The notes under the pieces: model-generated
Seen by the model: the letters and a program-made list of their open reading frames with translations, nothing else
The model's database searches: none
What the model was told of the DNA's origin: nothing
Shown: piece after piece, positions 1 through 43,253 of the stretch
Layout of the letters: every line of letters starts with the position of its first letter
Position numbering within the stretch: the stretch's first letter is position 1
IMG/VR virus record: IMGVR_UViG_3300028831_000428
Coordinates: 1 to 43,253 of that record
Length of the DNA: 43,253 nt
Reading direction: 5' to 3' (one strand)
Origin: a virus
Position numbers and translations under genes: made by a program

Positions 1-141
1 CGGTTGGTACCTCGGATTCACAGGTTATCATGAATAAGACAATTGGTAATACCAATACATTCACCTCCAAGGATAGCTTATTCACTTTGCAGGATGACAG
101 CGACACGACAAAACAGGCTCAGTTTCAACTGTCAGGTATTA
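1..141. repeat. Terminal redundancy, identical to 43113-43253. Either circular closure of the assembly or a short direct terminal repeat.
   Basis: Read directly: cggttggtacctcggattcacagg...caactgtcaggtatta is present at both ends of the window. Confidence 0.95.
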
Positions 142-860
142 CAACTGGGACAACACGCACATATACCCTACCAAACGCCTCTAGTACTCTGGCGGACATA
201 TCGACAGTCCAGACACTTACTAATAAGACGCTGACTTCGCCGACTATCACCGGTGGAACGATCGACAATTCTACTATTACCGTGGACTCTATATCTGGTC
301 ACACAAGCGCGACGGTTGTGACAGTGGCTGGGTTGCAGATAAGCAGTGGCGTTTTAAACACAAACAACTCAGTTGTTACCGCGAACATTGCAGATAGTGC
401 CGTTACACCCGCAAAACTTCTTGCGGGGACTGGGTCAACATATGTCTGGCAGTCTTTTACTGTAACCTGGACAAACTTAACGATTGGAAATGGCACTGCC
501 ACAGGCCAGTACTCACAGATTGGCAAAACTGTCCGCTTTCGTATGAAGACTGTACTTGGTTCAACCAGTGTCATAGGGACAGATCCATCGTTTACGCTTC
601 CTGTAACCGCCAATTCAAATACTGGATCTCGACCTACCATCCCATATGGGCAATCGCTCTACTTCGATACATCGGCATCGGCATTCTACTTTGGGCCTGC
701 CGGTGTGCCTGTGTCAACATCGGCTACGGCTAACTGCCAGCCCTTCGTCTCTAACGTATCGGCCACATATGCTACGTCCTCGGGCTACACCGCGACCATA
801 CCCGTAGCCTTTGGAACGGGAGATGAGATATATGTCACTGGTAGCTATGAGGCTGCGTAA
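30..860 (+). CDS. Tail fibre protein, C-terminal part. The gene really starts at 42971 and crosses the junction.
   Basis: Same frame as 42971-43253 through the 141-bp overlap. Ser/Thr/Asn-rich with [11 protein letters not shown]-type motifs common in fibres. Confidence 0.7.
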
Positions 861-1762
861 TGATTACCTGGACAGATAGCTACCAAAAAACACAGCGGTT
901 AGCTAGGGATGATACCTCGGGCACGTTGACACAGCTAAAACAGGACATGAATACTGGCTATCAGCTATTTAATGCGAAGTTGGCTCGGTACTATACGCGT
1001 AAGCAGCAATTTACTAGTCTGGTAGCCAATCAACAGATATATCAGACACCTATCGACTGTGTGCGCATATCGGGCATGACTGTGATGGTAAGCAATACAT
1101 ACCAACCGCCCGTCAAAGAGGTGCGGAGTGAGTACCAGTGGCGAGGTATTACGTCATATCAACAAACGAGTAACTGGCCTGCTTGGTATTTCATGATTGG
1201 TAATGATGAGCTCGCGCTGTGGCCTGTGCCTGCCCAGAATGTGACAAATGGGCTGAGATTCTATTACCAGCCAACAGCAGTTGATTTGTCTGTCGATGAT
1301 ATTACCTCGACAGGTACGGGCGCAACAGTGAGCGTGACGAATGGGTCGGCTACAGTTACCGCGTCGAGTAGCGTGTTTAACTCGAGTTTGGCGGGGCTAT
1401 CCTTCCAGGTGATGGGTGAGATAGACGATACGGCTTATGAGATCGTGGCCGCATCAGGAGCAACCTTAACACTAAAATCGGCATATGTTGCCCCTTCTGG
1501 ATCCGGCAAGGCATGGCGGATCGGACAATTGAGTATCCTGCCGCCGCAATACGTTGATGCGCCAATGCACTATGCACTCGGCAATTACTTTTCGTCCCAA
1601 GGTAATGAACAGCGCAGCCAATTCCACATGGGTGTATTCAATCAGTTGCAGCAGGACTGTGAAGAAGAATACTCGAGCAGTATGTCTAGCAATGTGATTT
1701 CTGAGGATGATATGTATTTAAATCCCTGGTTGGTCCCACCAGTCCCAGGACCATTGACTTGA
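860..1762 (+). CDS. Virion-associated protein, function unknown
   Basis: 300-aa ORF. Its start overlaps the upstream stop (TAATG). Lies in the tail/virion gene block. Confidence 0.6.
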   Translation: MITWTDSYQKTQRLARDDTSGTLTQLKQDMNTGYQLFNAKLARYYTRKQQFTSLVANQQIYQTPIDCVRISGMTVMVSNTYQPPVKEVRSEYQWRGITSYQQTSNWPAWYFMIGNDELALWPVPAQNVTNGLRFYYQPTAVDLSVDDITSTGTGATVSVTNGSATVTASSSVFNSSLAGLSFQVMGEIDDTAYEIVAASGATLTLKSAYVAPSGSGKAWRIGQLSILPPQYVDAPMHYALGNYFSSQGNEQRSQFHMGVFNQLQQDCEEEYSSSMSSNVISEDDMYLNPWLVPPVPGPLT

Positions 1763-1763
1763 T

Positions 1764-3722
1764 ATGGCAAAGAAACCATGGATTATATCAAACTTCTCGG
1801 GTGGCTGGGCAACTGACAAGAAGGTTGGTCCACCTAACTCGTTTGCTTATTCGCAATCAATCGATTTTCGCAAATCGCCTTCACAGGTAACCTTATTGTC
1901 GAGAACGGCCCGTGAGGACAATAAGGTTGTTAGAGATTTGGTCCAGAATGCGGTGATGATAAGTGATGGCTCAATATTCTCGCTAGGGAGTAGCGGTTAT
2001 TTTTATAAACGTGCCACTAGCGGGGCTTGGTCGGTAGCAGGTAATCTACCGCCTGGTTATTTTGGCCTTGCCTATCGTCAGGACCAGAATGCCATATATA
2101 TTGCTCACGCTAGGACGGTAAGTCTGTACGGTCAAACAAATGGCACGGCAATATTACAGCCAAATCTATATAATATATCCCAGTCAACCTACAACAATAC
2201 AACAAATACCGGATTTAATGTTAATACCAATCAATCGAATAGTGTTAATACGACGACGGTTACAACATCTTATACAGAATCGGCATTGCAGTCACGGTAT
2301 TTTCAGACAGATATTGAGCCACTTAACAAACTGTCTGTATACGTATCTGATAAAGGAACGGGTAACTGGACACTCACATTGCATGATGGGTTAAACACCT
2401 CTCTGGGCACAGTGACAATGAGTAATGCTAATCTGCAAAGTAACGCCTGGAATGATTTCACTTTCTCTATGCCAATTAGAGTACAAGTAGCGCCAGCCGC
2501 ACAGACATACCACTTTCATCTGACATCAACAGTAGCAGACGGAACAGTTACATCATCGGCTACAAACGACCTGAGCAGCTGTGACATGCAGTTATGGGCG
2601 GATCGGCTGGTACAACCAATCAATGGTATGCATCCGATTGCCAACTTTCAGCAATTCATTTGTATTGGCAATGAGCATTATCTGAGCGTATATGAGCCAC
2701 TGGGGGAGGCGCAGCCATCTAATAGTTCATGGCAGCGACATAAATTGACCTTTCCGCCTGGGTACGAGGTGTGTGGTCTGGCAGTCTTTAACGAATATCT
2801 GGCTATTGCTTGCGAAAAGAGTAGTAGCGCGTCGAATACGCCACAGGACGGTATTATATTCTTCTGGGATGGGCTGAGCTCGACCTACAACTACTTTACC
2901 TTGGTACCAGAGGGGTCACCTTATGCAATTCATCAAAACAAAAATATTCTCTATTACTATGCGGGAGGAGCGTGGTATGTCATGGCATCCGCTAATTCAC
3001 AGCCGGTCAAAATACGGACAATGCCGTTTGGCGAGAATGCGTATAATAACAACAACGATTCAACCAAGATTTATCCCTACGCGGCAACGGTGCGCAATGG
3101 TGTACAACTAATGGCGTGGCCGTCGGTATCGACAAACACGAATATCCAATTTGGGGTTTATTCCTGGGGTCAGGTGGACAAGAACCTGCCAAATTCATTC
3201 GGCTACAGCTATCTGTTGAGTACTGGGTCACAGACGTATTCGGGTAGTAACAATTTGAGTATTGGAATGGTGCAGAATTTTGGGGATAATTTGTTGATCT
3301 CTTGGCGTGATGATCTGAACGGCGGCTATGGGGTTGATGTAGTTAATAGCAATTCTAAGCCCGCGTCTTTTGCCACTCTGCAGACCCTTATTTATGACGG
3401 TGGATACGTGGGCAAGGACAAAGAGGCGAATTACATGGAGGGGACATGGTTGCCTTTACCGAATGGCGTAGGAGTTGAATTGATGTATTCGATCAACCGA
3501 GGGAGCTTTAATGTATCGAATCGGTTCACGAATGCGAATACTTGGCAGGACGCTCAGAATTATGCACGGACAAGCATGTTTGGTAGTACAAATAGGCAAG
3601 GGAGATTTAATGAATTGCAGCTAGGAATAAATATTTATTGTGATGATACGGTGACTGAGAGCCCGACGATCACCAGCCTGAGCACGGTTATTGACACGCT
3701 TGCGCAGGAAGCATTGCAATGA
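1764..3722 (+). CDS. Large virion (tail/baseplate-type) protein, function unknown
   Basis: 652-aa ORF tightly packed after 860-1762. Asn/Ser/Thr-rich. Confidence 0.6.
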   Translation: MAKKPWIISNFSGGWATDKKVGPPNSFAYSQSIDFRKSPSQVTLLSRTAREDNKVVRDLVQNAVMISDGSIFSLGSSGYFYKRATSGAWSVAGNLPPGYFGLAYRQDQNAIYIAHARTVSLYGQTNGTAILQPNLYNISQSTYNNTTNTGFNVNTNQSNSVNTTTVTTSYTESALQSRYFQTDIEPLNKLSVYVSDKGTGNWTLTLHDGLNTSLGTVTMSNANLQSNAWNDFTFSMPIRVQVAPAAQTYHFHLTSTVADGTVTSSATNDLSSCDMQLWADRLVQPINGMHPIANFQQFICIGNEHYLSVYEPLGEAQPSNSSWQRHKLTFPPGYEVCGLAVFNEYLAIACEKSSSASNTPQDGIIFFWDGLSSTYNYFTLVPEGSPYAIHQNKNILYYYAGGAWYVMASANSQPVKIRTMPFGENAYNNNNDSTKIYPYAATVRNGVQLMAWPSVSTNTNIQFGVYSWGQVDKNLPNSFGYSYLLSTGSQTYSGSNNLSIGMVQNFGDNLLISWRDDLNGGYGVDVVNSNSKPASFATLQTLIYDGGYVGKDKEANYMEGTWLPLPNGVGVELMYSINRGSFNVSNRFTNANTWQDAQNYARTSMFGSTNRQGRFNELQLGINIYCDDTVTESPTITSLSTVIDTLAQEALQ

Positions 3723-4132
3723 GCGAGTATGGACCTACTGGCAGCGGTTACGGCGAAGTTAAGATTGATTCAATCCGTGACAATCCGGTAGATGGCGGTG
3801 ATATTGGGAGGGTACTGCCACGACAGGTTTCGACAGGATCGACACGTGGAACGCAGACTGTGGGATATGGTGACACCAAAATCGATGGGTCAAATAATGT
3901 CATCACTGTAGGCAGTAGTATAGTTGTCGATGGTAGCGCGAGCTTGATAACAGTAACTAATAGCGATAAATCAAAAATTGGCATGGGTCGTATACCCAAT
4001 ACGAGCCAGTTTGGGTTCTTTGCCACTAATAATGCTGGTGTTGTGATTATGAGCATAGTTGCCGGCACGCTGATCATGAATGATACTACAACCGATCGGG
4101 TGTTGATCGGCAAAGACCCTGGGGGGTTCTAA
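3719..4132 (+). CDS. Small virion protein
   Basis: 137-aa ORF with a 4-nt overlap on the upstream gene. The antisense ORF 3748-4113 is judged a shadow. Confidence 0.55.
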   Translation: MSEYGPTGSGYGEVKIDSIRDNPVDGGDIGRVLPRQVSTGSTRGTQTVGYGDTKIDGSNNVITVGSSIVVDGSASLITVTNSDKSKIGMGRIPNTSQFGFFATNNAGVVIMSIVAGTLIMNDTTTDRVLIGKDPGGF

Positions 4133-4890
4133 TGGCCGATTACGGTGCTAAGGCGTCTCTACCTGGTTTTGACATTAATACAGTTGTCGACTATCTGCAG
4201 TCATTTAATTCATCATGGCCGCTGTTAAAGGTTGGAATGACGGGCGTTTATACAGGAATCGTCACTCATAATTTGGGCTATCCTCCGTTTCATCTATTGG
4301 CCACTGCAGATGGTAGGCTTGACCAATCTGCTGGGTTAATTGGTACCTATGGTGCTAACTCAGCTGTCTTGAGGCAGGCATCTGGTGCTGGAAACCAGCG
4401 GTATTATATATGTCGCCTTGATCTGACACAGGCTTTTGATGCGCCTATCATAGCAGGCGGGTCGATTCCGGCAGCTGTGGATAGGGATTATGGAATAAAG
4501 GTGGCGAAGCCGGGAAAAAGCATAAGGTCAACTGATATGCGCGATTTTGCGCTCAACTCGAGTGCGAGGTCATTAATGGTCCACAAAGTGAGACCTATCA
4601 CGCCAGTTTTAAGCGGTGCTAGCTTCATCGCGACAGTTCCGCACGGACTGCCCTATATACCGATTGCATTTGCCTATGTATTACCAGGCATTAACTTGTT
4701 GGGACTGGATATCGACAAGTATTATATTGTACCCCCACCAATTGGAGTTGCCGGTGCTTCATATACTGTAGATGCTACAAATGTCACTGTGACCATAGAT
4801 GCAACCCAGTTTGCTCCGACCCCACCAGTATCCGTGGTCGTCCTGAAAGACCCACTAGCAAAAACTACTATAAACATAAGCTATCCATGA
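4132..4890 (+). CDS. Virion protein, tandem paralogue of 4887-5312
   Basis: N-terminus MADYGAKASLPGFDI aligns with MNDYGFKVSLPGYDV of the next gene. Confidence 0.6.
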   Translation: MADYGAKASLPGFDINTVVDYLQSFNSSWPLLKVGMTGVYTGIVTHNLGYPPFHLLATADGRLDQSAGLIGTYGANSAVLRQASGAGNQRYYICRLDLTQAFDAPIIAGGSIPAAVDRDYGIKVAKPGKSIRSTDMRDFALNSSARSLMVHKVRPITPVLSGASFIATVPHGLPYIPIAFAYVLPGINLLGLDIDKYYIVPPPIGVAGASYTVDATNVTVTIDATQFAPTPPVSVVVLKDPLAKTTINISYP

Positions 4891-5312
4891 ACGATTACGG
4901 ATTCAAGGTATCACTACCAGGATACGATGTAGGGTCAGCCACACCAGAGCAATGCGCGGTGCATTCGTCTTATCCACCTTTTAAGTCCAAGACAAATCAA
5001 AATCCGCCACATTTTGCCACGGTAAGCGTTGATTTCACAGGGGTGATTACTCAAGACTTGACGCAGACGTTATATTCGATAAGTCATGGCTATAGTTATA
5101 TACCATTTACAATTGCCAATATTGTCTTTGTTGATTCATCTGGTGGTACCGAGGTCGGTATAGGGTTTGCTGGCGTGGGGTCAACGCTGGCAATCAATGC
5201 CTACTGCGATTCCACTAACTTCTACGTGACAATCTACGATAATTTTAACTGGACAGGTGCAAATGCGACGCTAGACGTATCATACTATATATTTTGCGAA
5301 GAGGGTACGTAG
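4887..5312 (+). CDS. Virion protein, tandem paralogue of 4132-4890
   Basis: Shared N-terminal motif with the upstream gene. ATGA overlap with it. Confidence 0.6.
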   Translation: MNDYGFKVSLPGYDVGSATPEQCAVHSSYPPFKSKTNQNPPHFATVSVDFTGVITQDLTQTLYSISHGYSYIPFTIANIVFVDSSGGTEVGIGFAGVGSTLAINAYCDSTNFYVTIYDNFNWTGANATLDVSYYIFCEEGT

Positions 5313-5315
5313 TGC

Positions 5316-5358
5316 TACAATTAGGGTAACAGCGGATTTTCCCCATTCATTTGGGGAA
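5316..5358 (+). promoter_or_regulatory. Late promoter plus leader hairpin module, copy A
   Basis: TGCTACAAT (-10 at 5316-5321), then 6 nt, then AACAGCGG (5328-5335). Stem TTCCCC (5339-5344) / GGGGAA (5353-5358). ATG at 5362. Confidence 0.55.
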
Positions 5359-5361
5359 TTA

Positions 5362-6120
5362 ATGAATCCAGCCAACTCTCAAGATGCTTTAACTCAATTG
5401 CAGCAGACCCAAGCCGGAGCCAAGAGTGCTGCGGATATTCTGAATGCTCAGAAACAGCAGTATGGGGTGCAGGCCGCTCAGGACACCGTCGGAGGACTGC
5501 GTAGTGCTATTACCAATACAACCAGACTATTAAATCAGGTTGCCCCATCTGTTATGGGACGAACTGCTAATTCATTGGTAACTTCTGCCCAGGCGAATAG
5601 GCAGATTGCTAATGAGCAGCAACCAATTGCCCAGAATCTGAGCCAGCAGACCCAAGATTATGGGAATGCTCAGAGTGATTATGAAAAAGCTCTCCAAGAG
5701 GCAACAACCGGCGCCAATATGGAATATGGTGATCAGCAGAACAAGTTGAGCTATATGCAGAACCTGTATAACACCCTCTATCAACGCGAGGAGAATGCAA
5801 GGCAGGCGGCCGCTCAGGAGGCTGCAAGACAAGAGCAAATTAGACAATTTAATGAACAATTAGCGGCCAGCCGAAAGAACGCAGCAGCGCAACTAGCACT
5901 ACAAAACCGTCCTACTACTATATCTGTTGGCAATAATGATCAACAGGCAGCGATATTAGCCGAGGCTAGACGTCAGGCATCGAAGATGGCAGCTGCCGAA
6001 GTGCCAGCAGCTCAGGCTGCTTCAAAGCAGGCAAGGGATCAAGTGAATAATCTGAGCGGCTTTAATGGGTTCTTGAATTACATCGGTACTAAAGGACCGA
6101 TGGCTTTGTTTGGATTATAG
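5362..6120 (+). CDS. Gln/Ala-rich coiled-coil-type virion protein (internal/ejection or assembly role possible)
   Basis: 252-aa ORF of low complexity, Q/A-rich. First gene after module A. Confidence 0.5.
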   Translation: MNPANSQDALTQLQQTQAGAKSAADILNAQKQQYGVQAAQDTVGGLRSAITNTTRLLNQVAPSVMGRTANSLVTSAQANRQIANEQQPIAQNLSQQTQDYGNAQSDYEKALQEATTGANMEYGDQQNKLSYMQNLYNTLYQREENARQAAAQEAARQEQIRQFNEQLAASRKNAAAQLALQNRPTTISVGNNDQQAAILAEARRQASKMAAAEVPAAQAASKQARDQVNNLSGFNGFLNYIGTKGPMALFGL

Positions 6121-6122
6121 AT

Positions 6123-7940
6123 ATGGCATATCAACTGACAGATCAAGACCGTGCGATGGCGCAGCAAATGGCCGGAAAGCTATTTAGCGATTATAATCAA
6201 GTGCCACAAGCACCTAAGCCACAGGTAAATGGCCTAACTGGTTTCTTGGCCAACGCCGCACCTATTATTGGCGGTACTTTAGGTGCAGTTGGTGGGTCGT
6301 TCCTCGCACCTGTTGCTGGCACAGCTGCGGGTGGTGCGGCAGGTGCTGGGCTAGGCGCTATTGTCAAGCAGAAACTGTTGGGACAAGACACTAATGTTGG
6401 CGACATCGCCAGCGAGACGTTGCTAGGGGCACTGCCAGGTGCAGGCAAGCTAATAAAAGGTGTCGCTGGTGCCGGACGGGCTGTTAAGGGTGCAGAAGAC
6501 GTCGCTCAGGCTGTGGAAACGGCTACACCATCAAGCATATTCCAGCGCGCTGGGCAACGTTTGACCGAGTCGGGGTCGGGTTTGAAGCCAGACCTGACCA
6601 CGGGCGGTATTAATAAGCTGGATCAGCAATCACAATTCATGTCGAAATACACGGGTACGCCACGTCAGCAGCGCATCGCGATGGAGAAAGATATGGGTAA
6701 TTTGTCCGGTCAGGTTGATAGCATTCTGGCGAAGAACCCTATCCCTATCCAGGGTGCCGATGTCAAGGCACAGGTACAGCAGGCTATTAGCGATCCGTTA
6801 AAGTATGCTGAATTAGATCTAACGACTCCTGGTGCTCAGCGTGCGTTGAATGTCCATCTAGACAAGTTTGCCGCTTCGCCCGACGCTAAAAGTCTGAATG
6901 ACTATATTAAACAGCTCAACCCGATCGCTATTCGGGCACAAGGGAAGATTGCTCGTGGCGTCAACTTGACTGATAAAGAAACTGCAGCATTGGCGGCCAA
7001 GAAGGCAGGGGACGAGGTGTTGACCCAGGTACCGGAGATCCAGCCTTTGAAGCAGCAAATGGCGCAGATATTTGAAGTAACACCTCAAATTGCGAAGGCG
7101 GGTGAAAAGTCGATCGGTGTGCCTATGGCCAGCGGGTTAAGCACCAAAGCTCCTGTGCAAGCTGCGAAAGGGGTTCAGAGTAAGTTGGGGGCACTCCTAC
7201 AAGGTGCGAGTGCTAAGGGCAAAGTTAATCCAGATTCACTCGCTATGGCATTCCGACCATCGAACCTCTTAAAGGCGGGCGTGAAACAGGGTATTGCCCA
7301 AAGTCTGGCTAACACACAACAGCCGCCAGAAACCCCGATACCAGATCAAGGATTTCCAGATATAATTCAACCAGCGCTAAGTGAAGATAGTGGTGCCCTG
7401 ACTAGTAACATTTGGTCTGACCCTCAAGCCGTTCAGGACGCGTATACAAAGGCGATCGCAGCTGGAGATGCCAAGTCTGCTTCGGCTATCCTGGAGGGCT
7501 ATAAAGCGTTTGGGCAACAATCTGCTGCCAATCCGGGCTTTACCAAACCAACTGCTCAGCAATTTGGTCTTGCGCAGGCCGGGATATCCTCCTTGGGTCA
7601 ACTTGAACAATTGATTAATAAAGATCCGAGTCTGGTCACAAGAGAATCGACGCCCGGCCAGGGATTACCGATTGTGGGCGGTCTAATCAGCAATGTCGCT
7701 GGTACAGGTGAGTATAATTCAGTTGCCAACAACATACTTGATGCTCTCGCTCGTGTACGTACTGGCGCTGCAATGACCAGCCAGGAAGAGTCATTCTATC
7801 GCAATCTATTGCCAAAGGCGGGCGACGACCAGGCGACCATTCAATCCAAGCTAGCGGCATTGAAACAAGCGTTTACGCCATTTATGGGTTACGGCGGAGC
7901 CGATAATTCACCTGATCTATCAAGTTTAATTAATCAATAG
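6123..7940 (+). CDS. Large Gly/Ala-rich protein with a hydrophobic N-terminal segment (internal virion or tape-measure-like?)
   Basis: 605 aa. The stretch GLTGFLANAAPIIGGTLGAVGGSFLAPVAGTAAGGAAGAGLGAIV looks membrane-active. Confidence 0.5.
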   Translation: MAYQLTDQDRAMAQQMAGKLFSDYNQVPQAPKPQVNGLTGFLANAAPIIGGTLGAVGGSFLAPVAGTAAGGAAGAGLGAIVKQKLLGQDTNVGDIASETLLGALPGAGKLIKGVAGAGRAVKGAEDVAQAVETATPSSIFQRAGQRLTESGSGLKPDLTTGGINKLDQQSQFMSKYTGTPRQQRIAMEKDMGNLSGQVDSILAKNPIPIQGADVKAQVQQAISDPLKYAELDLTTPGAQRALNVHLDKFAASPDAKSLNDYIKQLNPIAIRAQGKIARGVNLTDKETAALAAKKAGDEVLTQVPEIQPLKQQMAQIFEVTPQIAKAGEKSIGVPMASGLSTKAPVQAAKGVQSKLGALLQGASAKGKVNPDSLAMAFRPSNLLKAGVKQGIAQSLANTQQPPETPIPDQGFPDIIQPALSEDSGALTSNIWSDPQAVQDAYTKAIAAGDAKSASAILEGYKAFGQQSAANPGFTKPTAQQFGLAQAGISSLGQLEQLINKDPSLVTRESTPGQGLPIVGGLISNVAGTGEYNSVANNILDALARVRTGAAMTSQEESFYRNLLPKAGDDQATIQSKLAALKQAFTPFMGYGGADNSPDLSSLINQ

Positions 7941-7948
7941 GAAGTGAT

Positions 7949-8134
7949 ATGGACCCAAAGACAACAAAGAAAACTGGTACTTTTCAGGGTAAGAGTAACA
8001 AGCTGGGTGGCGGCGGACGTTTTGCGCAGATGGAGGCGAAAGGCGTGTCACCAGCGCTTGCAGCATATATTGGGCGAAAAATGTACGGAAAAAAGAAGAT
8101 GGCAAAGATGGCAGCCAAGGGAAAGAAGAGCTAG
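7949..8134 (+). CDS. Small, highly basic Lys/Gly-rich protein
   Basis: 61 aa with SD AGGAAGTG upstream. Preferred over the overlapping frame 7944-8171. Confidence 0.6.
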   Translation: MDPKTTKKTGTFQGKSNKLGGGGRFAQMEAKGVSPALAAYIGRKMYGKKKMAKMAAKGKKS

Positions 8135-8517
8135 TTGTATAGATCGTTACATTTATCTCGGTCAGACTTAAGGCGGGCATTAATAGAATTCCACTCGTCT
8201 AGAGTTAGCACATTTGTCTGTTTGCTATCTGATGATGGTTGGCCTTTTGTGCTTATGGCGTTTCCGTAAGCCCTGGCAGCCACATCAAGACATCGCTGAA
8301 GTGAAGTACCATCGGCAGACTGGACGGTCTTGACGTCTGATCGTAGTGCCATAACGGTGTCCTGCTGCGCTATTAGTTTGGTGTTGAGAATATTAATGTC
8401 ACCTTTGAGTCTAATAGTATATATTGCTAGTAGGATTATTGATATTGTAAGGAGCCCAATTAACGACAGACTGATAGCAGGAAATAGCCGTTTTGGACTA
8501 AATATGAGTTTTTTCAC
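8131..8517 (-). CDS. Membrane-anchored protein (one N-terminal TM segment)
   Basis: 128 aa, GTG start behind GGAGA. Hydrophobic stretch AISLSLIGLLTISIILLAIY. Last gene of the minus-strand island. Confidence 0.6.
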   Translation of the reverse strand: MKKLIFSPKRLFPAISLSLIGLLTISIILLAIYTIRLKGDINILNTKLIAQQDTVMALRSDVKTVQSADGTSLQRCLDVAARAYGNAISTKGQPSSDSKQTNVLTLDEWNSINARLKSDRDKCNDLYN

Positions 8518-8586
8518 TTAAGAATCTCCACGATTAATATGTTTGCAGCATATTTGAAACCAGCCTAGAAGTCAATGGAGATATCG

Positions 8587-8844
8587 CTATCCCATTTTTC
8601 TGTATAACTCATCGCCATGCAGCTTACGGAACTCTTCAGGATAGGCTCGTGCGAATTCTGGCTGATTGGGCTGGGTAATATCACGGCGATATTCAATCTT
8701 TTGCCAATGGCGCTCGAAGGCAGCACTGTCACCTTGTTGTAGTTGTTGAGGAAGGCAATTATCGCAGCCAGTCAGAATATTGCCATGTTTTATAATGCTG
8801 CGTATAGTGGCAGTGGGTTGGTTGCAGGTAGGACACTTATTCAT
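8587..8844 (-). CDS. Small zinc-ribbon protein (CxxC...CxxC)
   Basis: ATG at 8844 lies behind GGAGGAAG and overlaps the upstream stop as ATGA. Motif CPTCNQ...GCDNC. The ORF track extends it to 8883. Confidence 0.6.
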   Translation of the reverse strand: MNKCPTCNQPTATIRSIIKHGNILTGCDNCLPQQLQQGDSAAFERHWQKIEYRRDITQPNQPEFARAYPEEFRKLHGDELYRKMG

Positions 8845-9062
8845 TCTTCCTCCGGTAGGGGAAGAATGTCTAGTCTCATCCAATGCTCAAATATGGTCGC
8901 TTCGAGAGTAGTGATTGTTTTGGATTGCAGTGTGTCTAAGAGAACTTTATCCACCAAAATTCTATCAGGACGTTTTCCATGGCTTAATAGGAATGCATGG
9001 TATATTTTGGGTAATTCCTCGAGTGTTAGGTTGGTAATACCTCTTAAGTCTAAGTTATTCAT
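8841..9062 (-). CDS. Hypothetical protein
   Basis: 73-aa ORF, translationally coupled within the minus-strand operon. Confidence 0.55.
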   Translation of the reverse strand: MNNLDLRGITNLTLEELPKIYHAFLLSHGKRPDRILVDKVLLDTLQSKTITTLEATIFEHWMRLDILPLPEEE

Positions 9063-9285
9063 CAGGGTTCAATCTCCTTAACATTGCTTCGTGCTCCATT
9101 CTGGCTTGAGTTGCGATATCAAGGGGATCTAGAAAGATACTCTTGTCTTGTGACTCAGGCTTTTGTGCATCAGTCTTTTCTTTGATAGATTCTTGAAGAT
9201 TGCTGAGCATCTTTTTTAGTTGGTTATATTTGTAGCCAGTGTAGAAAGCTATGACTATGGCGATTATGAACGCCAGTTCTGTCAT
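9055..9285 (-). CDS. Small membrane protein (N-terminal TM)
   Basis: 76 aa with hydrophobic stretch LAFIIAIVIAFYTGY. Its start overlaps the groEL stop. Confidence 0.6.
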   Translation of the reverse strand: MTELAFIIAIVIAFYTGYKYNQLKKMLSNLQESIKEKTDAQKPESQDKSIFLDPLDIATQARMEHEAMLRRLNPDE

Positions 9286-10850
9286 TATTCTTCCTTAGCG
9301 TCCTCAAAAACGATGAGAGTATCCGTAGTCAGCATATCTGTGGCGCTGGCGGTGGCGTTTTTGATGATTTGCTGGACAACGAGGGCGGGGTCGATGATGC
9401 CCGTCTTGACCATATCAACTAGCTCGCCTTTGCCTCTGAGGTTAAAGCCGTGACCGGTGGGAGCTTTCATGGCTTCGTCTAGTTTTAGCTCTGCTGGCAG
9501 ATTGGCGTTAAGCAGGAGCTGCTTGAAGGTGTCACGAAGTGCCTCGCTGTAGGGAGAGCTGATGTCTAACTTGCTAAGCTCGAGCAGAGCAATGCCACCG
9601 CCTGGGACAATACCGGAGGTGTAGGCCGCACGGGTGGCATGGATAGCATCTTCGACCCGGAACTCGACTTCCTCTTTGACACTATCTGTGGCACCGCCGA
9701 TACGAAAGAGGGCGATCTTGCCTTCGAGCTTGGCGACACGGTCTTTCATCTTCTCGGCAACAGCATCTGATACCTCTGTTTCGATTTGGTCACGGATTTC
9801 TTGGATACGTGTTTTTACGGCTTCTGTGTCATTATTGGCAAATAGAGTAGATTCATTCTTGTTAGCCACGACTTTATCCACAGACCCTACACAGGATGTA
9901 TCAAATTCTCGAAGGTTTGATCCCTCTGTCAGTGGGTTACATTGTGCATAAATGGCAATGTCTTCGAGCAGGTATTTGCCCATCTCGCCAAACATAGCGG
10001 GGGTCTTTAGGATAACTGCATCAACTTTACCCTGATTGATGAAGTTAACTGCTGTCATATAGGCTGCTTCCTCTATATTGCCGATCAGGAGGAAACGAGG
10101 AATACCATCAGTCTGGGGGTTGAATTTGCGGGCTTGCAGGGCTTTGGTCAAGACGTCAGCGATGTCAGCAGCAGAGGTAAGGCGACGAATGGAGACGATA
10201 ACGAAGGGATCGATCAGCTCTTTCTTGCCAGCCTGGAGCGCTTGAAAGCCGGTTTGTAGGTAGTAACCATCGACATACTCGCGCTCGATGTCGTCGACCG
10301 GAGCTTTCTCAGTAATGATCCCGCCTTCGGCACCGACCCGCAGGACTGCATCAGCGATTAGCTCACCGAGCAGGGGATCGCCGGATGAGATAGTGGCGAC
10401 TTCTTTGAGTTGGCTGTCTTTGACCTTTTTGGTCATTGTGTCAAGCTTATCGAGGACTTTGTAGCTGTCCTGAAGGAACTGCTGTTTGACTTCCATTGGG
10501 TGCATACCGGCAGCGATGGCTAGTGTGCCACGTTGCATGAGGTGATAGGCAAGCGCGACCGTGGCTGTCGTGCCATCACCAGCAATGCGGTTAGTTGTTT
10601 CAGAGGCTTCAAGGACACGCTGGGTGCCCATGTTCTTTGGACGGTCAGATAGGTAAGTGTCACGGGCAACTGAGACACCATCGCGGGTAGTCAGGGGACG
10701 GCCAAAGGGCTTTTCAATCATAACATTACGGCCGCGTGGTCCGTAGGTCGAGGTAACAGCGTCGTAGACGAATCGGGCACCGGCTAGCAGCTCGGCGCGT
10801 GCTTGGTCGCCTTTAATGACGATTCTGTGGTCTTTTTTTGCTTGGGCCAT
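9285..10850 (-). CDS. groEL: Chaperonin GroEL (Cpn60), full length
   Basis: Motifs YGPRGRNV, DGTTTATV-like DGTTATVA, AVILKTPAMFGEMGKYLLEDIA (compare AVKAPGFGDRRKAMLQDIA) and GGGIALL. ATG at 10850 behind AAGGAG; the track start 10865 is an upstream TTG. Confidence 0.9.
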   Translation of the reverse strand: MAQAKKDHRIVIKGDQARAELLAGARFVYDAVTSTYGPRGRNVMIEKPFGRPLTTRDGVSVARDTYLSDRPKNMGTQRVLEASETTNRIAGDGTTATVALAYHLMQRGTLAIAAGMHPMEVKQQFLQDSYKVLDKLDTMTKKVKDSQLKEVATISSGDPLLGELIADAVLRVGAEGGIITEKAPVDDIEREYVDGYYLQTGFQALQAGKKELIDPFVIVSIRRLTSAADIADVLTKALQARKFNPQTDGIPRFLLIGNIEEAAYMTAVNFINQGKVDAVILKTPAMFGEMGKYLLEDIAIYAQCNPLTEGSNLREFDTSCVGSVDKVVANKNESTLFANNDTEAVKTRIQEIRDQIETEVSDAVAEKMKDRVAKLEGKIALFRIGGATDSVKEEVEFRVEDAIHATRAAYTSGIVPGGGIALLELSKLDISSPYSEALRDTFKQLLLNANLPAELKLDEAMKAPTGHGFNLRGKGELVDMVKTGIIDPALVVQQIIKNATASATDMLTTDTLIVFEDAKEE

Positions 10851-10851
10851 A

Positions 10852-11016
10852 CTACTCCTTGTCAACTTTCTTATCTAATTCGTGTCTGATTGTCTCCAGG
10901 ACATTTAGATGACCAGCTAGGCCTTGCATCTCATCGGACGGTACGTCGCTCTTCATTATCTCCACCTTTAGGGCGCCGATCAGCTCGTCTAGGGTCAAGC
11001 CGATGGGTATGATCAT
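10852..11016 (-). CDS. 54-aa ORF between the co-chaperonin-like gene and groEL
   Basis: Not in the ORF track (<60 aa). ATGA overlap with the upstream stop; its TAG lies 1 nt before the groEL ATG. Confidence 0.45.
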   Translation of the reverse strand: MIIPIGLTLDELIGALKVEIMKSDVPSDEMQGLAGHLNVLETIRHELDKKVDKE

Positions 11017-11393
11017 ACTGAAAAACTCCCTGCTCCATCGCTGTGGATGTTATGTGCTGTGCTGTCTGCGTCGTCTTCGGCGATTAAAGAGGTCAATTTG
11101 ACAAAGGCAAATCGCTCGCCGTCTTTCTCGATGATGTTGCCCTTTTCAGATAGAGCGGTCCAATAGACGCGGCGGCCGATCTTTGATTCCCAATCTTTGT
11201 ATAATTCATCGAGTTTGTCACGTTCCATGAAGCTATTCTCGAAGGCAAAGCTCCACATGCCAAAGTAGTTGAACTTGGCAGGCAGAGCAACTAGTATTCC
11301 GCTTTCTGCAGTGTTCTTCTCGTCCGAACCAAAGCCGAATTCGTCTGTATCGAGTTTTATTTTTGCTAGATCATTCAATGGTGCTAGTTCCAC
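11013..11393 (-). CDS. GroES/gp31-like co-chaperonin candidate (divergent, 126 aa)
   Basis: Lies directly upstream of groEL. N-terminus LAPLNDLAKIKL, then ...TAESGILVALP, resembling the GroES mobile-loop region (TAGGIVLP). GTG start behind AGGAGGG. Confidence 0.5.
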   Translation of the reverse strand: MELAPLNDLAKIKLDTDEFGFGSDEKNTAESGILVALPAKFNYFGMWSFAFENSFMERDKLDELYKDWESKIGRRVYWTALSEKGNIIEKDGERFAFVKLTSLIAEDDADSTAHNIHSDGAGSFSV

Positions 11394-11413
11394 CGTACCC
11401 TCCTATAAGGCAC

Positions 11414-11452
11414 AAAGGCTGTCCTTAGCCGTGGAGTCTAAGGACAGCCTTT
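11414..11452 (-). promoter_or_regulatory. 15-bp perfect hairpin in the 5' leader of the chaperonin operon
   Basis: AAAGGCTGTCCTTAG (11414-11428) pairs with CTAAGGACAGCCTTT (11438-11452). The loop is 9 nt. Confidence 0.6.
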
Positions 11453-11480
11453 ATAATTTATACTCCACGGAAACATCTAT

Positions 11481-11510
11481 ACGTTAGCACAAACAGAACA
11501 AAAATAGAAC
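11481..11510 (-). promoter_or_regulatory. 30-nt promoter/operator block, minus orientation, facing the GroES/GroEL operon
   Basis: The reverse complement reads GTTCTATTTTTGTTCTGTTTGTGCTAACGT, matching the block at 38490-38519 at 26 of 30 positions. Confidence 0.5.
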
Positions 11511-11522
11511 ATCTGATTGACG

Positions 11523-11571
11523 TGATATAATAAACCTAACAGCGGAATTCCCCTATCACAGGGGAATTTTT
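11523..11571 (+). promoter_or_regulatory. Late promoter plus leader hairpin module, copy B
   Basis: TGATATAAT (-10 at 11526-11531), then 6 nt, then AACAGCGG (11538-11545). Stem AATTCCCC (11546-11553) / GGGGAATT (11561-11568), then TTT and ATG at 11573. Confidence 0.6.
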
Positions 11572-11572
11572 G

Positions 11573-11698
11573 ATGTCTACAACCAAACGCAAAAAAGAAA
11601 CACGCACAAACCCAGAAACTGGTCTAAAAGAGGAGCGCTATGAGGGCGATACATTCTGGGTGGCAACTATTAGCGCTACGGGTGGCTATCATGACTAA
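11573..11698 (+). CDS. Small basic protein (41 aa)
   Basis: The ATG sits where copy G has its ATG (shared GATGTCTACAA). Its stop overlaps the next ATG (ATGACTAA). Not in the track (<60 aa). Confidence 0.45.
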   Translation: MSTTKRKKETRTNPETGLKEERYEGDTFWVATISATGGYHD

Positions 11699-12002
11699 AG
11701 TAGCTGGCAAAGTAACCTTTGGTTCGACTGGCACGAAGGTAGTGAGCATTGGTATTGCGGCCAATGATATTTACTTCTTTCCAGATGGGACGGCAGCAAC
11801 TGGCTATGCTGACCATTCGTACCAATTTAGCCGTACACCGGGTGCGACGACTGATCGGACTAAAGCGGTGGTAGCGTATGATCCGGCCACAGGCACAAAG
11901 GTGCTGGAACTCAGCGTGACGGCCTGGGGACCGACATCATTTACATGTAACGTAACAGTGGCTAGTGCAAGTTGGCCGTTCGATCTGGTTGCATCCACAT
12001 GA
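11691..12002 (+). CDS. Hypothetical protein (alternative start 11640)
   Basis: The ORF track gives 11640-12002. ATG 11691 is coupled to the 41-aa ORF; ATG 11640 has GAGGAG 4 nt upstream. Start unresolved. Confidence 0.6.
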   Translation: MTKVAGKVTFGSTGTKVVSIGIAANDIYFFPDGTAATGYADHSYQFSRTPGATTDRTKAVVAYDPATGTKVLELSVTAWGPTSFTCNVTVASASWPFDLVAST

Positions 12003-12466
12003 GAGGCGACTGGAAGCTGCTGGCCGCAGTCCTAATCTTGATAGGGCTAGTGGTGTGGCTTCTGGTATTAACAATGGACCGAGATAGAGAGATTGAAAAA
12101 GTGAACCAAGCCATTCAGAAGTTACAGGCCGTAAAAACTCCCACCGTAATTAACGGTGTTAATGGCATTACCCCTGTGAAGGGGATTGATTACTTTGACG
12201 GGGCGAAGGGAGACAAAGGCGATACTGTTGTGGGACCAAAAGGTGATCAGGGTGGTCCTGGAGCGAGTGCCTACGACATTGCAGTTGTTAATGGGTTCAA
12301 GGGTACTGAGCAGCAATGGCTGGCCTCACTGAAAGTCAAAGGTGATAAGGGCGATCCGGCACCCGAGCTAGTGATTGATTGTGCTAACAATCTACTGGTT
12401 AAGAAGTATAACGGCGACAGCTTTTGGCAGCCGACGAATATAAAGTGCGAGACGGTGCATGAGTGA
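11999..12466 (+). CDS. Membrane-anchored collagen-like (G-X-Y) repeat protein
   Basis: ATGA overlap at 11999. TM stretch LLAAVLILIGLVVWLLVL, then GAKGDKGDTVVGPKGDQGGPG, then SAYDIAVVNGFKGTEQQWLASLKVKGDKGD. Confidence 0.7.
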   Translation: MRGDWKLLAAVLILIGLVVWLLVLTMDRDREIEKVNQAIQKLQAVKTPTVINGVNGITPVKGIDYFDGAKGDKGDTVVGPKGDQGGPGASAYDIAVVNGFKGTEQQWLASLKVKGDKGDPAPELVIDCANNLLVKKYNGDSFWQPTNIKCETVHE

Positions 12467-12875
12467 TATTGATCGTATGGTTGCGAATATTAGACCAAAG
12501 CTGCGGCATATCGCGCCACAGACATTTTGGTTCTCGGTTGGGTTTGGCGTCTTCAATGCAATCATTGGGTGGTCTCTTTATAACCTTACTATACTGGTGA
12601 ATCTGCGGCTGGTAGGGATTGTTCCGATAAGATGGTGGGCAGCTATATTTTTTGTGCATGGTCTATCGATGTTGGTATCATTAGCAATTAATAATTGGAA
12701 GATGACACGTGCGCTCCATTTTGTGGGCGTGCTTATCAAGAGTGCTTGGTGGCTGGAATTATTCGCCGCAACGATCGTTGGCCGCACTGCGTTTTTGCTA
12801 TATATCTGGAGTCTGCTGCTGTTCCTTCAGATTGTTGTTTGTATCTATTTCACGCCGAGGGTGAATCGTGATTAG
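12459..12875 (+). CDS. Integral membrane protein (about 4 TM segments)
   Basis: 138 aa with several hydrophobic stretches. Overlaps the upstream stop. Confidence 0.65.
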   Translation: MSDIDRMVANIRPKLRHIAPQTFWFSVGFGVFNAIIGWSLYNLTILVNLRLVGIVPIRWWAAIFFVHGLSMLVSLAINNWKMTRALHFVGVLIKSAWWLELFAATIVGRTAFLLYIWSLLLFLQIVVCIYFTPRVNRD

Positions 12876-13116
12876 CGATGGTGTACTGTCGACCATCATA
12901 TCGGCGATTGGAGCGATTATGGTCGTTTATATTACTTATCGCCTTAAAAATATGCGGCCGAAGTCAGAGAGAATTGATACGGCGTTCGATATTCTGGAGT
13001 CAACTGTCAGAAACTTGGATAAAGATAATCAAAGATTACGGGAGGAGAACACCTTATTGAGAGGACAGCTGGAAGCGAAGCAACATGATATTGATCTGCT
13101 GAGAGGCAGATTATAA
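12868..13116 (+). CDS. TM plus coiled-coil protein (lysis accessory?)
   Basis: 82 aa, GTG start. N-terminal hydrophobic helix followed by LREENTLLRGQLEAKQHDIDLLRGRL. Confidence 0.6.
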   Translation: MISDGVLSTIISAIGAIMVVYITYRLKNMRPKSERIDTAFDILESTVRNLDKDNQRLREENTLLRGQLEAKQHDIDLLRGRL

Positions 13117-13131
13117 ATAAAGGAGAACAAT

Positions 13132-13794
13132 ATGGCACAAAGACCATTCATAGGACCAGTTGATATTACACAGGAGTATGGCAATCCAGATCCTACTGCT
13201 CGTCGTGGCTACCATACCGGAGTCGACTATGGCATGAACACGGGATCACCGATTATCGCCCCGGAATCAGGCCGAGTAGAGAGCGGTGACGGGCGCGCGC
13301 CGAGCGATGGACGTGGCTTTTACGTCATTGTCTATGGTGACAGTGGCACGGCGCACTGTCTGTACCACCTAAGCCAAATTGGTGTTGCCGGTGGACGCGT
13401 TAGTGAAGGCGAGCAAGTCGGCTTGTCAGGAGCCACAGGGCGGGCTACGGGACCGCATTTGCACTGGGAGACACGCCGGGCACCATTTGATGGGTACAGT
13501 GACTATGCGCCAGCAACGTGGTTGTTTGGTAACAAGCAAACCCCAGCGCCTGCACCAGCCCCATCATCATCGCAGATTGTTTACTTGCCTGCTGTCCCGC
13601 AGTGGCGTCTATACAATGAAGGTGGACCATACACCATCGGTACCGAGAAGGCATTGTTGGCACCTGCTAAATTTGGTGGACTGAGCTATCAGGTTTTGGG
13701 TACGCCAGTTCCTAATGTGGTGGTTATCCAGACCCAGATGTTTGGACGGGGAGCAATTTATGTTGGTCCTGGTACGGGTGCAGTAATAAAGTAA
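13132..13794 (+). CDS. M23 (LytM-type) peptidoglycan endopeptidase, probable endolysin
   Basis: HxxxD motif (YHTGVDY) and HxH motif (GPHLHWE). SD AAAGGAG upstream. Confidence 0.85.
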   Translation: MAQRPFIGPVDITQEYGNPDPTARRGYHTGVDYGMNTGSPIIAPESGRVESGDGRAPSDGRGFYVIVYGDSGTAHCLYHLSQIGVAGGRVSEGEQVGLSGATGRATGPHLHWETRRAPFDGYSDYAPATWLFGNKQTPAPAPAPSSSQIVYLPAVPQWRLYNEGGPYTIGTEKALLAPAKFGGLSYQVLGTPVPNVVVIQTQMFGRGAIYVGPGTGAVIK

Positions 13795-13803
13795 GGAGTA
13801 AAT

Positions 13804-13998
13804 ATGGACATTTTCACAAATCCACAAAAGTATACAAAGTTCTATGTGGCTCTCATGGCAGCGCTAGGCGTGCTAGTAGTCGCCTGCTCGCCGACAGATA
13901 AAGAGGCGGCATTTGTCGTCACATCAACAGAATGGTACCAGGTGTTGTTTGCCTTCGCGGGCGCTCTTGGTGTTGTGTCATTTCCGAATAAAGACTAG
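13804..13998 (+). CDS. Holin-like small membrane protein (2 TM)
   Basis: 64 aa directly after the endolysin with SD TAAGGAG. Two hydrophobic helices. Confidence 0.55.
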   Translation: MDIFTNPQKYTKFYVALMAALGVLVVACSPTDKEAAFVVTSTEWYQVLFAFAGALGVVSFPNKD

Positions 13999-14006
13999 GA
14001 GGAGTT

Positions 14007-14150
14007 ATGATTTGGACGTTAGTATGCATTGTATTTATTCTGTGGCTGTTGGGTTTGATCACTCATCTGGGTGGTGACTTGATCCACATCCTGCTCGTGC
14101 TGGCATTGATCGGCGTAGTATATAACCTGTTCGTTGAAAGGGGACGTTAA
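14007..14150 (+). CDS. 47-aa membrane protein resembling the lmo0937-type small membrane protein family
   Basis: Not in the track. SD AGGAGG. Sequence MIWTLVCIVFILWLLGLITHLGGDLIHILLVLALIGVVYNLFVERGR; the family assignment is from memory. Confidence 0.5.
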   Translation: MIWTLVCIVFILWLLGLITHLGGDLIHILLVLALIGVVYNLFVERGR

Positions 14151-14154
14151 CGAT

Positions 14155-14358
14155 ATGTTGCTAAAATTGCTATTCTCGTTGGGTGTTTGGATCATTGTGT
14201 CAGTCGTACTCTATCTAATAGGCGGTCTAATGCTGACCATTGTTCAGCCCCCAGTTACCCAGATCGGTGCGTTCCTCAAGGACAATTCACTATTGATTGG
14301 ATTTGTGGCCGCTGTGGTCTATCTCATTTGGGGCTATCGGCCTGTTGCACCCCGATAG
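14155..14358 (+). CDS. Small membrane protein (2 TM)
   Basis: ATG 14155 inside the track ORF 14134-14358. Hydrophobic throughout. Confidence 0.55.
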   Translation: MLLKLLFSLGVWIIVSVVLYLIGGLMLTIVQPPVTQIGAFLKDNSLLIGFVAAVVYLIWGYRPVAPR

Positions 14359-14396
14359 AATGTCTGCTACAATGTAGGCAGTGACTTACTAGATCT

Positions 14397-14424
14397 CACG
14401 CTCTGGCGCCCGGAGCGTGTTTTC
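14397..14424 (+). terminator. Intrinsic terminator after the lysis cassette
   Basis: CACGCTC (14397-14403) pairs with GAGCGTG (14413-14419), followed by TTTTC. Confidence 0.6.
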
Positions 14425-14459
14425 TAGTTTAACTAGCCTCAACTAACGGAGGTTAGACT

Positions 14460-14783
14460 ATGGGGAAGGAAAGGTTTGTCAAGTTTCGTCTTGACCTTCT
14501 TTCGGTACTCGATGACTATCATCCTGCCGTTGTCATCTATGGATATCTGGTTTTGTGCAACTCAAACCGATATGTACCGAAGGACGAGGAGGGATACTTT
14601 GAATTATCCAGTGCCAAGCTCTTTGATGAGCTGCGTTATAGGCGCGCTACTCAGGACAGAGCACGAAGATTACTCAGAGAGTGTGGGCTGATCGTATGCA
14701 GAATTGGCGATGGCAGGTCGCCAACAACTAAATATAAAGTATTGGAGAAGAGAAATGCCCGAGGTGACACAAAAACAATATGA
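14460..14783 (+). CDS. Winged-helix-type DNA-binding protein (replication organiser or regulator-like)
   Basis: 107 aa with SD ACGGAGG. The pattern VIYGYLVL...FELSSAKLFDEL...RARRLLRECGLI resembles wHTH N-domains of phage replication organisers (from memory). Confidence 0.45.
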   Translation: MGKERFVKFRLDLLSVLDDYHPAVVIYGYLVLCNSNRYVPKDEEGYFELSSAKLFDELRYRRATQDRARRLLRECGLIVCRIGDGRSPTTKYKVLEKRNARGDTKTI

Positions 14784-15204
14784 ACAACTCTGTAAACAAG
14801 CTACTCGTCAGAAGACGTTGGCACTGGTGCGTGCAGGGAAGATAATGAAGCGACCATGCGTTATCTGTGGCGAGATGAATGTGCAGGCACACCATATTGA
14901 CTACGGAGATGCCTACACAGTCTCTTGGGTGTGCCGTGATCACCATGTTGAGTACCACGATAGCATAAAGTATGTTTACGAGTTCACGCCTGATTATATG
15001 CTGGACGTTCATGCCAGAGTACTAGAGTACCTGCGGGCAAGACCCGATTTTGGCTCACTCGAAGAAGTGGCTGTGGGATGTGCGGTACCGAGTATGGACG
15101 CACTATATACAATAATAGCTCGGCTTGTGGGAAGACACTATGCGAGATTCCCAACCGAACTCGAGTATACCTTATTCTCAGGGGCTGGGAGATTAGGTGA
15201 GTAA
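14755..15204 (+). CDS. HNH-type zinc-finger nuclease-like protein
   Basis: Motif CVICGEMNVQAHHIDYGDAYTVSWVCRDHHVEYH. ATG 14755 lies behind GGAGAAG; the track starts at 14704. Confidence 0.55.
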   Translation: MPEVTQKQYEQLCKQATRQKTLALVRAGKIMKRPCVICGEMNVQAHHIDYGDAYTVSWVCRDHHVEYHDSIKYVYEFTPDYMLDVHARVLEYLRARPDFGSLEEVAVGCAVPSMDALYTIIARLVGRHYARFPTELEYTLFSGAGRLGE

Positions 15205-15207
15205 GCC

Positions 15208-15239
15208 TGTGTATAACCTGTGCATAACTATGTGGATTA
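15208..15239 (+). promoter_or_regulatory. Three phased DnaA-box-like 9-mers
   Basis: TGTGTATAA (15208-15216), TGTGCATAA (15219-15227) and TGTGGATTA (15231-15239), compared with TGTGGATAA, the complement of TTATCCACA. Confidence 0.5.
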
Positions 15240-15291
15240 CCGTATTTACGTTGTTGAGAAACAGCATGTCAATATGTTTTTTTCCAACAGG

Positions 15292-15358
15292 TCCTATATA
15301 TAGGAACGCGCGGTAGATATTTTCTAGATATTACCTAGTAATAAATATCTACCTAGTA
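15292..15358. repeat. Palindrome and iteron-like repeats in the AT-rich intergenic region
   Basis: TCCTATATATAGGA (15292-15305). GGTAGATATT (15312-15321) is inverted at AATATCTACC (15344-15353). TACCTAGTA occurs twice (15332-15340, 15350-15358). Confidence 0.7.
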
Positions 15359-15453
15359 CGTATAGTAGGGGAAACATTAATAAAATGTTAAATAGAATTG
15401 TCAACTGTACGCACTACACACAATCATATCAATTAATAACCGTAAGCACCATG

Positions 15454-15495
15454 CTAGTAATTAAAAATTAAAAGATTTAAAGTTTTAATTACTAG
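15454..15495. repeat. 13-bp perfect inverted repeat upstream of int
   Basis: CTAGTAATTAAAA (15454-15466) and TTTTAATTACTAG (15483-15495), with a 16-nt AT-rich spacer. Confidence 0.8.
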
Positions 15496-15542
15496 CTAGT
15501 GGGACAGAAATTGGGGGGCAAAGAAAGAGGGTTCTGATAATC

Positions 15543-16427
15543 ATGAATATTTTTTCTAAGAAAATGCAGATGGTTGACATGCAAATAGCCGAATACCTGA
15601 ATTGGTGCGAGTTCAATGCTATGATGACATGCTCAACAATGGTCACAAAGAGAAAGGCTATCGAACGGTTTTTATCTGTTAATCCAAATATAAACGATCT
15701 ATCAAAACTTACGAACGAACAATTCGATCAGTGGAGAGCCGACCTAGCAAAGGGCGGACTGGCCGGAAAGACCATTAACAACTATGCTGATCATATTACC
15801 GGGGCTATCAGATTCCTAAGAGATCGTAAAGAAGTGAGAGTGGCGATAAATCTGAACAAGATTGACCGAGCTATGGAGAGAGATGGCGAAATGCCTTACT
15901 TCACTCATGACGATATGATGTTGATAAAACAAAATTGCTATGGTCCACGTGAGAAGATTCTAATATCGCTCCTGTATGATTCTGGCCTACGGATATCAGA
16001 GGCGGCTAACTTGAAGATCAAAGATGTCAAGGAGTGTACAGTCACGATTATCGGCAAGGGCGGTAAACGTCGAACGACATTCATACTGCCAGAGACGCGA
16101 CAGGAATTAGATAAGTGGCTTCATCTGAACGATATCACTGATGGATATATCTTTCCATCGCCGACGAAATTCGGGGAGCCACTAAGCATTCAACAGATTA
16201 GGTCGTCCATTAATTCACCGATCAACAGAGCTGGACTGAAAGGAAGCGCACATACAATCCGACATAGTTTCACCACGCGTCTAATCGATGGTGGCGCGGA
16301 CATTCTTACCGCAAGCGCGGTGTTGGGGCACGCGGACACCCGAACTACGCAAGGGTACTACCACCGCCACATCGATACATTAGCGAAAAAGTTCGAGTCA
16401 GCCATGAGCGTATTGACAAAAGCCTAG
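15543..16427 (+). CDS. int: Tyrosine recombinase / phage integrase (XerC/D-like)
   Basis: GLRISEAANL (Arg I), AHTIRHSFTTRL (HxxR), LGHADTRTTQGYYH (His plus the catalytic Tyr region). Confidence 0.9.
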   Translation: MNIFSKKMQMVDMQIAEYLNWCEFNAMMTCSTMVTKRKAIERFLSVNPNINDLSKLTNEQFDQWRADLAKGGLAGKTINNYADHITGAIRFLRDRKEVRVAINLNKIDRAMERDGEMPYFTHDDMMLIKQNCYGPREKILISLLYDSGLRISEAANLKIKDVKECTVTIIGKGGKRRTTFILPETRQELDKWLHLNDITDGYIFPSPTKFGEPLSIQQIRSSINSPINRAGLKGSAHTIRHSFTTRLIDGGADILTASAVLGHADTRTTQGYYHRHIDTLAKKFESAMSVLTKA

Positions 16428-16441
16428 TTGTTTGCTAGACT
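16413..16441 (+). promoter_or_regulatory. Strong sigma70-type promoter reading into the attP/tRNA-like region
   Basis: TTGACA (16413-16418), a 17-nt spacer containing TG at -15/-14, then TAGACT (16436-16441). Overlaps the int stop codon. Confidence 0.6.
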
Positions 16442-16469
16442 GTGCTTAGTACCTTTCAAAAACAAAATT

Positions 16470-16483
16470 GATCCGGATCTTCG
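16470..16483. repeat. Left copy of the GATCCGGA(A)TC/CGAAGATCCGGA repeat flanking the tRNA-like core (arm-site or helix strand)
   Basis: TCCGGATCTTCG (16472-16483) is the exact reverse complement of CGAAGATCCGGA (16604-16615). Confidence 0.8.
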
Positions 16484-16529
16484 CAGAGAAGGCCGAGGAA
16501 TCAAGTGCCGGTAGTTCCTCTTCCTTGGT

Positions 16530-16584
16530 GAGCGCGTCCTTGCCAAGGACGAGGCCGGGGGTTAGAGTCCCCCGACCCGCACCA
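16530..16584 (+). other. tRNA-Gly(GCC) 3'-half-like segment, candidate attP core
   Basis: Anticodon arm CGTCC-TTGCCAA-GGACG (16535-16551), T arm GGGGG-TTAGAGT-CCCCC (16557-16573), acceptor 3' strand GACCCGC, then A and CCA (ends at 16584). No matching 5' acceptor strand. Confidence 0.55.
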
Positions 16585-16603
16585 GATTACCCCAGCATCA
16601 TCA

Positions 16604-16618
16604 CGAAGATCCGGAATC
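16604..16618. repeat. Right copy of the repeat flanking the tRNA-like core
   Basis: CGAAGATCCGGAATC. Overlaps the 5' arm of the terminator. Confidence 0.8.
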
Positions 16619-16633
16619 TCACCGGGTCTTTTT
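16608..16633 (+). terminator. Intrinsic terminator
   Basis: GATCCGG (16608-16614) pairs with CCGGGTC (16622-16628), including one G-U pair. 7-nt loop, then TTTTT. Confidence 0.55.
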
Positions 16634-16856
16634 ATTTACCCCGTGAGGCTAGTAAGTCACTCCTAATAGCCTCACGCAGGCGGATTAAAAACCCGTGTTC
16701 CACGAACGCACGCTCATAAGTCACTTATCGAAAGCGATTGCCACTAGGGGAACAAGAAAATAGCAGAGTTTCTTATAAACTCCGCCACCGTCACCAACTG
16801 CAAGGCTGCGGTGAAGCGTAACCGAGGACACGATTATTCGTATCTCGATCGCGCTG

Positions 16857-17342
16857 TTGGTAGCTGTCGCTTCGGTTCTAACGGCAGTTACTCCGATTCA
16901 GGCTGAGAGCTTGAAGACAGAACCAGCGCAATTTAACAATCTGATCATCGCGCAGAGGCAGCCAGCAAAGCTGCAAGGTGATCTATCGTCCGTGCATGTA
17001 GCCGACATTGCACGGGAATATAAAGCGCCGTTGCCTATCCCAACTGGGGATGCGCAAAAGCAGGCGCTGGATGTGCTGAGCGGTATGGATATAGCTAGTT
17101 CGTATACTGCCGTGGATTATATCTTCTCGCATGAGAGCGGATGGCGTCCGGGTGCGGTAAATGGATTTGGCTGTATAGGCCTTGGTCAATCCTGCCCGCT
17201 TGGTTCTGGGCTGAGTAAAGAATGTCCCGACTGGCAAACGAATGTACGTTGCCAGGTAAGACACTTTACTGCCTATGCGAACCATCGGTATGGAAGCTGG
17301 CAAGCCGCCTACGAATACTGGCTAGTGCATCACAATTGGTAA
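16857..17342 (+). CDS. Secreted lysozyme-like/transglycosylase-like protein (moron next to attP). The true start may be ATT at 16833/16836.
   Basis: Motif SHESGWRPGAVNGFGCIGLGQ. The frame stays open upstream and encodes a full signal peptide (IIRISIALLVAVASVLTAVTPIQA) behind GAGGA. Confidence 0.5.
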   Translation: MVAVASVLTAVTPIQAESLKTEPAQFNNLIIAQRQPAKLQGDLSSVHVADIAREYKAPLPIPTGDAQKQALDVLSGMDIASSYTAVDYIFSHESGWRPGAVNGFGCIGLGQSCPLGSGLSKECPDWQTNVRCQVRHFTAYANHRYGSWQAAYEYWLVHHNW

Positions 17343-17507
17343 CTATTGGTCATCCGTAGAATCTTGGGGGGATACAGGTACATTGTTCTGCCTAAGTCCG
17401 GCTAGGACTAGCTCCTTTCACAATCTTGCATACGTTTTGTGTGAATACCCCCACATTCTTGTTGCTAGCTCCCCTCAGGGCTCTACGGATGACTACGAAA
17501 CACCTTC

Positions 17508-17553
17508 GGTACCTGCGGTTGACAGTAGGATTTCCCGCTCGACCGCAGGTACC
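17508..17553. repeat. 12-bp perfect inverted repeat in a 245-bp non-coding gap
   Basis: GGTACCTGCGGT (17508-17519) and ACCGCAGGTACC (17542-17553), with a 22-nt loop. Confidence 0.8.
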
Positions 17554-17588
17554 GTTAAACAAAAGAAACAACTAAAAAGGAGATCAAT

Positions 17589-17837
17589 ATGATCCTCACA
17601 ATTTTGAACAAAGCACTGTTAATCGTTCCTGGTGTCACGATGTTCTGGATGCCGTCGACCTATATCATGGGCTATACCTTACCACTGTTTAAGATGATAG
17701 GCGTGCTGGCTGTGTTCTTTGCCCTCGGACTAGAATTTGGCCTGTATAAGATCGTGGCCAATACAGCGTATAAGGCATCGAAAGAAGAGAAGAAAGCCAA
17801 GAAACTGGACAATAAAATCAAAAGCTTGGGTTTGTAA
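17589..17837 (+). CDS. Membrane protein with a Lys-rich tail
   Basis: 82 aa with strong SD AAAGGAG. Two hydrophobic helices. Confidence 0.65.
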   Translation: MILTILNKALLIVPGVTMFWMPSTYIMGYTLPLFKMIGVLAVFFALGLEFGLYKIVANTAYKASKEEKKAKKLDNKIKSLGL

Positions 17838-17969
17838 AAAATAATGGATCGGCTGCTAACTGTAGCGCATGGATGAAGAGAAATGTCACCGGGGAGTTTC
17901 AGGAGCCGCGCAGCTTCATATTTCACCCTATCCATACGCTACGGCGAGCAGCCGAGGAAGGCAGATGAT

Positions 17970-18197
17970 ATGAAAATTAATGTTGATTACATCGCAGAAA
18001 ACACCGAAATAAAACTGGTAAGCCCACGGGTTGCATCGGCTAACAAGCTACGACGCAAGTTGGCTGACGTGAAGCTTCGACCACGTCTGAAGTACTTAGG
18101 GGAAGATGACCTGTCAGGACCAGGCGATGACGTGTTCGGTGATTATCTGGCCGAACAGGCACGTGAAATGCGGGAGTTGGACGAGAGGAGCATCTAA
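17970..18197 (+). CDS. Hypothetical protein (track start 17883)
   Basis: ATG 17970 behind GAGGAAGG. Its stop overlaps the erf start (TAATG). Confidence 0.55.
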   Translation: MKINVDYIAENTEIKLVSPRVASANKLRRKLADVKLRPRLKYLGEDDLSGPGDDVFGDYLAEQAREMRELDERSI

Positions 18198-18832
18198 TGA
18201 CCGAACAATCGCTACACAGCAAGCTGGTGAGGATTCAGTCTGAGCTAAAGGCTCCAAAGGGTCAGAAGAACACCTTCGGTAACTACTGGTACAGATCATG
18301 TGAGGACATCCTGGAGGCCGTCAAGCCGCTATTAAAGGCCGAAGGGCTGCTGCTGACTATCTCGGACGATATCGTGCAAATGGGTGAGCGCTACTACGTC
18401 CGGGCATGTGTACAGGTATGGGATGGCGAGCTGGTTGAGAAAGTCACGGCCTTCGCTCGTGAAGCCGAAACCAAGAAGGGGATGGATGAGAGCCAGATCA
18501 CCGGTGCTGCGAGCTCCTACGCCCGCAAATATGCCCTGAATGGGATGTTCTGCATTGATGACACCAAAGACGCTGACGGAATGGACAACTCGGATTCTAC
18601 CAAAAAGATTAACGTATCAGCCGAAGACAAGGTTATGGAAACTATGGATCCTCCCACCGGCAAACAGCTAATAGCCATTCGAGGTTATTTGCACCAGCTG
18701 AGAGTCGATAAAGACGTTCGCGACAAGGTTGTGGAGCAAGCCAATACATTTACCAAGGCATCGGATGTTCTAGCCGAGTTGAAGAAGAAGGTTGAAAACA
18801 AGAAGGCGGCTGAATCGAATGGCAAAGTCTGA
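18197..18832 (+). CDS. erf: ERF-family single-strand annealing recombinase
   Basis: NTFGNYWYRSCEDILEAVKPLL and KKGMDESQITGAASSYARKYALNGMFCIDD are typical ERF signatures (from memory). Confidence 0.8.
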   Translation: MTEQSLHSKLVRIQSELKAPKGQKNTFGNYWYRSCEDILEAVKPLLKAEGLLLTISDDIVQMGERYYVRACVQVWDGELVEKVTAFAREAETKKGMDESQITGAASSYARKYALNGMFCIDDTKDADGMDNSDSTKKINVSAEDKVMETMDPPTGKQLIAIRGYLHQLRVDKDVRDKVVEQANTFTKASDVLAELKKKVENKKAAESNGKV

Positions 18833-18989
18833 ACTAGAAAAGCACAGATTGCACTTCGAGCACATGGAGTATGATCCATTGAAGCATTTCGGACGGATCC
18901 GGTTCAACTCGATAGTAATCTTAGCATCGCAACATGTGCTGAGGCCTGGATTGTGGAGTCTATTGAAGCTAAAAAGAAAGAGAGGATAG
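18819..18989 (+). CDS. Doubtful 56-aa ORF
   Basis: ATG overlaps the erf 3' end. No SD and no recognisable motif. Confidence 0.25.
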   Translation: MAKSELEKHRLHFEHMEYDPLKHFGRIRFNSIVILASQHVLRPGLWSLLKLKRKRG

Positions 18990-18993
18990 CGAT

Positions 18994-19218
18994 ATAGCAG
19001 GGACACGAGAGGGCGGTAAGAAGATTGCTGTTACTAACAAAAAACGATACGGCAATGATTTTTATCGGCGGATTGGGCAGATCGGTGGCTCAAGATCATC
19101 AAGCGGCGGATTTGCTAGCGTGAAACGCGGTGCAGACGGGCTGACTGGCAGAGAACGAGCCAAAGTCGTAGGTGTTATTGGCGGACGGAAGAGCCGCCGG
19201 GTTAGATCAAGGACGTAG
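18994..19218 (+). CDS. Gly-rich basic KGG/stress-protein-like protein with an apparent ATA start
   Basis: Frame open from 18973 to 19218. GAGAGGA lies 7 nt before ATA. Product (M)AGTREGGKKIAVTNKKRYGNDFYRRIGQIGG...GGFASVKRGADGLTGRERAKVVGVIGGRKSRR. No ATG/GTG/TTG until 19120. Confidence 0.45.
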   Translation: MAGTREGGKKIAVTNKKRYGNDFYRRIGQIGGSRSSSGGFASVKRGADGLTGRERAKVVGVIGGRKSRRVRSRT

Positions 19219-19237
19219 CTATCAAAGGAGGGTAGGT

Positions 19238-19507
19238 ATGCGGGGCGTAAAAATCACTGAAGAAGTGTATATGCGGGTTAAGAAACAATTGAAGTATCAT
19301 GGGCAGGCTGAGATTGCCAGACGCAACAGCCTGAGCATTGAAAAGGTCAAGAAGATCGACCTGTGCCCCAGCTACAGCCACTTTGAGGAGCTAACGAGGG
19401 CAGAGCATCCGCCAGAACGAGAGAGCACGTTAGGCAAGCGTGTACGCGAACTGGAGGGGAAGTTCGATAAGCTGGCACGGACAGTGCTGCCTTGGGAGGT
19501 GTGGTAG
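19238..19507 (+). CDS. Hypothetical protein, possible HTH
   Basis: ATG behind AAAGGAGGG; the track extends it to 19172. Confidence 0.6.
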   Translation: MRGVKITEEVYMRVKKQLKYHGQAEIARRNSLSIEKVKKIDLCPSYSHFEELTRAEHPPERESTLGKRVRELEGKFDKLARTVLPWEVW

Positions 19508-19511
19508 TCAT

Positions 19512-19673
19512 ATGAACGAGAAACCAAAATGTGACCACGAATGGGAAGATTACGAGCAGAAAATTGTAGCTGATAATCCCAGATTTGATCATCAAACACA
19601 GCACACGATCGTCCGCAGAATATGCAAGAAGTGTGGCGAAAAATGGATCAAGGATTACAAGGTTGAGCAATGA
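19512..19673 (+). CDS. Small Cys-containing protein
   Basis: 53 aa with C...H...CKKC. ATG behind GGGAGGTG. Confidence 0.55.
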   Translation: MNEKPKCDHEWEDYEQKIVADNPRFDHQTQHTIVRRICKKCGEKWIKDYKVEQ

Positions 19674-20038
19674 TCGAGAGGTTGTGCAAGTCGTGTCATA
19701 AGAACATGAAGGCTTACTCCACAATCCAAAACAAATGCCCTGATTGCCTAAAGAAGACCTACAAGCCAATCCCGAAGAGGGGTAAGGCGACCAAGGTATA
19801 TGAGGTGTGGCGAGATAAGATAGCAATTCCTTACTTGACCAACAGATTTGGCTACGTGTGCTCGATGCAAGGGTGCATGGTTAGCTCGAATCTGGATGTG
19901 GATCATATACAGAAACGCGGGTCGCATCCGGGACTCAAGATGGACGTGCATAATGTTCGATTCTTATGCCGTCAACATCACAGGAAAATAACTGATCAAA
20001 TTAAATGGAGTAACTCAGATGGGTACAAGAACAACTAA
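19670..20038 (+). CDS. HNH endonuclease
   Basis: N-terminal CKSC...CPDC zinc ribbon, then DVDHIQKRGSHPGL...HNVRFLCRQHH. Confidence 0.7.
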   Translation: MIERLCKSCHKNMKAYSTIQNKCPDCLKKTYKPIPKRGKATKVYEVWRDKIAIPYLTNRFGYVCSMQGCMVSSNLDVDHIQKRGSHPGLKMDVHNVRFLCRQHHRKITDQIKWSNSDGYKNN

Positions 20039-20255
20039 TCGTGAATTCGTTATTACGTTCATTCATAGCGATACATTGCAGGCAGTCGCCGAAAGCCTGG
20101 GTGTAACCGTGACGGCGGTGCGTATGAGAGCAAGGAAGTTGCGTAGCATGGGTGTCAGACTTCCAGAGAAGTCAACAATCAGTGAGAAAGATATAGAAGT
20201 GACCGAGCTTAACAACCTGATTGCTCAGTTGAAGAAACGGCAACCAAAGGGATAA
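20019..20255 (+). CDS. Small HTH-type DNA-binding protein
   Basis: 78 aa. The stretch LQAVAESLGVTVTAVRMRARKLR is HTH-like. Confidence 0.55.
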   Translation: MGTRTTNREFVITFIHSDTLQAVAESLGVTVTAVRMRARKLRSMGVRLPEKSTISEKDIEVTELNNLIAQLKKRQPKG

Positions 20256-20259
20256 TGCG

Positions 20260-20433
20260 GTGAACGATTTAGACTATTGGCAGGATGTGATCAAGCTAGT
20301 CATGATATGCTCTGGGCTCTTCGTCATTGCCATAGGTGTGCTGTGGTTCATTGGCATGGCCCTATACAGCATATTCATTGTGACCATAACGGAAGAGATC
20401 GAATATCGGAAGTACCTTAAAAGTAATCGTTAG
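20260..20433 (+). CDS. 57-aa membrane protein (GTG start)
   Basis: Not in the track. Fills the 20256-20458 gap. Contains LVMICSGLFVIAIGVLWFIGMALYSIFIV. Confidence 0.45.
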   Translation: MNDLDYWQDVIKLVMICSGLFVIAIGVLWFIGMALYSIFIVTITEEIEYRKYLKSNR

Positions 20434-20458
20434 ACAAGTTGCGACCGAAAGGAAATAT

Positions 20459-20641
20459 ATGGACGCAGAAGAGATTGAACACGAATTGGAAGAAGTCAAG
20501 AACCATATGGCTCACCCCCACGAGCCATATTACGAGACGTATGAAGTGTACCAGGACATTGCAGAGAATCTGCGACGGAAGTTGGGGGAAGTGGCCGAGG
20601 GCTATACTATTAACCAGAGAAATAATAAGGAGTTTTTATGA
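20459..20641 (+). CDS. Small acidic protein
   Basis: 60 aa with SD AAAGGAAA. Confidence 0.6.
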   Translation: MDAEEIEHELEEVKNHMAHPHEPYYETYEVYQDIAENLRRKLGEVAEGYTINQRNNKEFL

Positions 20642-20970
20642 ACAAATCAACATTCAATGGCCTACGCCACGGTGAAGTGATGCTTATTCCCGTGTCGGCA
20701 ATTCCAGATGGCCGGACACTTGAAAAGGGCGATTACATATTGGCCCATTCAGAGACAGGCCATCACCATGTGCTCGAAGGCAAGCAGTTCGAGATCACCG
20801 AGCTAGAAGACGGCCGCTTATTCGCTCGGATCTTGAGCGACACGCCACTAGAGCACCACAAAACGCACGACAAACATCGCACCCTAACCATCCCCCCAAG
20901 CATCCTAGAGCGGTACGAGATGGTTGAATACAACCCTGCCTCTAAAGCAATCCAAAAAGTGAGGGATTAA
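20638..20970 (+). CDS. His-rich hypothetical protein
   Basis: 110 aa with the motif AHSETGHHHVLEG. ATGA overlap with the upstream gene. Confidence 0.6.
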   Translation: MNKSTFNGLRHGEVMLIPVSAIPDGRTLEKGDYILAHSETGHHHVLEGKQFEITELEDGRLFARILSDTPLEHHKTHDKHRTLTIPPSILERYEMVEYNPASKAIQKVRD

Positions 20971-20975
20971 ACGTC

Positions 20976-22127
20976 ATGGCATTCAACGAGAAGCTTGGTT
21001 ACCATGATGAGACAGAAGCTCTGATCGACCGAATGTGTCGCAATGTCGAGCGTAAGAACTTCCGACTTAATAAGGTAAAGGCAGCCGAGTGCATCTTGCA
21101 AACCTATGATCTGTTCGATCTACCACGTCCAAAGGATATTGTCTGGTGTGTTGACATATTCGATAGCCAGTATCAAGAAGCGGCTTGGTCGGCTGGGTCG
21201 GCTAGGTCGGCTTGGTCGGCTTGGTCGGCTGGGTCGGCTGGGTCGGCTTGGTCGGCTGGGTCGGCTAGGTCGGCTAGGTCGGCTAGGTCGGCTGGGTCGG
21301 CTGGGTCGGCTTGGTCGGCTGGGTCGGCTAGGTCGGCTGGGTCGGCTAGGTCGGCTTGGTCGGCTTGGTCGGCTGGGTCGGCTGGGTCGGCTTGGTCGGC
21401 TGGGTCGGCTAGGTCGGCTGGGTCGGCTAGGTCGGCTTGGTCGGCTGGGTCGGCGCTTGACTATGATTTCGACTACTTTGTCATCGAGCATCAGTACTGC
21501 CTTGACCCTACCGACGGTACGCCTAATGAAAGCGACCGTAAGTATCTCGCATACTCAGAACTACTAATGCAAGCCAAAGAGTATGGCGCAGGCTATCGAG
21601 TCGAGTGGGAAGACACACTCTACATTGTTCCCACTCCTCTGGTTCGTATCGATGGTCAGAATCGCTTCCACTCAGAGACAGAGCCAGCTATTCGCTGGAA
21701 GGGCGGTAAAGAGCTCTATTACCTCTACGGTGAAGAGTTCGACAAAAAGCTATGGCAAAGGGTCACAAGCGGCACCTTTACCGCCAAGGAATTAATGGCG
21801 ATTGAAGATAGCGACCAACGCTCTATTGCTATGACCTATCTAGTACCAAAGGACATGTTGGAGCAAATGGATGCGAAATTTGTGCATGAAGGTATCAAAG
21901 GCAATAGGCTCTATAGATGTGATGATTACCTAGGTAGTGGCGAGACAGAATACGCCCTACTCATGCAAGACGCCAGCACCCCACGCGAGTTTGTCAGCTT
22001 CGTGCCCAAAGATTTTGACCACCACAATAATGCAGACGAGGCCACGGCTGGCATGTACCGACGTGGGGATGGGGTGATGTTGCCGGTTGAGGATTATCTG
22101 CTGATTGGGAGTGAATGGGAAGCGTAG
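20976..22127 (+). CDS. Protein with a 30-unit S-A-(W/G/R) tripeptide array and a C-terminal globular domain
   Basis: 383-aa ORF. The array is encoded by 21182-21451. The C-terminal part contains EPAIRWKGGKELYYLYGEEF. Confidence 0.7.
   Translation: MAFNEKLGYHDETEALIDRMCRNVERKNFRLNKVKAAECILQTYDLFDLPRPKDIVWCVDIFDSQYQEAAWSAGSARSAWSAWSAGSAGSAWSAGSARSARSARSAGSAGSAWSAGSARSAGSARSAWSAWSAGSAGSAWSAGSARSAGSARSAWSAGSALDYDFDYFVIEHQYCLDPTDGTPNESDRKYLAYSELLMQAKEYGAGYRVEWEDTLYIVPTPLVRIDGQNRFHSETEPAIRWKGGKELYYLYGEEFDKKLWQRVTSGTFTAKELMAIEDSDQRSIAMTYLVPKDMLEQMDAKFVHEGIKGNRLYRCDDYLGSGETEYALLMQDASTPREFVSFVPKDFDHHNNADEATAGMYRRGDGVMLPVEDYLLIGSEWEA
21182..21451 (+). repeat. Perfect 9-bp tandem array, 30 units of GGCTNGGTC (N = T, G or A)
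   Basis: Read directly. Units differ only at the fifth base. All six frames are open across the array. Confidence 0.95.
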
Positions 22128-22165
22128 ATTAAATAGCCATCTTTAGTGGCGGAGAGGGAGATGAG

Positions 22166-22804
22166 ATGAGCGATTTATACCAAAAGATCCCAGGACTTTA
22201 CAAACGGGAAGAAAAGAAGCCGTTTCGGCTAATTGAAGGTGTGTACCGTGAACCCGAGCTGGAACTGCTGAAGGACATCGAGTGGACATTCACGGAAAAA
22301 GTAGATGGTACAAACATCCGTGTTATTTGGGATGGCCATACTGTGGTATTTGGCGGTCGTACTGAAAACGCGCAGATACCCTCACATCTTGTCACTAAGC
22401 TTAACGAGCTATTTATGGGTACGCGTATGGAGCAAGTGTTCGAGCAGGTATTCGGTGAGAGTAAGGCAATTCTTTTTGGCGAAGGCTATGGTGCAAAGAT
22501 ACAGAAAGGCGGGGGCAATTATTCATCAACTCAAGAGTTCGTACTGTTTGACGTGCTTGTGGGTGAATGGTATTTGCGCCGTGAAGACATTGAGGATGTA
22601 GCCAGTAGGTTCGGCCTAAAGGTCGTACCAATTATAGCTAAAGGCACGCTCGCCCAAGGAGTCAAGCTCATCAAAGACGGCCTAAAGTCTCAGTGGGGTG
22701 ACTTTACTGCCGAAGGATTAGTCGCGAAGCCCAGCGTGGACTTATTTAACCGTAAGGGGGAGCGTATTGTTACTAAGATTAAGCATGAAGATTTCTATGA
22801 CTAA
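22166..22804 (+). CDS. ATP-dependent RNA ligase family protein (nucleotidyltransferase superfamily)
   Basis: Motif I TEKVDGTNIRV (KxDGxN), FGEGYGAKIQ, AEGLVAKP and VTKIKHEDF. Confidence 0.7.
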   Translation: MSDLYQKIPGLYKREEKKPFRLIEGVYREPELELLKDIEWTFTEKVDGTNIRVIWDGHTVVFGGRTENAQIPSHLVTKLNELFMGTRMEQVFEQVFGESKAILFGEGYGAKIQKGGGNYSSTQEFVLFDVLVGEWYLRREDIEDVASRFGLKVVPIIAKGTLAQGVKLIKDGLKSQWGDFTAEGLVAKPSVDLFNRKGERIVTKIKHEDFYD

Positions 22805-23057
22805 AAGAAATTATGTGCGCCAAAAATGCATGGTTTATCTCAGGGCGGATCAAGTTGAAGAGTTGAACGCTAAAGACCCATCAATCACCGAAATACCGCT
22901 TGACTGCAATTGTAGGCACCACAATGGCAAAGAAATATATCGTGTTTTTTACCCTGATAGGAAGAGAAATAATCGCCAACCGTATTTTGGCTTTAGATAT
23001 CCATCCCGCCCCCATAAGGAACTAGATAAGGACCCAACTAATGAAGCTAAGCAGTAA
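22797..23057 (+). CDS. Hypothetical protein
   Basis: ATG 22797 overlaps the ligase stop (ATGACTAA). The track starts at 22767. Confidence 0.55.
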   Translation: MTKRNYVRQKCMVYLRADQVEELNAKDPSITEIPLDCNCRHHNGKEIYRVFYPDRKRNNRQPYFGFRYPSRPHKELDKDPTNEAKQ

Positions 23058-23565
23058 ACAACGCGCCGATCTCGATTCCTGCCTTTACTTTGTGCCGGGC
23101 AATTGTAAGGATTGGATCGACAGTATCACTGATGCCGATATAGCTGCTTACTTCGCCTGGTCGGATAAGGGCGACAGGCGTTTCCTCGACATCTGCAACT
23201 GGACGGTCGGTGGTAATGGCAATAGCACAAAAGGCGCAACGGCTATTAAATGGGGAAAGACATACCGTGAGCTGTTCATTACAGACATGCTCAGAGATTT
23301 AGACGAGACCGTTTATATATGGGAGCTGGCGTATGAAGAGCCTGATCTGCCAAGGCCTGTTTTGAGAGCTTTGGGTGATCGTCGTGTGCGACAGTTCGAC
23401 AACTGGGCTGAGATATTCAGAAGCGATGACTGGGAGGCAACTGCGCGGGAACATGCACTAAGGCTATTCCCTGGTAAGAAGGGCGAGACTGCTAGAGCTG
23501 TCCACATGGCATTGTTCAGAAGAGTCACAGAAGTCTACAGAGAACTAGATAAGGAAAAACAATGA
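23041..23565 (+). CDS. Hypothetical protein
   Basis: 174-aa ORF in the early block. Confidence 0.6.
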   Translation: MKLSSKQRADLDSCLYFVPGNCKDWIDSITDADIAAYFAWSDKGDRRFLDICNWTVGGNGNSTKGATAIKWGKTYRELFITDMLRDLDETVYIWELAYEEPDLPRPVLRALGDRRVRQFDNWAEIFRSDDWEATAREHALRLFPGKKGETARAVHMALFRRVTEVYRELDKEKQ

Positions 23566-23798
23566 GTAAACGAATTACACTTGCAGATTTTGAGATTGAG
23601 CAGATAGTATCTGGGCTGACAAGGCTGAGAAATGAGCCCGGCCTAAACTACGAGGTAACTAAAGTTGGCCAGCGTTGGTATGACCGCTTAATTGTCAAAT
23701 TAAAAGACCAGCATCCGCGTTCAGTCGAAACCTTAGGCGTATCTGGTCATGGTGATGTTGATAGTGTAGCACCTCCAGAAAGCAAAGAGAAGATATGA
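23562..23798 (+). CDS. Hypothetical protein
   Basis: 78 aa with ATGA overlap. Confidence 0.6.
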   Translation: MSKRITLADFEIEQIVSGLTRLRNEPGLNYEVTKVGQRWYDRLIVKLKDQHPRSVETLGVSGHGDVDSVAPPESKEKI

Positions 23799-24118
23799 GC
23801 AACACCCCACTCAGTAGTAATGACAAAGAGCTGCGCGAAAAATTAAGGACCTTCCAATATAACCAAAAACAGGGAATAGAGCTAACTGAAGGCCACTTAG
23901 ATTACATCATGCACCTCATCTCAGAAGACCGTAAGGCTCGGGAAGCTGAGATAAAGTCGCAGGGTTTGGATGAATTCTTTGACTTTATGGAGGACGTCTA
24001 TGATGCTTGGGATAAATATCATGGAAATATGAACCTACGCGAATTTGCACACGATTTCCTGAAGCGCACCAGACTATCACAAATTGTAAAGGAAATGGGA
24101 GAGAGTAATGAGAAGTGA
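23795..24118 (+). CDS. Hypothetical protein
   Basis: 107 aa with ATGA overlap. Confidence 0.6.
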   Translation: MSNTPLSSNDKELREKLRTFQYNQKQGIELTEGHLDYIMHLISEDRKAREAEIKSQGLDEFFDFMEDVYDAWDKYHGNMNLREFAHDFLKRTRLSQIVKEMGESNEK

Positions 24119-24272
24119 AGAAAAGCTGGTAGCGGCAATGGCAAAAAGTTTTATCTCCTTGGGGTTCAACCCACCTAGCTATCCAAGGCCACGATGGTAT
24201 CAGTTTGGGTTAAAACGCAGATTAGCCTACTACCGTAAGAACAACTGGCCTTATAGATTGGAGCAATCATGA
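24108..24272 (+). CDS. 54-aa hypothetical protein
   Basis: Not in the track. Fills the 24119-24268 gap. Its stop overlaps the next ATG (ATGA). Confidence 0.45.
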   Translation: MRSEEKLVAAMAKSFISLGFNPPSYPRPRWYQFGLKRRLAYYRKNNWPYRLEQS

Positions 24273-24694
24273 CCAATCAACCCCTTCCCCTCCCACAGGT
24301 AAGCCGAGAGGAGCTGAAGAGGCAAATACAAGCCATTGAGTTTCCCGTTTCTAAAGATATCAAGATTTTTCCCGAAGGCCCCTTCACATTAGGAAAATTT
24401 CTTGATGCTCCAATGATTGAGCAACTCCTAGCCCTCTTCGACCAGCACCTCCAAGTAGCTGTAAATGAGGCAAAGTCGGCTCAGACACAACGCATAAGAG
24501 AGCTGGTAGGCTGGGAGGAAGAGCCAGACTTTGATCCCGGTGATGCAACTTACGGTGATTCAGAGCATGATCACAATGCTGTCATATACGGCCGCAATGA
24601 AGCTAAGGGCGAAATCCAAGGCAAAATTGAGAATGAATTAGCCAGGCTCAAAAACCAACCAAACACCCCTAATAATGATAAGGAGATATCGTGA
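24269..24694 (+). CDS. Hypothetical protein
   Basis: 141-aa ORF. Confidence 0.6.
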   Translation: MTNQPLPLPQVSREELKRQIQAIEFPVSKDIKIFPEGPFTLGKFLDAPMIEQLLALFDQHLQVAVNEAKSAQTQRIRELVGWEEEPDFDPGDATYGDSEHDHNAVIYGRNEAKGEIQGKIENELARLKNQPNTPNNDKEIS

Positions 24695-24873
24695 AATACG
24701 CAGGAATTTACACAGACGAAGGCTTAATTTGTACTGAGTTTTGTGACACCGAAGAAGAGGCGTGGCAACAATTGATTGACAGCAGCGGTGAGAGCCGCGA
24801 GAGCCTTGAAAGTGCTCATTATGTTCAAGGCTTCACCGATAAAGAGATAAGGGAGCTTCCAGATGTCGGCTGA
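24691..24873 (+). CDS. Small acidic protein
   Basis: 60 aa, GTGA overlap. Confidence 0.55.
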   Translation: MKYAGIYTDEGLICTEFCDTEEEAWQQLIDSSGESRESLESAHYVQGFTDKEIRELPDVG

Positions 24874-25054
24874 ATCAACAAAGTTTCGTTTCTCGTATTA
24901 CTCAGATCCAGAATATGGAACTTGGGCATGCCCTGAATGCGAAAAGGGATATGCGTACTACGGCTCCTTGCTTCGCCATACAGTAAGAGTTCATGGCTAT
25001 AAATGGCTAGATAATAAGAGCGTGTATAAACCAATGGAGGCGTCAGATGAATAA
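24863..25054 (+). CDS. C2H2-type zinc-finger-like small protein
   Basis: CPEC-x12-HTVRVH fits the pattern C-x2-C-x12-H-x4-H. Confidence 0.55.
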   Translation: MSAESTKFRFSYYSDPEYGTWACPECEKGYAYYGSLLRHTVRVHGYKWLDNKSVYKPMEASDE

Positions 25055-25478
25055 CCACTCCGACCCTATAAGAGAGTGGCAAGGCAACACAGAATTCAAT
25101 GCACAGCAGCGTCATGCCGACCACCTCTTGCAGACTAATACAAATAACCCGGATGACTTTGAATGGTTGGATGAAGCGATAATGCATATAGTCTATGAGA
25201 CGGGCCAGATGCGACGTGGTAAAACAATTAGCGCGAGTAGCTTCCCCGAGGCTAAATCCGCCATCATCGCCCGCTTCCAAGCCCAAGAGCAACGTCATCA
25301 GGTGGAGGTGGTTAGGGCGCGGGTGCAAACCATAGAGCAATGCATCACCTTTTTAAGCTTTGAAGGTATAAAACTCAGTGATGAACAAGAAGAATCGGTG
25401 CGTCAATACCAACGGCAATTAGAAGCCCAACTCAACACCCTCACCACTACAGGGGAAAAGGAGAGAACAGATGAATAA
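25047..25478 (+). CDS. Hypothetical protein
   Basis: 143 aa with SD GGAGG. Confidence 0.6.
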   Translation: MNNHSDPIREWQGNTEFNAQQRHADHLLQTNTNNPDDFEWLDEAIMHIVYETGQMRRGKTISASSFPEAKSAIIARFQAQEQRHQVEVVRARVQTIEQCITFLSFEGIKLSDEQEESVRQYQRQLEAQLNTLTTTGEKERTDE

Positions 25479-25905
25479 AGTTAAGTTTCGAGTTTCAGCT
25501 GGTCAGACCACAGTAGGCTACGAATTACTAGCTTATGGCTCATGGAAATTCAAAGAAGTAGATGGGGTGTACAAGTTCGGAACGTTTGGCGGCAAGTCGT
25601 ATGCCCGCTGGCAGTTCACCGGCCTAAAGGATAAGAACGGAACAGAAATTTACAAAGGGGATATTCTGACTGTAAAACAATCAAATGTCGATGATAATTA
25701 CCGTGCTGTTATAGAGTTCGGCTGGAATGATTTTGGCGAATATGGCTTTTATTGGCTAAGTGGATTTGCCGGTCGAGAACTAAAAAAGGGTGCCGTCATA
25801 CGAGATGTAGACCAAGTTTCCGAGAGGTATGAAGTCATCGGTAACATCTACGAGAACCCAGAGCTTCTAGAGCAACCCCAAAAGGAGAAAGCAGAAGATG
25901 AGTAA
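25471..25905 (+). CDS. YopX-family protein
   Basis: QFTGLKDKNGTEIYKGDIL and YEVIGNIYENPELLE are typical YopX signatures. Confidence 0.8.
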   Translation: MNKVKFRVSAGQTTVGYELLAYGSWKFKEVDGVYKFGTFGGKSYARWQFTGLKDKNGTEIYKGDILTVKQSNVDDNYRAVIEFGWNDFGEYGFYWLSGFAGRELKKGAVIRDVDQVSERYEVIGNIYENPELLEQPQKEKAEDE

Positions 25906-26191
25906 AATTAGAGAGATTGTAAATAATCAGGGTGTCCAGTGGTGGTTCTATTGTCCTGGCTGTAATGATGCTCATGCTATCGATAGCAGTTGGGAGTTTG
26001 ATGGCAATTTAGAAGAGCCTACTATTAACCCAAGTATTTTAGTACATCCATCCGACAATGGTTATATCAAGCGTTGCCATTCATTTGTCCGTAACGGAAA
26101 AATTGAATTTTTAGGTGATTGTGAACATACACTAGCTGGGCAGACTGTCGAGTTGCCCCAAGTGTCTGAGGGTGAGGGGAGGGATAAATGA
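25898..26191 (+). CDS. Small Cys/His metal-binding protein (DUF6527-like, from memory)
   Basis: CPGCNDAH...EPTINPSIL...RCHSFVRNGKIEFLGDCEH. Confidence 0.5.
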   Translation: MSKIREIVNNQGVQWWFYCPGCNDAHAIDSSWEFDGNLEEPTINPSILVHPSDNGYIKRCHSFVRNGKIEFLGDCEHTLAGQTVELPQVSEGEGRDK

Positions 26192-26241
26192 GTAAGCAGT
26201 AGAAGATGGCACCGATAAACAAATTAATAAGGAGTTCTAAT

Positions 26242-26628
26242 ATGCACAAAAATATCACACTAACACCAACAAGTAATCTTACCGAAACCAGAGAAATGAT
26301 TCTTCGATCGTATGGCCTAGTCTTTCATGATAAGGCCCCCGGCATCTATATTAATTATTTAGAGAACGGCACATTGGATGGGTTTATAACAGTTACCAAT
26401 CCTAAGATTGGCTCTCATTTTCGAGTATTTACGAAGAAACGCCTAGGAACAGCTGAGGATTATCCTGGCTTTGCTGAAGTCAGTGACAATACCATACTAG
26501 AGCTAGGAATACTCCGTTGGATATGGTACTGGATTAGGTTTAATATGGTTAAACTGCTGTACTATCCAGAGTTCCGACGGCAGAATAAGCGATATGTGGC
26601 CGACAAAGTAAAGGGATTGGTAAAGTAG
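26242..26628 (+). CDS. Hypothetical protein
   Basis: ATG 26242 behind AAGGAG; the track starts at 26206. Confidence 0.6.
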   Translation: MHKNITLTPTSNLTETREMILRSYGLVFHDKAPGIYINYLENGTLDGFITVTNPKIGSHFRVFTKKRLGTAEDYPGFAEVSDNTILELGILRWIWYWIRFNMVKLLYYPEFRRQNKRYVADKVKGLVK

Positions 26629-26660
26629 CAAATAGTTAGTTTAATGCACCGTCTCTTTAT

Positions 26661-26689
26661 GGCCGCATCTCCGAGGTGTTGGTGCGGCC
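26661..26689 (+). terminator. Hairpin after the early operon (weak terminator candidate)
   Basis: GGCCGCA (26661-26667) pairs with TGCGGCC (26683-26689), followed by TTAT. Confidence 0.35.
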
Positions 26690-26708
26690 TTATGGGGATG
26701 GTATTATA

Positions 26709-26839
26709 GAGTCTAGCCCCGGTTCCACTCTTGGTGGTTTTTCCCCGGGGCTTTATGATATGATGAACTAGAGCGATGACAGCGAAAGCTCGTGGACTAA
26801 CAAATGCAAAAAAGACCAACCGCAAGGAAGGTCTTTTTT
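26709..26839 (+). ncRNA. Candidate small RNA (promoter-like TGGTATTAT, CCCCGG/CCGGGG hairpin, terminator)
   Basis: -10 at 26702-26707. Stem AGCCCCGG (26715-26722) / CCGGGGCT (26745-26752). Only 2-3 codon ORFs follow. Ends at the terminator 26808-26839. Confidence 0.2.
26808..26839. terminator. Bidirectional-type terminator hairpin
   Basis: AAAAAAGACC...GCAA loop...GGTCTTTTTT, with an A-tract on one side and a T-tract on the other. Confidence 0.5.
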
Positions 26840-27030
26840 GTTGGTAGCTACTCTGATACCAGTGACGTCTTATCTAAGAATGAGTAATTCCGAGAGCGTA
26901 TGTCGTATCGCTACCCTAGCCAGTTACTATTTTTCCTTTATAGCTGAGCTGACTGTAACCTCATATTAGCATAGGTGTAATGGATTGTCAATATGCAATT
27001 TGATAAACATGAGCAATATGTTTTGGGAAG

Positions 27031-27045
27031 TGTTTATGCTATTGT
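27031..27045 (+). promoter_or_regulatory. TGTTTATGCTATTGT promoter-like element upstream of terS
   Basis: Same TGTTT-TGCTA family as 38506-38519, 29366-29380, 16428-16441 and 11481-11496 (minus strand). Confidence 0.4.
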
Positions 27046-27108
27046 GTGGGTAGAAAATAGAACATAAATGGAACACTCCTCTTAACATACAGGCGGATTT
27101 CAGGCATC

Positions 27109-27501
27109 GTGGGTAGCAAAGATTTCAATCCTGACATAGGTAAAAACACACAGTATAGGCCTGGTGAATCGGGTAACCCCGCTGGGAAGCCAAAGGGGGC
27201 TCTACATCTGTCGACGCATATACAGAACCTCTTAAATGACCCGGAGTTTACGACATGGGTGACTGATCCGAAGGAGGGCTGGAAAGAGTACACTGGTGCT
27301 CCTGTCAAAGCGATTATTAGGGTGCTGATCATCAAGGCGATGGCTGGCGATGTGAAGGCCTTTGATGCACTGGGTAAGTATGGATACGGCACGAAGTTAC
27401 AGTTGAGTAATGATCCTGAGAACCCTGTTAGTGCTCCTGCGGATCCAGCCTTGACTGCTAAATGGACCGAGTTCTTGAAGAACGAAACGCACGATGGCTA
27501 A
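27109..27501 (+). CDS. terS: Terminase small subunit candidate
   Basis: Lies directly upstream of and overlapping terL. The motif GESGNPAGKPKG resembles the NPxGRPKG motif of many small terminases (from memory). GTG start. Confidence 0.6.
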   Translation: MGSKDFNPDIGKNTQYRPGESGNPAGKPKGALHLSTHIQNLLNDPEFTTWVTDPKEGWKEYTGAPVKAIIRVLIIKAMAGDVKAFDALGKYGYGTKLQLSNDPENPVSAPADPALTAKWTEFLKNETHDG

Positions 27502-29095
27502 CCTCGATTCCCTCTCTCCTACGGCGTGGATAGTAGCGAACGGAATCATCAATGAAAACCAGCAACCTATCGAGTTCAGGAATCATCGCTTCTTGATTGA
27601 TCCGTTCGATGATATGCATAGCGATATCGTCGTAAAGAAGTCGGCGCAGGTGGGGTTTAGCGTGCTAGCGATCCTCAAGTCTTTTTGGTTGGCGAAATAT
27701 AAAAACCTGAATACAATCTATGTGCTTCCAACCCAGGATATTGTGAAGAGCTTTGTGAATCCTAAGATTGATCCGTTGATTGCCTCCAATGACGCTATCC
27801 AGAAGTTCGTTAGCAAGGACTCAGTAACACTCAAGCAGATCGGTGACAGGTTCATCCATTACAAGGGGTCTGCTAGCCAGAGAGAAGCTATTAGCACCTC
27901 GGCTGATCTGTTGGCGATTGATGAGTATGACCGGTGTATGGATATGAATGTGCTGAATACCTACGACTCACGCCTGCAGGCCTCTGAGTATGCCTGGCGC
28001 TGGCGCTTCTCTAACCCGAGTGCGGTGGGGTTTGGGGTTGATTCACTGTTCCAAGACTCGGATCAGCGGCATTGGTTCGTGAAGTGTCACCACTGTGGAC
28101 ATCGGTGGTTCATGGACTTTGAGAAGGATGAAGCATCGAAGGCCCATTATGTTGATCAGAAGGCTAAGGTGTACGCCTGTGGGAAGTGTCATAAGGCTAT
28201 AGACGATGCAGACCGCCGTAATGGTGAGTGGATCGCTAGGTTCCCATCGCGTAACAGACATGGCTATTGGTTCAGCCAGATGATGGCACCCTGGGTGACG
28301 GCCGAGCGTATCCTTGAGCAAAAGGAGGAGTCGAGCATTGATTTCTTCTACAACTTTGTGCTGGGTAAGGCTTATACCCCAAGTGACATGGTGGTGAACC
28401 GCGAGACGATCTTGCGCGCCTGCGCTCCTAGCAGCATCCCTCGCATCAACGTAGCGATTGGGGTGGATCAGAACGTGTCTGAGCAGATTTGGGTGGCTGC
28501 AACGGCTCAGGGCGTGTTTGCGCACGGTAAAGCCAAGAGCTGGGAGGAGATCGAGCACCTGAAGCTGATGTATAACGCTGTGGTGGTATGTGACCCAGCG
28601 CCTTATTCGACTATGCCAAAGAAGATGGCGGCGAAATATCACGATTGGTACCTCTGTTATTTCAAGCAGATGGATGGTATGGAGATTCTGCAGTGGAAGG
28701 ATAGCGTGGTATACGCGGATCGCACGCGTTTACTCGATACTGTGGCGACAGAGATTGCTGAGGCCAGGCTGCTGTTCCGTGAGCGGCCGTATGAGCTGGA
28801 GGACTACATTAAAGATTGGCAAAATATTTACCGGACGACTGTCGAGAAAGAGGACGGGCGTGTTAAAAGTGAGTGGTTAAAGAAGGAGGGACAGCTGAGT
28901 GATTTTAGTTTTGCAACGGCATATTGCCGTATAGGGCTGAGTCGTGTTTTGGGCGGCGTATCAACATTCATCGAGCCGCAGTTCGATGGGAGTAGTGCGC
29001 CGATAACAGACACGGTTACAGAGGACGGGAGATATCAAACAACACTAGATAAGGCCGTGGAGGACACCTTTGAAAGGATGGATTATGGAGCGTGA
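27494..29095 (+). CDS. terL: Terminase large subunit, lambda GpA-like
   Basis: KKSAQVGFS resembles the gpA Walker-A-like KSARVGYS. Internal CHHCGH...CGKCH zinc ribbon. 533 aa. Confidence 0.85.
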   Translation: MANLDSLSPTAWIVANGIINENQQPIEFRNHRFLIDPFDDMHSDIVVKKSAQVGFSVLAILKSFWLAKYKNLNTIYVLPTQDIVKSFVNPKIDPLIASNDAIQKFVSKDSVTLKQIGDRFIHYKGSASQREAISTSADLLAIDEYDRCMDMNVLNTYDSRLQASEYAWRWRFSNPSAVGFGVDSLFQDSDQRHWFVKCHHCGHRWFMDFEKDEASKAHYVDQKAKVYACGKCHKAIDDADRRNGEWIARFPSRNRHGYWFSQMMAPWVTAERILEQKEESSIDFFYNFVLGKAYTPSDMVVNRETILRACAPSSIPRINVAIGVDQNVSEQIWVAATAQGVFAHGKAKSWEEIEHLKLMYNAVVVCDPAPYSTMPKKMAAKYHDWYLCYFKQMDGMEILQWKDSVVYADRTRLLDTVATEIAEARLLFRERPYELEDYIKDWQNIYRTTVEKEDGRVKSEWLKKEGQLSDFSFATAYCRIGLSRVLGGVSTFIEPQFDGSSAPITDTVTEDGRYQTTLDKAVEDTFERMDYGA

Positions 29096-29357
29096 TCTAC
29101 GGTATAGGATATTGGTTAACTTGGTACGGACTGACCGGCCGAGGTATTGGACGTGGCACTGCCCACACTGCCAGTTCCCCGTAACTGAGCTGGTGAATGA
29201 TGAAGTGCAGTCGATGACGGATTTCTTTGACATGCGTAATACTGATAAGCGGCTGGTTGGTCATCGGTGTGGTGGGCGTAGTCCTACGGGGATTGGGCGG
29301 TGTGACTTTTGGTATTACTTTAACTTGAGTGATAAGCCGCCAAAGGGCGTAGTTTGA
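29085..29357 (+). CDS. Small zinc-ribbon protein
   Basis: CPHC...HRCGG...GRCDFW. ATG 29085; the track uses TTG 29070. Confidence 0.55.
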   Translation: MERDLRYRILVNLVRTDRPRYWTWHCPHCQFPVTELVNDEVQSMTDFFDMRNTDKRLVGHRCGGRSPTGIGRCDFWYYFNLSDKPPKGVV

Positions 29358-29365
29358 TATTTCCG

Positions 29366-29387
29366 GTGTTTTGCTATAGCATAGTAT
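29366..29387 (+). promoter_or_regulatory. GTGTTTTGCTATAGC promoter-like element 5-12 nt before ATG 29392
   Basis: Member of the TGTTT-TGCTA family. A second -10-like TAGTAT lies at 29382-29387. Confidence 0.35.
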
Positions 29388-29391
29388 CGTA

Positions 29392-29547
29392 ATGAAGCGT
29401 ATAATAAAAATAATGCCGGCGGTTCAACTGTACTGGCTATGCGAGTTCTGTGGTAAGCCGAATCCGTGGCCACAGAAGAGGGCACGGAAGTATTGCAATA
29501 AAAGTTGTCAGGATAAGGCGTATTATGCGAGAAAAAACTTGGCGTGA
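29392..29547 (+). CDS. 51-aa zinc-ribbon protein
   Basis: Not in the track. CEFCGKP...YCNKSCQDKAYYARK. Confidence 0.5.
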   Translation: MKRIIKIMPAVQLYWLCEFCGKPNPWPQKRARKYCNKSCQDKAYYARKNLA

Positions 29548-29767
29548 CTTTGTCGATATGAGCAAGCCAGACGATAAACTGGCGGTGTATATTGACGATG
29601 CTATCGCAGATGGCTGGCCGCAAATTGGTGGGTCTGATCCAAAATGGGTTGTACTGCACGGTGAGTTGATTACTCGTAATAACAAGTTCGCTGAGCGAGT
29701 GGTTGTTGAGGATATTGAGGCATATTATAGGAGGAAGAATGAGCGACTGGAAAAAAGACATCAATAA
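29525..29767 (+). CDS. Hypothetical protein
   Basis: ATG 29525 inside the track ORF 29450-29767. Confidence 0.5.
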   Translation: MREKTWRDFVDMSKPDDKLAVYIDDAIADGWPQIGGSDPKWVVLHGELITRNNKFAERVVVEDIEAYYRRKNERLEKRHQ

Positions 29768-29978
29768 AATACTTGCTCCCTATCTATTGCCTGAGAGGAG
29801 AGTCTACGTAGTCCCCTACGATGTGTGGCAAACGGTGGCTGGTATATATGCAGAAAGCAATCCCTCGCCAACTGGGATGGAAAAAAGTCATCCAGCCTTC
29901 ACTGCGATGAGACACCCCACCAATAATTATCCAGTAGTTGAGTATGCGCCGTATATCTTCATGGAATTGGGGGTTTAG
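29739..29978 (+). CDS. Hypothetical protein
   Basis: ATG behind AGGAGGAAG; the track starts at 29703. Confidence 0.6.
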   Translation: MSDWKKDINKILAPYLLPERRVYVVPYDVWQTVAGIYAESNPSPTGMEKSHPAFTAMRHPTNNYPVVEYAPYIFMELGV

Positions 29979-29979
29979 A

Positions 29980-30216
29980 ATGGCAAAAGCTAAACTATCA
30001 TACTATCAGCGCGCAATGATTCATGATGATTTAGATAAGATGGTTGACTGGGCGGTCGATGCATGTAATGGCAACATCGTCGGGAAGGCACATATAATTC
30101 CTCAGATTCAGATCGGTGACTGCATCTTTAGATTCACCATTGAGCCAGTATCCTTTGGCGAGAGGACGACGAAGATTTATGAGAAGAAGCTGGGGTTGAA
30201 GAATAATGGCAAGTGA
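29980..30216 (+). CDS. Hypothetical protein
   Basis: ATG 29980; the track starts at 29938. Confidence 0.55.
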   Translation: MAKAKLSYYQRAMIHDDLDKMVDWAVDACNGNIVGKAHIIPQIQIGDCIFRFTIEPVSFGERTTKIYEKKLGLKNNGK

Positions 30217-30439
30217 TTTAGATAAACTGCTGGCTCACGCATTCCGGCCAGCCGTAAGTTGTTTTATTGCTGAAAAAGTATCTCAAGAAGAGGGAGATTT
30301 GCTCTTTACAGATGCAAAGAGAGATATCAAGGCGTTATTTATGAAACTAATAGGTGAGACAAATTCGTTTGAGTCTGCAAATACGGGCAGAGTCTGGATA
30401 GACCCAGATGATTTAGAAAAAAGGGTTCATAAACTATGA
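30206..30439 (+). CDS. Hypothetical protein
   Basis: 77-aa ORF. Confidence 0.55.
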   Translation: MASDLDKLLAHAFRPAVSCFIAEKVSQEEGDLLFTDAKRDIKALFMKLIGETNSFESANTGRVWIDPDDLEKRVHKL

Positions 30440-30771
30440 GTGATTTAGATGAGAAGCTAGAAGCAGCTCTCCGGCAGCCAGGAATGGTATGGATGGATAC
30501 TTATGATCCGATGATCGAAAAAATGATCATCGCTATTAAACAAGCCTTTAAAGATGCTGGGTGGCTACAAATCACAAAGGCTTACCCGGTGAATGATAAC
30601 GACATTCTACTATTGACCGGGCAAGAATGGCATGACCGCTTCAGGAAGATTGTTACTCATGATTCGCGTCTAACTGATCTAGACGATTCTGAGCCAAGAT
30701 ATGTTGATCTTATAAACTCGGTCATGCGTTACATGGATGACGCCGCAAAGCGTGCGAGTGGGGTTGAGTGA
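30436..30771 (+). CDS. Hypothetical protein
   Basis: 111 aa with ATGA overlap. Confidence 0.6.
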   Translation: MSDLDEKLEAALRQPGMVWMDTYDPMIEKMIIAIKQAFKDAGWLQITKAYPVNDNDILLLTGQEWHDRFRKIVTHDSRLTDLDDSEPRYVDLINSVMRYMDDAAKRASGVE

Positions 30772-30986
30772 TGAACAAGTGTCGATACTGCCACGGAGAT
30801 TACGCGAACCCGTTCAAGATGGTCTATTCACCTCTCTGGTTCGCTTGGCGACCAGTGAAGACGGATCAAGGTGTCGCATTTCTTAAGAGAGTCCACAAGA
30901 GTACGGCGGTAGGTCTGGGCGGAAATCTTGTGAGCACGTATCCTGTATTCTGGAGCGAATATCATGAGTGCGAGGCCGAGTCGTGA
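30768..30986 (+). CDS. Hypothetical Cys/His-containing protein
   Basis: 72 aa with CRYCH...HECE. Confidence 0.55.
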   Translation: MMNKCRYCHGDYANPFKMVYSPLWFAWRPVKTDQGVAFLKRVHKSTAVGLGGNLVSTYPVFWSEYHECEAES

Positions 30987-31252
30987 CTAGCGAAGAACTA
31001 AATGAACAAATCAAAGCCCTAAGATTCGGCGAGTTTCACATAAGTGAACACGGCATTGCTTGTTGGTCTATTCCAGATGCGGACATTCCGAAAGTCAAGC
31101 AACTCATATCCGATGTAGTAGAAGAGCTGTTGCCCGACGAGTGTCCTCATTATCATGAGGATGGTAGCAAATGCGACCTCTGTATAGGCAAAATCGGCTG
31201 GGATATAGTTCTCGACACCATCCGTACTAATAAAGCTAAGCTGGGGCTATGA
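30983..31252 (+). CDS. Hypothetical protein
   Basis: GTG 30983 overlaps the upstream stop (GTGA). The track uses GTG 30968. Confidence 0.5.
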   Translation: MTSEELNEQIKALRFGEFHISEHGIACWSIPDADIPKVKQLISDVVEELLPDECPHYHEDGSKCDLCIGKIGWDIVLDTIRTNKAKLGL

Positions 31253-31803
31253 TGAAACACTGTGCTCGTTGCAATCGACTCAAGCCATTGGACGAATTCC
31301 CTTTGAGCCGCGGGAAGCCACGCTCTTACTGCCGCGTATGTTGGCGTGTATATAGGAAAGCTGCGAATGCGCTTTACAGAGCGAGGCACCCTGAATCGAA
31401 CCTAAGGCTGTTGAATAACCGGCTATTCGGTAGGGGGCAAAGAGAGCTTGTGATCAAACGCGACGGTGAGAGGTGCGTGATGTGCGGGATGACTCGCGCC
31501 GAGCATCGCAGCAGACACAATAGAGATATCACTGTCGATCATATCGATGGCAACGGCATCGGTAAGCCCGTCAGCCAGAAGAACAACGATTTGAGCAATC
31601 TCCAGACCCTCTGTCTCCCATGTCATCTTAGAAAAGACAACAAGATGCGGCGAGATGCTAGGCTGGCCTGCAAGCACGGGCACCCTTATACGGAAGCGAG
31701 CGTCTACCTATACAAGGGGTCAAAGATATGCAGAGAGTGTAATAGATTGCGTGTCGCGAAATTTAAAGAATGCCGCCCTATGCCGCTATTGGGGGAGTTA
31801 TGA
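31249..31803 (+). CDS. HNH endonuclease (terminase-associated type?)
   Basis: CVMCG...VDHIDGNG...NLQTLCLPCH, flanked by extra CxxC fingers. Confidence 0.8.
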   Translation: MMKHCARCNRLKPLDEFPLSRGKPRSYCRVCWRVYRKAANALYRARHPESNLRLLNNRLFGRGQRELVIKRDGERCVMCGMTRAEHRSRHNRDITVDHIDGNGIGKPVSQKNNDLSNLQTLCLPCHLRKDNKMRRDARLACKHGHPYTEASVYLYKGSKICRECNRLRVAKFKECRPMPLLGEL

Positions 31804-32201
31804 CCCAAGCTGAGAAAAGAGCCGTCTTAACCCTTGACTTATGGCCAGAGTATCTAGAGTTTGTAGCCACAGAGAATCGGAAGATCAGGCGGCGTAATGA
31901 TAAGGCTTGGGCTGAGAGTAAAGAGTATAGCGATAGCTACACTAAGCGGGTGGAAAAAGAGAATGTTGAGATCGAACGCCGCAATGAAGAGAATCGCAGG
32001 CGGTTTGAGGAGAAGACCAGAGCTTGGGACGCCCAACCCTTGCATAAAAGGATGCTTGGTGATGAGCGCCCTTGGATCGGACCACACCGCATACCTACCC
32101 GTTCGGCTATCGGCTGGGTATTCCCCATGCTTGAACCAGAAAAGGAACCGTCAATAGAGGAGTTTTTGACATGGCAGACAAAACGCAAGCTGAGAAACTA
32201 G
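31800..32201 (+). CDS. Hypothetical Arg/Glu-rich protein
   Basis: ATG 31800 overlaps the HNH stop (ATGA). The track starts at 31770. Confidence 0.55.
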   Translation: MTQAEKRAVLTLDLWPEYLEFVATENRKIRRRNDKAWAESKEYSDSYTKRVEKENVEIERRNEENRRRFEEKTRAWDAQPLHKRMLGDERPWIGPHRIPTRSAIGWVFPMLEPEKEPSIEEFLTWQTKRKLRN

Positions 32202-32569
32202 AAACACTAGTGCGCGAGGCTACAGAAAAGGGCTGCAATAAAGCTGGCTCATTGAGCATGGACGGCTGGCTGGTCGCGATACGTGACTACCCAAACGATG
32301 TTGATTGGAATGCCCTGATCTTCAACCACGACTTTGCCCGTGCTTTGTTTGGGAACTTTCCGACCTATGTTCACGATGGCTACATGCGATTCGATAAAGG
32401 CGAAGAAGTACAGAGTTGGCTAGGTAGATCGAGTAAAGCGTTGAAGGATGAGGAGTTCACTACGGGGGCCTTGAGTTACTCAAGCTGGCAGTACCATGTC
32501 ATGCAAGCCCTAATAGCCGATGATCCGATTGGGTATATGTATGAGGCGGTGTTTGGTGGGGGTCACTAG
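32171..32569 (+). CDS. Hypothetical protein
   Basis: 132 aa with SD GAGGAG. Confidence 0.6.
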   Translation: MADKTQAEKLETLVREATEKGCNKAGSLSMDGWLVAIRDYPNDVDWNALIFNHDFARALFGNFPTYVHDGYMRFDKGEEVQSWLGRSSKALKDEEFTTGALSYSSWQYHVMQALIADDPIGYMYEAVFGGGH

Positions 32570-32596
32570 CTTTCTCTCCAGAGGCGGATATACAAA

Positions 32597-32626
32597 AGCC
32601 TAGCTAAAATAGAACAAAAATAGTAC
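32597..32626 (-). promoter_or_regulatory. 30-nt promoter/operator block, minus orientation
   Basis: The reverse complement GTACTATTTTTGTTCTATTTTAGCTAGGCT matches 38490-38519 at 24 of 30 positions. Confidence 0.4.
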
Positions 32627-32680
32627 AATTAGGGCAACAGCGGATATTCCCCATAGATTAATTTCTAATGGGGAATTTTC
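32624..32680 (+). promoter_or_regulatory. Late promoter plus leader hairpin module, copy C (portal)
   Basis: TACAAT (32624-32629), then 6 nt, then AACAGCGG (32636-32643). Stem ATTCCCCAT (32646-32654) / ATGGGGAAT (32668-32676), then TTTC and TTG at 32681. Confidence 0.6.
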
Positions 32681-34768
32681 TTGTCTAGCCCATACTCGAA
32701 TACTCAGAACGCATACGAACCGCTGTTTAGCGAGACGTATTTGCCTGATGAAGAATATGAGCTGTTTAATTTGTCGATGCCGGATGACCGGTTGCAGAAG
32801 ATGTTGATTGATTCGCTGGACTTGAATGTCCAATATTGGAATCAGAAGCCTTGGAACTTGCAGCAAGTCGATAAAGAGAACGTCAACTTCTTGCTGGGTG
32901 ATCAACTGGAGGATATTAAGTTCCTGCAGGATGATGCGAAGTACAAGGACAACCGATTGTTTGCCTCGATCCGGGCGATTTTGAGCTATGCGACGGGTCA
33001 ATTGGCTGTGCCGGAGCTGACACCGAGCCGGGGGGATGAGATTTATTTGAAGGGCGCGCGGGATTTGCAGAGTGCGTTATATCAACACTCAGCAGACGAG
33101 AAGGTAGAGGCCAAGACGCGGGCGGCGGTGTTGAATCTGATCACTCGTAAGCGGGGGTATCTGAAAATGCGCTGGGATCCGAACGCGGGAATGTATGGGG
33201 ATGTTGTGACTGAGGTGTGCAACCCTGAGGACATTATTGTCGACCGTTATGCGCCGTATTTGGGCAATCCGAATGTGATTTATCACCGTGTGCGCTGTTC
33301 GATTGATGAGTTGATCGCTCGGTTCCCCAAGAAAGCTAACGATATTCGGGTCGCTTACTCGATCAAACAGGGTCGCTACACGCAAATGGCGCGGTTTGTG
33401 ACGTACTTTGAGGCCTGGTTCACCTATATGGAGAAGAATGTGCCGAAAGAGGGCGTGGCGTGGTTCGTACCGGAGTATAAACTGATCCTTGATAAGATGC
33501 CCAACCCGAACTGGGTGTACACGGGTGATGACAAGAAGGACAAGATGACGAATGTGCTGCAGCGGCCACCAAAGCCGTTTGTGGCCTTTAACTACATCAA
33601 CTTGGGGCATTCGTACATTGACGAGACGTGTCTGTTCGAGCAAGCCCGGCCGCTGCAAGAGATGCTGAACCGGCGCGGGCGGCAGATCTGGGAAAATGCG
33701 GACTATGTGAATGGACGGTGGGTGGCTAGCAAAGACTCGTTTTCGACTGAAGATGCCTACAAGATTGTTAATAAAGGCGCGAAGACGATCGCCATGGCTA
33801 AGGGGTCAGACGTGAGTAAGGCGCTGGTCAATGTTAACTCACCTGAGCTGCCAGCATATGTCTACAACACTCTGCTGGACACCCGCAATGAGATTGATGT
33901 CATGATGGGCACGCCGTCGCAGTTCCGGGGTGCGTCGCCCGACAAGCAGGATACTTTGGGTCGTGACATGATGGTCAAACAGCAAGCCGGGATGCTACAA
34001 GACGACCTAGTAAAGTGCGTGTCGACCAGCATGGAGGAGTATTACAAGATCAAACTCCAGATGATGCGGGTGTATTACACCGATGACTATTGGTTCCAGT
34101 GTAAGGGTGCGGATGGTAAGTATGAATTTATCATGATCAATGGGGATAATATTGACTCGAACGTGAAGGTCGGGGTACAGGTTGACTCGACACTGCCTCT
34201 GGATAAGCAACAGATCCGGGCGACTGCGTTGCAACTATGGCAAGCTGGGCAGTCCATTGACTACCGTACGCTAATGGATGATCTGGGTCTGCCCAATCCT
34301 GACATGCGGGCTGAGCGCTACATGAAGAGCAAGCTCGATCCGGCGGCCTACACCAAGTCTATCGAACTGTCACAGATTAACACTGAGGCAGAGGCTGACA
34401 TCAAGTTGCTGACCCAGAATAAGGTGCCTGAAGAGCGCGATGAGTATAGTGCGGATTACCTGAACTACTTTAACAAGTATATAGCGTCGAACCGCTTTGC
34501 CAAGTTGCAGGGCGAGGACGCCGAAGCGGCGCAACGTATTACGGCCTTCCTGATGACAGTCCAGCACGTCGCCAACGACAGCGCTAACCTACAAGAATTA
34601 ATCCTGGACGACGCGGGCATGATCCCGATGCCATCACCGCAACCTGTGCCTCCGGGTGCGCCTGGAGATATGGGCAGTCAGCCACAGCCCGGCGGATTAC
34701 CACCTGTGCCCGGTAGTCCCGTAGGCGCCCCACCAGTTCAATCAAGCCCACCAGTACCAACGCAATAA
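32681..34768 (+). CDS. Portal protein
   Basis: 695 aa, upstream of the scaffold and capsid genes. TTG start at the position equivalent to the ATG of copies B and G. Pro-rich C-terminal tail. Confidence 0.75.
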   Translation: MSSPYSNTQNAYEPLFSETYLPDEEYELFNLSMPDDRLQKMLIDSLDLNVQYWNQKPWNLQQVDKENVNFLLGDQLEDIKFLQDDAKYKDNRLFASIRAILSYATGQLAVPELTPSRGDEIYLKGARDLQSALYQHSADEKVEAKTRAAVLNLITRKRGYLKMRWDPNAGMYGDVVTEVCNPEDIIVDRYAPYLGNPNVIYHRVRCSIDELIARFPKKANDIRVAYSIKQGRYTQMARFVTYFEAWFTYMEKNVPKEGVAWFVPEYKLILDKMPNPNWVYTGDDKKDKMTNVLQRPPKPFVAFNYINLGHSYIDETCLFEQARPLQEMLNRRGRQIWENADYVNGRWVASKDSFSTEDAYKIVNKGAKTIAMAKGSDVSKALVNVNSPELPAYVYNTLLDTRNEIDVMMGTPSQFRGASPDKQDTLGRDMMVKQQAGMLQDDLVKCVSTSMEEYYKIKLQMMRVYYTDDYWFQCKGADGKYEFIMINGDNIDSNVKVGVQVDSTLPLDKQQIRATALQLWQAGQSIDYRTLMDDLGLPNPDMRAERYMKSKLDPAAYTKSIELSQINTEAEADIKLLTQNKVPEERDEYSADYLNYFNKYIASNRFAKLQGEDAEAAQRITAFLMTVQHVANDSANLQELILDDAGMIPMPSPQPVPPGAPGDMGSQPQPGGLPPVPGSPVGAPPVQSSPPVPTQ

Positions 34769-34779
34769 AAGGAGAGAAT

Positions 34780-35688
34780 ATGGCAGACAACAATCAGTCA
34801 CAAAAAACCGAACTTAAGGGTCACGTGCTGACCGCTGACGAGCTAAATGAATGGGGCAATGGTGTGCAGATCATTGAGCCGGGTCTCAAGGGTGAGGATG
34901 GCGGCGAACTGCGACCGGCTACCGTCGAAGAGGCAGAGGATGATCCCAAAGAACCAGCCGAACCTGTTGAAGAATACGACGAGCCCGAGCCAGTTGTGAC
35001 AGCCGAAGACCCAGGCGAATACCAACCGCAGGACTACTCGTTCGAAGTAACTGTGTACGACGACGAGGACAAGAACGGCAAATCGGTCAAGATCAAATCG
35101 GTCGATGACTGGGATGAGCTGCTGGACAAGGACGCTAACTTTGGCACGTCATCTGCATTATTGAAAGCTCAGAGACTGGCTACCAAGATGGAGTCGAACC
35201 AGGAGCGCGATAGGGCTGCCTGGGAAGAGAAAAAAAAGACTTATGACGCACAGGTCGGTACTCAGGCTGAGCGCGAAGAGGCGACGAACCGGATTGCGGC
35301 TGAGATTAACTATCTGGTTGCTAAAGGTAAGTTGCCCAAAGTTTCTGCTGAGCTAGCCAACGCTGACTGGCGTGACCATGAAGTGGCCAAGCAACCTGGC
35401 GTCAAAGAACAGATCGAGCTGATCGATTACATGACAAAGGAGAATGCTGCACGCAAGAAGGCTGGCATCCAACCGCTAACGTCGGCCATTGATGCGTACA
35501 ACGGATTGATGCTCGAACAGCGCGAGAAGAAGGCTAACGATGTCAAGACACAGGCTGCTGAGGCACGCAAAACAGCTGGTGCACGAGTGGCGGGGACATC
35601 TCCGGCGCCGATTAGTAACGCACCGAAGGGCATTGCGGTCGGACGTGGTGGCAGTCTGCGTGACATGAACTCGGGCTGGGGGTTCTAG
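34780..35688 (+). CDS. Scaffolding protein
   Basis: Lies between portal and capsid. Acidic N-terminus, long helical Lys/Glu/Ala-rich region, 302 aa. Confidence 0.65.
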   Translation: MADNNQSQKTELKGHVLTADELNEWGNGVQIIEPGLKGEDGGELRPATVEEAEDDPKEPAEPVEEYDEPEPVVTAEDPGEYQPQDYSFEVTVYDDEDKNGKSVKIKSVDDWDELLDKDANFGTSSALLKAQRLATKMESNQERDRAAWEEKKKTYDAQVGTQAEREEATNRIAAEINYLVAKGKLPKVSAELANADWRDHEVAKQPGVKEQIELIDYMTKENAARKKAGIQPLTSAIDAYNGLMLEQREKKANDVKTQAAEARKTAGARVAGTSPAPISNAPKGIAVGRGGSLRDMNSGWGF

Positions 35689-35691
35689 GCT

Positions 35692-35777
35692 GTTCTATAT
35701 TTGTTCTTGACTTGCCATCGGAACTATCAGATAATGTAGCTAACGGCATTCCCTAACTAACCAGTTAGGGAATTTTC
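35692..35777 (+). promoter_or_regulatory. Capsid promoter plus leader hairpin module, copy D
   Basis: GTTCTATATTTGTTCT (35692-35707) abuts TTGACT (35707-12), then a 17-nt spacer and GATAAT (35730-35). After 6 nt comes AACGGC. Stem ATTCCCTAAC (35748-57) / GTTAGGGAAT (35764-73), then TTTC. Confidence 0.65.
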
Positions 35778-35814
35778 TTAGGCAGACTTTCCCTGGCGCT
35801 ATACAGGAGAAAGT

Positions 35815-36888
35815 ATGTCGCAAACAGCACAAAACGACAGAGTGAACAACATCACTCTCGAAGATATCAATGCGAAAGTTGTTGACACCGTCAACCGCTC
35901 GAGCGAAATCATGAAGCGCGTTGTCAGTCGCCCAGAGCGCTGGAATGGCCGTAGCTATCAGAGTCCGATCTTTGTTAACAATTCGAGCCTTGGGCAGAGC
36001 TTTAAGGGTGTTGAGACATTTGATACTTCTATCGACATGAACACGGTCAACATGACCTGGTACCCAACTGGCTACGCACAGCCGGTCGGTATCTCGGTTG
36101 TCGAGCGCTCAATCAACGCAACCCCAGCGGGTGTGATTGATCTGTACAAGGTGTCTTACCAATACGCGCAGAACTCGATGGTCACTGCACTTGCCAATAT
36201 CTTTTACGGTGTGGGGAGTGGCAATGACTTTGACGGCTTGGCCTTGATCGTCGATGACGGAACAAGCACTTCGAGCTATGGCGGATTGACCCGTGCTACT
36301 TACCCAACGATCAACGGATTCCTGGTGAGCGCCTCTGGTGGTGTCCTCGACCTCGCAACTATGGCTTCGGCTGACGATGGTGCAACCATCTCGGGCGACA
36401 TGAGTGAAACGCCGAATGTCATCCTAACTAACCAAACTGTCTGGAGCTTATACGACAGCTTGCTCGAGCCTACCGTCCGTTCGACCTTCTCAGGTCTGGG
36501 TGGTGAGTTCATCGATGGCTCAACAGCTGTCAAACAGGCTCCAAGCGCCGGTGATGGCTTCAGCTTGAACGCTGGTGCAACCTCTACTCGTTTCCGCGCA
36601 AAACCGCTTGTCCGCGACCAGAAGAGCCCGACGGGTAAAATGTGGTTCCTGAACGAAGACTGGTTCCACTTCCGCAGCCTGCCGTTGGTTGGTCTGAACA
36701 TTGTTGCAACAACTGAGAGCGTTACGGCTGGTGCCTATGATAACTACAAAGTCAGCGCCTTCCAGTTCCGCGAGTTCATGAGTCCTGTCAACGCGCTGAG
36801 CGAGGTCGGCATCTTTGTGATGTATGGCAACTTCTACTGCGAGAACCCTAACCGTAACGCTCTGATTAGCGGCATCACCACGACTTAA
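35815..36888 (+). CDS. Major capsid protein
   Basis: 357 aa immediately after the scaffold, with the strongest promoter and SD AGGAGA. The call is positional. Confidence 0.75.
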   Translation: MSQTAQNDRVNNITLEDINAKVVDTVNRSSEIMKRVVSRPERWNGRSYQSPIFVNNSSLGQSFKGVETFDTSIDMNTVNMTWYPTGYAQPVGISVVERSINATPAGVIDLYKVSYQYAQNSMVTALANIFYGVGSGNDFDGLALIVDDGTSTSSYGGLTRATYPTINGFLVSASGGVLDLATMASADDGATISGDMSETPNVILTNQTVWSLYDSLLEPTVRSTFSGLGGEFIDGSTAVKQAPSAGDGFSLNAGATSTRFRAKPLVRDQKSPTGKMWFLNEDWFHFRSLPLVGLNIVATTESVTAGAYDNYKVSAFQFREFMSPVNALSEVGIFVMYGNFYCENPNRNALISGITTT

Positions 36889-36914
36889 ATAGAAAGGAAT
36901 ATGGAGGAACAATT

Positions 36915-37652
36915 ATGTTAGCGGGAAGAATGCAGATCTTTGACCAAGATGCACGCACAGTATCAAGTTCTCAGGGTGCAGCTGCTTTGGGGCAAGTAGC
37001 AGACACCGACGATGGTCGTCGGTTCCGATATGGTAAGGCTGGTGCAGTTGCCCTTGCCCCCGGTAAGATGAACGACGGCGCCCTAGTTGTCGCCAACCAC
37101 GTCAACTTAGTAACTGCCGCCGCAGCGGCTGTCGGCGACACGACCGTCACGATCACCTTGGCCGGTACGGCTGCTACCCTGGACCAGTACGCCGGCGGGA
37201 TGCTGTGGTGTAACGCCACATCAACCGGCCTTGGTATTGGCTACTTGGTCAAAGGGAACCCAGCCCAGACCAGCACGACTGGAAACCTGACATTGACGCT
37301 GGTCGAACCGATCCAGGTAGCAATTACAACTTCTACTAAGACAAGTTTGTTCCCAGCGCTTTATAGTGGCGCAACGCTTACTCCATCTGCTGCCACGGCT
37401 GGTGGTCCCCCGATCGGTGTCTTTACCGGGTCAAGCCTGCCAATTGCCAACTACGGTTGGTTCCAAGTTGGTGGTCCGTGCCCGCTGCTGTGTGACGCAA
37501 CCGTCTACACACTGGGCGAGGAAGTATCACAAGCCGCCTCTGGTGTCGCCGGTTCTGGCTCGTTGAAAGTTGCGACCTTGCCGACTTATGGTGTTGCCAT
37601 GCAGTTGGGCGTGTCTGGTCAGTACCAGTTGGTGAATTTGACGCTAAATTAA
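36915..37652 (+). CDS. Ala/Gly/Thr-rich head-associated protein (decoration or second capsid protein?)
   Basis: 245 aa directly after the capsid gene. Confidence 0.5.
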   Translation: MLAGRMQIFDQDARTVSSSQGAAALGQVADTDDGRRFRYGKAGAVALAPGKMNDGALVVANHVNLVTAAAAAVGDTTVTITLAGTAATLDQYAGGMLWCNATSTGLGIGYLVKGNPAQTSTTGNLTLTLVEPIQVAITTSTKTSLFPALYSGATLTPSAATAGGPPIGVFTGSSLPIANYGWFQVGGPCPLLCDATVYTLGEEVSQAASGVAGSGSLKVATLPTYGVAMQLGVSGQYQLVNLTLN

Positions 37653-37662
37653 GGAGGACCAA

Positions 37663-37911
37663 ATGAGCAAACACGTTAAAGTAAGGGTCGATCCAGTGGA
37701 AGAGAAATCTGCTGCCCCGGTTGCCCACGAGAAGCCAGTTGTGCGAGAAACAGACCCTGAGACAGAATACGTACACACACCTGGCACAGTTCACATCAAC
37801 GCCTACTACGGTGCTGTTGCGGAAGCAAAGTTGAAAGTGCAACAGGCTCAGAGTGAGCTGGATGCTGCTGAGCGGGCGCTGGAAGACAAAAAGCAAAGTA
37901 GTAGGGCGTAG
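37663..37911 (+). CDS. Small hypothetical protein
   Basis: 82 aa with SD AAGGAGG. Confidence 0.65.
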   Translation: MSKHVKVRVDPVEEKSAAPVAHEKPVVRETDPETEYVHTPGTVHINAYYGAVAEAKLKVQQAQSELDAAERALEDKKQSSRA

Positions 37912-37913
37912 TC

Positions 37914-38450
37914 ATGGCTAACTTGTACATTGAAAACTATGTCCCAGCAGTTAAAGAAGCGGGTGGCTTAAAGACTAAATTGCCGATGACACTTTCTGGT
38001 ACATCGGCAACGCTCGCAGTCGGTGGGACATTGGCTGTAACAGGTGTGGCGACGTTTACTGCGGCTCCAGTCTTTACGGCGGGGATCCCTACAGGCTCGT
38101 TTCTGCGTACCATCACTGACAGCGCCTTGGTTGGCGCCACAGTAGCGCTCACTGCTGCCCAGTCTGGTCAGGTGTTCAACAATCGATCAACCAGCGGTAG
38201 CCCATCATGGACGCTGCCAACGGCGGCTAATGGCCTGTGGTACACCTTCACGGTATCGGATGTCACCACTGGTTTCACGGTTACAGGTGGAACAATCAAA
38301 GCCAAGACTTCTGCCACAGGAACGGCCATCAGCGGCACGACCTTGACCAATACTCAAGGAACAGCTGTTGTCGGAGACACCATCACCCTAGTATGTGATG
38401 GTACGGTTTGGCGCATGGTTGCTCAATCTGGCATCTTTGCCGCAAGCTAG
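37914..38450 (+). CDS. Small fibre-like virion protein sharing an N-terminal docking motif with the tailspike
   Basis: MANLYIENYVPAVKEAGGL compared with MSLLIEQYIPVVKQVGL at 40960. Confidence 0.55.
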   Translation: MANLYIENYVPAVKEAGGLKTKLPMTLSGTSATLAVGGTLAVTGVATFTAAPVFTAGIPTGSFLRTITDSALVGATVALTAAQSGQVFNNRSTSGSPSWTLPTAANGLWYTFTVSDVTTGFTVTGGTIKAKTSATGTAISGTTLTNTQGTAVVGDTITLVCDGTVWRMVAQSGIFAAS

Positions 38451-38474
38451 TAACATACTGCTACATCGAATAGG

Positions 38475-38500
38475 CACCTAGCAATAGGTGTTCTATTTTT
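38475..38500 (+). terminator. Intrinsic terminator
   Basis: CACCTA-GCAA-TAGGTG (38475-38490), followed by TTCTATTTTT. Confidence 0.55.
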
Positions 38501-38519
38501 GTTCTGTTTATGCTATACT
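38490..38519 (+). promoter_or_regulatory. 30-nt promoter/operator block with an extended -10
   Basis: GTTCTATTTTTGTTCTGTTTATGCTATACT. TGC-TATACT lies at 38511-38519. Confidence 0.5.
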
Positions 38520-38527
38520 CCTCACAT

Positions 38528-38761
38528 ATGGACGTGGTAGATCTTGTAAAAAAGCGGGACGAAACTGAAGCTAGATTTAATGCTCTGCAGAAGCAGAAGA
38601 CCGATATTGAGACCGAGCTGAGCCGACTACAAGGCGAGTACCGAGTATATAATGGGCTGATCGAGGAGGCAGAGATCGCCAAACAGCCTGATCCAGCCTC
38701 TGTTATAGATGCTGAGAAATCATTAAACCAAGAGAGCGAGGATAGGGATGGATCAAAGTAA
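38528..38761 (+). CDS. Coiled-coil small protein (track start 38510)
   Basis: ATG 38510 lies inside the putative -10 region. ATG 38528 is 9 nt after it and would be leaderless. Start unresolved. Confidence 0.5.
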   Translation: MDVVDLVKKRDETEARFNALQKQKTDIETELSRLQGEYRVYNGLIEEAEIAKQPDPASVIDAEKSLNQESEDRDGSK

Positions 38762-39395
38762 CAAGGCGGCTGGTCCTGGAGCAATTGTTGAGAATACCGC
38801 CGAGCCTGGCTCGACTCTGGATGGTGCGAGCGAGTACGAGTATGTGACAATCTTTAATCCACTAAGTGTTGATTTTGTCGGGCAGGTTGGGCAAAGCAAG
38901 CCTGTCAATGTACCATTCCAGATTCGACGGGATCAACATACAGCTGTTGTGAGCACAAGCGAAGCCGCTGTGCAGCAAAATTATGGTCTGTCACTCAAGA
39001 ACAAGGACCATGCAGCCAAGATGCCAATTGTCAACCGCATCGTGATTCCCAGTGGCCAGATGCGGAATATCCTCGGCAATGAGGCACAGGTGATTGTGCG
39101 GCAATTAGTGAACGAGATACTGCAACGTGAAGGTAACAAACTACATTTAGCTGATCCACATCAACGGCGATTGGTTGAAGCACGGGTAATTCGGACACGT
39201 AAAAGTGTCGAAGAGATACTGGGAACAGCTCCGCAGGCAATAAGCGACCAATTGCAGGGGGCTATTGATAAATCAAATGAGCAGCAGGATGAGCAAGAGT
39301 TCCCTGATCTGGATAACACAGCTAAGGACCCTACGAATGGCGAACAGTCAACCAGACGTCGCAGCCAGCAGCCAAAAATCGCAGCTTCTTCGTGA
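38748..39395 (+). CDS. Hypothetical virion-module protein
   Basis: 215-aa ORF. Confidence 0.6.
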   Translation: MDQSNKAAGPGAIVENTAEPGSTLDGASEYEYVTIFNPLSVDFVGQVGQSKPVNVPFQIRRDQHTAVVSTSEAAVQQNYGLSLKNKDHAAKMPIVNRIVIPSGQMRNILGNEAQVIVRQLVNEILQREGNKLHLADPHQRRLVEARVIRTRKSVEEILGTAPQAISDQLQGAIDKSNEQQDEQEFPDLDNTAKDPTNGEQSTRRRSQQPKIAASS

Positions 39396-39594
39396 TATAG
39401 CAATATTGCAACAGAAGAAAGCCTCGCTCCAACGCGAATTATCGACTATGCGGCGAGAAGCTGAGGCTGAACGGGAAGATATCGCCAAGCGATGGTCTGA
39501 GATACATAGGTATGAGAGTTCTATTATGGAACGTGAGAGGAGAGTGTCACATAACGAGGATCTGGATGGCCATGCATCTTTATTAAATCTTTAG
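39337..39594 (+). CDS. Coiled-coil small protein (track start 39265)
   Basis: ATG 39337. Overlaps the previous gene by 59 nt. Doubtful. Confidence 0.4.
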   Translation: MANSQPDVAASSQKSQLLRDIAILQQKKASLQRELSTMRREAEAEREDIAKRWSEIHRYESSIMERERRVSHNEDLDGHASLLNL

Positions 39595-39601
39595 GATCAG
39601 G

Positions 39602-39649
39602 TATAATATAGGCAAGCGGCCTTCCCCGGATAATTCTGGGGATATTTTT
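39602..39649 (+). promoter_or_regulatory. Late promoter plus leader hairpin module, copy F
   Basis: TATAAT (39602-07), then 6 nt, then AAGCGGCC. Stem TCCCC (39623-27) / GGGGA (39638-42), then TATTTTT and ATG at 39650. Confidence 0.5.
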
Positions 39650-40312
39650 ATGGCAATTTCTAAAAACTTGGGTGATCGAGAGTTCAAGAAATTCTTGGAG
39701 TCGACTGGTACGTCTGGTCAGGTAGGTATTGTGGTCATCAACCCTGATGGCAGTAATGTCGGCGCCTCGATCAGCACCGTCGGTTCAATCACCACCTCTG
39801 TAACCCCAGGTACGGGAGCATCTAATCTGGGTAAGGCCGAGGATGCGGCACATGTCTCTGGTGATGTGGGCGTAATGGCCTTGACAGTGCGCTCTGATAC
39901 AGCCGCTGCAACCGCGGGTACGACTGGTGATTACCAGCCGCAGATTACTGATAATCTCGGCTTGACATGGATGCGTGAATACTACGCACCAGTAGCTGAG
40001 GATAACATAGTCGGAGTATATAAGGTTGAACAGCGTTTTAGCTATCTCAATATCGTCGCAGGCCAGGCAACGACCACTGTCAAATCGGGGGCAGGGTTCT
40101 TGCATTCGATTACTCTCAATTCGGCAGCGACAGCGACCAATGTAACAACAGTCTACGACAGCACCACTGGCTCAGGTACGGTTATTGCTATCCCAGCCGC
40201 GACTACTGCCACGGTTCCCACTACTCTGACCTACGATGTTTCATTTGCCACCGGCCTCACGATTGTTACCGCCACAGCCAACGGCTCTAACATGACCGTG
40301 TCTTATAGGTAG
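39650..40312 (+). CDS. Virion/tail structural protein
   Basis: 220 aa, Thr/Ala/Gly-rich and beta-type. Confidence 0.6.
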   Translation: MAISKNLGDREFKKFLESTGTSGQVGIVVINPDGSNVGASISTVGSITTSVTPGTGASNLGKAEDAAHVSGDVGVMALTVRSDTAAATAGTTGDYQPQITDNLGLTWMREYYAPVAEDNIVGVYKVEQRFSYLNIVAGQATTTVKSGAGFLHSITLNSAATATNVTTVYDSTTGSGTVIAIPAATTATVPTTLTYDVSFATGLTIVTATANGSNMTVSYR

Positions 40313-40315
40313 ATC

Positions 40316-40963
40316 ATGGCGCGAGTTGCAGCAAGCGGCAGGGTAGTAAGTACCCGTACTAATAGCCTTTTATACAACGGCGGTTTTGAGGTGGCGCCTA
40401 GTTTTACAGCCGCCACTAATACTGCTCTACGATGGATAGACGGCACAGCTGGCGGTTCGTCAGCAGCTCGTGGATTGGGGTGGGCTATACCGTCAGGGGG
40501 CATAACTGCTTCTGCGAATACACAGTTCGACACCAGCTTTAGCCGTAGTGGCACCACCTCTATGAAGCTAAGCACCCTCAACTCGAGTGGTGCTATTAGT
40601 GTAGGCTCGTTTAAGAATGTTGCGGCTGCTGAGCTCTTTATATTGGCGCCCAATACCTCTTATACCTTGGTCGGATATATACGCACTAACAATGTGGTCA
40701 CCAACGGAACGTTTATAGATGCACGAGAATATAGCGCAAGCGCCTCGACGCTCGTGACTAACTCAAGCACCAAACTATCAGGAACGGATACTAGCTTTCG
40801 CCAGGTAACTGTTACTTTCACCACGAATGCTTCGACACGTTTTGGTGGTATTCTCCTTAGGCTAAATGTAACTGGAAATACTGCCGACGCTTGGTTTGAC
40901 GATGTTACCTTGATGCCTGCCAGTATCGGACGTGTGCAGGCGAGCGGAAGGTTAGCGGCATGA
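40316..40963 (+). CDS. Carbohydrate-binding-module-like (jelly-roll) protein
   Basis: Pattern NGGFE...W...; ends with TADAWFDDVTL, typical of CBM4/9-like folds (from memory). Confidence 0.45.
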   Translation: MARVAASGRVVSTRTNSLLYNGGFEVAPSFTAATNTALRWIDGTAGGSSAARGLGWAIPSGGITASANTQFDTSFSRSGTTSMKLSTLNSSGAISVGSFKNVAAAELFILAPNTSYTLVGYIRTNNVVTNGTFIDAREYSASASTLVTNSSTKLSGTDTSFRQVTVTFTTNASTRFGGILLRLNVTGNTADAWFDDVTLMPASIGRVQASGRLAA

Positions 40964-42723
40964 GTCTTTTAATTGAACAATATATACCAGTCGTAAAGCA
41001 AGTTGGTCTGAATACCAACAAGGATGCTGTATTCGGTGGCAACGTCACATTGAATGGACATATTACCGCACCTAATCTTGCAAAAACCGCCATAGTCGTG
41101 GCCTCCACAAATGCCGATTATATAACTACGGGTGTCAATGATGAAGTAAAGATCAATCAGGCCATTAATGCTGCGATCGCCTCAGGGATAAACCACGTTG
41201 TGCTTGGTCCACAATCGTTCAATGTTGATAGCGGTCCGATTCAGGTAAAGAGCGGCGTTTGGCTACAAGGACAAGGTATTGCAAAGACTATCCTAAAGGG
41301 CGGTGCCGGATTGGGCACAAACGCGGTTATTAATTATGCCGGCGCTGATTCATCGCACCCAATTATGGATTGTCATATATCGGATTTGGAGATTGATGGC
41401 TCGAGCATGCCCACTAGTCCTGTCTCGACCTTCCGCAAAGGTATTAATATTATTTACTCGAAGCGGTTGCGGCTGGAGAATCTGTATGTCCACAACACCC
41501 CTGCTACCGGCATTGGTCCTGATTATGTTGTAGACGGTCTGGTTAGTAACTGTGTGGTTGAATCATGTGGGACAGCCGGGCAGAATCCAGGCTATAACGG
41601 GTTTGGGTTTGGAGTTGGGGCATATGCTGACGAGAATGTTTTGGTCGCTAATTGTCACGCTATTAACAATCTAAATAATGGTTTCTTGCTTGAATATGTA
41701 GCGGGCGGTTTTAATCCCCGTCACTATGCCTATGTTAACTGTTTTTCCCACGGAAACAATCGTGGTTTTAGATCGTCTGGGGCCTCAAATGTATCCTACA
41801 CGAACTGTCATGCCTATGAGAATACGTTGAACGGGTTCTATATGCAGCTATTCGGTGCCGCGAACTCGATCCCTGAGAACGTAAAGATTATCGGGTGCGA
41901 GGCCTATGCCAATGGGGCCGACGGCATTGAGTTCCGCGAGCAAGAGGAAGGCATGATCAATGCGATCGTGCAAGGCTGCCATGTATATGGGAATACCACA
42001 CTAGGTATCCATATGGGATGCAACTTTGCGAGTGTGATGAATAACGTTTGTTGGAACAATGGGCAGACGGGTATCTACTACAACGGTAACTCAAATGTTG
42101 CCCGTACAGTTGTGCAGATAAAGAATAACATTGTCTATAACAACGGGACTTCTAGTACAGCATCTTTGAACGACGGTATACGAGTGCGAGCGACATCTGG
42201 TACCGTGTCGGATGTGCAAATCATGGGTAATCGATGCTTTGATAACCAAAATACGCCGACACAGAACTATGGCGTTGCACTTAAGGACGCGCTACTTGAA
42301 GTGCTGGTGAAAGACAATGACTTGCGTGGCAACAAGACCGACGCCATCTTGCTGTCGCTGACCGGTGCCCAGACAAATATTGTTACCAAGAATAACAAGG
42401 GGTGGAACCCCGAGCAGATATACGCCCAAGGAAATGTGACTGGGGCGACAACCTTCAACAGATTAAATGGGGATTATATTACCGCAACATTGACGGGCAA
42501 CATTACAACAACAATCACAAATGGCAAGAATGCTGGCGACGTACTTACGCTTGAATTAACTCAGGATGGCACCGGCAGTCGCACAATTAGCAAACCCGCT
42601 AATGTGAAGTTGGTCGGAGGCGCCTTCTCGCCATCAGCCGGTGCTGGGGCAACTGATGTGTGGCAGCTTAGGTGGGACGGGACGAACTGGGCTGAGGTGT
42701 GTAGGTCTTTGAACATTAGCTAG
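40960..42723 (+). CDS. Tailspike / depolymerase with a right-handed parallel beta-helix
   Basis: Periodic coils NNGFLLEY, GNNRGFRS, NTLNGFYM, ANGADGIEF, GNTTLGIHM, NNGQTGIYY, NDGIRVRA. Confidence 0.75.
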   Translation: MSLLIEQYIPVVKQVGLNTNKDAVFGGNVTLNGHITAPNLAKTAIVVASTNADYITTGVNDEVKINQAINAAIASGINHVVLGPQSFNVDSGPIQVKSGVWLQGQGIAKTILKGGAGLGTNAVINYAGADSSHPIMDCHISDLEIDGSSMPTSPVSTFRKGINIIYSKRLRLENLYVHNTPATGIGPDYVVDGLVSNCVVESCGTAGQNPGYNGFGFGVGAYADENVLVANCHAINNLNNGFLLEYVAGGFNPRHYAYVNCFSHGNNRGFRSSGASNVSYTNCHAYENTLNGFYMQLFGAANSIPENVKIIGCEAYANGADGIEFREQEEGMINAIVQGCHVYGNTTLGIHMGCNFASVMNNVCWNNGQTGIYYNGNSNVARTVVQIKNNIVYNNGTSSTASLNDGIRVRATSGTVSDVQIMGNRCFDNQNTPTQNYGVALKDALLEVLVKDNDLRGNKTDAILLSLTGAQTNIVTKNNKGWNPEQIYAQGNVTGATTFNRLNGDYITATLTGNITTTITNGKNAGDVLTLELTQDGTGSRTISKPANVKLVGGAFSPSAGAGATDVWQLRWDGTNWAEVCRSLNIS

Positions 42724-42736
42724 GTAGACATATTTT

Positions 42737-42785
42737 TGGTATAATAAACCCAACAGCGGAATTCCCCTATTACAGGGGAATTTTT
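42737..42785 (+). promoter_or_regulatory. Late promoter plus leader hairpin module, copy G
   Basis: TGGTATAAT (-10 at 42740-45), then 6 nt, then AACAGCGG (42752-59). Stem AATTCCCC (42760-67) / GGGGAATT (42775-82), then TTT and ATG at 42787. Confidence 0.6.
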
Positions 42786-42786
42786 G

Positions 42787-42981
42787 ATGTCTACAAATGT
42801 GCCGGTTACAGTATGGCAGCCAAATAATGGCGACGGGGAGTTATCGAACTCAACGCCATACAGTATTGTCGATCCGTCGGGCAACCAATTAGTGGATACA
42901 GTCGCCAATGTGATTATCGATACTGGTGTATTGTTCACTGGCAAGCCTACCACGGTATGGAGCGAAGACGATGGCCGATAA
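42787..42981 (+). CDS. Small protein preceding the tail fibre
   Basis: 64 aa. ATG 42787; the track uses the TTG 3 nt upstream. Its stop overlaps the fibre ATG. Confidence 0.6.
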   Translation: MSTNVPVTVWQPNNGDGELSNSTPYSIVDPSGNQLVDTVANVIIDTGVLFTGKPTTVWSEDDGR

Positions 42982-43253
42982 AGTAATCGGTGATTACACC
43001 GCCGCGGTCAGTATTGACGGGTCGACTCATTATTTGCTCATTCAACCTGGCGGGAGCTCGACAGCTTATAACAGAATCAATCGTAATGTATTTTTGGGTA
43101 TTGCAGGATCACCGGTTGGTACCTCGGATTCACAGGTTATCATGAATAAGACAATTGGTAATACCAATACATTCACCTCCAAGGATAGCTTATTCACTTT
43201 GCAGGATGACAGCGACACGACAAAACAGGCTCAGTTTCAACTGTCAGGTATTA
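42971..43253 (+). CDS. Tail fibre protein, N-terminal part (continues at base 1/30 across the junction)
   Basis: ATG 42971 is open to the window end and in frame with 30-860. MADKVIGDYTAAVSIDGSTHYLLIQ is a common fibre N-terminus. Confidence 0.7.
   Translation, partial: MADKVIGDYTAAVSIDGSTHYLLIQPGGSSTAYNRINRNVFLGIAGSPVGTSDSQVIMNKTIGNTNTFTSKDSLFTLQDDSDTTKQAQFQLSGI
43113..43253. repeat. Terminal redundancy, identical to 1-141
   Basis: Read directly. Confidence 0.95.

Follow-up and report, generated by a model that had tools for sequence, protein, structure and literature searches.

A divergent GroEL and a predicted GroES-type lid encoded side by side in a 43-kb phage that probably infects Saccharibacteria

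The window, by which we mean the whole stretch of DNA analysed here, is a complete phage genome of 43,253 nt with a terminal overlap of 141 nt. On its minus strand it encodes a full-length, divergent group-I chaperonin and, next to it, a protein that we assign to the Cpn10/GroES-type lids. Since the phage has its own GroEL adjacent to the lid, it seems to equip its host, a very small cell, with a full machine for protein folding. We consider it probable that this is a self-contained phage chaperonin operon, in which a cognate lid and ring would be expressed late and fold phage structural proteins, probably in a Saccharibacteria host.

The first-pass annotation had described seven minus-strand ORFs at 8131-11393, and all seven are present at these positions. 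The operon is tightly packed: from the 126-aa gene to the zinc-ribbon gene, starts and stops abut or overlap, and a gap of 69 nt separates the 128-aa gene from its upstream neighbour. At 0.44-0.53, the island has a GC content close to that of the remaining genome. That the rest of the genome lies on the plus strand, as had also been described, is likely but not proven, with long minus-strand ORFs also at 24825-25340 and 27039-27392, for which family searches gave zero matches. The features are as follows.

11485-11514, minus strand: promoter/operator-like block, first copy, repeated at two further sites
11414-11470, minus strand: predicted structured 5' leader with two interleaved helices (folding and relatives)
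11013-11393, minus strand: cpn10-like gene, predicted divergent Cpn10/GroES-type co-chaperonin, 126 aa; GTG start, AGGAGG Shine-Dalgarno
10852-11016, minus strand: accessory ORF, 54 aa, sporadic in the cassette; homologues in loci L021, L058 and L070
9285-10850, minus strand: divergent group-I chaperonin Cpn60/GroEL, 521 aa, without GGM tail (Pfam PF00118, PHROG 5725)
9055-9285, minus strand: 76-aa protein with N-terminal hydrophobic helix, conserved directly downstream of cpn60
8841-9062, minus strand: 73-aa soluble protein without family match
8587-8844, minus strand: 85-aa CxxC...CxxC zinc-ribbon protein, conserved cassette member; weak PHROG 1076 match
8131-8517, minus strand: ORF for a 128-aa protein with N-terminal hydrophobic helix, final minus-strand gene, not conserved in relatives
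38486-38515, plus strand: promoter/operator-like block, second copy, ahead of the 38528 tail-gene operon
32601-32627, minus strand: promoter/operator-like block, third, weaker copy, just upstream of the portal gene

The 126-aa protein gave zero matches in Pfam (E<=1), PHROG and NCBIfam searches, and a Cpn10 HMM built in this analysis matched it at E 1.1. It has 172 homologues in metagenomes, and an exhaustive search for relatives resulted in 49 clusters at 50% identity; 19 of 50 family members matched Pfam Cpn10 (PF00166), with a best E of 2.5e-7. The family profile found Cpn20 in the PDB at E 1.1e-7 and M. tuberculosis Cpn10 at 0.01, and hhalign of the family alignment A3 with nine canonical Cpn10 sequences gave 95.6% probability and E 1.1e-8 over 96 columns. 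In two AF2 models (pLDDT 78.2 and 86.7), low confidence was limited to a loop (residues 21-30) and the tail. The proposal that this protein folds as a Cpn10 beta-barrel was borne out by Foldseek, in which the top 33 PDB matches of both models were all Cpn10/GroES-type chains, with probabilities up to 1.00 and target-normalised TM of 0.55-0.76, although E-values were modest (~1e-3) and TM on query length was 0.45-0.53. A BFVD fold search returned an unannotated family member as the top match and viral GroES as the others. Taken together, profile-profile comparison, Pfam-matching relatives and the AlphaFold model identify the 126-aa protein as a very divergent predicted homologue of Cpn10/GroES. 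A second, canonical Cpn10 was not found elsewhere in the window.

As in bacterial GroES, strands 1 and 2 of the predicted beta-barrel would be joined by a flexible loop. This mobile-loop equivalent (residues ~14-30, low pLDDT) lies at the position homologous to the GroES loop; however, it is shorter by ~6 residues, with (F/Y)G(F/L), FGF in the window protein, in place of GGIVL, without the IVL tripeptide. The roof beta-hairpin of GroES is absent, and a ~32-residue insert (residues ~37-70) with a conserved WSFAFE.S motif and a helix at 58-69 stands there, followed at the C terminus by an extra tail of 18 aa (residues ~108-126). An SGI(L/V)xxLP segment had been noted earlier and is indeed present as ESGILVALP, but it aligns with the GroES strand TRGEIIAVG after the mobile loop rather than with the loop itself.

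The 521-aa product contains all of the GroEL strings reported for it, namely DGTTATVA, AVILKTPAMFGE..LEDIA and GGGIALL. It matched Pfam PF00118 (Cpn60) at 150.8 bits against a gathering cut-off of 34.3, over residues 34-519 and profile positions 2-487 of 490, and PHROG 5725 'chaperonin groEL' at 346.7 bits (E 4.5e-103). None of the NCBIfam GroEL cut-offs was reached (TIGR02348, 316 bits against 582; best subfamily model, 328 against 352); judged by its sequence, the protein is homologous to the curated cellular GroEL family but lies outside it. In an alignment of the protein with Salmonella GroEL and six clade members, the ATP-binding and catalytic residues D52, G86-D87-G88, D398, G414-G416 and D495 are invariant, and the T89-T91 run has one residue missing relative to Salmonella GroEL. 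The Gly-Met tail was correctly described as absent, the C-terminus reading ...VFEDAKEE, and the alignment extends the absence of a Gly-Gly-Met repeat tail to the whole clade. After helix H the phage GroEL gains ~10 residues, and around E434 it lacks 10.

The gene order is that of bacterial groES-groEL operons. Among the 27 related loci that extend ~300 nt or more downstream, 26 have cpn60 behind the cpn10-like gene at a spacing of -1 to 624 nt, and this synteny covers identities of 28-83% for the cpn10-like protein and 44-93% for Cpn60. Strictly coupled translation of the two genes, through an ATGA overlap, is confined to the closest relatives, where the 54-aa ORF is absent. This ORF, reported previously between the two genes, is confirmed at 10852-11016; L021 and L058 have homologues of it at the same place and L070 has one two genes downstream of cpn60, with 47-75% identity.

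Unlike bacterial operons, the phage operon has extra conserved small genes; in relatives, the pair is usually followed by genes for a small membrane protein and a zinc ribbon. The four downstream products had been described as membrane or zinc-ribbon proteins, which holds for three: the 76- and 128-aa proteins have a hydrophobic helix (by eye) and the 85-aa protein is a zinc ribbon, whereas the 73-aa protein is neither. Homologues of the 76-aa protein, which gave no match in family searches, occupy the same position in L001-L003, L005, L007, L008, L026, L057, L058, L060 and L063. The zinc-ribbon gene most likely spans 8587-8844 within the ORF 8587-8883, because relatives align from residue 14; its product has a conserved C-terminal YPE motif, its weak PHROG 1076 match is FmdB-like, and homologues lie downstream of cpn60 in L001, L007, L019, L021, L026, L058, L068 and L070. 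The 73-aa protein had zero matches in Pfam and PHROG and no homologue by tblastn (E<=1e-4) across related loci; by eye, it resembles an 80-aa ORF of L007 that separates the cpn10-like gene from cpn60. For the 128-aa protein, related loci contained no homologue.

The 30-nt block that had been claimed to be common to the chaperonin and 38528 operons was verified: 11485-11514 (minus) and 38486-38515 (plus) are 93% complementary, and 0 of 100 shuffles matched. The block reads GTTCTATTTTTGTTCTGTTT(G)TGCTA; in it, the direct repeat GTTCTRT occurs twice, 11 nt apart, and an extended -10-like TGCTAACGT comes next. The closest relative retains the block ahead of its cpn10-like gene and has a better -10 there (TGCTATACT); the repeat also precedes this gene in L021, a distant locus, but inverted. 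Between block and operon, leader helix a (11470-11462, CCGTGGAGT) would pair with a' (11437-11429, ACTCCACGG) and helix b (11452-11438) with b' (11428-11414), the nested b:b' hairpin being predicted at -34.4 kcal/mol (z -4.15). The a,b,a',b' layout recurs with differing sequences in 10 distinct relatives, with an observed score unreached in 300 shuffles per sequence, and an Rfam search matched no family. The operon is thus preceded, as far as folding and covariation indicate, by a covarying structured leader RNA without an Rfam match. Because the operator-like repeat is common with the tail and portal promoters and is joined by the structured leader, we infer co-expression with the late virion genes; the common promoter motif is the basis for this timing.

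A relative found as a prophage (L026) adjoins host genes 94% (protein) and 83% (DNA, 4.9 kb) identical to a Candidatus Saccharibacteria MAG. This single metagenomic contig, carrying the integrated relative, suggests that the host is probably a member of the Saccharibacteria (TM7, CPR). A scan of GTDB genomes for the cpn10-like gene returned no copy. The phages come from soil and groundwater.

In the reading that we favour, the lid and the phage GroEL would be a cognate, co-evolved pair that physically assembles. The lid would dock on the apical domains of GroEL via its short flexible loop and the FGF motif, and would cap a folding chamber to which the insert gives a remodelled roof, with ATP hydrolysis cycling the lid-ring complex as in GroEL-GroES. 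The operon would be read from its own leftward promoter, under the operator-like repeat, into a transcript bearing the conserved leader. Its job may be the folding of phage structural proteins where spare folding capacity of the host is small, probably in an ultra-small Saccharibacteria cell. The small membrane protein and the zinc ribbon, which accompany the pair, probably function together with it.

The strongest competitor is a lysogenic-conversion cassette, in which the prophage would express the pair not for virion assembly but to benefit the host, for example by making a reduced-genome CPR bacterium more tolerant of stress. The island is moron-like in its opposite orientation and own promoter, an integrase is encoded ~4 kb away, one relative was found integrated, and the cassette also occurs on another phage backbone with a GpA terminase and a P22-type portal, and therefore behaves like a mobile module. 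Nevertheless, the promoter block is common to the tail and portal operons, which one would expect to be off in a lysogen, and the chaperonin pair is a near-universal core of the ~42-kb phage lineage, not sporadic cargo. We regard this explanation as rather unlikely.

It is also conceivable that the phage GroEL acts alone, like EL gp146, and that the lid-fold protein is an assembly factor, a decoy or, like T4 gp31, a modulator of host GroEL. The strong remodelling of the mobile loop and roof would agree with this, as would the poorly conserved apical groove. Of Y199, Y203, F204, L234, L237, L259, V263 and V264, which we take to be the groove residues binding GroES and substrate in E. coli GroEL, only L237 and V263 are identical in the Salmonella GroEL alignment; Y199 is conservatively replaced by F, L259 by Y, L234 by A and V264 by N, and a 6-residue gap covers the Y203/F204 stretch. 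E461, K105 and the E434 region, presumably the inter-ring contacts of E. coli GroEL, are not conserved either, and loss of such residues is also typical of atypical single-ring chaperonins. [quoted passage not shown] Moreover, the phage GroEL is far nearer to co-chaperonin-dependent bacterial GroELs, its best PDB sequence matches (258 bits), than to the chaperonins of phages EL (gp146, 103 bits) and OBP (56 bits). A GroEL acting alone thus seems improbable to us, and, by its sequence matches and the presence of a lid-type gene, it was not assigned to the EL gp146 type of co-chaperonin-independent chaperonins. A recent host-derived passenger gene or a chimeric assembly can be dismissed almost entirely, since the GroEL, far from near-identical to a host gene, shares no more than 34% identity with GroELs outside its clade in the phage and bacterial records searched and scores under every NCBIfam GroEL cut-off, its clade has >100 members at 56-93% identity on independent contigs from many samples, many of 41-44 kb, gene order is identical in independent assemblies, and no supporting point was found.

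The favoured self-contained operon can be set beside known chaperonin systems. The phage GroEL, at ~34% identity, differs from bacterial GroEL in its missing GGM tail and the gap at Y203/F204. Jumbo-phage chaperonins (EL gp146, OBP gp246, AR9 gp228) are likewise phage Cpn60 homologues without this tail, but they act without a co-chaperonin, are far more divergent and belong to genomes >200 kb. With T4 gp31 and RB49 CocO, the 126-aa protein shares a Cpn10-type fold, a divergence too great for sequence searches and a modified roof. The modified roof of gp31-type lids is thought to adapt the chamber to the phage client. However, gp31 uses host GroEL, has a longer mobile loop and no roof, whereas the present phage encodes its own GroEL and its lid has a loop shorter than that of GroES and a larger insert replacing the roof. 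The first-pass annotation had likened the lid to gp31 as ~30 aa longer than GroES. It is longer, but the excess comes from the roof insert and C-terminal tail, not from a longer loop as in gp31, and the protein is closer to cellular Cpn10 than to gp31, which ranked 34 and 32 in the two Foldseek searches (probability 0.38-0.72). A gp31-type co-chaperonin was therefore rejected.

The view that a complete phage GroES-GroEL pair is unusual proved overstated, viral pairs being already known. Bacteroides phage DAC19, a cultured phage, has adjacent Cpn10 (87 aa) and GroEL genes in the same order, but its genome is 179 kb, its GroEL (32% identical to that of the window) belongs to a different clade, and BLAST with Salmonella GroES detects its Cpn10. 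GroES-GroEL and GroEL-GroES operons are common on virioplankton contigs, with an altered mobile loop motif in the GroES-GroEL clade, and the GroES genes there were detected via BLAST and CDD (Marine et al. 2017, PMC5649160). Those operons likewise come from uncultured phages with a divergent GroEL adjoining a co-chaperonin, whereas the present phages are from soil and groundwater with Saccharibacteria as likely host, and the 126-aa lid is invisible to BLAST/CDD-type searches. Contigs like this one would score 'GroEL only' in such a survey. Going further, we can envisage, as a doubtful extension, a four-part phage-specific machine for virion assembly in ultra-small CPR cells, composed of a remodelled lid, a tail-less and possibly single ring, a membrane anchor and a zinc-ribbon partner, under the control of a pseudoknot-type leader RNA not described before. 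If this were true, many viral 'GroEL-only' clades would carry cryptic lids like the 126-aa protein.

The window represents a complete phage genome with a unique length of 43,112 bp (~43.1 kb), which encodes a large terminase, portal, major head (capsid) protein (35815-36888), tail fibre and integrase. An exact 141-nt duplication at its termini (bases 1-141 = 43113-43253) is either an overlap left by the assembly of a circular (or circularly permuted) genome or a direct terminal repeat. The same genome also carries, at 20976-22127 (+), a gene for a 383-aa protein with ~35 tandem tripeptides S-A-(W/G/R), encoded by a 9-nt tandem array (repeats 21127-21517) and without a PHROG match. The chaperonin island is flanked on one side by a plus-strand gene for a 605-aa product and on the other by three clustered genes, one tail-fibre-like, one with multiple membrane helices and one resembling an M23 peptidase/endolysin. 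It comprises the following ORFs:

11013-11393, minus strand, 126-aa ORF (cpn10-like, the lid)
10852-11016, minus strand, 54-aa ORF
9285-10850, minus strand, 521-aa ORF (GroEL, the ring)
9055-9285, minus strand, 76-aa ORF
8841-9062, minus strand, 73-aa ORF
8587-8844, minus strand, 85-aa ORF (zinc ribbon)
8131-8517, minus strand, 128-aa ORF

The first six of these ORFs abut or overlap, the pattern of a translationally coupled operon. No near-identity match to the island DNA was found among 50,697 phage records, and all the sequence strings quoted in the first-pass annotation were indeed recovered from the window.

Judged from its sequence, the 521-aa product is a divergent group-I chaperonin. 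It matched Pfam Cpn60_TCP1 end to end (150.8 bits) and the PHROG ‘chaperonin groEL’ with an E-value of 4.5e-103, and D52, G86-D87-G88, D398, G414-G416 and D495 were invariant in an alignment of the phage GroEL, Salmonella GroEL and six members of its clade. The NCBIfam GroEL models all scored it at 252-328 bits, under their curated cut-offs. Bacterial GroELs were the closest PDB sequences (258 bits), whereas phage EL gp146 and the OBP chaperonin scored 103 and 56 bits, respectively. It had been considered that the gene might be nearly identical to a host gene, as a recent passenger or a product of chimeric assembly. However, identity to Salmonella GroEL is ~34%, and the best match among the 50,697 phage and stray bacterial records also reached 34%, so the protein is not host-like. 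We further found more than 100 GroEL relatives, with 56-93% identity, on contigs of up to ~41-44 kb, and GroEL is therefore a core gene of the lineage; these identity values and this recurrence rule out recent host capture or a chimera.

The phage GroEL lacks the GGM tail, in agreement with the first-pass annotation. Compared with Salmonella GroEL, it lacks 6 residues at Y203/F204 and 10 residues around E434, and it has an insert following helix H. We also compared the positions equivalent to E. coli K105, E434, R452, E461, S463 and V464, which we take to be inter-ring contacts as in E. coli GroEL. Most of them are changed (K105 to L, E461 to P, S463 to E and R452 to K, with the E434 region deleted). 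As these positions are mostly unconserved, the assembly may be built differently, perhaps as a single ring.

The 126-aa protein, in turn, is a cryptic Cpn10/GroES homologue. It matched nothing in Pfam, PHROGs or NCBIfam, nor in a tblastn search of phage genomes, and no canonical Cpn10 is present elsewhere in the genome. A word-indexed search returned 172 homologues, none of them named, and an exhaustive profile search returned 49 family clusters of 107-157 aa. Alignments restricted to the close family were of little use: comparison by hhalign with one GroES sequence gave a probability of 0.5% and covered the N-terminus only, and the sole match of the profile among PDB sequences, a repeat protein, was dismissed as spurious, so that a wider alignment (A3, mean column identity 26%) was needed. 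Pfam Cpn10 was matched by 19/50 A3 members (best E 2.5e-7), and the A3 profile recovered Cpn20 (E 1.1e-7) and M. tuberculosis Cpn10 (0.01) from the PDB. Against nine canonical Cpn10 sequences, hhalign of A3 gave a probability of 95.6% and an E-value of 1.1e-8 over 96 columns. AlphaFold modelled the protein with a pLDDT of 78 from the close alignment and of 86.7 (pTM 0.81) from A3. In both Foldseek searches of the PDB, the first 33 matches of the models were all Cpn10-type chains, which supports a Cpn10-type fold, and T4 gp31 appeared at rank 34 and 32, respectively. In a viral structure library, the best match of the lid model was an unannotated family member; of the other matches listed, those with a name were almost all annotated as viral (co-)chaperonin or GroES, and about a dozen were nameless. 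Profile-profile comparison and the predicted fold thus back the GroES-like reading proposed from the sequence.

The hhalign register and the AlphaFold model are concordant on the loop, strand, roof and tail of the lid. The SGI(L/V)xxLP segment noted earlier is not the loop, as ESGILVALP aligns with GroES TRGEIIAVG, the strand C-terminal to the mobile loop. The loop equivalent is instead at residues ~14-30 (LDTDEFGFGSDEKNTAE), the sole internal low-confidence segment of the model; it is ~6 residues shorter than the GroES mobile loop, and its conserved (F/Y)G(F/L) motif is aligned with GroES GGIVL. In place of the GroES roof hairpin there is a ~32-residue insert carrying an invariant S-F-x-F-E-x-S motif and a helix at 58-69, and the long-form family members carry a ~18-residue extra tail ending in G-x-G-S-F. 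The extra length, for which a resemblance to T4 gp31 had been suggested, therefore consists of the roof insert and the tail, and its origin differs from that in gp31.

The lid and ring genes are consistently paired. In 27 related loci the sequence extends far enough downstream to judge, and in 26 of these cpn60 lies -1 to 624 nt 3' of the cpn10-like gene, across 28-83% identity in the lid and 44-93% in the ring. The closest relatives have no 54-aa ORF between the two genes, which overlap there by ATGA. Homologues of this ORF (47-75% identity) were found in the related loci L021 (3183-3362), L058 (3112-3282) and L070 (4001-4228). It is placed between the lid and the ring in three lineages (the window, L021 and L058), and in L070, whose backbone differs (GpA terminase, P22-type portal), it lies two genes 3' of cpn60. 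We regard the 54-aa ORF as a genuine gene of sporadic occurrence that moves as an accessory of the chaperonin cassette.

Beyond the lid and the ring, the module has further members. Across the family, a ~75-aa membrane protein encoded immediately 3' of cpn60 recurs, as does the zinc-ribbon protein; the 128-aa protein is not conserved. By eye, an ORF of the related locus L007 (6378-6620) is similar to the 73-aa protein, and it separates the cpn10-like gene from cpn60, unlike the 73-aa ORF of the window, which sits 3' of cpn60. The small genes are shuffled within the cassette. None of the small island proteins had a convincing match in Pfam or PHROGs or any match in NCBIfam, and PADLOC recognised no defence system among them. 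T4 gp39.2 is a small protein reported to modulate GroEL. No likeness to it was seen among the small island proteins, and homology of the 54-aa ORF or the zinc ribbon to gp39.2 was rejected for want of similarity, leaving an analogy only.

A 30-nt block had been reported to be shared by the chaperonin operon and the tail-gene operon at 38528, and we indeed observed it at both. Its direct repeats, GTTCTRT-N4-GTTCTRT, stand 11 nt apart and lead into an extended -10-like element, and a third, inverted copy was found near the portal gene:

11485-11514, minus strand, operator-like block 5' of the chaperonin operon
38486-38515, plus strand, operator-like block 5' of the tail-gene operon
32601-32627, minus strand, third operator-like block (inverted), just 5' of the portal gene

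The block is kept in the closest relative, and in the distant L021 it stands, inverted, 5' of the cpn10-like gene (about 2790-2820). It is probably a binding site for a phage regulator, and we infer that it couples the chaperonin operon to the late genes. A separate repeated unit, composed of an extended -10 (TGnTATAAT/TACAAT), AACAGCGGA, a hairpin TTCCCC...GGGGAA, TTTT and a start codon, heads three plus-strand genes in which no separate Shine-Dalgarno is visible; the GGGGAA arm may be a sequestered Shine-Dalgarno:

11523-11582, plus strand, hairpin-start unit heading gene 11573
42737-42796, plus strand, hairpin-start unit heading gene 42787
about 32627-32683, plus strand, hairpin-start unit heading the portal gene (32681)

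Between the promoter and the Shine-Dalgarno of the chaperonin operon, the leader (11414-11470, minus strand) contains two interleaved helices in a pseudoknot-type order:

11470-11462, minus strand, helix strand a
11452-11438, minus strand, helix strand b
11437-11429, minus strand, helix strand a'
11428-11414, minus strand, helix strand b'

The a,b,a',b' order is kept, with fully different helix sequences, in 10 distinct versions 5' of the cpn10-like gene (the window and the related loci L057, L026, L060, L067, L058, L059, L061, L066 and L065). Leader segments L2 and L3 amount to 0-4 nt, and b' ends 13-21 nt 5' of the start codon. For each sequence, the observed score was reached by 0/300 shuffles; the nested hairpin alone has a folding energy of -34.4 kcal/mol (z -4.15), and no Rfam family matched the leader. 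The two pairings may compete, as L3 is not long enough to let both helices form completely. A U-run 3' of b:b' in some relatives suggests attenuation, which is a speculation at this point. With its strong covariation, this leader is a candidate for a new cis-acting element that regulates chaperonin expression.

The host is likely a member of Saccharibacteria, on the basis of a single contig. The related locus L026 (positions 1-7622; from a 91,784-bp contig of JGI 3300053722), which lies next to an integrase and whose lid is 77% identical, is a phage relative integrated next to Saccharibacteria-like genes. Its cellular neighbours include rpmG, a glycogen-synthase-type glycosyltransferase, GH57 and GH15. 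For the glycosyltransferase, the best match, at 94% identity, is a gene of a Candidatus Saccharibacteria MAG, with the next-best matches at 64-67%, Saccharibacteria and Saccharimonadales MAGs among them. Over 4.9 kb, the DNA of the flank shares 83% identity with the same MAG (contig CAZZHV010000023.1). By eye, a tRNA-Thr-like 3' fragment lies at the L026 junction beside the integrase, and a tRNA-Gly(GCC)-like 3' portion lies at 16530-16584 (+) of the window, ~100 nt downstream of the integrase gene. The latter, comprising an anticodon arm, a T arm GGGGG-TTAGAGT-CCCCC and an acceptor end CCGCACCA, is likely the attP core; ARAGORN found no complete tRNA in the window. Cpn10-like loci numbered 13 in JGI metagenomes and only 4 in IMG/VR, and the family is also present in a Hainich sample labelled 01um. 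A scan of GTDB genomes with the cpn10-like family returned no prophage copy, and our literature search found no relevant paper on chaperonins in Saccharibacteria or CPR phages.

Virioplankton contigs have been described that carry viral GroES-GroEL operons in either gene order, along with a ‘GroEL-only’ clade (PMC5649160), and Bacteroides phage DAC19 likewise has an adjacent GroES-GroEL pair; this kind of system is therefore already known. The novelty lies in a lid family missed by standard annotation, in which the roof is replaced, the loop is shorter and a tail has been added; the small conserved partners, the structured leader and a host that is probably a CPR bacterium are new as well. Annotation would class this viral GroEL as lid-less, and only profile and structure methods reveal its lid; such cryptic lids bear on the true frequency of phage chaperonins that work without a co-chaperonin. 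The remodelled roof, short loop and tail-less ring suggest the extent to which the GroES-GroEL interface and chamber may drift while the two remain paired. If Saccharibacteria are the true host, this would be a widespread CPR phage lineage importing its own folding machine, and chaperone capacity would then seem to be in limited supply in ultra-small cells.

Follow-up and report, generated by a model that had tools for sequence, protein, structure and literature searches.

Six late operons of a temperate phage are each headed by one repeated cassette, in which a promoter is followed, at a spacing fixed from its -10 hexamer, by a hairpin whose stem covaries among related phages. In the window (the whole 43,253-nt stretch of IMG/VR record IMGVR_UViG_3300028831_000428), the promoter lay before the hairpin in every copy, irrespective of the operon upstream. 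The explanation favoured here, tentatively and as plausible rather than probable, is that the cassette is a late-operon leader, whose 5' hairpin would act in cis, shielding the 5' end of the mRNA that carries it and shaping the context in which ribosomes bind at the first gene.

Position and structure of the cassettes

The original prediction had placed six copies of a common architecture in the window, and all six were confirmed at their positions. Each consisted of a -10 hexamer, exactly 6 nt, the sequence A-A-C/G...GCGG or GGC, and a hairpin with a C-rich 5' arm and a G-rich 3' arm, on the + strand. The first (c1, 5316–5364) carried TGc-TACAAT (-10 at 5316–5321), with the predicted +1 at A5328 and AACAGCGG at 5328–5335. 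Its hairpin paired TTCCCCA (5339–5345) with TGGGGAA (5352–5358; -11.4 kcal/mol, 17.9 bits), followed by TTA and the ATG at 5362, which opens an operon encoding a 252-aa and then a 605-aa protein; the N-terminus of the first gene was kept from ATG 5362 in two related contigs, L143 and L144. The second copy (c2, 11526–11575) carried TGa-TATAAT (-10 at 11526–11531), with the predicted +1 at A11538, AACAGCGG at 11538–11545, and a hairpin of GGAATTCCCCT (11544–11554) and AGGGGAATTTT (11560–11570; -13.8 kcal/mol, 29.3 bits). It occupied a divergent intergenic region, without a co-directional gene upstream. The ATG at 11573 opens an ORF of 41 codons; the real operon starts with the gene at 11640 (GAGGAG), continues through tail-fibre-like (11972), holin-like (12868) and M23 endolysin (13132) genes, and ends at a terminator at 14397. 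Copy c6 (42740–42789; TGg-TATAAT, -10 at 42740–42745; predicted +1 A42752; AACAGCGG at 42752–42759) was identical to c2 at 55 of the 60 positions that run from the -10 hexamer to the ninth base of the ORF. Its arms, again GGAATTCCCCT (42758–42768) and AGGGGAATTTT (42774–42784; 29.3 bits), were followed by ATG 42787 (64 aa), and its operon ran over the circular junction into the genes at 30–5312, window bases 1–141 being repeated at 43113–43253.

The portal copy (c3, 32624–32683) had TACAAT at 32624–32629, the predicted +1 at A32636 and AACAGCGG at 32636–32643; ATTCCCCAT (32646–32654) paired with ATGGGGAAT (32668–32676; -18.1 kcal/mol, 17.4 bits), followed by TTTC and the TTG at 32681 of the 695-aa portal protein. 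Copy c5 (39602–39652) had TATAAT at 39602–39607, the predicted +1 at A39614, AAGCGG, and a hairpin of TCCCCGGA (39623–39630) and TCTGGGGA (39635–39642; -14.1 kcal/mol, 17.8 bits), then TATTTTT and ATG 39650; its operon encodes proteins of 220 aa and 215 aa, then a beta-helix tail fibre at 40960. The copy before the major capsid protein gene (c4, 35707–35817) was the only one in the window with a good -35 (TTGACT, 35707–35712), separated by 17 nt from the -10 GATAAT (35730–35735); the predicted +1 was A35742, followed by AACGGC, the arms ATTCCCTAACT (35748–35758) and AGTTAGGGAAT (35763–35773; 14.5 bits), and TTTCTT. Relative to the other window copies, its stem contained a compensatory C-to-T/G-to-A change. 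A further 41 nt after the hairpin held its own AGGAG (35805–35809), covered by a second predicted hairpin (35786–35795 with 35804–35814) immediately before ATG 35815; the whole leader folded at -27.5 kcal/mol.

In the five copies other than c4, an A/T-rich run followed the hairpin and the start codon lay 4–7 nt past GGGGA. The stem, not the loop, was conserved, since loops ranged from 4 to 13 nt and varied in sequence. Some details of the original prediction needed revision. TG at -15/-14, thought to occur in most copies, was present in only three (c1, c2 and c6). The T-run said to follow each hairpin was found at c2–c6 (4–5 T) and was missing from c1, where the sequence was GGGGAATTAATG. The statement that five copies had no other Shine-Dalgarno (SD) failed at c2, because the 11640 gene carries its own GAGGAG. 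The proposed transcription start on AAC agreed with the spacing from the -10 to the A, which fits a predicted sigma-70/sigma-A start.

Departure from chance and restriction to late operons

The pattern TTCCC-N5-25-GGGAA occurred six times in the window against 0.65 expected, and five of these were cassette copies. The six hairpins folded at -11 to -18 kcal/mol (z-scores -2.3 to -5.2), each stem containing at least four G-C pairs. Plain MAFFT alignment followed by RNAalifold produced no structure, because the hairpin arms were out of register; a covariance model with re-alignment then recovered the stem. This model, which does not include the -10 and was trained mostly on copies from relatives (c3 and c4 being outside the training set), ranked exactly the six copies, each of them on the + strand, first when the window was scanned without filters. 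Rfam 15 contained no family matching any part of the window at gathering score, and near-identical phages were not found in GenBank. The exact motif AACAGCGGNNTTCCCC gave 110 single, chance-level matches in IMG/VR, none with a hairpin, while a capsid-protein search for prophage relatives in 185,000 genomes returned none.

The original prediction of a dedicated late-operon element was upheld: the copies head the portal operon, the capsid operon, two tail/fibre operons, one operon for an internal or tail protein, and the c2 operon, with its tail-fibre-like, holin-like and M23 endolysin genes. The model scan found no cassette in the ~18 kb early region (14.4–32.6 kb); on the + strand of relatives there were none in ~32 kb upstream of the terminase gene against seven downstream. 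Downstream cistrons carry their own AGGAG sites. The phage encodes an integrase, with an attP, and an Erf recombinase; the attP core is identical to the 3' part of the Saccharibacteria tRNA-Gly, and the host is probably a member of these ultra-small bacteria. A cassette general to this host or to TM7 phages was ruled out, since the model found none in 40 kb of contigs with a matching tRNA-Gly (three of five from Saccharibacteria MAGs) nor in the oral TM7 phage DolZOral124. Separately, the homologous divergent region of DolZOral124 contained a single promoter-CCCCC/GGGGG hairpin-ATG arrangement.

As originally noted, no Q, sigma or RNA polymerase gene was recognisable among ~65 ORFs scanned with PHROGs and/or Pfam, and antiterminator, N and NusG-like genes were likewise not found among them. 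A 90-aa Cys4 protein with 18 homologues is encoded just after the large terminase, adjoining the first late cassette. It had no Pfam domain, and its AlphaFold model (all-beta, pLDDT 82.5) had no PDB fold match at E < 1; as a candidate late regulator it therefore gained support neither way. Another small protein encoded in the window, of 78 aa (20019–20255), is HTH-like.

The late region also contained a second motif, AGAAC-N6-AGAAC, with five window copies (0.74 expected) at five late promoters. One 16-bp copy (11495–11510, + strand) covered the -35 position of c2, between two divergent promoters, and was kept upstream of the L143 homologue of c2. Another, with one mismatch (32611–32626, + strand), filled the c3 promoter spacer and overlapped the -10; an inverted copy (35692–35707, - strand) abutted the -35 of c4, and both were conserved in L111. 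A copy with two mismatches (27059–27074, + strand) lay 8 nt upstream of a -10-like TAACAT, followed by ACAGGCGGATTTC and the GTG at 27109 of the gene upstream of the large terminase, where there was no hairpin. The fifth was inverted (38490–38505, - strand), between a plain terminator-like hairpin (38473–38492) and a TATACT -10 (38514–38519) before a gene starting at 38510 or 38528. This last site (38473–38519) was the sole classical terminator-then-promoter arrangement in the late region.

Conservation and covariation among related phages

The original prediction had proposed a covariance-model search of relatives, and when this was carried out the stems were seen to covary. The model matched 70 times, always on the coding strand, in ~35 IMG/VR contigs of related phages, and 65 of 66 model matches (window plus relatives) had a -10-like hexamer at fixed distance. 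The distance from the end of the -10 to a GGA just 5' of the stem, itself nearly invariant across the family, was 7–14 nt (mode 9; 12 in the window clade), while the stem began 12–17 nt after the -10 in window copies and 5–14 nt in relatives. Paired cells made up 86% of stem cells, against 74% in shuffles (0 of 500 reached 86%); both sides had changed in 78 cells (29.5 expected), and the covariation score was 0.314, compared with 0.04–0.075 in slid controls. All 29 distinct capsid-upstream regions (window plus relatives) held a hairpin, one with a mismatched stem, formed by more than 15 different stems. By this covariation, the structure of the hairpin is under selection, beyond mere sequence. 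Cassettes occupied orthologous positions (portal, capsid and post-capsid gene) in genomes with 60–96% capsid identity, and were therefore inherited vertically.

Relatives combined near-consensus promoters (TTGACA/TTGCAT-17-TATAAT) with canonical GC stems and T6-8. Taking +1 as the seventh nucleotide after the -10, a predicted start, the 5' tail would be 0–3 nt in most relatives, as opposed to 2–11 unpaired nt in window copies. Among 165 sites with a hairpin plus T-run, the promoter preceded the hairpin at 46 and followed it at 3; GGA was present at 36 of the 46 promoter-preceded hairpins and at 10 of 76 promoter-less terminators. In L112 the promoter of the portal cassette followed a separate plain terminator.

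Retention and loss of the U-run

A sister contig, with a capsid 96% identical, kept the promoter, AGCGGA and CCCC/GGGG hairpin at all six sites. Its T-run was present at the capsid copy only, which was also the sole copy with a consensus -35, and absent from the other five, including the lysis/tail-fibre operon. This hinted that a strong -35 is tied to U-run retention, which was true of capsid copies, yet four window copies with a weak -35 keep the T-run. The tails of c2–c6 scored -3.9 to -4.4, near the operon-end terminators at 14397, 16605 and 26811. Across the family, at least four consecutive T occurred in 61 of 64 modules, and the model favoured such tails. The two G of GGA faced U in 61 and 59 of the 64 modules and C in 1 and 4; the U-run is thus not optimised for pairing with GGA and appears to be selected for itself. 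The host's own terminators look like a GC stem plus U6-8. On the favoured explanation, these comparisons make the U-run the ancestral, family-wide state of the cassette, while its loss from the sister genome makes it dispensable in the window clade.

Evaluation of explanations

According to the favoured explanation, a host sigma-A/sigma-70-type promoter would drive a transcript starting A-A-C-A-G-C-G-G-A, which would fold within its first 10 nt into a stable hairpin, C-rich in the 5' arm and G-rich in the 3' arm. The hairpin would cap the 5' end of the operon mRNA, protecting it against 5'-end-dependent decay by analogy with the T7 gene 10, E. coli ompA and B. subtilis aprE leaders; because the SD-like GGGGA sits in the 3' arm, it would also set the ribosome-binding context of the first cistron. 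The terminator-like U-run of this genome would probably cause at most partial promoter-proximal attenuation, rather than form an essential switch. This explanation is preferred mainly because the sister genome keeps its hairpins without the U-run at five of six sites. Judged by its spacing, the hairpin is placed relative to the promoter and not to the upstream gene or stop codon; it would serve its own transcript, because c2 has nothing upstream to terminate and the L112 portal cassette has a separate terminator. In most relatives the extended helix would begin 0–3 nt from the 5' end, as a 5'-terminal protective hairpin requires. Several observations count against a leader cap. The unpaired 5' tail of the window copies is long for a classical protective hairpin, and family-wide selection of the U-run, with its likeness to host terminators, favours real termination. 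A terminator after the near-consensus capsid promoter would be costly unless bypassed, hairpins of -11 to -18 kcal/mol over an SD should depress translation of the first gene, and stability alone does not explain the conserved tail AACAGCGG and invariant GGA.

The main rival is factor-dependent antitermination, which is doubtful but a serious contender. Here the hairpin and U-run would stop most transcripts ~30–45 nt from the start, keeping the late operons, including lysis genes, silent in the lysogen and in early infection, until a putative phage factor permitted read-through, perhaps via the invariant AG(N)GGA leader or the hairpin; this would be the lambda pR'-tR'/Q logic installed at every late promoter. 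The predominant order of promoter before terminator-like hairpin (46 vs 3) agrees with this, as do the near-consensus promoters that relatives pair with canonical GC stems and T6-8, a U-run apparently selected in itself rather than for pairing, and the concentration of GGA at promoter-preceded hairpins (36/46 vs 10/76). The cassette is late-specific and the phage temperate, so that late promoters would need a block. No alternative antiterminator fold was predicted in the leader, which has no room for one, and any bypass must therefore act in trans. Premature termination above 90% has been measured at promoter-proximal terminators of Pseudomonas phages (PMC10914365), and the only T-run copy of the sister genome is its only consensus -35 copy. 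However, the other five sister sites, lysis/tail-fibre operon included, and window c1 have no U-run, so that the terminator reading entertained in the original prediction is weakened for this clade. Q, N, NusG-like, sigma and RNA polymerase genes were not found in the ~65 ORFs, the conserved Cys4 protein gave no fold match, the initial transcribed region has no conserved -10-like pause element, and AGAAC-N6-AGAAC at five late promoters offers another possible route of late control. A novel distributed system of antitermination or leader recognition at each late operon, in which a factor unlike Q, N, NusG paralogues or sigma would read AG(N)GGA plus hairpin in nascent RNA or DNA and bypass the built-in terminator, is considered unlikely.

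A translational gate, in which sequestration in the 3' arm, of its SD-like GGGGA or of its start codon, would keep the first late gene closed until a phage factor, temperature or standby ribosome binding opened the stem, is rather improbable. In a variant, the folded hairpin would loop out and bring the 5' GGA to 4–9 nt from the start codon, creating a split ribosome-binding site, as reportedly occurs in T4 genes 25 and 38. Among the clade's non-capsid copies, most had the start codon 3–9 nt after the 3' arm, with protein N-termini conserved from these codons; at the portal of L112 and L115 the ATG lay inside the 3' arm. The L143 homologue of c2 paired UUUUCC with GGAG and had no U-run, the capsid leader too has a second predicted hairpin over AGGAG, and in ~20 family modules the start codon came directly after the U-run with no other SD. 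Against this, ~40 modules, including all capsid copies, had a separate exposed AAGGAG 10–30 nt downstream and still kept the hairpin and GGA, while the first ORF of c2, at 41 codons, was not conserved. An operon-wide form of the translational gate originally suggested is unlikely because the hairpin can occlude the first cistron only, downstream genes having their own AGGAG.

It is quite improbable that the cassette is punctuation, the hairpin and U-run terminating the upstream operon and the promoter restarting transcription, with the odd order produced by compaction. The cassette does fill the whole gap between co-directional operons at most sites, where no other terminator is present, and RNA polymerase can re-initiate near a terminator after RNA release (PMC6978380). 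But no co-directional gene lies upstream of c2, a plain terminator of its own stands before the portal cassette of L112, hairpin spacing is set from the -10 rather than the stop codon, and the costless terminator-then-promoter order was available and used once (38473–38519).

A mobile or recombinational cassette resembling PeSLs, in which copies would be alike mainly through exchange and serve as junctions for module shuffling, is very unlikely. Exchange would account for the identity of c2 and c6 (55/60), which extends into the first nine bases of two unrelated ORFs, and for stem variants repeated within a genome (four GGATAGCCC in L120, four GGACAGCC in L113); in L111 an HNH endonuclease gene was inserted exactly between the portal hairpin and portal start, and the phage encodes Erf. 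However, orthologous positions across 60–96% capsid identity indicate vertical inheritance, stem covariation indicates selection on structure rather than on recombination homology, and the stem-loops of PeSLs, which precede or overlap the promoter, are found on either side of early ORFans (PMC2839356, PMC4122927).

Least credible is that the terminated RNA of 30–45 nt is itself the product, a small regulatory RNA or a sponge for a GGA-binding protein: a single-stranded 5' seed (AACAGCGG or AGAGGA), terminator hairpin and U-tail match minimal small RNAs, and short 5'UTR-derived RNAs are abundant in phiKZ (PMC10914365), but the cassette is always fused to an operon start with the start codon adjacent, the U-tail was lost in the sister genome, and no target complementarity was found except for a single CCGCTGTT at chance level, located 40 nt inside the portal gene. 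As a general feature, long-range pairing between AACAGCGG and a CCGCTGTT further downstream was rejected, being seen at the portal gene only.

Taken on sequence evidence, a late cassette repeated at six operons and in ~35 relatives points to a mode of late-mRNA handling that is undescribed but not unprecedented. To our knowledge, almost nothing is known of gene regulation in phages of Saccharibacteria or other candidate-phyla-radiation bacteria, and the cassette provides a family-wide late-gene grammar of host-type promoter, start site, invariant GGA, covarying hairpin and U-run, documented by dozens of independent examples. Should the hairpin serve as a regulated terminator, a novel antitermination factor would be hidden in these phages. 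As a 5' cap, it would be a compact natural promoter-plus-stabiliser part, and a clear case of software-called terminators (hairpin plus U-run) that are not at operon ends, which bears on annotation of metagenomic phages. In addition, contigs that otherwise cannot be annotated can have their late operons and gene orientation read from the cassette.

Comparison with known systems

The pR'-qut-tR' region of lambda, also a temperate phage, resembles the cassette in that a host-type promoter with an intrinsic terminator behind it (here a terminator-like hairpin) precedes the late genes; on the antitermination reading, both would present a block needing to be bypassed. The single late promoter of lambda is accompanied by a DNA element that binds Q, a sigma-dependent pause at +16/+25 and a more distant terminator. 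By contrast, the window has six cassettes, no Q homologue was found, and the hairpin would begin at +2 to +10; no conserved pause element was present, the initial sequence being AACAGCGGA or AGAGGA, with TAnnnT occurring sporadically and in variable loops only. A terminator-like hairpin placed after a constitutive-type late promoter occurred, in form, in most relatives and in window c4, the other window promoters having no -35. A hairpin loop of constant sequence and size, such as an arginine-rich peptide recognises at nut (boxA/boxB)-type N antitermination sites, was absent from the six copies, given the variation in their loops. Nor did the hairpins correspond to terminators at the 3' ends of transcription units, considering the lack of a gene upstream of c2, the separate terminator at the L112 portal and the -10 that precedes every copy. 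The SAS/ESAS of cluster K mycobacteriophages similarly consist of a conserved short motif and an imperfect inverted repeat just upstream of some start codons; SAS includes the ribosome-binding site, has no fixed-spacing tie to a promoter and is not confined to operon starts, whereas the present cassette differs in these respects.

PeSLs of T4-type phages resemble the cassette in being repeated intergenic elements, comprising a sigma-70-like promoter and a stable stem-loop followed by an SD and start codon, with copies that resemble each other in any one genome and that may take part in module exchange. Their stem-loop precedes the promoter, separates its -35 from its -10 or overlaps the -10; it therefore terminates incoming transcription and is not part of the RNA made from the cassette. 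PeSLs flank early ORFans in hyperplastic regions (PMC2839356, PMC4122927). Here, the hairpin is downstream of the predicted start site and the genes are conserved late core genes.

ONT-cappable-seq of Pseudomonas phages has identified terminators directly downstream of phage promoters, from which transcripts either stop short or enter the genes (Putzeys et al. 2024, PMC10914365). Those of phiKZ share a C-rich/G-rich stem motif followed by TTAT; the 5'UTR terminators belong to virulent phages, partly with phage-encoded polymerases, and give RNAs of 70–250 nt (PMC10914365). They were found by transcript mapping, whereas the present cassette is known from sequence, and they are not described as one cassette before each late operon; the hairpin here differs further in lying 0–10 nt from the predicted 5' end, at fixed spacing and with an invariant GGA.

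The favoured leader has parallels in 5'-terminal stabiliser hairpins and polypurine, SD-like stabilisers, such as those of T7 gene 10, E. coli ompA, B. subtilis aprE, cryIIIA (STAB-SD) and phage SP82 (polypurine; in part PMC3997798). As in these, a purine-rich 5' end would be folded into a hairpin where an abundant mRNA begins; capsid copies have an A/U-rich spacer and a strong SD next, and there is an SD-like AGAGGA/AAGGA without a start codon. Known stabiliser hairpins are single cases without a U6-8 tract, whereas here the hairpin belongs to a repeated cassette, with a longer unpaired tail in the window copies.

Cassette copies in the late operons

The cassette, a promoter -10 with a leader hairpin, occurred six times in the window: c1 (5316–5364), c2 (11526–11575), c3 (32624–32683), c4 (35707–35817), c5 (39602–39652) and c6 (42740–42789). 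All six copies showed the predicted order, i.e., a -10 (TACAAT, TATAAT or GATAAT), exactly 6 nt, A-A-(C)-(A)-G-C-G-G or AACGGC/AAGCGG, and a hairpin with a TTCCCC-type 5' arm and a GGGGAA-type 3' arm, followed by an A/T-rich run and the start codon. Hairpin folding energies lay between -11 and -18 kcal/mol; TTCCC-N5-25-GGGAA occurred six times, against 0.65 expected. When both strands were scanned without filters using a covariance model (32 positions, 10 pairs; 22 training copies, 19 from other genomes, with c3 and c4 outside the set), the top six hits were exactly these copies (c2 and c6, 29.3 bits each; c1, 17.9; c5, 17.8; c3, 17.4; c4, 14.5). Three details of the original prediction required amendment. 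TG at -15/-14, expected in most copies, was seen in three; the T-run after the hairpin was present in all copies except c1; and the absence of another Shine-Dalgarno (SD) from five copies did not hold at c2, where a GAGGAG precedes the next gene and the post-hairpin ATG begins a 41-codon ORF. A good -35 was confined to c4.

The assignment to late operons stood in every case. The portal and a 302-aa gene are headed by c3, the capsid operon by c4, a 220-aa/215-aa/tail-fibre operon by c5, a 252-aa/605-aa pair by c1, and a tail-fibre-like/holin-like/endolysin operon, ending in a plain terminator at 14397, by c2; c6 precedes a 64-aa gene and then, over the circular junction, tail or internal protein genes (30–5312). 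The model scan found no copy in the early block (14.4–26.6 kb) or onward to 32.6 kb. The capsid leader is predicted to form a further hairpin (35786–35814, ACTTTCCCTG pairing CAGG-AGAAAG) that covers the AGGAG SD, and the sister genome could form a comparable TTCCCTG/CAGGGAG pairing. In the minus-strand chaperonin operon leader, a perfect 12-bp palindromic hairpin (11417–11449, -21 kcal/mol) lies 5–7 nt after a -10-like TATAAA/TAAATT and ahead of AGGAGG-GTG; its arm CTAAGGACAGCC is the consensus cassette 5' arm of relatives. A TATACT -10 at 38514 stands 8 nt ahead of ATG 38528 with no SD between, and the gene may yield a leaderless late transcript; an alternative start is ATG 38510.

A 16-bp direct repeat, AGAAC-N6-AGAAC, was present in five copies (0.74 expected), all at late promoters. 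It lies over the c2 -35 position (11495–11510), within the c3 spacer (32611–32626), 8 nt ahead of a -10-like hexamer that lies 5' of the small gene before the large terminase (27059–27074) and, inverted on the minus strand, against the c4 -35 (35692–35707) and 8 nt before the -10 of gene 38510/38528 (38490–38505). Position and orientation vary between promoters, and the repeat is kept in the sister genome. A late activator or repressor probably binds it, which would offer a route to late control without need of the terminator.

Phage genome and probable host

The 43,112-bp sequence is a complete phage genome in circular assembly (GC 48%); window bases 1–141 are identical to 43113–43253 (141 nt), an overlap attributed to the assembly of a genome that is circular or terminally redundant. 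It encodes an integrase (15543–16427), an Erf recombinase, HNH nucleases and an RNA ligase in the early block, large terminase (27494–29095), P22/SU10-like portal (32681–34768), major capsid protein (35815–36888), beta-helix tail fibre (40960–42723), M23 endolysin (13132–13794) and, on the minus strand, a 526-aa GroEL/Cpn60-like chaperonin (9285–10865). DolZOral124, an oral TM7 phage, and at least seven relatives' loci have the chaperonin gene at the same minus-strand position.

Directly downstream of the integrase gene (16533–16583) lay an attP-like core comprising the 3' 55–60 nt of tRNA-Gly(GCC); no complete tRNA was found in the window. A 39-nt string of this core equals the 3' part of a whole tRNA-Gly in three Saccharibacteria/Saccharimonadales genomes (MAGs). 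By capsid protein, the closest GenBank phage was TM7 phage DolZOral124_53_65 (38% identity), which shares the chaperonin-terminase-portal-capsid layout. Since the attP matches their tRNA-Gly and the closest relative is a TM7 phage, the host is probably a Saccharibacterium. A partial core copy was also seen on L152, a contig of 35.7 kb that is labelled Pseudofrankia sp. BMG5.36 and may represent either a related prophage or contamination.

Directly 3' of the terminase gene, and kept in 25 relatives' loci, is a gene (29085–29357) for a basic 90-aa protein in which four cysteines (C26, C29, C62, C73) are invariant. It matched no Pfam or PHROG family; its AlphaFold model was confident (pLDDT 82.5) and all-beta, with no fold match in the PDB. 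Roughly ten small ORFs occupy the terminase-to-portal interval (29450–32569), one of them HNH/endonuclease VII-like (31249–31803). Nearly every relative lacks them and has the 90-aa gene directly next to the portal cassette, and the interval looks like an insertion hot spot.

Conservation among relatives

Around 35 IMG/VR contigs were recovered by capsid, tail-protein and terminase searches (capsid identity 60–96%). Every relative's capsid gene was preceded by a sigma-70-like promoter (often TTGACA or TTGCAT, 16–18 nt, TAtaaT); 6–10 nt after the -10 came A-G-(A/C)-G-G-A, a GC-cored hairpin and T5-8, and then an A/U-rich spacer, AAGGAG and ATG. Stem sequence was genome-specific (GGACAGCCC, GGAACGCCC, GGAAGACCC, GGATAGCCC, GGAGTCCCC; TTCCCC in the window). 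Across 660 kb the family model matched 70 sites at E <=0.5, every one on the coding strand. Covariation of the stem in related phages, proposed as a check on the original prediction, was borne out in the re-aligned set: 86% of cells were paired against 74% in shuffles, 78 cells had both-side changes against 29.5, and the covariation score was 0.314 against <=0.075 for slid partners; three central pairs changed on both sides in 21–27 sequences.

A -10-like hexamer ended 7–14 nt (mode 9) before GGA in 65 of 66 distinct matches, although the model contains no promoter positions. For 165 distinct coding-strand hairpin-plus-T-run sites, a promoter-like site lay directly upstream in 46, compared with 3 downstream, 7 further upstream and 9 after shuffling. 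Genes 3' of cassettes were orthologous between genomes: portal, capsid, the 245-aa gene that follows capsid, and an 82-aa gene. In terminase-centred loci the plus strand gave no match over ~32 kb on the 5' side of the terminase gene and seven matches on its 3' side. The model matched neither 40 kb of contigs with matching tRNA-Gly sequence nor the oral TM7 phage. The early promoters of the latter (L156, MG269973; ~25560–25580, 27210–27230, 29690–29710) share ATGCGCTCGTGTATAAT, an extended -10, without leader hairpins. Portal leaders of relatives (L139 6921–6946, L134 2327–2355, L132 5266–5291 and others) carry gtaat(n)taACAGAGGTA 3' of the U-run, resembling the window-clade 5' tail AACAGCGGA on the opposite side of the hairpin.

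The sister contig, IMGVR_UViG_3300012354_000003 (capsid 96% identical; L111, L143 and L157 are pieces of it), kept the -10, AGCGGA and CCCC/GGGG hairpin in all six cassettes. The T-run was missing from five (GGGGAATAAAC, GGGGAAAAATG, TTGGGGTTTAAATG, GGGGAATTATAGTG and the c2 homologue, whose hairpin pairs UUUUCC to the GGAG of its own SD); judged by this genome, the U-run is therefore dispensable in the window's own clade. The start codon falls 3–9 nt past the 3' arm in most non-capsid copies of the clade and inside it in the portal copies of relatives L112 and L115; protein N-termini are conserved from start codons adjoining this arm. In L111 (6400–6880), an HNH-type endonuclease ORF (~470 nt) is inserted exactly between portal-cassette hairpin and portal start; the portal gene there begins at a GTG that overlaps the endonuclease gene's end.

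Function of the leader hairpin

From its placement, the hairpin is part of its own promoter's unit. G-G-A adjoined the stem in 61–63 of 64 modules, and was found at 36 of 46 promoter-preceded hairpins versus 10 of 76 plain terminators. In the extended helix it is partnered by U and not C; hence the U-run does not serve optimal pairing and looks selected in itself. Such a run looks like the signature of an intrinsic terminator, the alternative being a U-rich ribosome- or S1-binding tract. The T7 gene 10 leader exemplifies the geometry of a 5'-terminal protective hairpin. With a start predicted 7 nt after the -10, the transcripts of most relatives would open with A-G-A-G-G-A or A-A-G-G-A, leaving 0–3 nt between 5' end and helix, which is the geometry of such hairpins and of polypurine or SD-like 5' stabilisers (PMC3997798). 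An attenuator alone would not need it.

In most of the family, where a strong promoter is followed by a canonical terminator, the simplest reading is promoter-proximal attenuation that has to be bypassed late; Pseudomonas phages have 5'UTR terminators of this kind, with measured premature termination of >90% (PMC10914365). Termination cannot, on the sequences compared, be the indispensable part in the window and sister, where a transcribed hairpin at a fixed place, close to the first start codon, was invariably kept. For that reason a cis-acting 5' leader hairpin was ranked first, albeit tentatively and at somewhat less than an even chance: from a putative transcription start at the cassette, it would cap the operon mRNA and shape the first ribosome-binding site, the U-run giving partial attenuation at most, each effect being predicted. 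Factor-dependent antitermination, with the terminator-like U-run in its favour and the sister's T-run-less cassettes against it, is possible but rather unlikely. Gating of translation is improbable, including its variant of a split ribosome-binding site, where looping out of the hairpin puts the 5' GGA 4–9 nt from the start codon. Simple terminator-plus-restart punctuation is less likely still: hairpin spacing is set from the -10 and not from the upstream stop codon, nothing co-directional lies upstream of the hairpin at c2, and a separate plain terminator precedes the L112 portal cassette, all of which argues against it. An exchange cassette like the PeSLs of T4-type phages is very unlikely and a small-RNA product the least credible of the six readings, which are compatible with one another and not mutually exclusive.

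Comparison with known systems

No Rfam family matched the cassette. Like the PeSL (promoter-early stem-loop) cassettes of T4-type phages (PMC2839356, PMC4122927), it is a repeated promoter/stem-loop composite; however, the PeSL stem-loop precedes or overlaps its promoter, and PeSLs flank early ORFans. BoxB-type sites have conserved loops, whereas cassette loops vary freely. The promoter-then-terminator logic is that of lambda Q. That system depends on Q together with a binding element and a sigma-dependent pause; none of the three was found for the cassettes, with about 65 ORFs scanned for Q by PHROGs and/or Pfam. The cassette works like a mixture of known systems, and is a member of none.

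Follow-up and report, generated by a model that had tools for sequence, protein, structure and literature searches.

What is transcribed from a strong predicted promoter that overlaps the end of an integrase gene, when the resulting RNA would run through a tRNA-like region and reach a terminator whose 5' arm can also pair with the beginning of the same RNA? The question is raised by IMG/VR virus record IMGVR_UViG_3300028831_000428, all 43,253 nucleotides of which were analysed and are referred to here as the window. The original prediction, made from the sequence alone, offered either an antiterminator/terminator switch or a discrete tRNA-like small RNA. The reading that we favour, at a probability of roughly 50%, is that the region holds a leader attenuator upstream of the early genes and that the phage attachment site (attP) is embedded in the leader.

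Promoter and leader

15543–16427, plus strand: tyrosine integrase gene int, 294 amino acids (PF00589, E = 1e-26)
16413–16441, plus strand: predicted sigma-70-type promoter (TTGACA, 17-nucleotide spacer, TGc, TAGACT)
16450–16466, plus strand: conserved A-rich leader motif (consensus in relatives (GAAC)WTTBAAAANCAAA, from an alignment)

The near-consensus promoter that had been described at the end of int is present, with TTGACA at 16413–16418 inside the final codons of the gene, TG at 16433–16434 and TAGACT at 16436–16441. It scores 10 of 12 consensus positions plus the extended −10, and is one of just two sites in the 43 kb that combine a perfect −35 element, a 17-nucleotide spacer and the TG; transcription is predicted to start at about 16448. 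A TTGACA-17-TAnnnT promoter stands beside the int stop codon in 10 of the 10 integrase relatives that were fetched (31–57% identity; 38–57% for P0002–P0009), most of which also have the TG before the −10 element. Of 23 control loci, whose integrases are more distant, none has a promoter of the same architecture. At the sequence level the promoter is thus real and conserved in position, and transcription from it is predicted. In the window and in the relatives L013, L015 and L016, no further plus-strand promoter-like sites precede the genes that follow. TTGnnA/TAnnnT-like hexamers also precede the host tRNA-Gly genes, as judged by eye.

The best match to the A-rich motif in the window (two mismatches) is the one at 16450–16466, and the sole other match with up to three mismatches is at 38290. 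The A-rich leader may resemble the boxA of Firmicute rrn operons; the host loci contain no rRNA operon for comparison and a literature search yielded no usable consensus. The leader has no Rfam riboswitch or T-box match. An 83-residue ORF (16468–16719) has no Pfam match, and neither Pfam nor the alignment of relatives gave a conserved leader ORF; many indels distinguish the element between relatives.

Attachment site and host

16493–16529, plus strand: degenerate 5' half of a tRNA (from folding)
16530–16584, plus strand: attP core, 55 nucleotides that match the Saccharibacteria tRNA-Gly(GCC) 3' end exactly

The core extends from the 3' strand of the D-stem to the CCA, with the anticodon loop at 16540–16546, and is exactly the last 55 nucleotides of tRNA-Gly(GCC) in four Saccharibacteria-type contigs (L002, L005, L007 and L008). 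Where an integrase targets a tRNA gene, the attP of the phage contains the 3' portion of that gene, and here the identity to a host tRNA 3' end adjoins an integrase gene, which ends at 16427. What had been called a tRNA-like domain is, judged by this identity, the attP core and no RNA gene, and the exact match assigns the phage to a Saccharibacteria host. Crossover probably takes place in the symmetric anticodon stem-loop. As at other attP sites made from tRNA 3' ends, the phage would supply the 3' end of the gene upon integration; the difference here is that the flanks form a conserved alternative-structure module that is predicted to be transcribed.

A tRNA or tmRNA gene was considered and rejected. 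ARAGORN called no tRNA in the window or in the ten integrase relatives, and the Rfam tRNA model (RF00005) scores 27.7 bits in the window, below its gathering score of 29, and 35.4 bits in L012. The tRNA-like region lacks a D-arm, and GTGCCGGT (16505–16512) pairs with ACCCGCAC (16575–16582), so that the CCA end is base-paired. Near-complete tRNA 5' halves are retained in L012 and L019. The host copies of tRNA-Gly have a terminator of their own about 10 nucleotides after the CCA, ending in GGTCTTTTTT.

No lysogen with attL and attR was found among the matches listed. In the nine integrase-bearing contigs that were read across the site it is unsplit, and the L019 contig ends inside the core. A search for lysogens through the transglycosylase-like protein encoded downstream returned two homologues in all, neither of them informative. 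As to known phages, INPHARED holds no match, and a 25-mer taken from the core does not occur in IMG/VR.

Inverted repeat and terminator

16472–16483, plus strand: left arm of a perfect inverted repeat, TCCGGATCTTCG (segment 1, the antiterminator strand)
16604–16615, plus strand: right arm, CGAAGATCCGGA (segment 2), which pairs with the left arm or forms the terminator 5' arm
16605–16637, plus strand: predicted intrinsic terminator (stem 16605–16614/16622–16631, dG −13.2)

The perfect 12-bp complementarity of the two arms was confirmed, and TCCGGATCTTCG and its exact reverse complement at 16604–16615 have no further perfect copies in the window. The terminator is a G+C-rich hairpin directly before a U-run: its strongest stem part is GATCCGG/CCGGGTC, the T-run (16629–16633) is followed by ATTT, and it is conserved in relatives. 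All 10 nucleotides of its predicted 5' arm lie within the right repeat arm. The 12-bp helix is present in the minimum-free-energy fold of 16448–16640 (z = −5.2 against shuffles), and the left arm has a local alternative in a hairpin of bases 16478–16492 (TCTTC-GCAGA-GAAGG). A random 43-kb sequence should contain about 0.55 perfect 12-mer inverted repeats within 250 nucleotides. Chance could therefore account for this one sequence taken alone, and it is conservation across relatives that settles the point.

Comparison with related phages

The terminator 5' arm together with the 12 nucleotides upstream of it was used as a probe for pairing partners, with 1000 shuffles per phage. Eight phages have a partner 25–40 nucleotides from the predicted start, and the observed energy was equalled or bettered by 0, 0, 0, 0, 4, 5, 27 and 62 of the shuffles. 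The most distant relative, L046, has no leader partner for its terminator. The partner sequences vary between phages, and a search for covariation, which had been suggested as a check, found compensatory changes around an invariant TCTTC/GAAGA core. The flanks of this core show 2–4 Watson–Crick pair types per position in five phages, counted from an anchored pair table, the sequences being too divergent for reliable alignment outside the anchors.

The right arm overlaps the terminator 5' arm by 6–10 nucleotides in each of the eight phages. The terminator overlap of the original prediction therefore stands, as does the mutual exclusivity of the two folds, which are alternative helices with a common strand and compensatory changes. 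With either structure enforced, the folds are 0.8–4.1 kcal/mol apart in seven of the eight phages and are thus nearly isoenergetic; in L013, L014, L015 and L017 the minimum-free-energy fold favours the terminator plus the local left-arm hairpin. The distance from the start to the left arm is constant (24–35 nucleotides), the helix span varies from 125 to 193 nucleotides, and the complementary stretch of 9–18 bp shifts in register from phage to phage. One result counts against RNA pairing: comparison of the left half with the reverse complement of the right gave 22 A·C-type and 11 G·U-type transition mismatches, so that there is no plus-strand wobble signature, whereas the terminator hairpins do show one. 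The left-arm hairpin with the A-rich leader was also tried as a general minus-strand terminator and rejected; it was flagged in L013 only, a match in L015 falls in the promoter spacer, and the window and L016 have none.

Helix and terminator are kept when the interior changes: in L020, where the interior holds a full tRNA in antisense, and in L016, which is without the tRNA-Gly piece. L049 is syntenic and has neither int nor tRNA/attP at the locus, yet promoter, leader, terminator and pairing are all kept, so the switch would be independent of integration, and sensing of the integration state would not be its sole or original purpose.

Downstream genes

16642–16700, plus strand: conserved hairpin CGTGAGGCTAGTA/TAATAGCCTCACG and invariant block CACGCAGGCGGATTAAAAACCCGTG
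16780–17342, plus strand: structured 5' UTR, conserved, with the transglycosylase-like gene that read-through would reach first

Read-through had been proposed to enter a transglycosylase-like gene at 16857. The gene type holds (phrog_12661); the listed ORF does begin with TTG at 16857, but the true start is probably ATT at 16836, behind GAGGA. The 5' UTR is conserved and has no promoter of its own, and L012 shows apparent compensatory changes, by inspection, in the hairpin just 5' of the gene. Beyond the leader lie the transglycosylase-like gene, ERF and others, while int is upstream of the promoter. The phage also encodes an RNA ligase domain protein (22166–22804), as had been noted.

Proposed mechanism

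The region would be the promoter and leader of the early-side transcription unit and would contain the attachment site. The RNA from about 16448 would comprise four segments: segment 1, its local partner 1' (with which it would form the small hairpin), segment 2, and segment 3, made up of the 3' arm of the terminator and the U-run behind it. The 12-bp pairing of 1 with 2, extended inwards through leader–trailer pairing and the acceptor 3' strand of the tRNA, would hide the 5' arm of the terminator and let transcription continue into the transglycosylase-like gene and the ERF/early genes; pairing of 2 with 3 would terminate transcription and give an RNA of about 185 nucleotides. In the circular state the balance between the two could be set by constitutive co-transcriptional zippering, or by a factor whose target is the A-rich leader or the 1:1' hairpin.

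As the attP core lies between segments 1 and 2, integration would split the switch, a consequence absent from the original prediction. At attL the rebuilt host tRNA would be followed by segments 2 and 3 only, an unopposed terminator (predicted junction: tRNA-Gly and then GATTACCCCAGCATCATCACGAAGATCCGG), which would stand in for the displaced host terminator and insulate the early genes from transcription started at the tRNA promoter. At attR (16448–16529 and then the host trailer) the promoter and segment 1 would face outwards, towards the remaining 3' fragment of the tRNA and the terminator of the host, leaving circular or virion DNA as the only template for read-through from this promoter. 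In simulation, the attL RNA adopts a cloverleaf with the terminator behind it, and the attR RNA stops at the host terminator.

Alternative explanations

The RNA could instead be a discrete, stable small RNA of about 185 nucleotides, for example a tRNA-like decoy, in which the 12-bp helix is the closing stem left after termination and read-through is not regulated. A strong promoter and a good terminator do bracket a highly structured RNA, the Rfam tRNA scores in the window and L012 are near the threshold, the phage has its RNA ligase domain protein, and circular and integrated DNA alike could serve as templates for such an RNA, though its 3' end would differ between them. We nevertheless consider this unlikely: the interior is an antisense tRNA in L020, lacks tRNA-Gly in L016 and is unrelated sequence in L049, which argues against a tRNA decoy in particular, and identity to the host attB fully explains the 3' half. 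The failed ARAGORN calls, the missing D-arm and the paired CCA end point the same way, as does a conserved downstream UTR with no promoter of its own. The enclosed domain is likewise not supported as a functional RNA module: the interior is the attP core and is not conserved as RNA.

That the repeats act in DNA, as the original prediction cautioned, is in our view quite improbable. On the two arms of attP they would be bound by the integrase, by a directionality factor or by an architectural protein of the host, or they would promote a cruciform, and the terminator overlap would be incidental. The repeats do flank the core, with their centre at most 1 bp from that of the anticodon loop in the window (+0.5) and in L012 (+1), but strict symmetry about the crossover fails in other relatives, where the offsets are −3, −5, −10 and −11, and the span of 125–193 bp shows no conserved spacing or phasing. 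The lack of a plus-strand G·U bias suits DNA sites, GATCCGGATC is itself palindromic, and repeated TGACGGC motifs flank other attP-like tRNA-Gly fragments (L001 and L003). Phage-specific protein sites would likewise covary between the arms; they would not account for a complementary stretch of shifting length and register that overlaps the terminator 5' arm in all eight phages, with a left arm at a constant distance from the start site and not from the core. L049 keeps the leader–terminator pairing without an integrase at the locus, and in the 294-residue integrase Pfam finds the catalytic domain only, with no N-terminal arm-binding domain.

Retroregulation of the λ sib type would have int mRNA continue past its stop codon into a long imperfect hairpin, formed only where attP is intact, for RNase III to cut, so that Int synthesis would differ between circular and integrated DNA. 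Complementarity of the left half to the right extends over 19–90 aligned positions (at least 40 in seven of eight loci), no terminator separates int from the element, and attP parts the two halves much as it separates int from sib in λ (PMC2951348). This explanation seems very unlikely to us: it leaves unexplained both the conserved promoter after int and the retention of the module in L049, which lacks int, and many mismatches break the stem. Hardly probable either is that only the terminator matters, for the rebuilt tRNA, and that promoter match and complementarity are functionless relics of a captured whole tRNA-Gly gene, for although host tRNA-Gly genes have similar terminators ending in GGTCTTTTTT, and L012 and L019 (near-complete 5' halves) and L020 (a whole tRNA) hold such remnants, the perfect TTGACA, 17-nucleotide spacer and TAnnnT persist in 10 of 10 relatives down to 31% identity, leader–trailer pairing outside the tRNA is kept through compensatory changes, and host leaders have no such pairing to the trailer.

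Discussion

The closest precedent for an attenuator interrupted by integration is the state-dependent promoter switching of ICEKp1 and ICEclc. Experiments on ICEKp1 showed that a 15-bp promoter-side attP sequence overcomes a terminator-like structure lying on the side of the tRNA; the base pairing is the authors' proposal from in silico folding (PMC13023037). ICEKp1, ICEclc (Pcirc) and ICEEc1 (PMC13023037; PMC5812530) share with the locus described here integration into a tRNA gene 3' end, a strong outward promoter at the far end that reads across attP in the circular form only, terminator-like stem-loops directly behind the tRNA on the near side, and a short promoter-side sequence that relieves the terminator, with base pairing proposed. 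For the phage this layout of distal promoter, tRNA-proximal terminator and complementary sequence is seen at the sequence level only. The phage differs from the ICEs in being a tailed phage of Saccharibacteria, in reaching the transglycosylase-like and early genes and not int, which lies upstream of the promoter and is not controlled across attP, and in supplying a canonical intrinsic terminator where the ICEs displace that of the tRNA without replacing it. Its pairing is backed by the eight-phage comparison, and a relative without int keeps the switch. In Tn916 (PMC5812530) the transfer genes, at one end of the element, are likewise transcribed solely when circularization has joined the ends and transcription reads through the joint; Tn916 is a conjugative transposon, and a terminator/antiterminator pairing across the joint is not described there.

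Classical attenuators (trp, pyr and T-box) have the same four-segment leader, with one strand common to the antiterminator and an intrinsic terminator, near-isoenergetic folds and a position before an operon without its own promoter. The phage leader differs from them in having no leader peptide, ligand pocket, specifier or Rfam family match, and in an antiterminator helix that spans 125–193 nucleotides and encloses a recombination site. The λ sib element and the P2 'split operon' both control int; sib acts post-transcriptionally through RNase III, and in P2 the promoter is parted from int, with no antiterminator arm. In both, as in the present locus, attP separates a cis-acting RNA element from a gene or promoter, and integration alters expression, as is proposed here.

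Almost nothing is known of lysogeny control in phages of the Candidate Phyla Radiation. The present analysis assigns a Saccharibacteria host to a 43-kb phage without an INPHARED match, and offers a concrete cis-element, about 225 bp long, that is open to mutation and makes clear predictions. A further possibility, which we regard as doubtful, is that the leader RNA serves as a sensor of genome topology in this family of Saccharibacteria phages, the early programme being transcribed from circular or virion DNA only; it draws on attP having the sole strong early-side promoter and the antiterminator arm on one side and the terminator with the early genes on the other. If this were true, integration would physically enforce prophage silence and lytic development after induction would await excision. 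The eight-phage comparison adds support for the base-pairing step that was only proposed in the ICEKp1 study, and the attenuator would extend to phages a principle demonstrated until now in ICEs alone, in which promoter and antiterminator lie on one side of attP and the terminator on the other.

Promoter, inverted repeat and terminator beside the integrase gene

A reading of positions 14800–17800 recovered the promoter, the 12-bp inverted repeat and the terminator, each where the original prediction had placed it. The features are as follows.

TTGACA 16413–16418, 17-nt spacer, TG 16433–16434, TAGACT 16436–16441, plus strand: promoter
16450–16466: A-rich leader motif, (GAAC)WTTBAAAANCAAA, conserved in relatives
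16472–16483: left arm of the repeat, TCCGGATCTTCG
Directly upstream of the block 16530–16584: tyrosine integrase gene (int), 294 aa, PF00589
16604–16615: right arm, the exact complement of the left
16605–16631, T-run 16629–16633, plus strand: predicted terminator-like hairpin

The promoter scores 10/12 with an extended −10 in a consensus scan. A perfect −35 with a 17-nt spacer and TG occurs at two sites in the whole window, this one and 26991 on the minus strand; the latter (26963–26991, −10 TAATAT) is directed leftward, in a gap ahead of the terminase region, and could belong to a genetic switch. The two repeat arms have no further perfect copies within the 43 kb, the 5′ arm of the predicted terminator lies wholly inside the right one, and the minimum free-energy fold of 16448–16640 includes the 12-bp helix (z = −5.2). 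Judged on the window sequence alone the repeat could be of chance origin, since ∼0.55 perfect 12-mer inverted repeats at most 250 nt apart are expected per random 43 kb; the window has seven clusters of them.

The attP core and the host

The 'tRNA-like domain' thought to lie inside the helix turned out to be an attachment site. ARAGORN found no tRNA gene in the window, and the Rfam tRNA match at 16507–16581 (anticodon GCC) scores 27.7 bits, below the gathering score of 29. Eight genome contigs contain a 25-mer taken from the T-arm and acceptor region, and in six of them the tRNA-Gly(GCC) is complete; of these six, five bear Saccharibacteria or Patescibacteria MAG labels and one (L005) the label Magnetospirillaceae. 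The 55 nt at 16530–16584, from the 3′ strand of the D-stem to CCA, are identical to the tRNA-Gly 3′ end in four contigs (L002, L005, L007 and L008). This identity and the adjoining integrase gene together identify the block, from sequence, as the attP core and the phage host as a member of the Saccharibacteria. The proposal of a decoy for tRNA-targeting enzymes is not supported; the RNA ligase mentioned with it is present, as an RNA ligase domain protein. Each host tRNA-Gly gene has its own intrinsic terminator, ending GGTCTTTTTT, ∼10 nt after CCA.

The T-loop of the Saccharibacteria tRNA-Gly(GCC) is unusual in reading TTAGAGT, with A where C56 is expected (in the same four contigs and in the window block), and the D-loop of this tRNA lacks GG (AGTTGTTTA), so that the usual G19–C56 tertiary pair seems to be absent; the Rfam tRNA model nevertheless gives the tRNA 68 bits. 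Two loci from Streptomyces and Pseudofrankia assemblies (L001, 2060–2250; L003, 600–800) hold the tRNA-Gly 3′ part alone, from the anticodon loop on, with TGACGGC repeats on both sides. Both resemble attP sites belonging to another mobile element, whose source may be Saccharibacteria epibionts living in the cultures.

The phage in the window is tailed and has genes for a large terminase, portal, major head protein, tail fibre, ERF recombinase and M23 peptidase. It was also assembled as ∼43-kb contigs in three other metagenomes and has no match in INPHARED. Among its few minus-strand genes is a full-length GroEL-like chaperonin (9285–10865; phrog_5725, E = 4e-103).

Related phages

Close integrase relatives are few (P0002–P0009, 38–57% identical); we compared their contigs together with one locus from a metagenome scan (L020) and one from IMG/VR (L046). 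TTGACA-17-TAnnnT stands beside the int stop in 10/10 of these loci, mostly with TG, and a promoter of at least 10/12 within −40 to +120 of the int stop was found in 0/23 loci with more distant integrases. Downstream of the promoter the relatives share the A-rich leader motif, the left arm, a degenerate tRNA 5′ half, a species-variant tRNA-Gly 3′ part, the right arm and a terminator ending GGGTCTTTTT. The leader motif may resemble the Firmicute rrn boxA (GTTCTTTGAAAAC). Three loci have a direct repeat with one copy shortly before the −35 and the other within the promoter spacer (AAGCGCAT for L015 and L017, both 4868–4911; TAAGCGTT for L016, 4872–4914), an operator-like arrangement which suggests that the promoter is regulated.

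The interior of the helix varies. In L020 (2459–2705) the helix encloses a complete tRNA-Gly(GCC), 68.9 bits, that lies on the opposite strand, and a partial second copy. L016 (4921–5094) has a shorter, different interior that lacks the tRNA-Gly piece; its outer helix is the strongest, 15–18 bp. L049, a 43-kb IMG/VR genome, shares synteny with the window on either side of this locus (reverse strand, ∼1398–2003) but has no int or attP here. It retains a TTGACA-17-TACAAT promoter, a terminator and a structured leader of ∼160 nt, one segment of which pairs with the 5′ arm and loop of that terminator. An ORF of 101–107 aa without a Pfam match, followed by a terminator, replaces int and attP. Upstream of the window int, an A+T-rich region (15205–15542) that L049 also conserves in part has several repeats, inverted as well as direct: GGTAGATATTT/AAATATCTACC, two copies of TACCTAGTA and, at 15453–15496, an inverted repeat of 21 nt. 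It may be operator- or origin-like.

Helix against terminator

In nine phages we searched for a partner to the terminator 5′ arm extended by the 12 nt before it, with 1000 dinucleotide shuffles as control. A partner lies 25–40 nt from the predicted start in eight of the nine; none was found in the leader of L046, the most distant relative. The observed energy was matched by no shuffle for the window, L015, L016 and L017, and by 4 for L020, 5 for L013, 27 for L012 and 62 for L014. The arms vary by phage (GGGTCTTCGACAAAC/GTTTGTCGAAGACCC in L016, GGCTTTCAGATGC/GCATCTGAAAGCC in L020): around an invariant TCTTC/GAAGA core, five phages show two to four Watson–Crick pair types at −5 to −1 and +5 to +8. 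That the repeat is a relic and the terminator alone functional is very unlikely.

The terminator 5′ arm and the right arm have 6–10 nt in common in 8/8 phages. Full-length folds with the helix or the terminator enforced differ by 0.8–4.1 kcal/mol, except in L016, where the helix is favoured by 12 kcal/mol. A local hairpin is also available to the left arm in nearly every phage. Complementarity continues inward over 19–90 aligned positions (at least 40 in 7/8 loci), pairing leader with trailer and the degenerate 5′ half with the 3′ strand of the acceptor, CCA end included.

We read the locus as a leader attenuator with an embedded attP, with a probability of about 0.5. The interpretation in the original prediction is supported in part, in its switch logic. 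An RNA-level role is favoured by the conserved promoter, the consistent terminator overlap, the near-isoenergetic folds, a start-to-left-arm distance that stays constant (24–35 nt) while the helix span varies (125–193 nt), and an architecture that outlasts changes of interior (L020, L016) and the absence of int and attP (L049). A discrete small RNA is doubtful. It is unlikely that the inverted repeats are protein-binding sites in DNA. Some observations are neutral or speak against an RNA-level role: such sites would likewise be expected to co-vary between phages, and A·C-type mismatches (22) exceed G·U-type (11) when the left half is aligned with the reverse complement of the right. By inspection, plus-strand G·U pairs are present in several terminator hairpins, for example in L013. 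In the window and L012 the centres of the repeat and of the anticodon loop are at most 1 bp apart; the other relatives show offsets of −3 to −11.

Conserved sequence 3′ of the terminator

The 200–400 nt 3′ of the terminator are conserved and non-coding. The blocks at 16642–16835 (a hairpin at 16642–16676, the invariant CACGCAGGCGGATTAAAAACCCGTG, ACAAGnAAATAGCAGA and a hairpin near 16785–16815) have no Rfam match; the last, just upstream of the transglycosylase-like gene, appears on inspection to have compensatory changes in L012. This gene probably starts at ATT 16836 (or 16833) and not at TTG 16857: in 16818–16860 the ATT candidates follow GAGGA by 5–8 nt, and GAGGAG...ATT CGT ATC is kept in L013. 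The next intergenic region (17349–17555) has a second long-range perfect 12-bp inverted repeat (∼17349–17360 and 17482–17493) and a 12-bp hairpin at 17507–17554, and may be another structured leader.

Proposed mechanism

In the attenuator reading, the region would be the promoter and leader of a transcription unit on the early side; on the plus strand of the window, L013, L015 and L016, the stretch from the terminator to the next genes showed no second promoter-like site. Pairing of the left and right arms would block the terminator, and pairing of the right arm with the terminator 3′ arm and U-run would terminate. Integration would have to part the two arms, because the attP core lies between them, and only circular or virion DNA would permit transcription from the phage promoter to read through. 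An attL RNA simulated from host leader, tRNA 5′ part, core and phage trailer folds into a cloverleaf and an unopposed terminator; in the simulated attR RNA the left arm folds locally and the end is at the host terminator. These folds suggest that the phage terminator at attL would stand in for the host terminator that integration displaces and would shield the early genes from the tRNA promoter.

P2 split-operon control is a classical phage case of attP between a gene and its cis-element. Another is lambda sib (PMC2951348); sib-like control of int is here very improbable. ICEKp1 is the closest precedent: in the integrated state its transcription comes from the promoter of the host tRNA-Asn and passes terminator-like stem-loops, after excision a promoter at its 3′ end reads over attP, and a 15-bp promoter-side sequence relieves the terminator, with pairing to stem-loop SL3 proposed in silico (PMC13023037). 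ICEclc Pcirc and the Tn916 joint read-through follow the same circular-form principle (PMC5812530). Unlike these systems, this locus belongs to a CPR phage, the genes proposed to be controlled are early genes and not int, the element itself supplies a canonical intrinsic terminator, and the predicted pairing straddles the core and is backed by the cross-phage comparison. Dependence on the integration state would be a consequence of the position of attP and not the sole purpose of the switch, because L049 has the predicted switch without attP.
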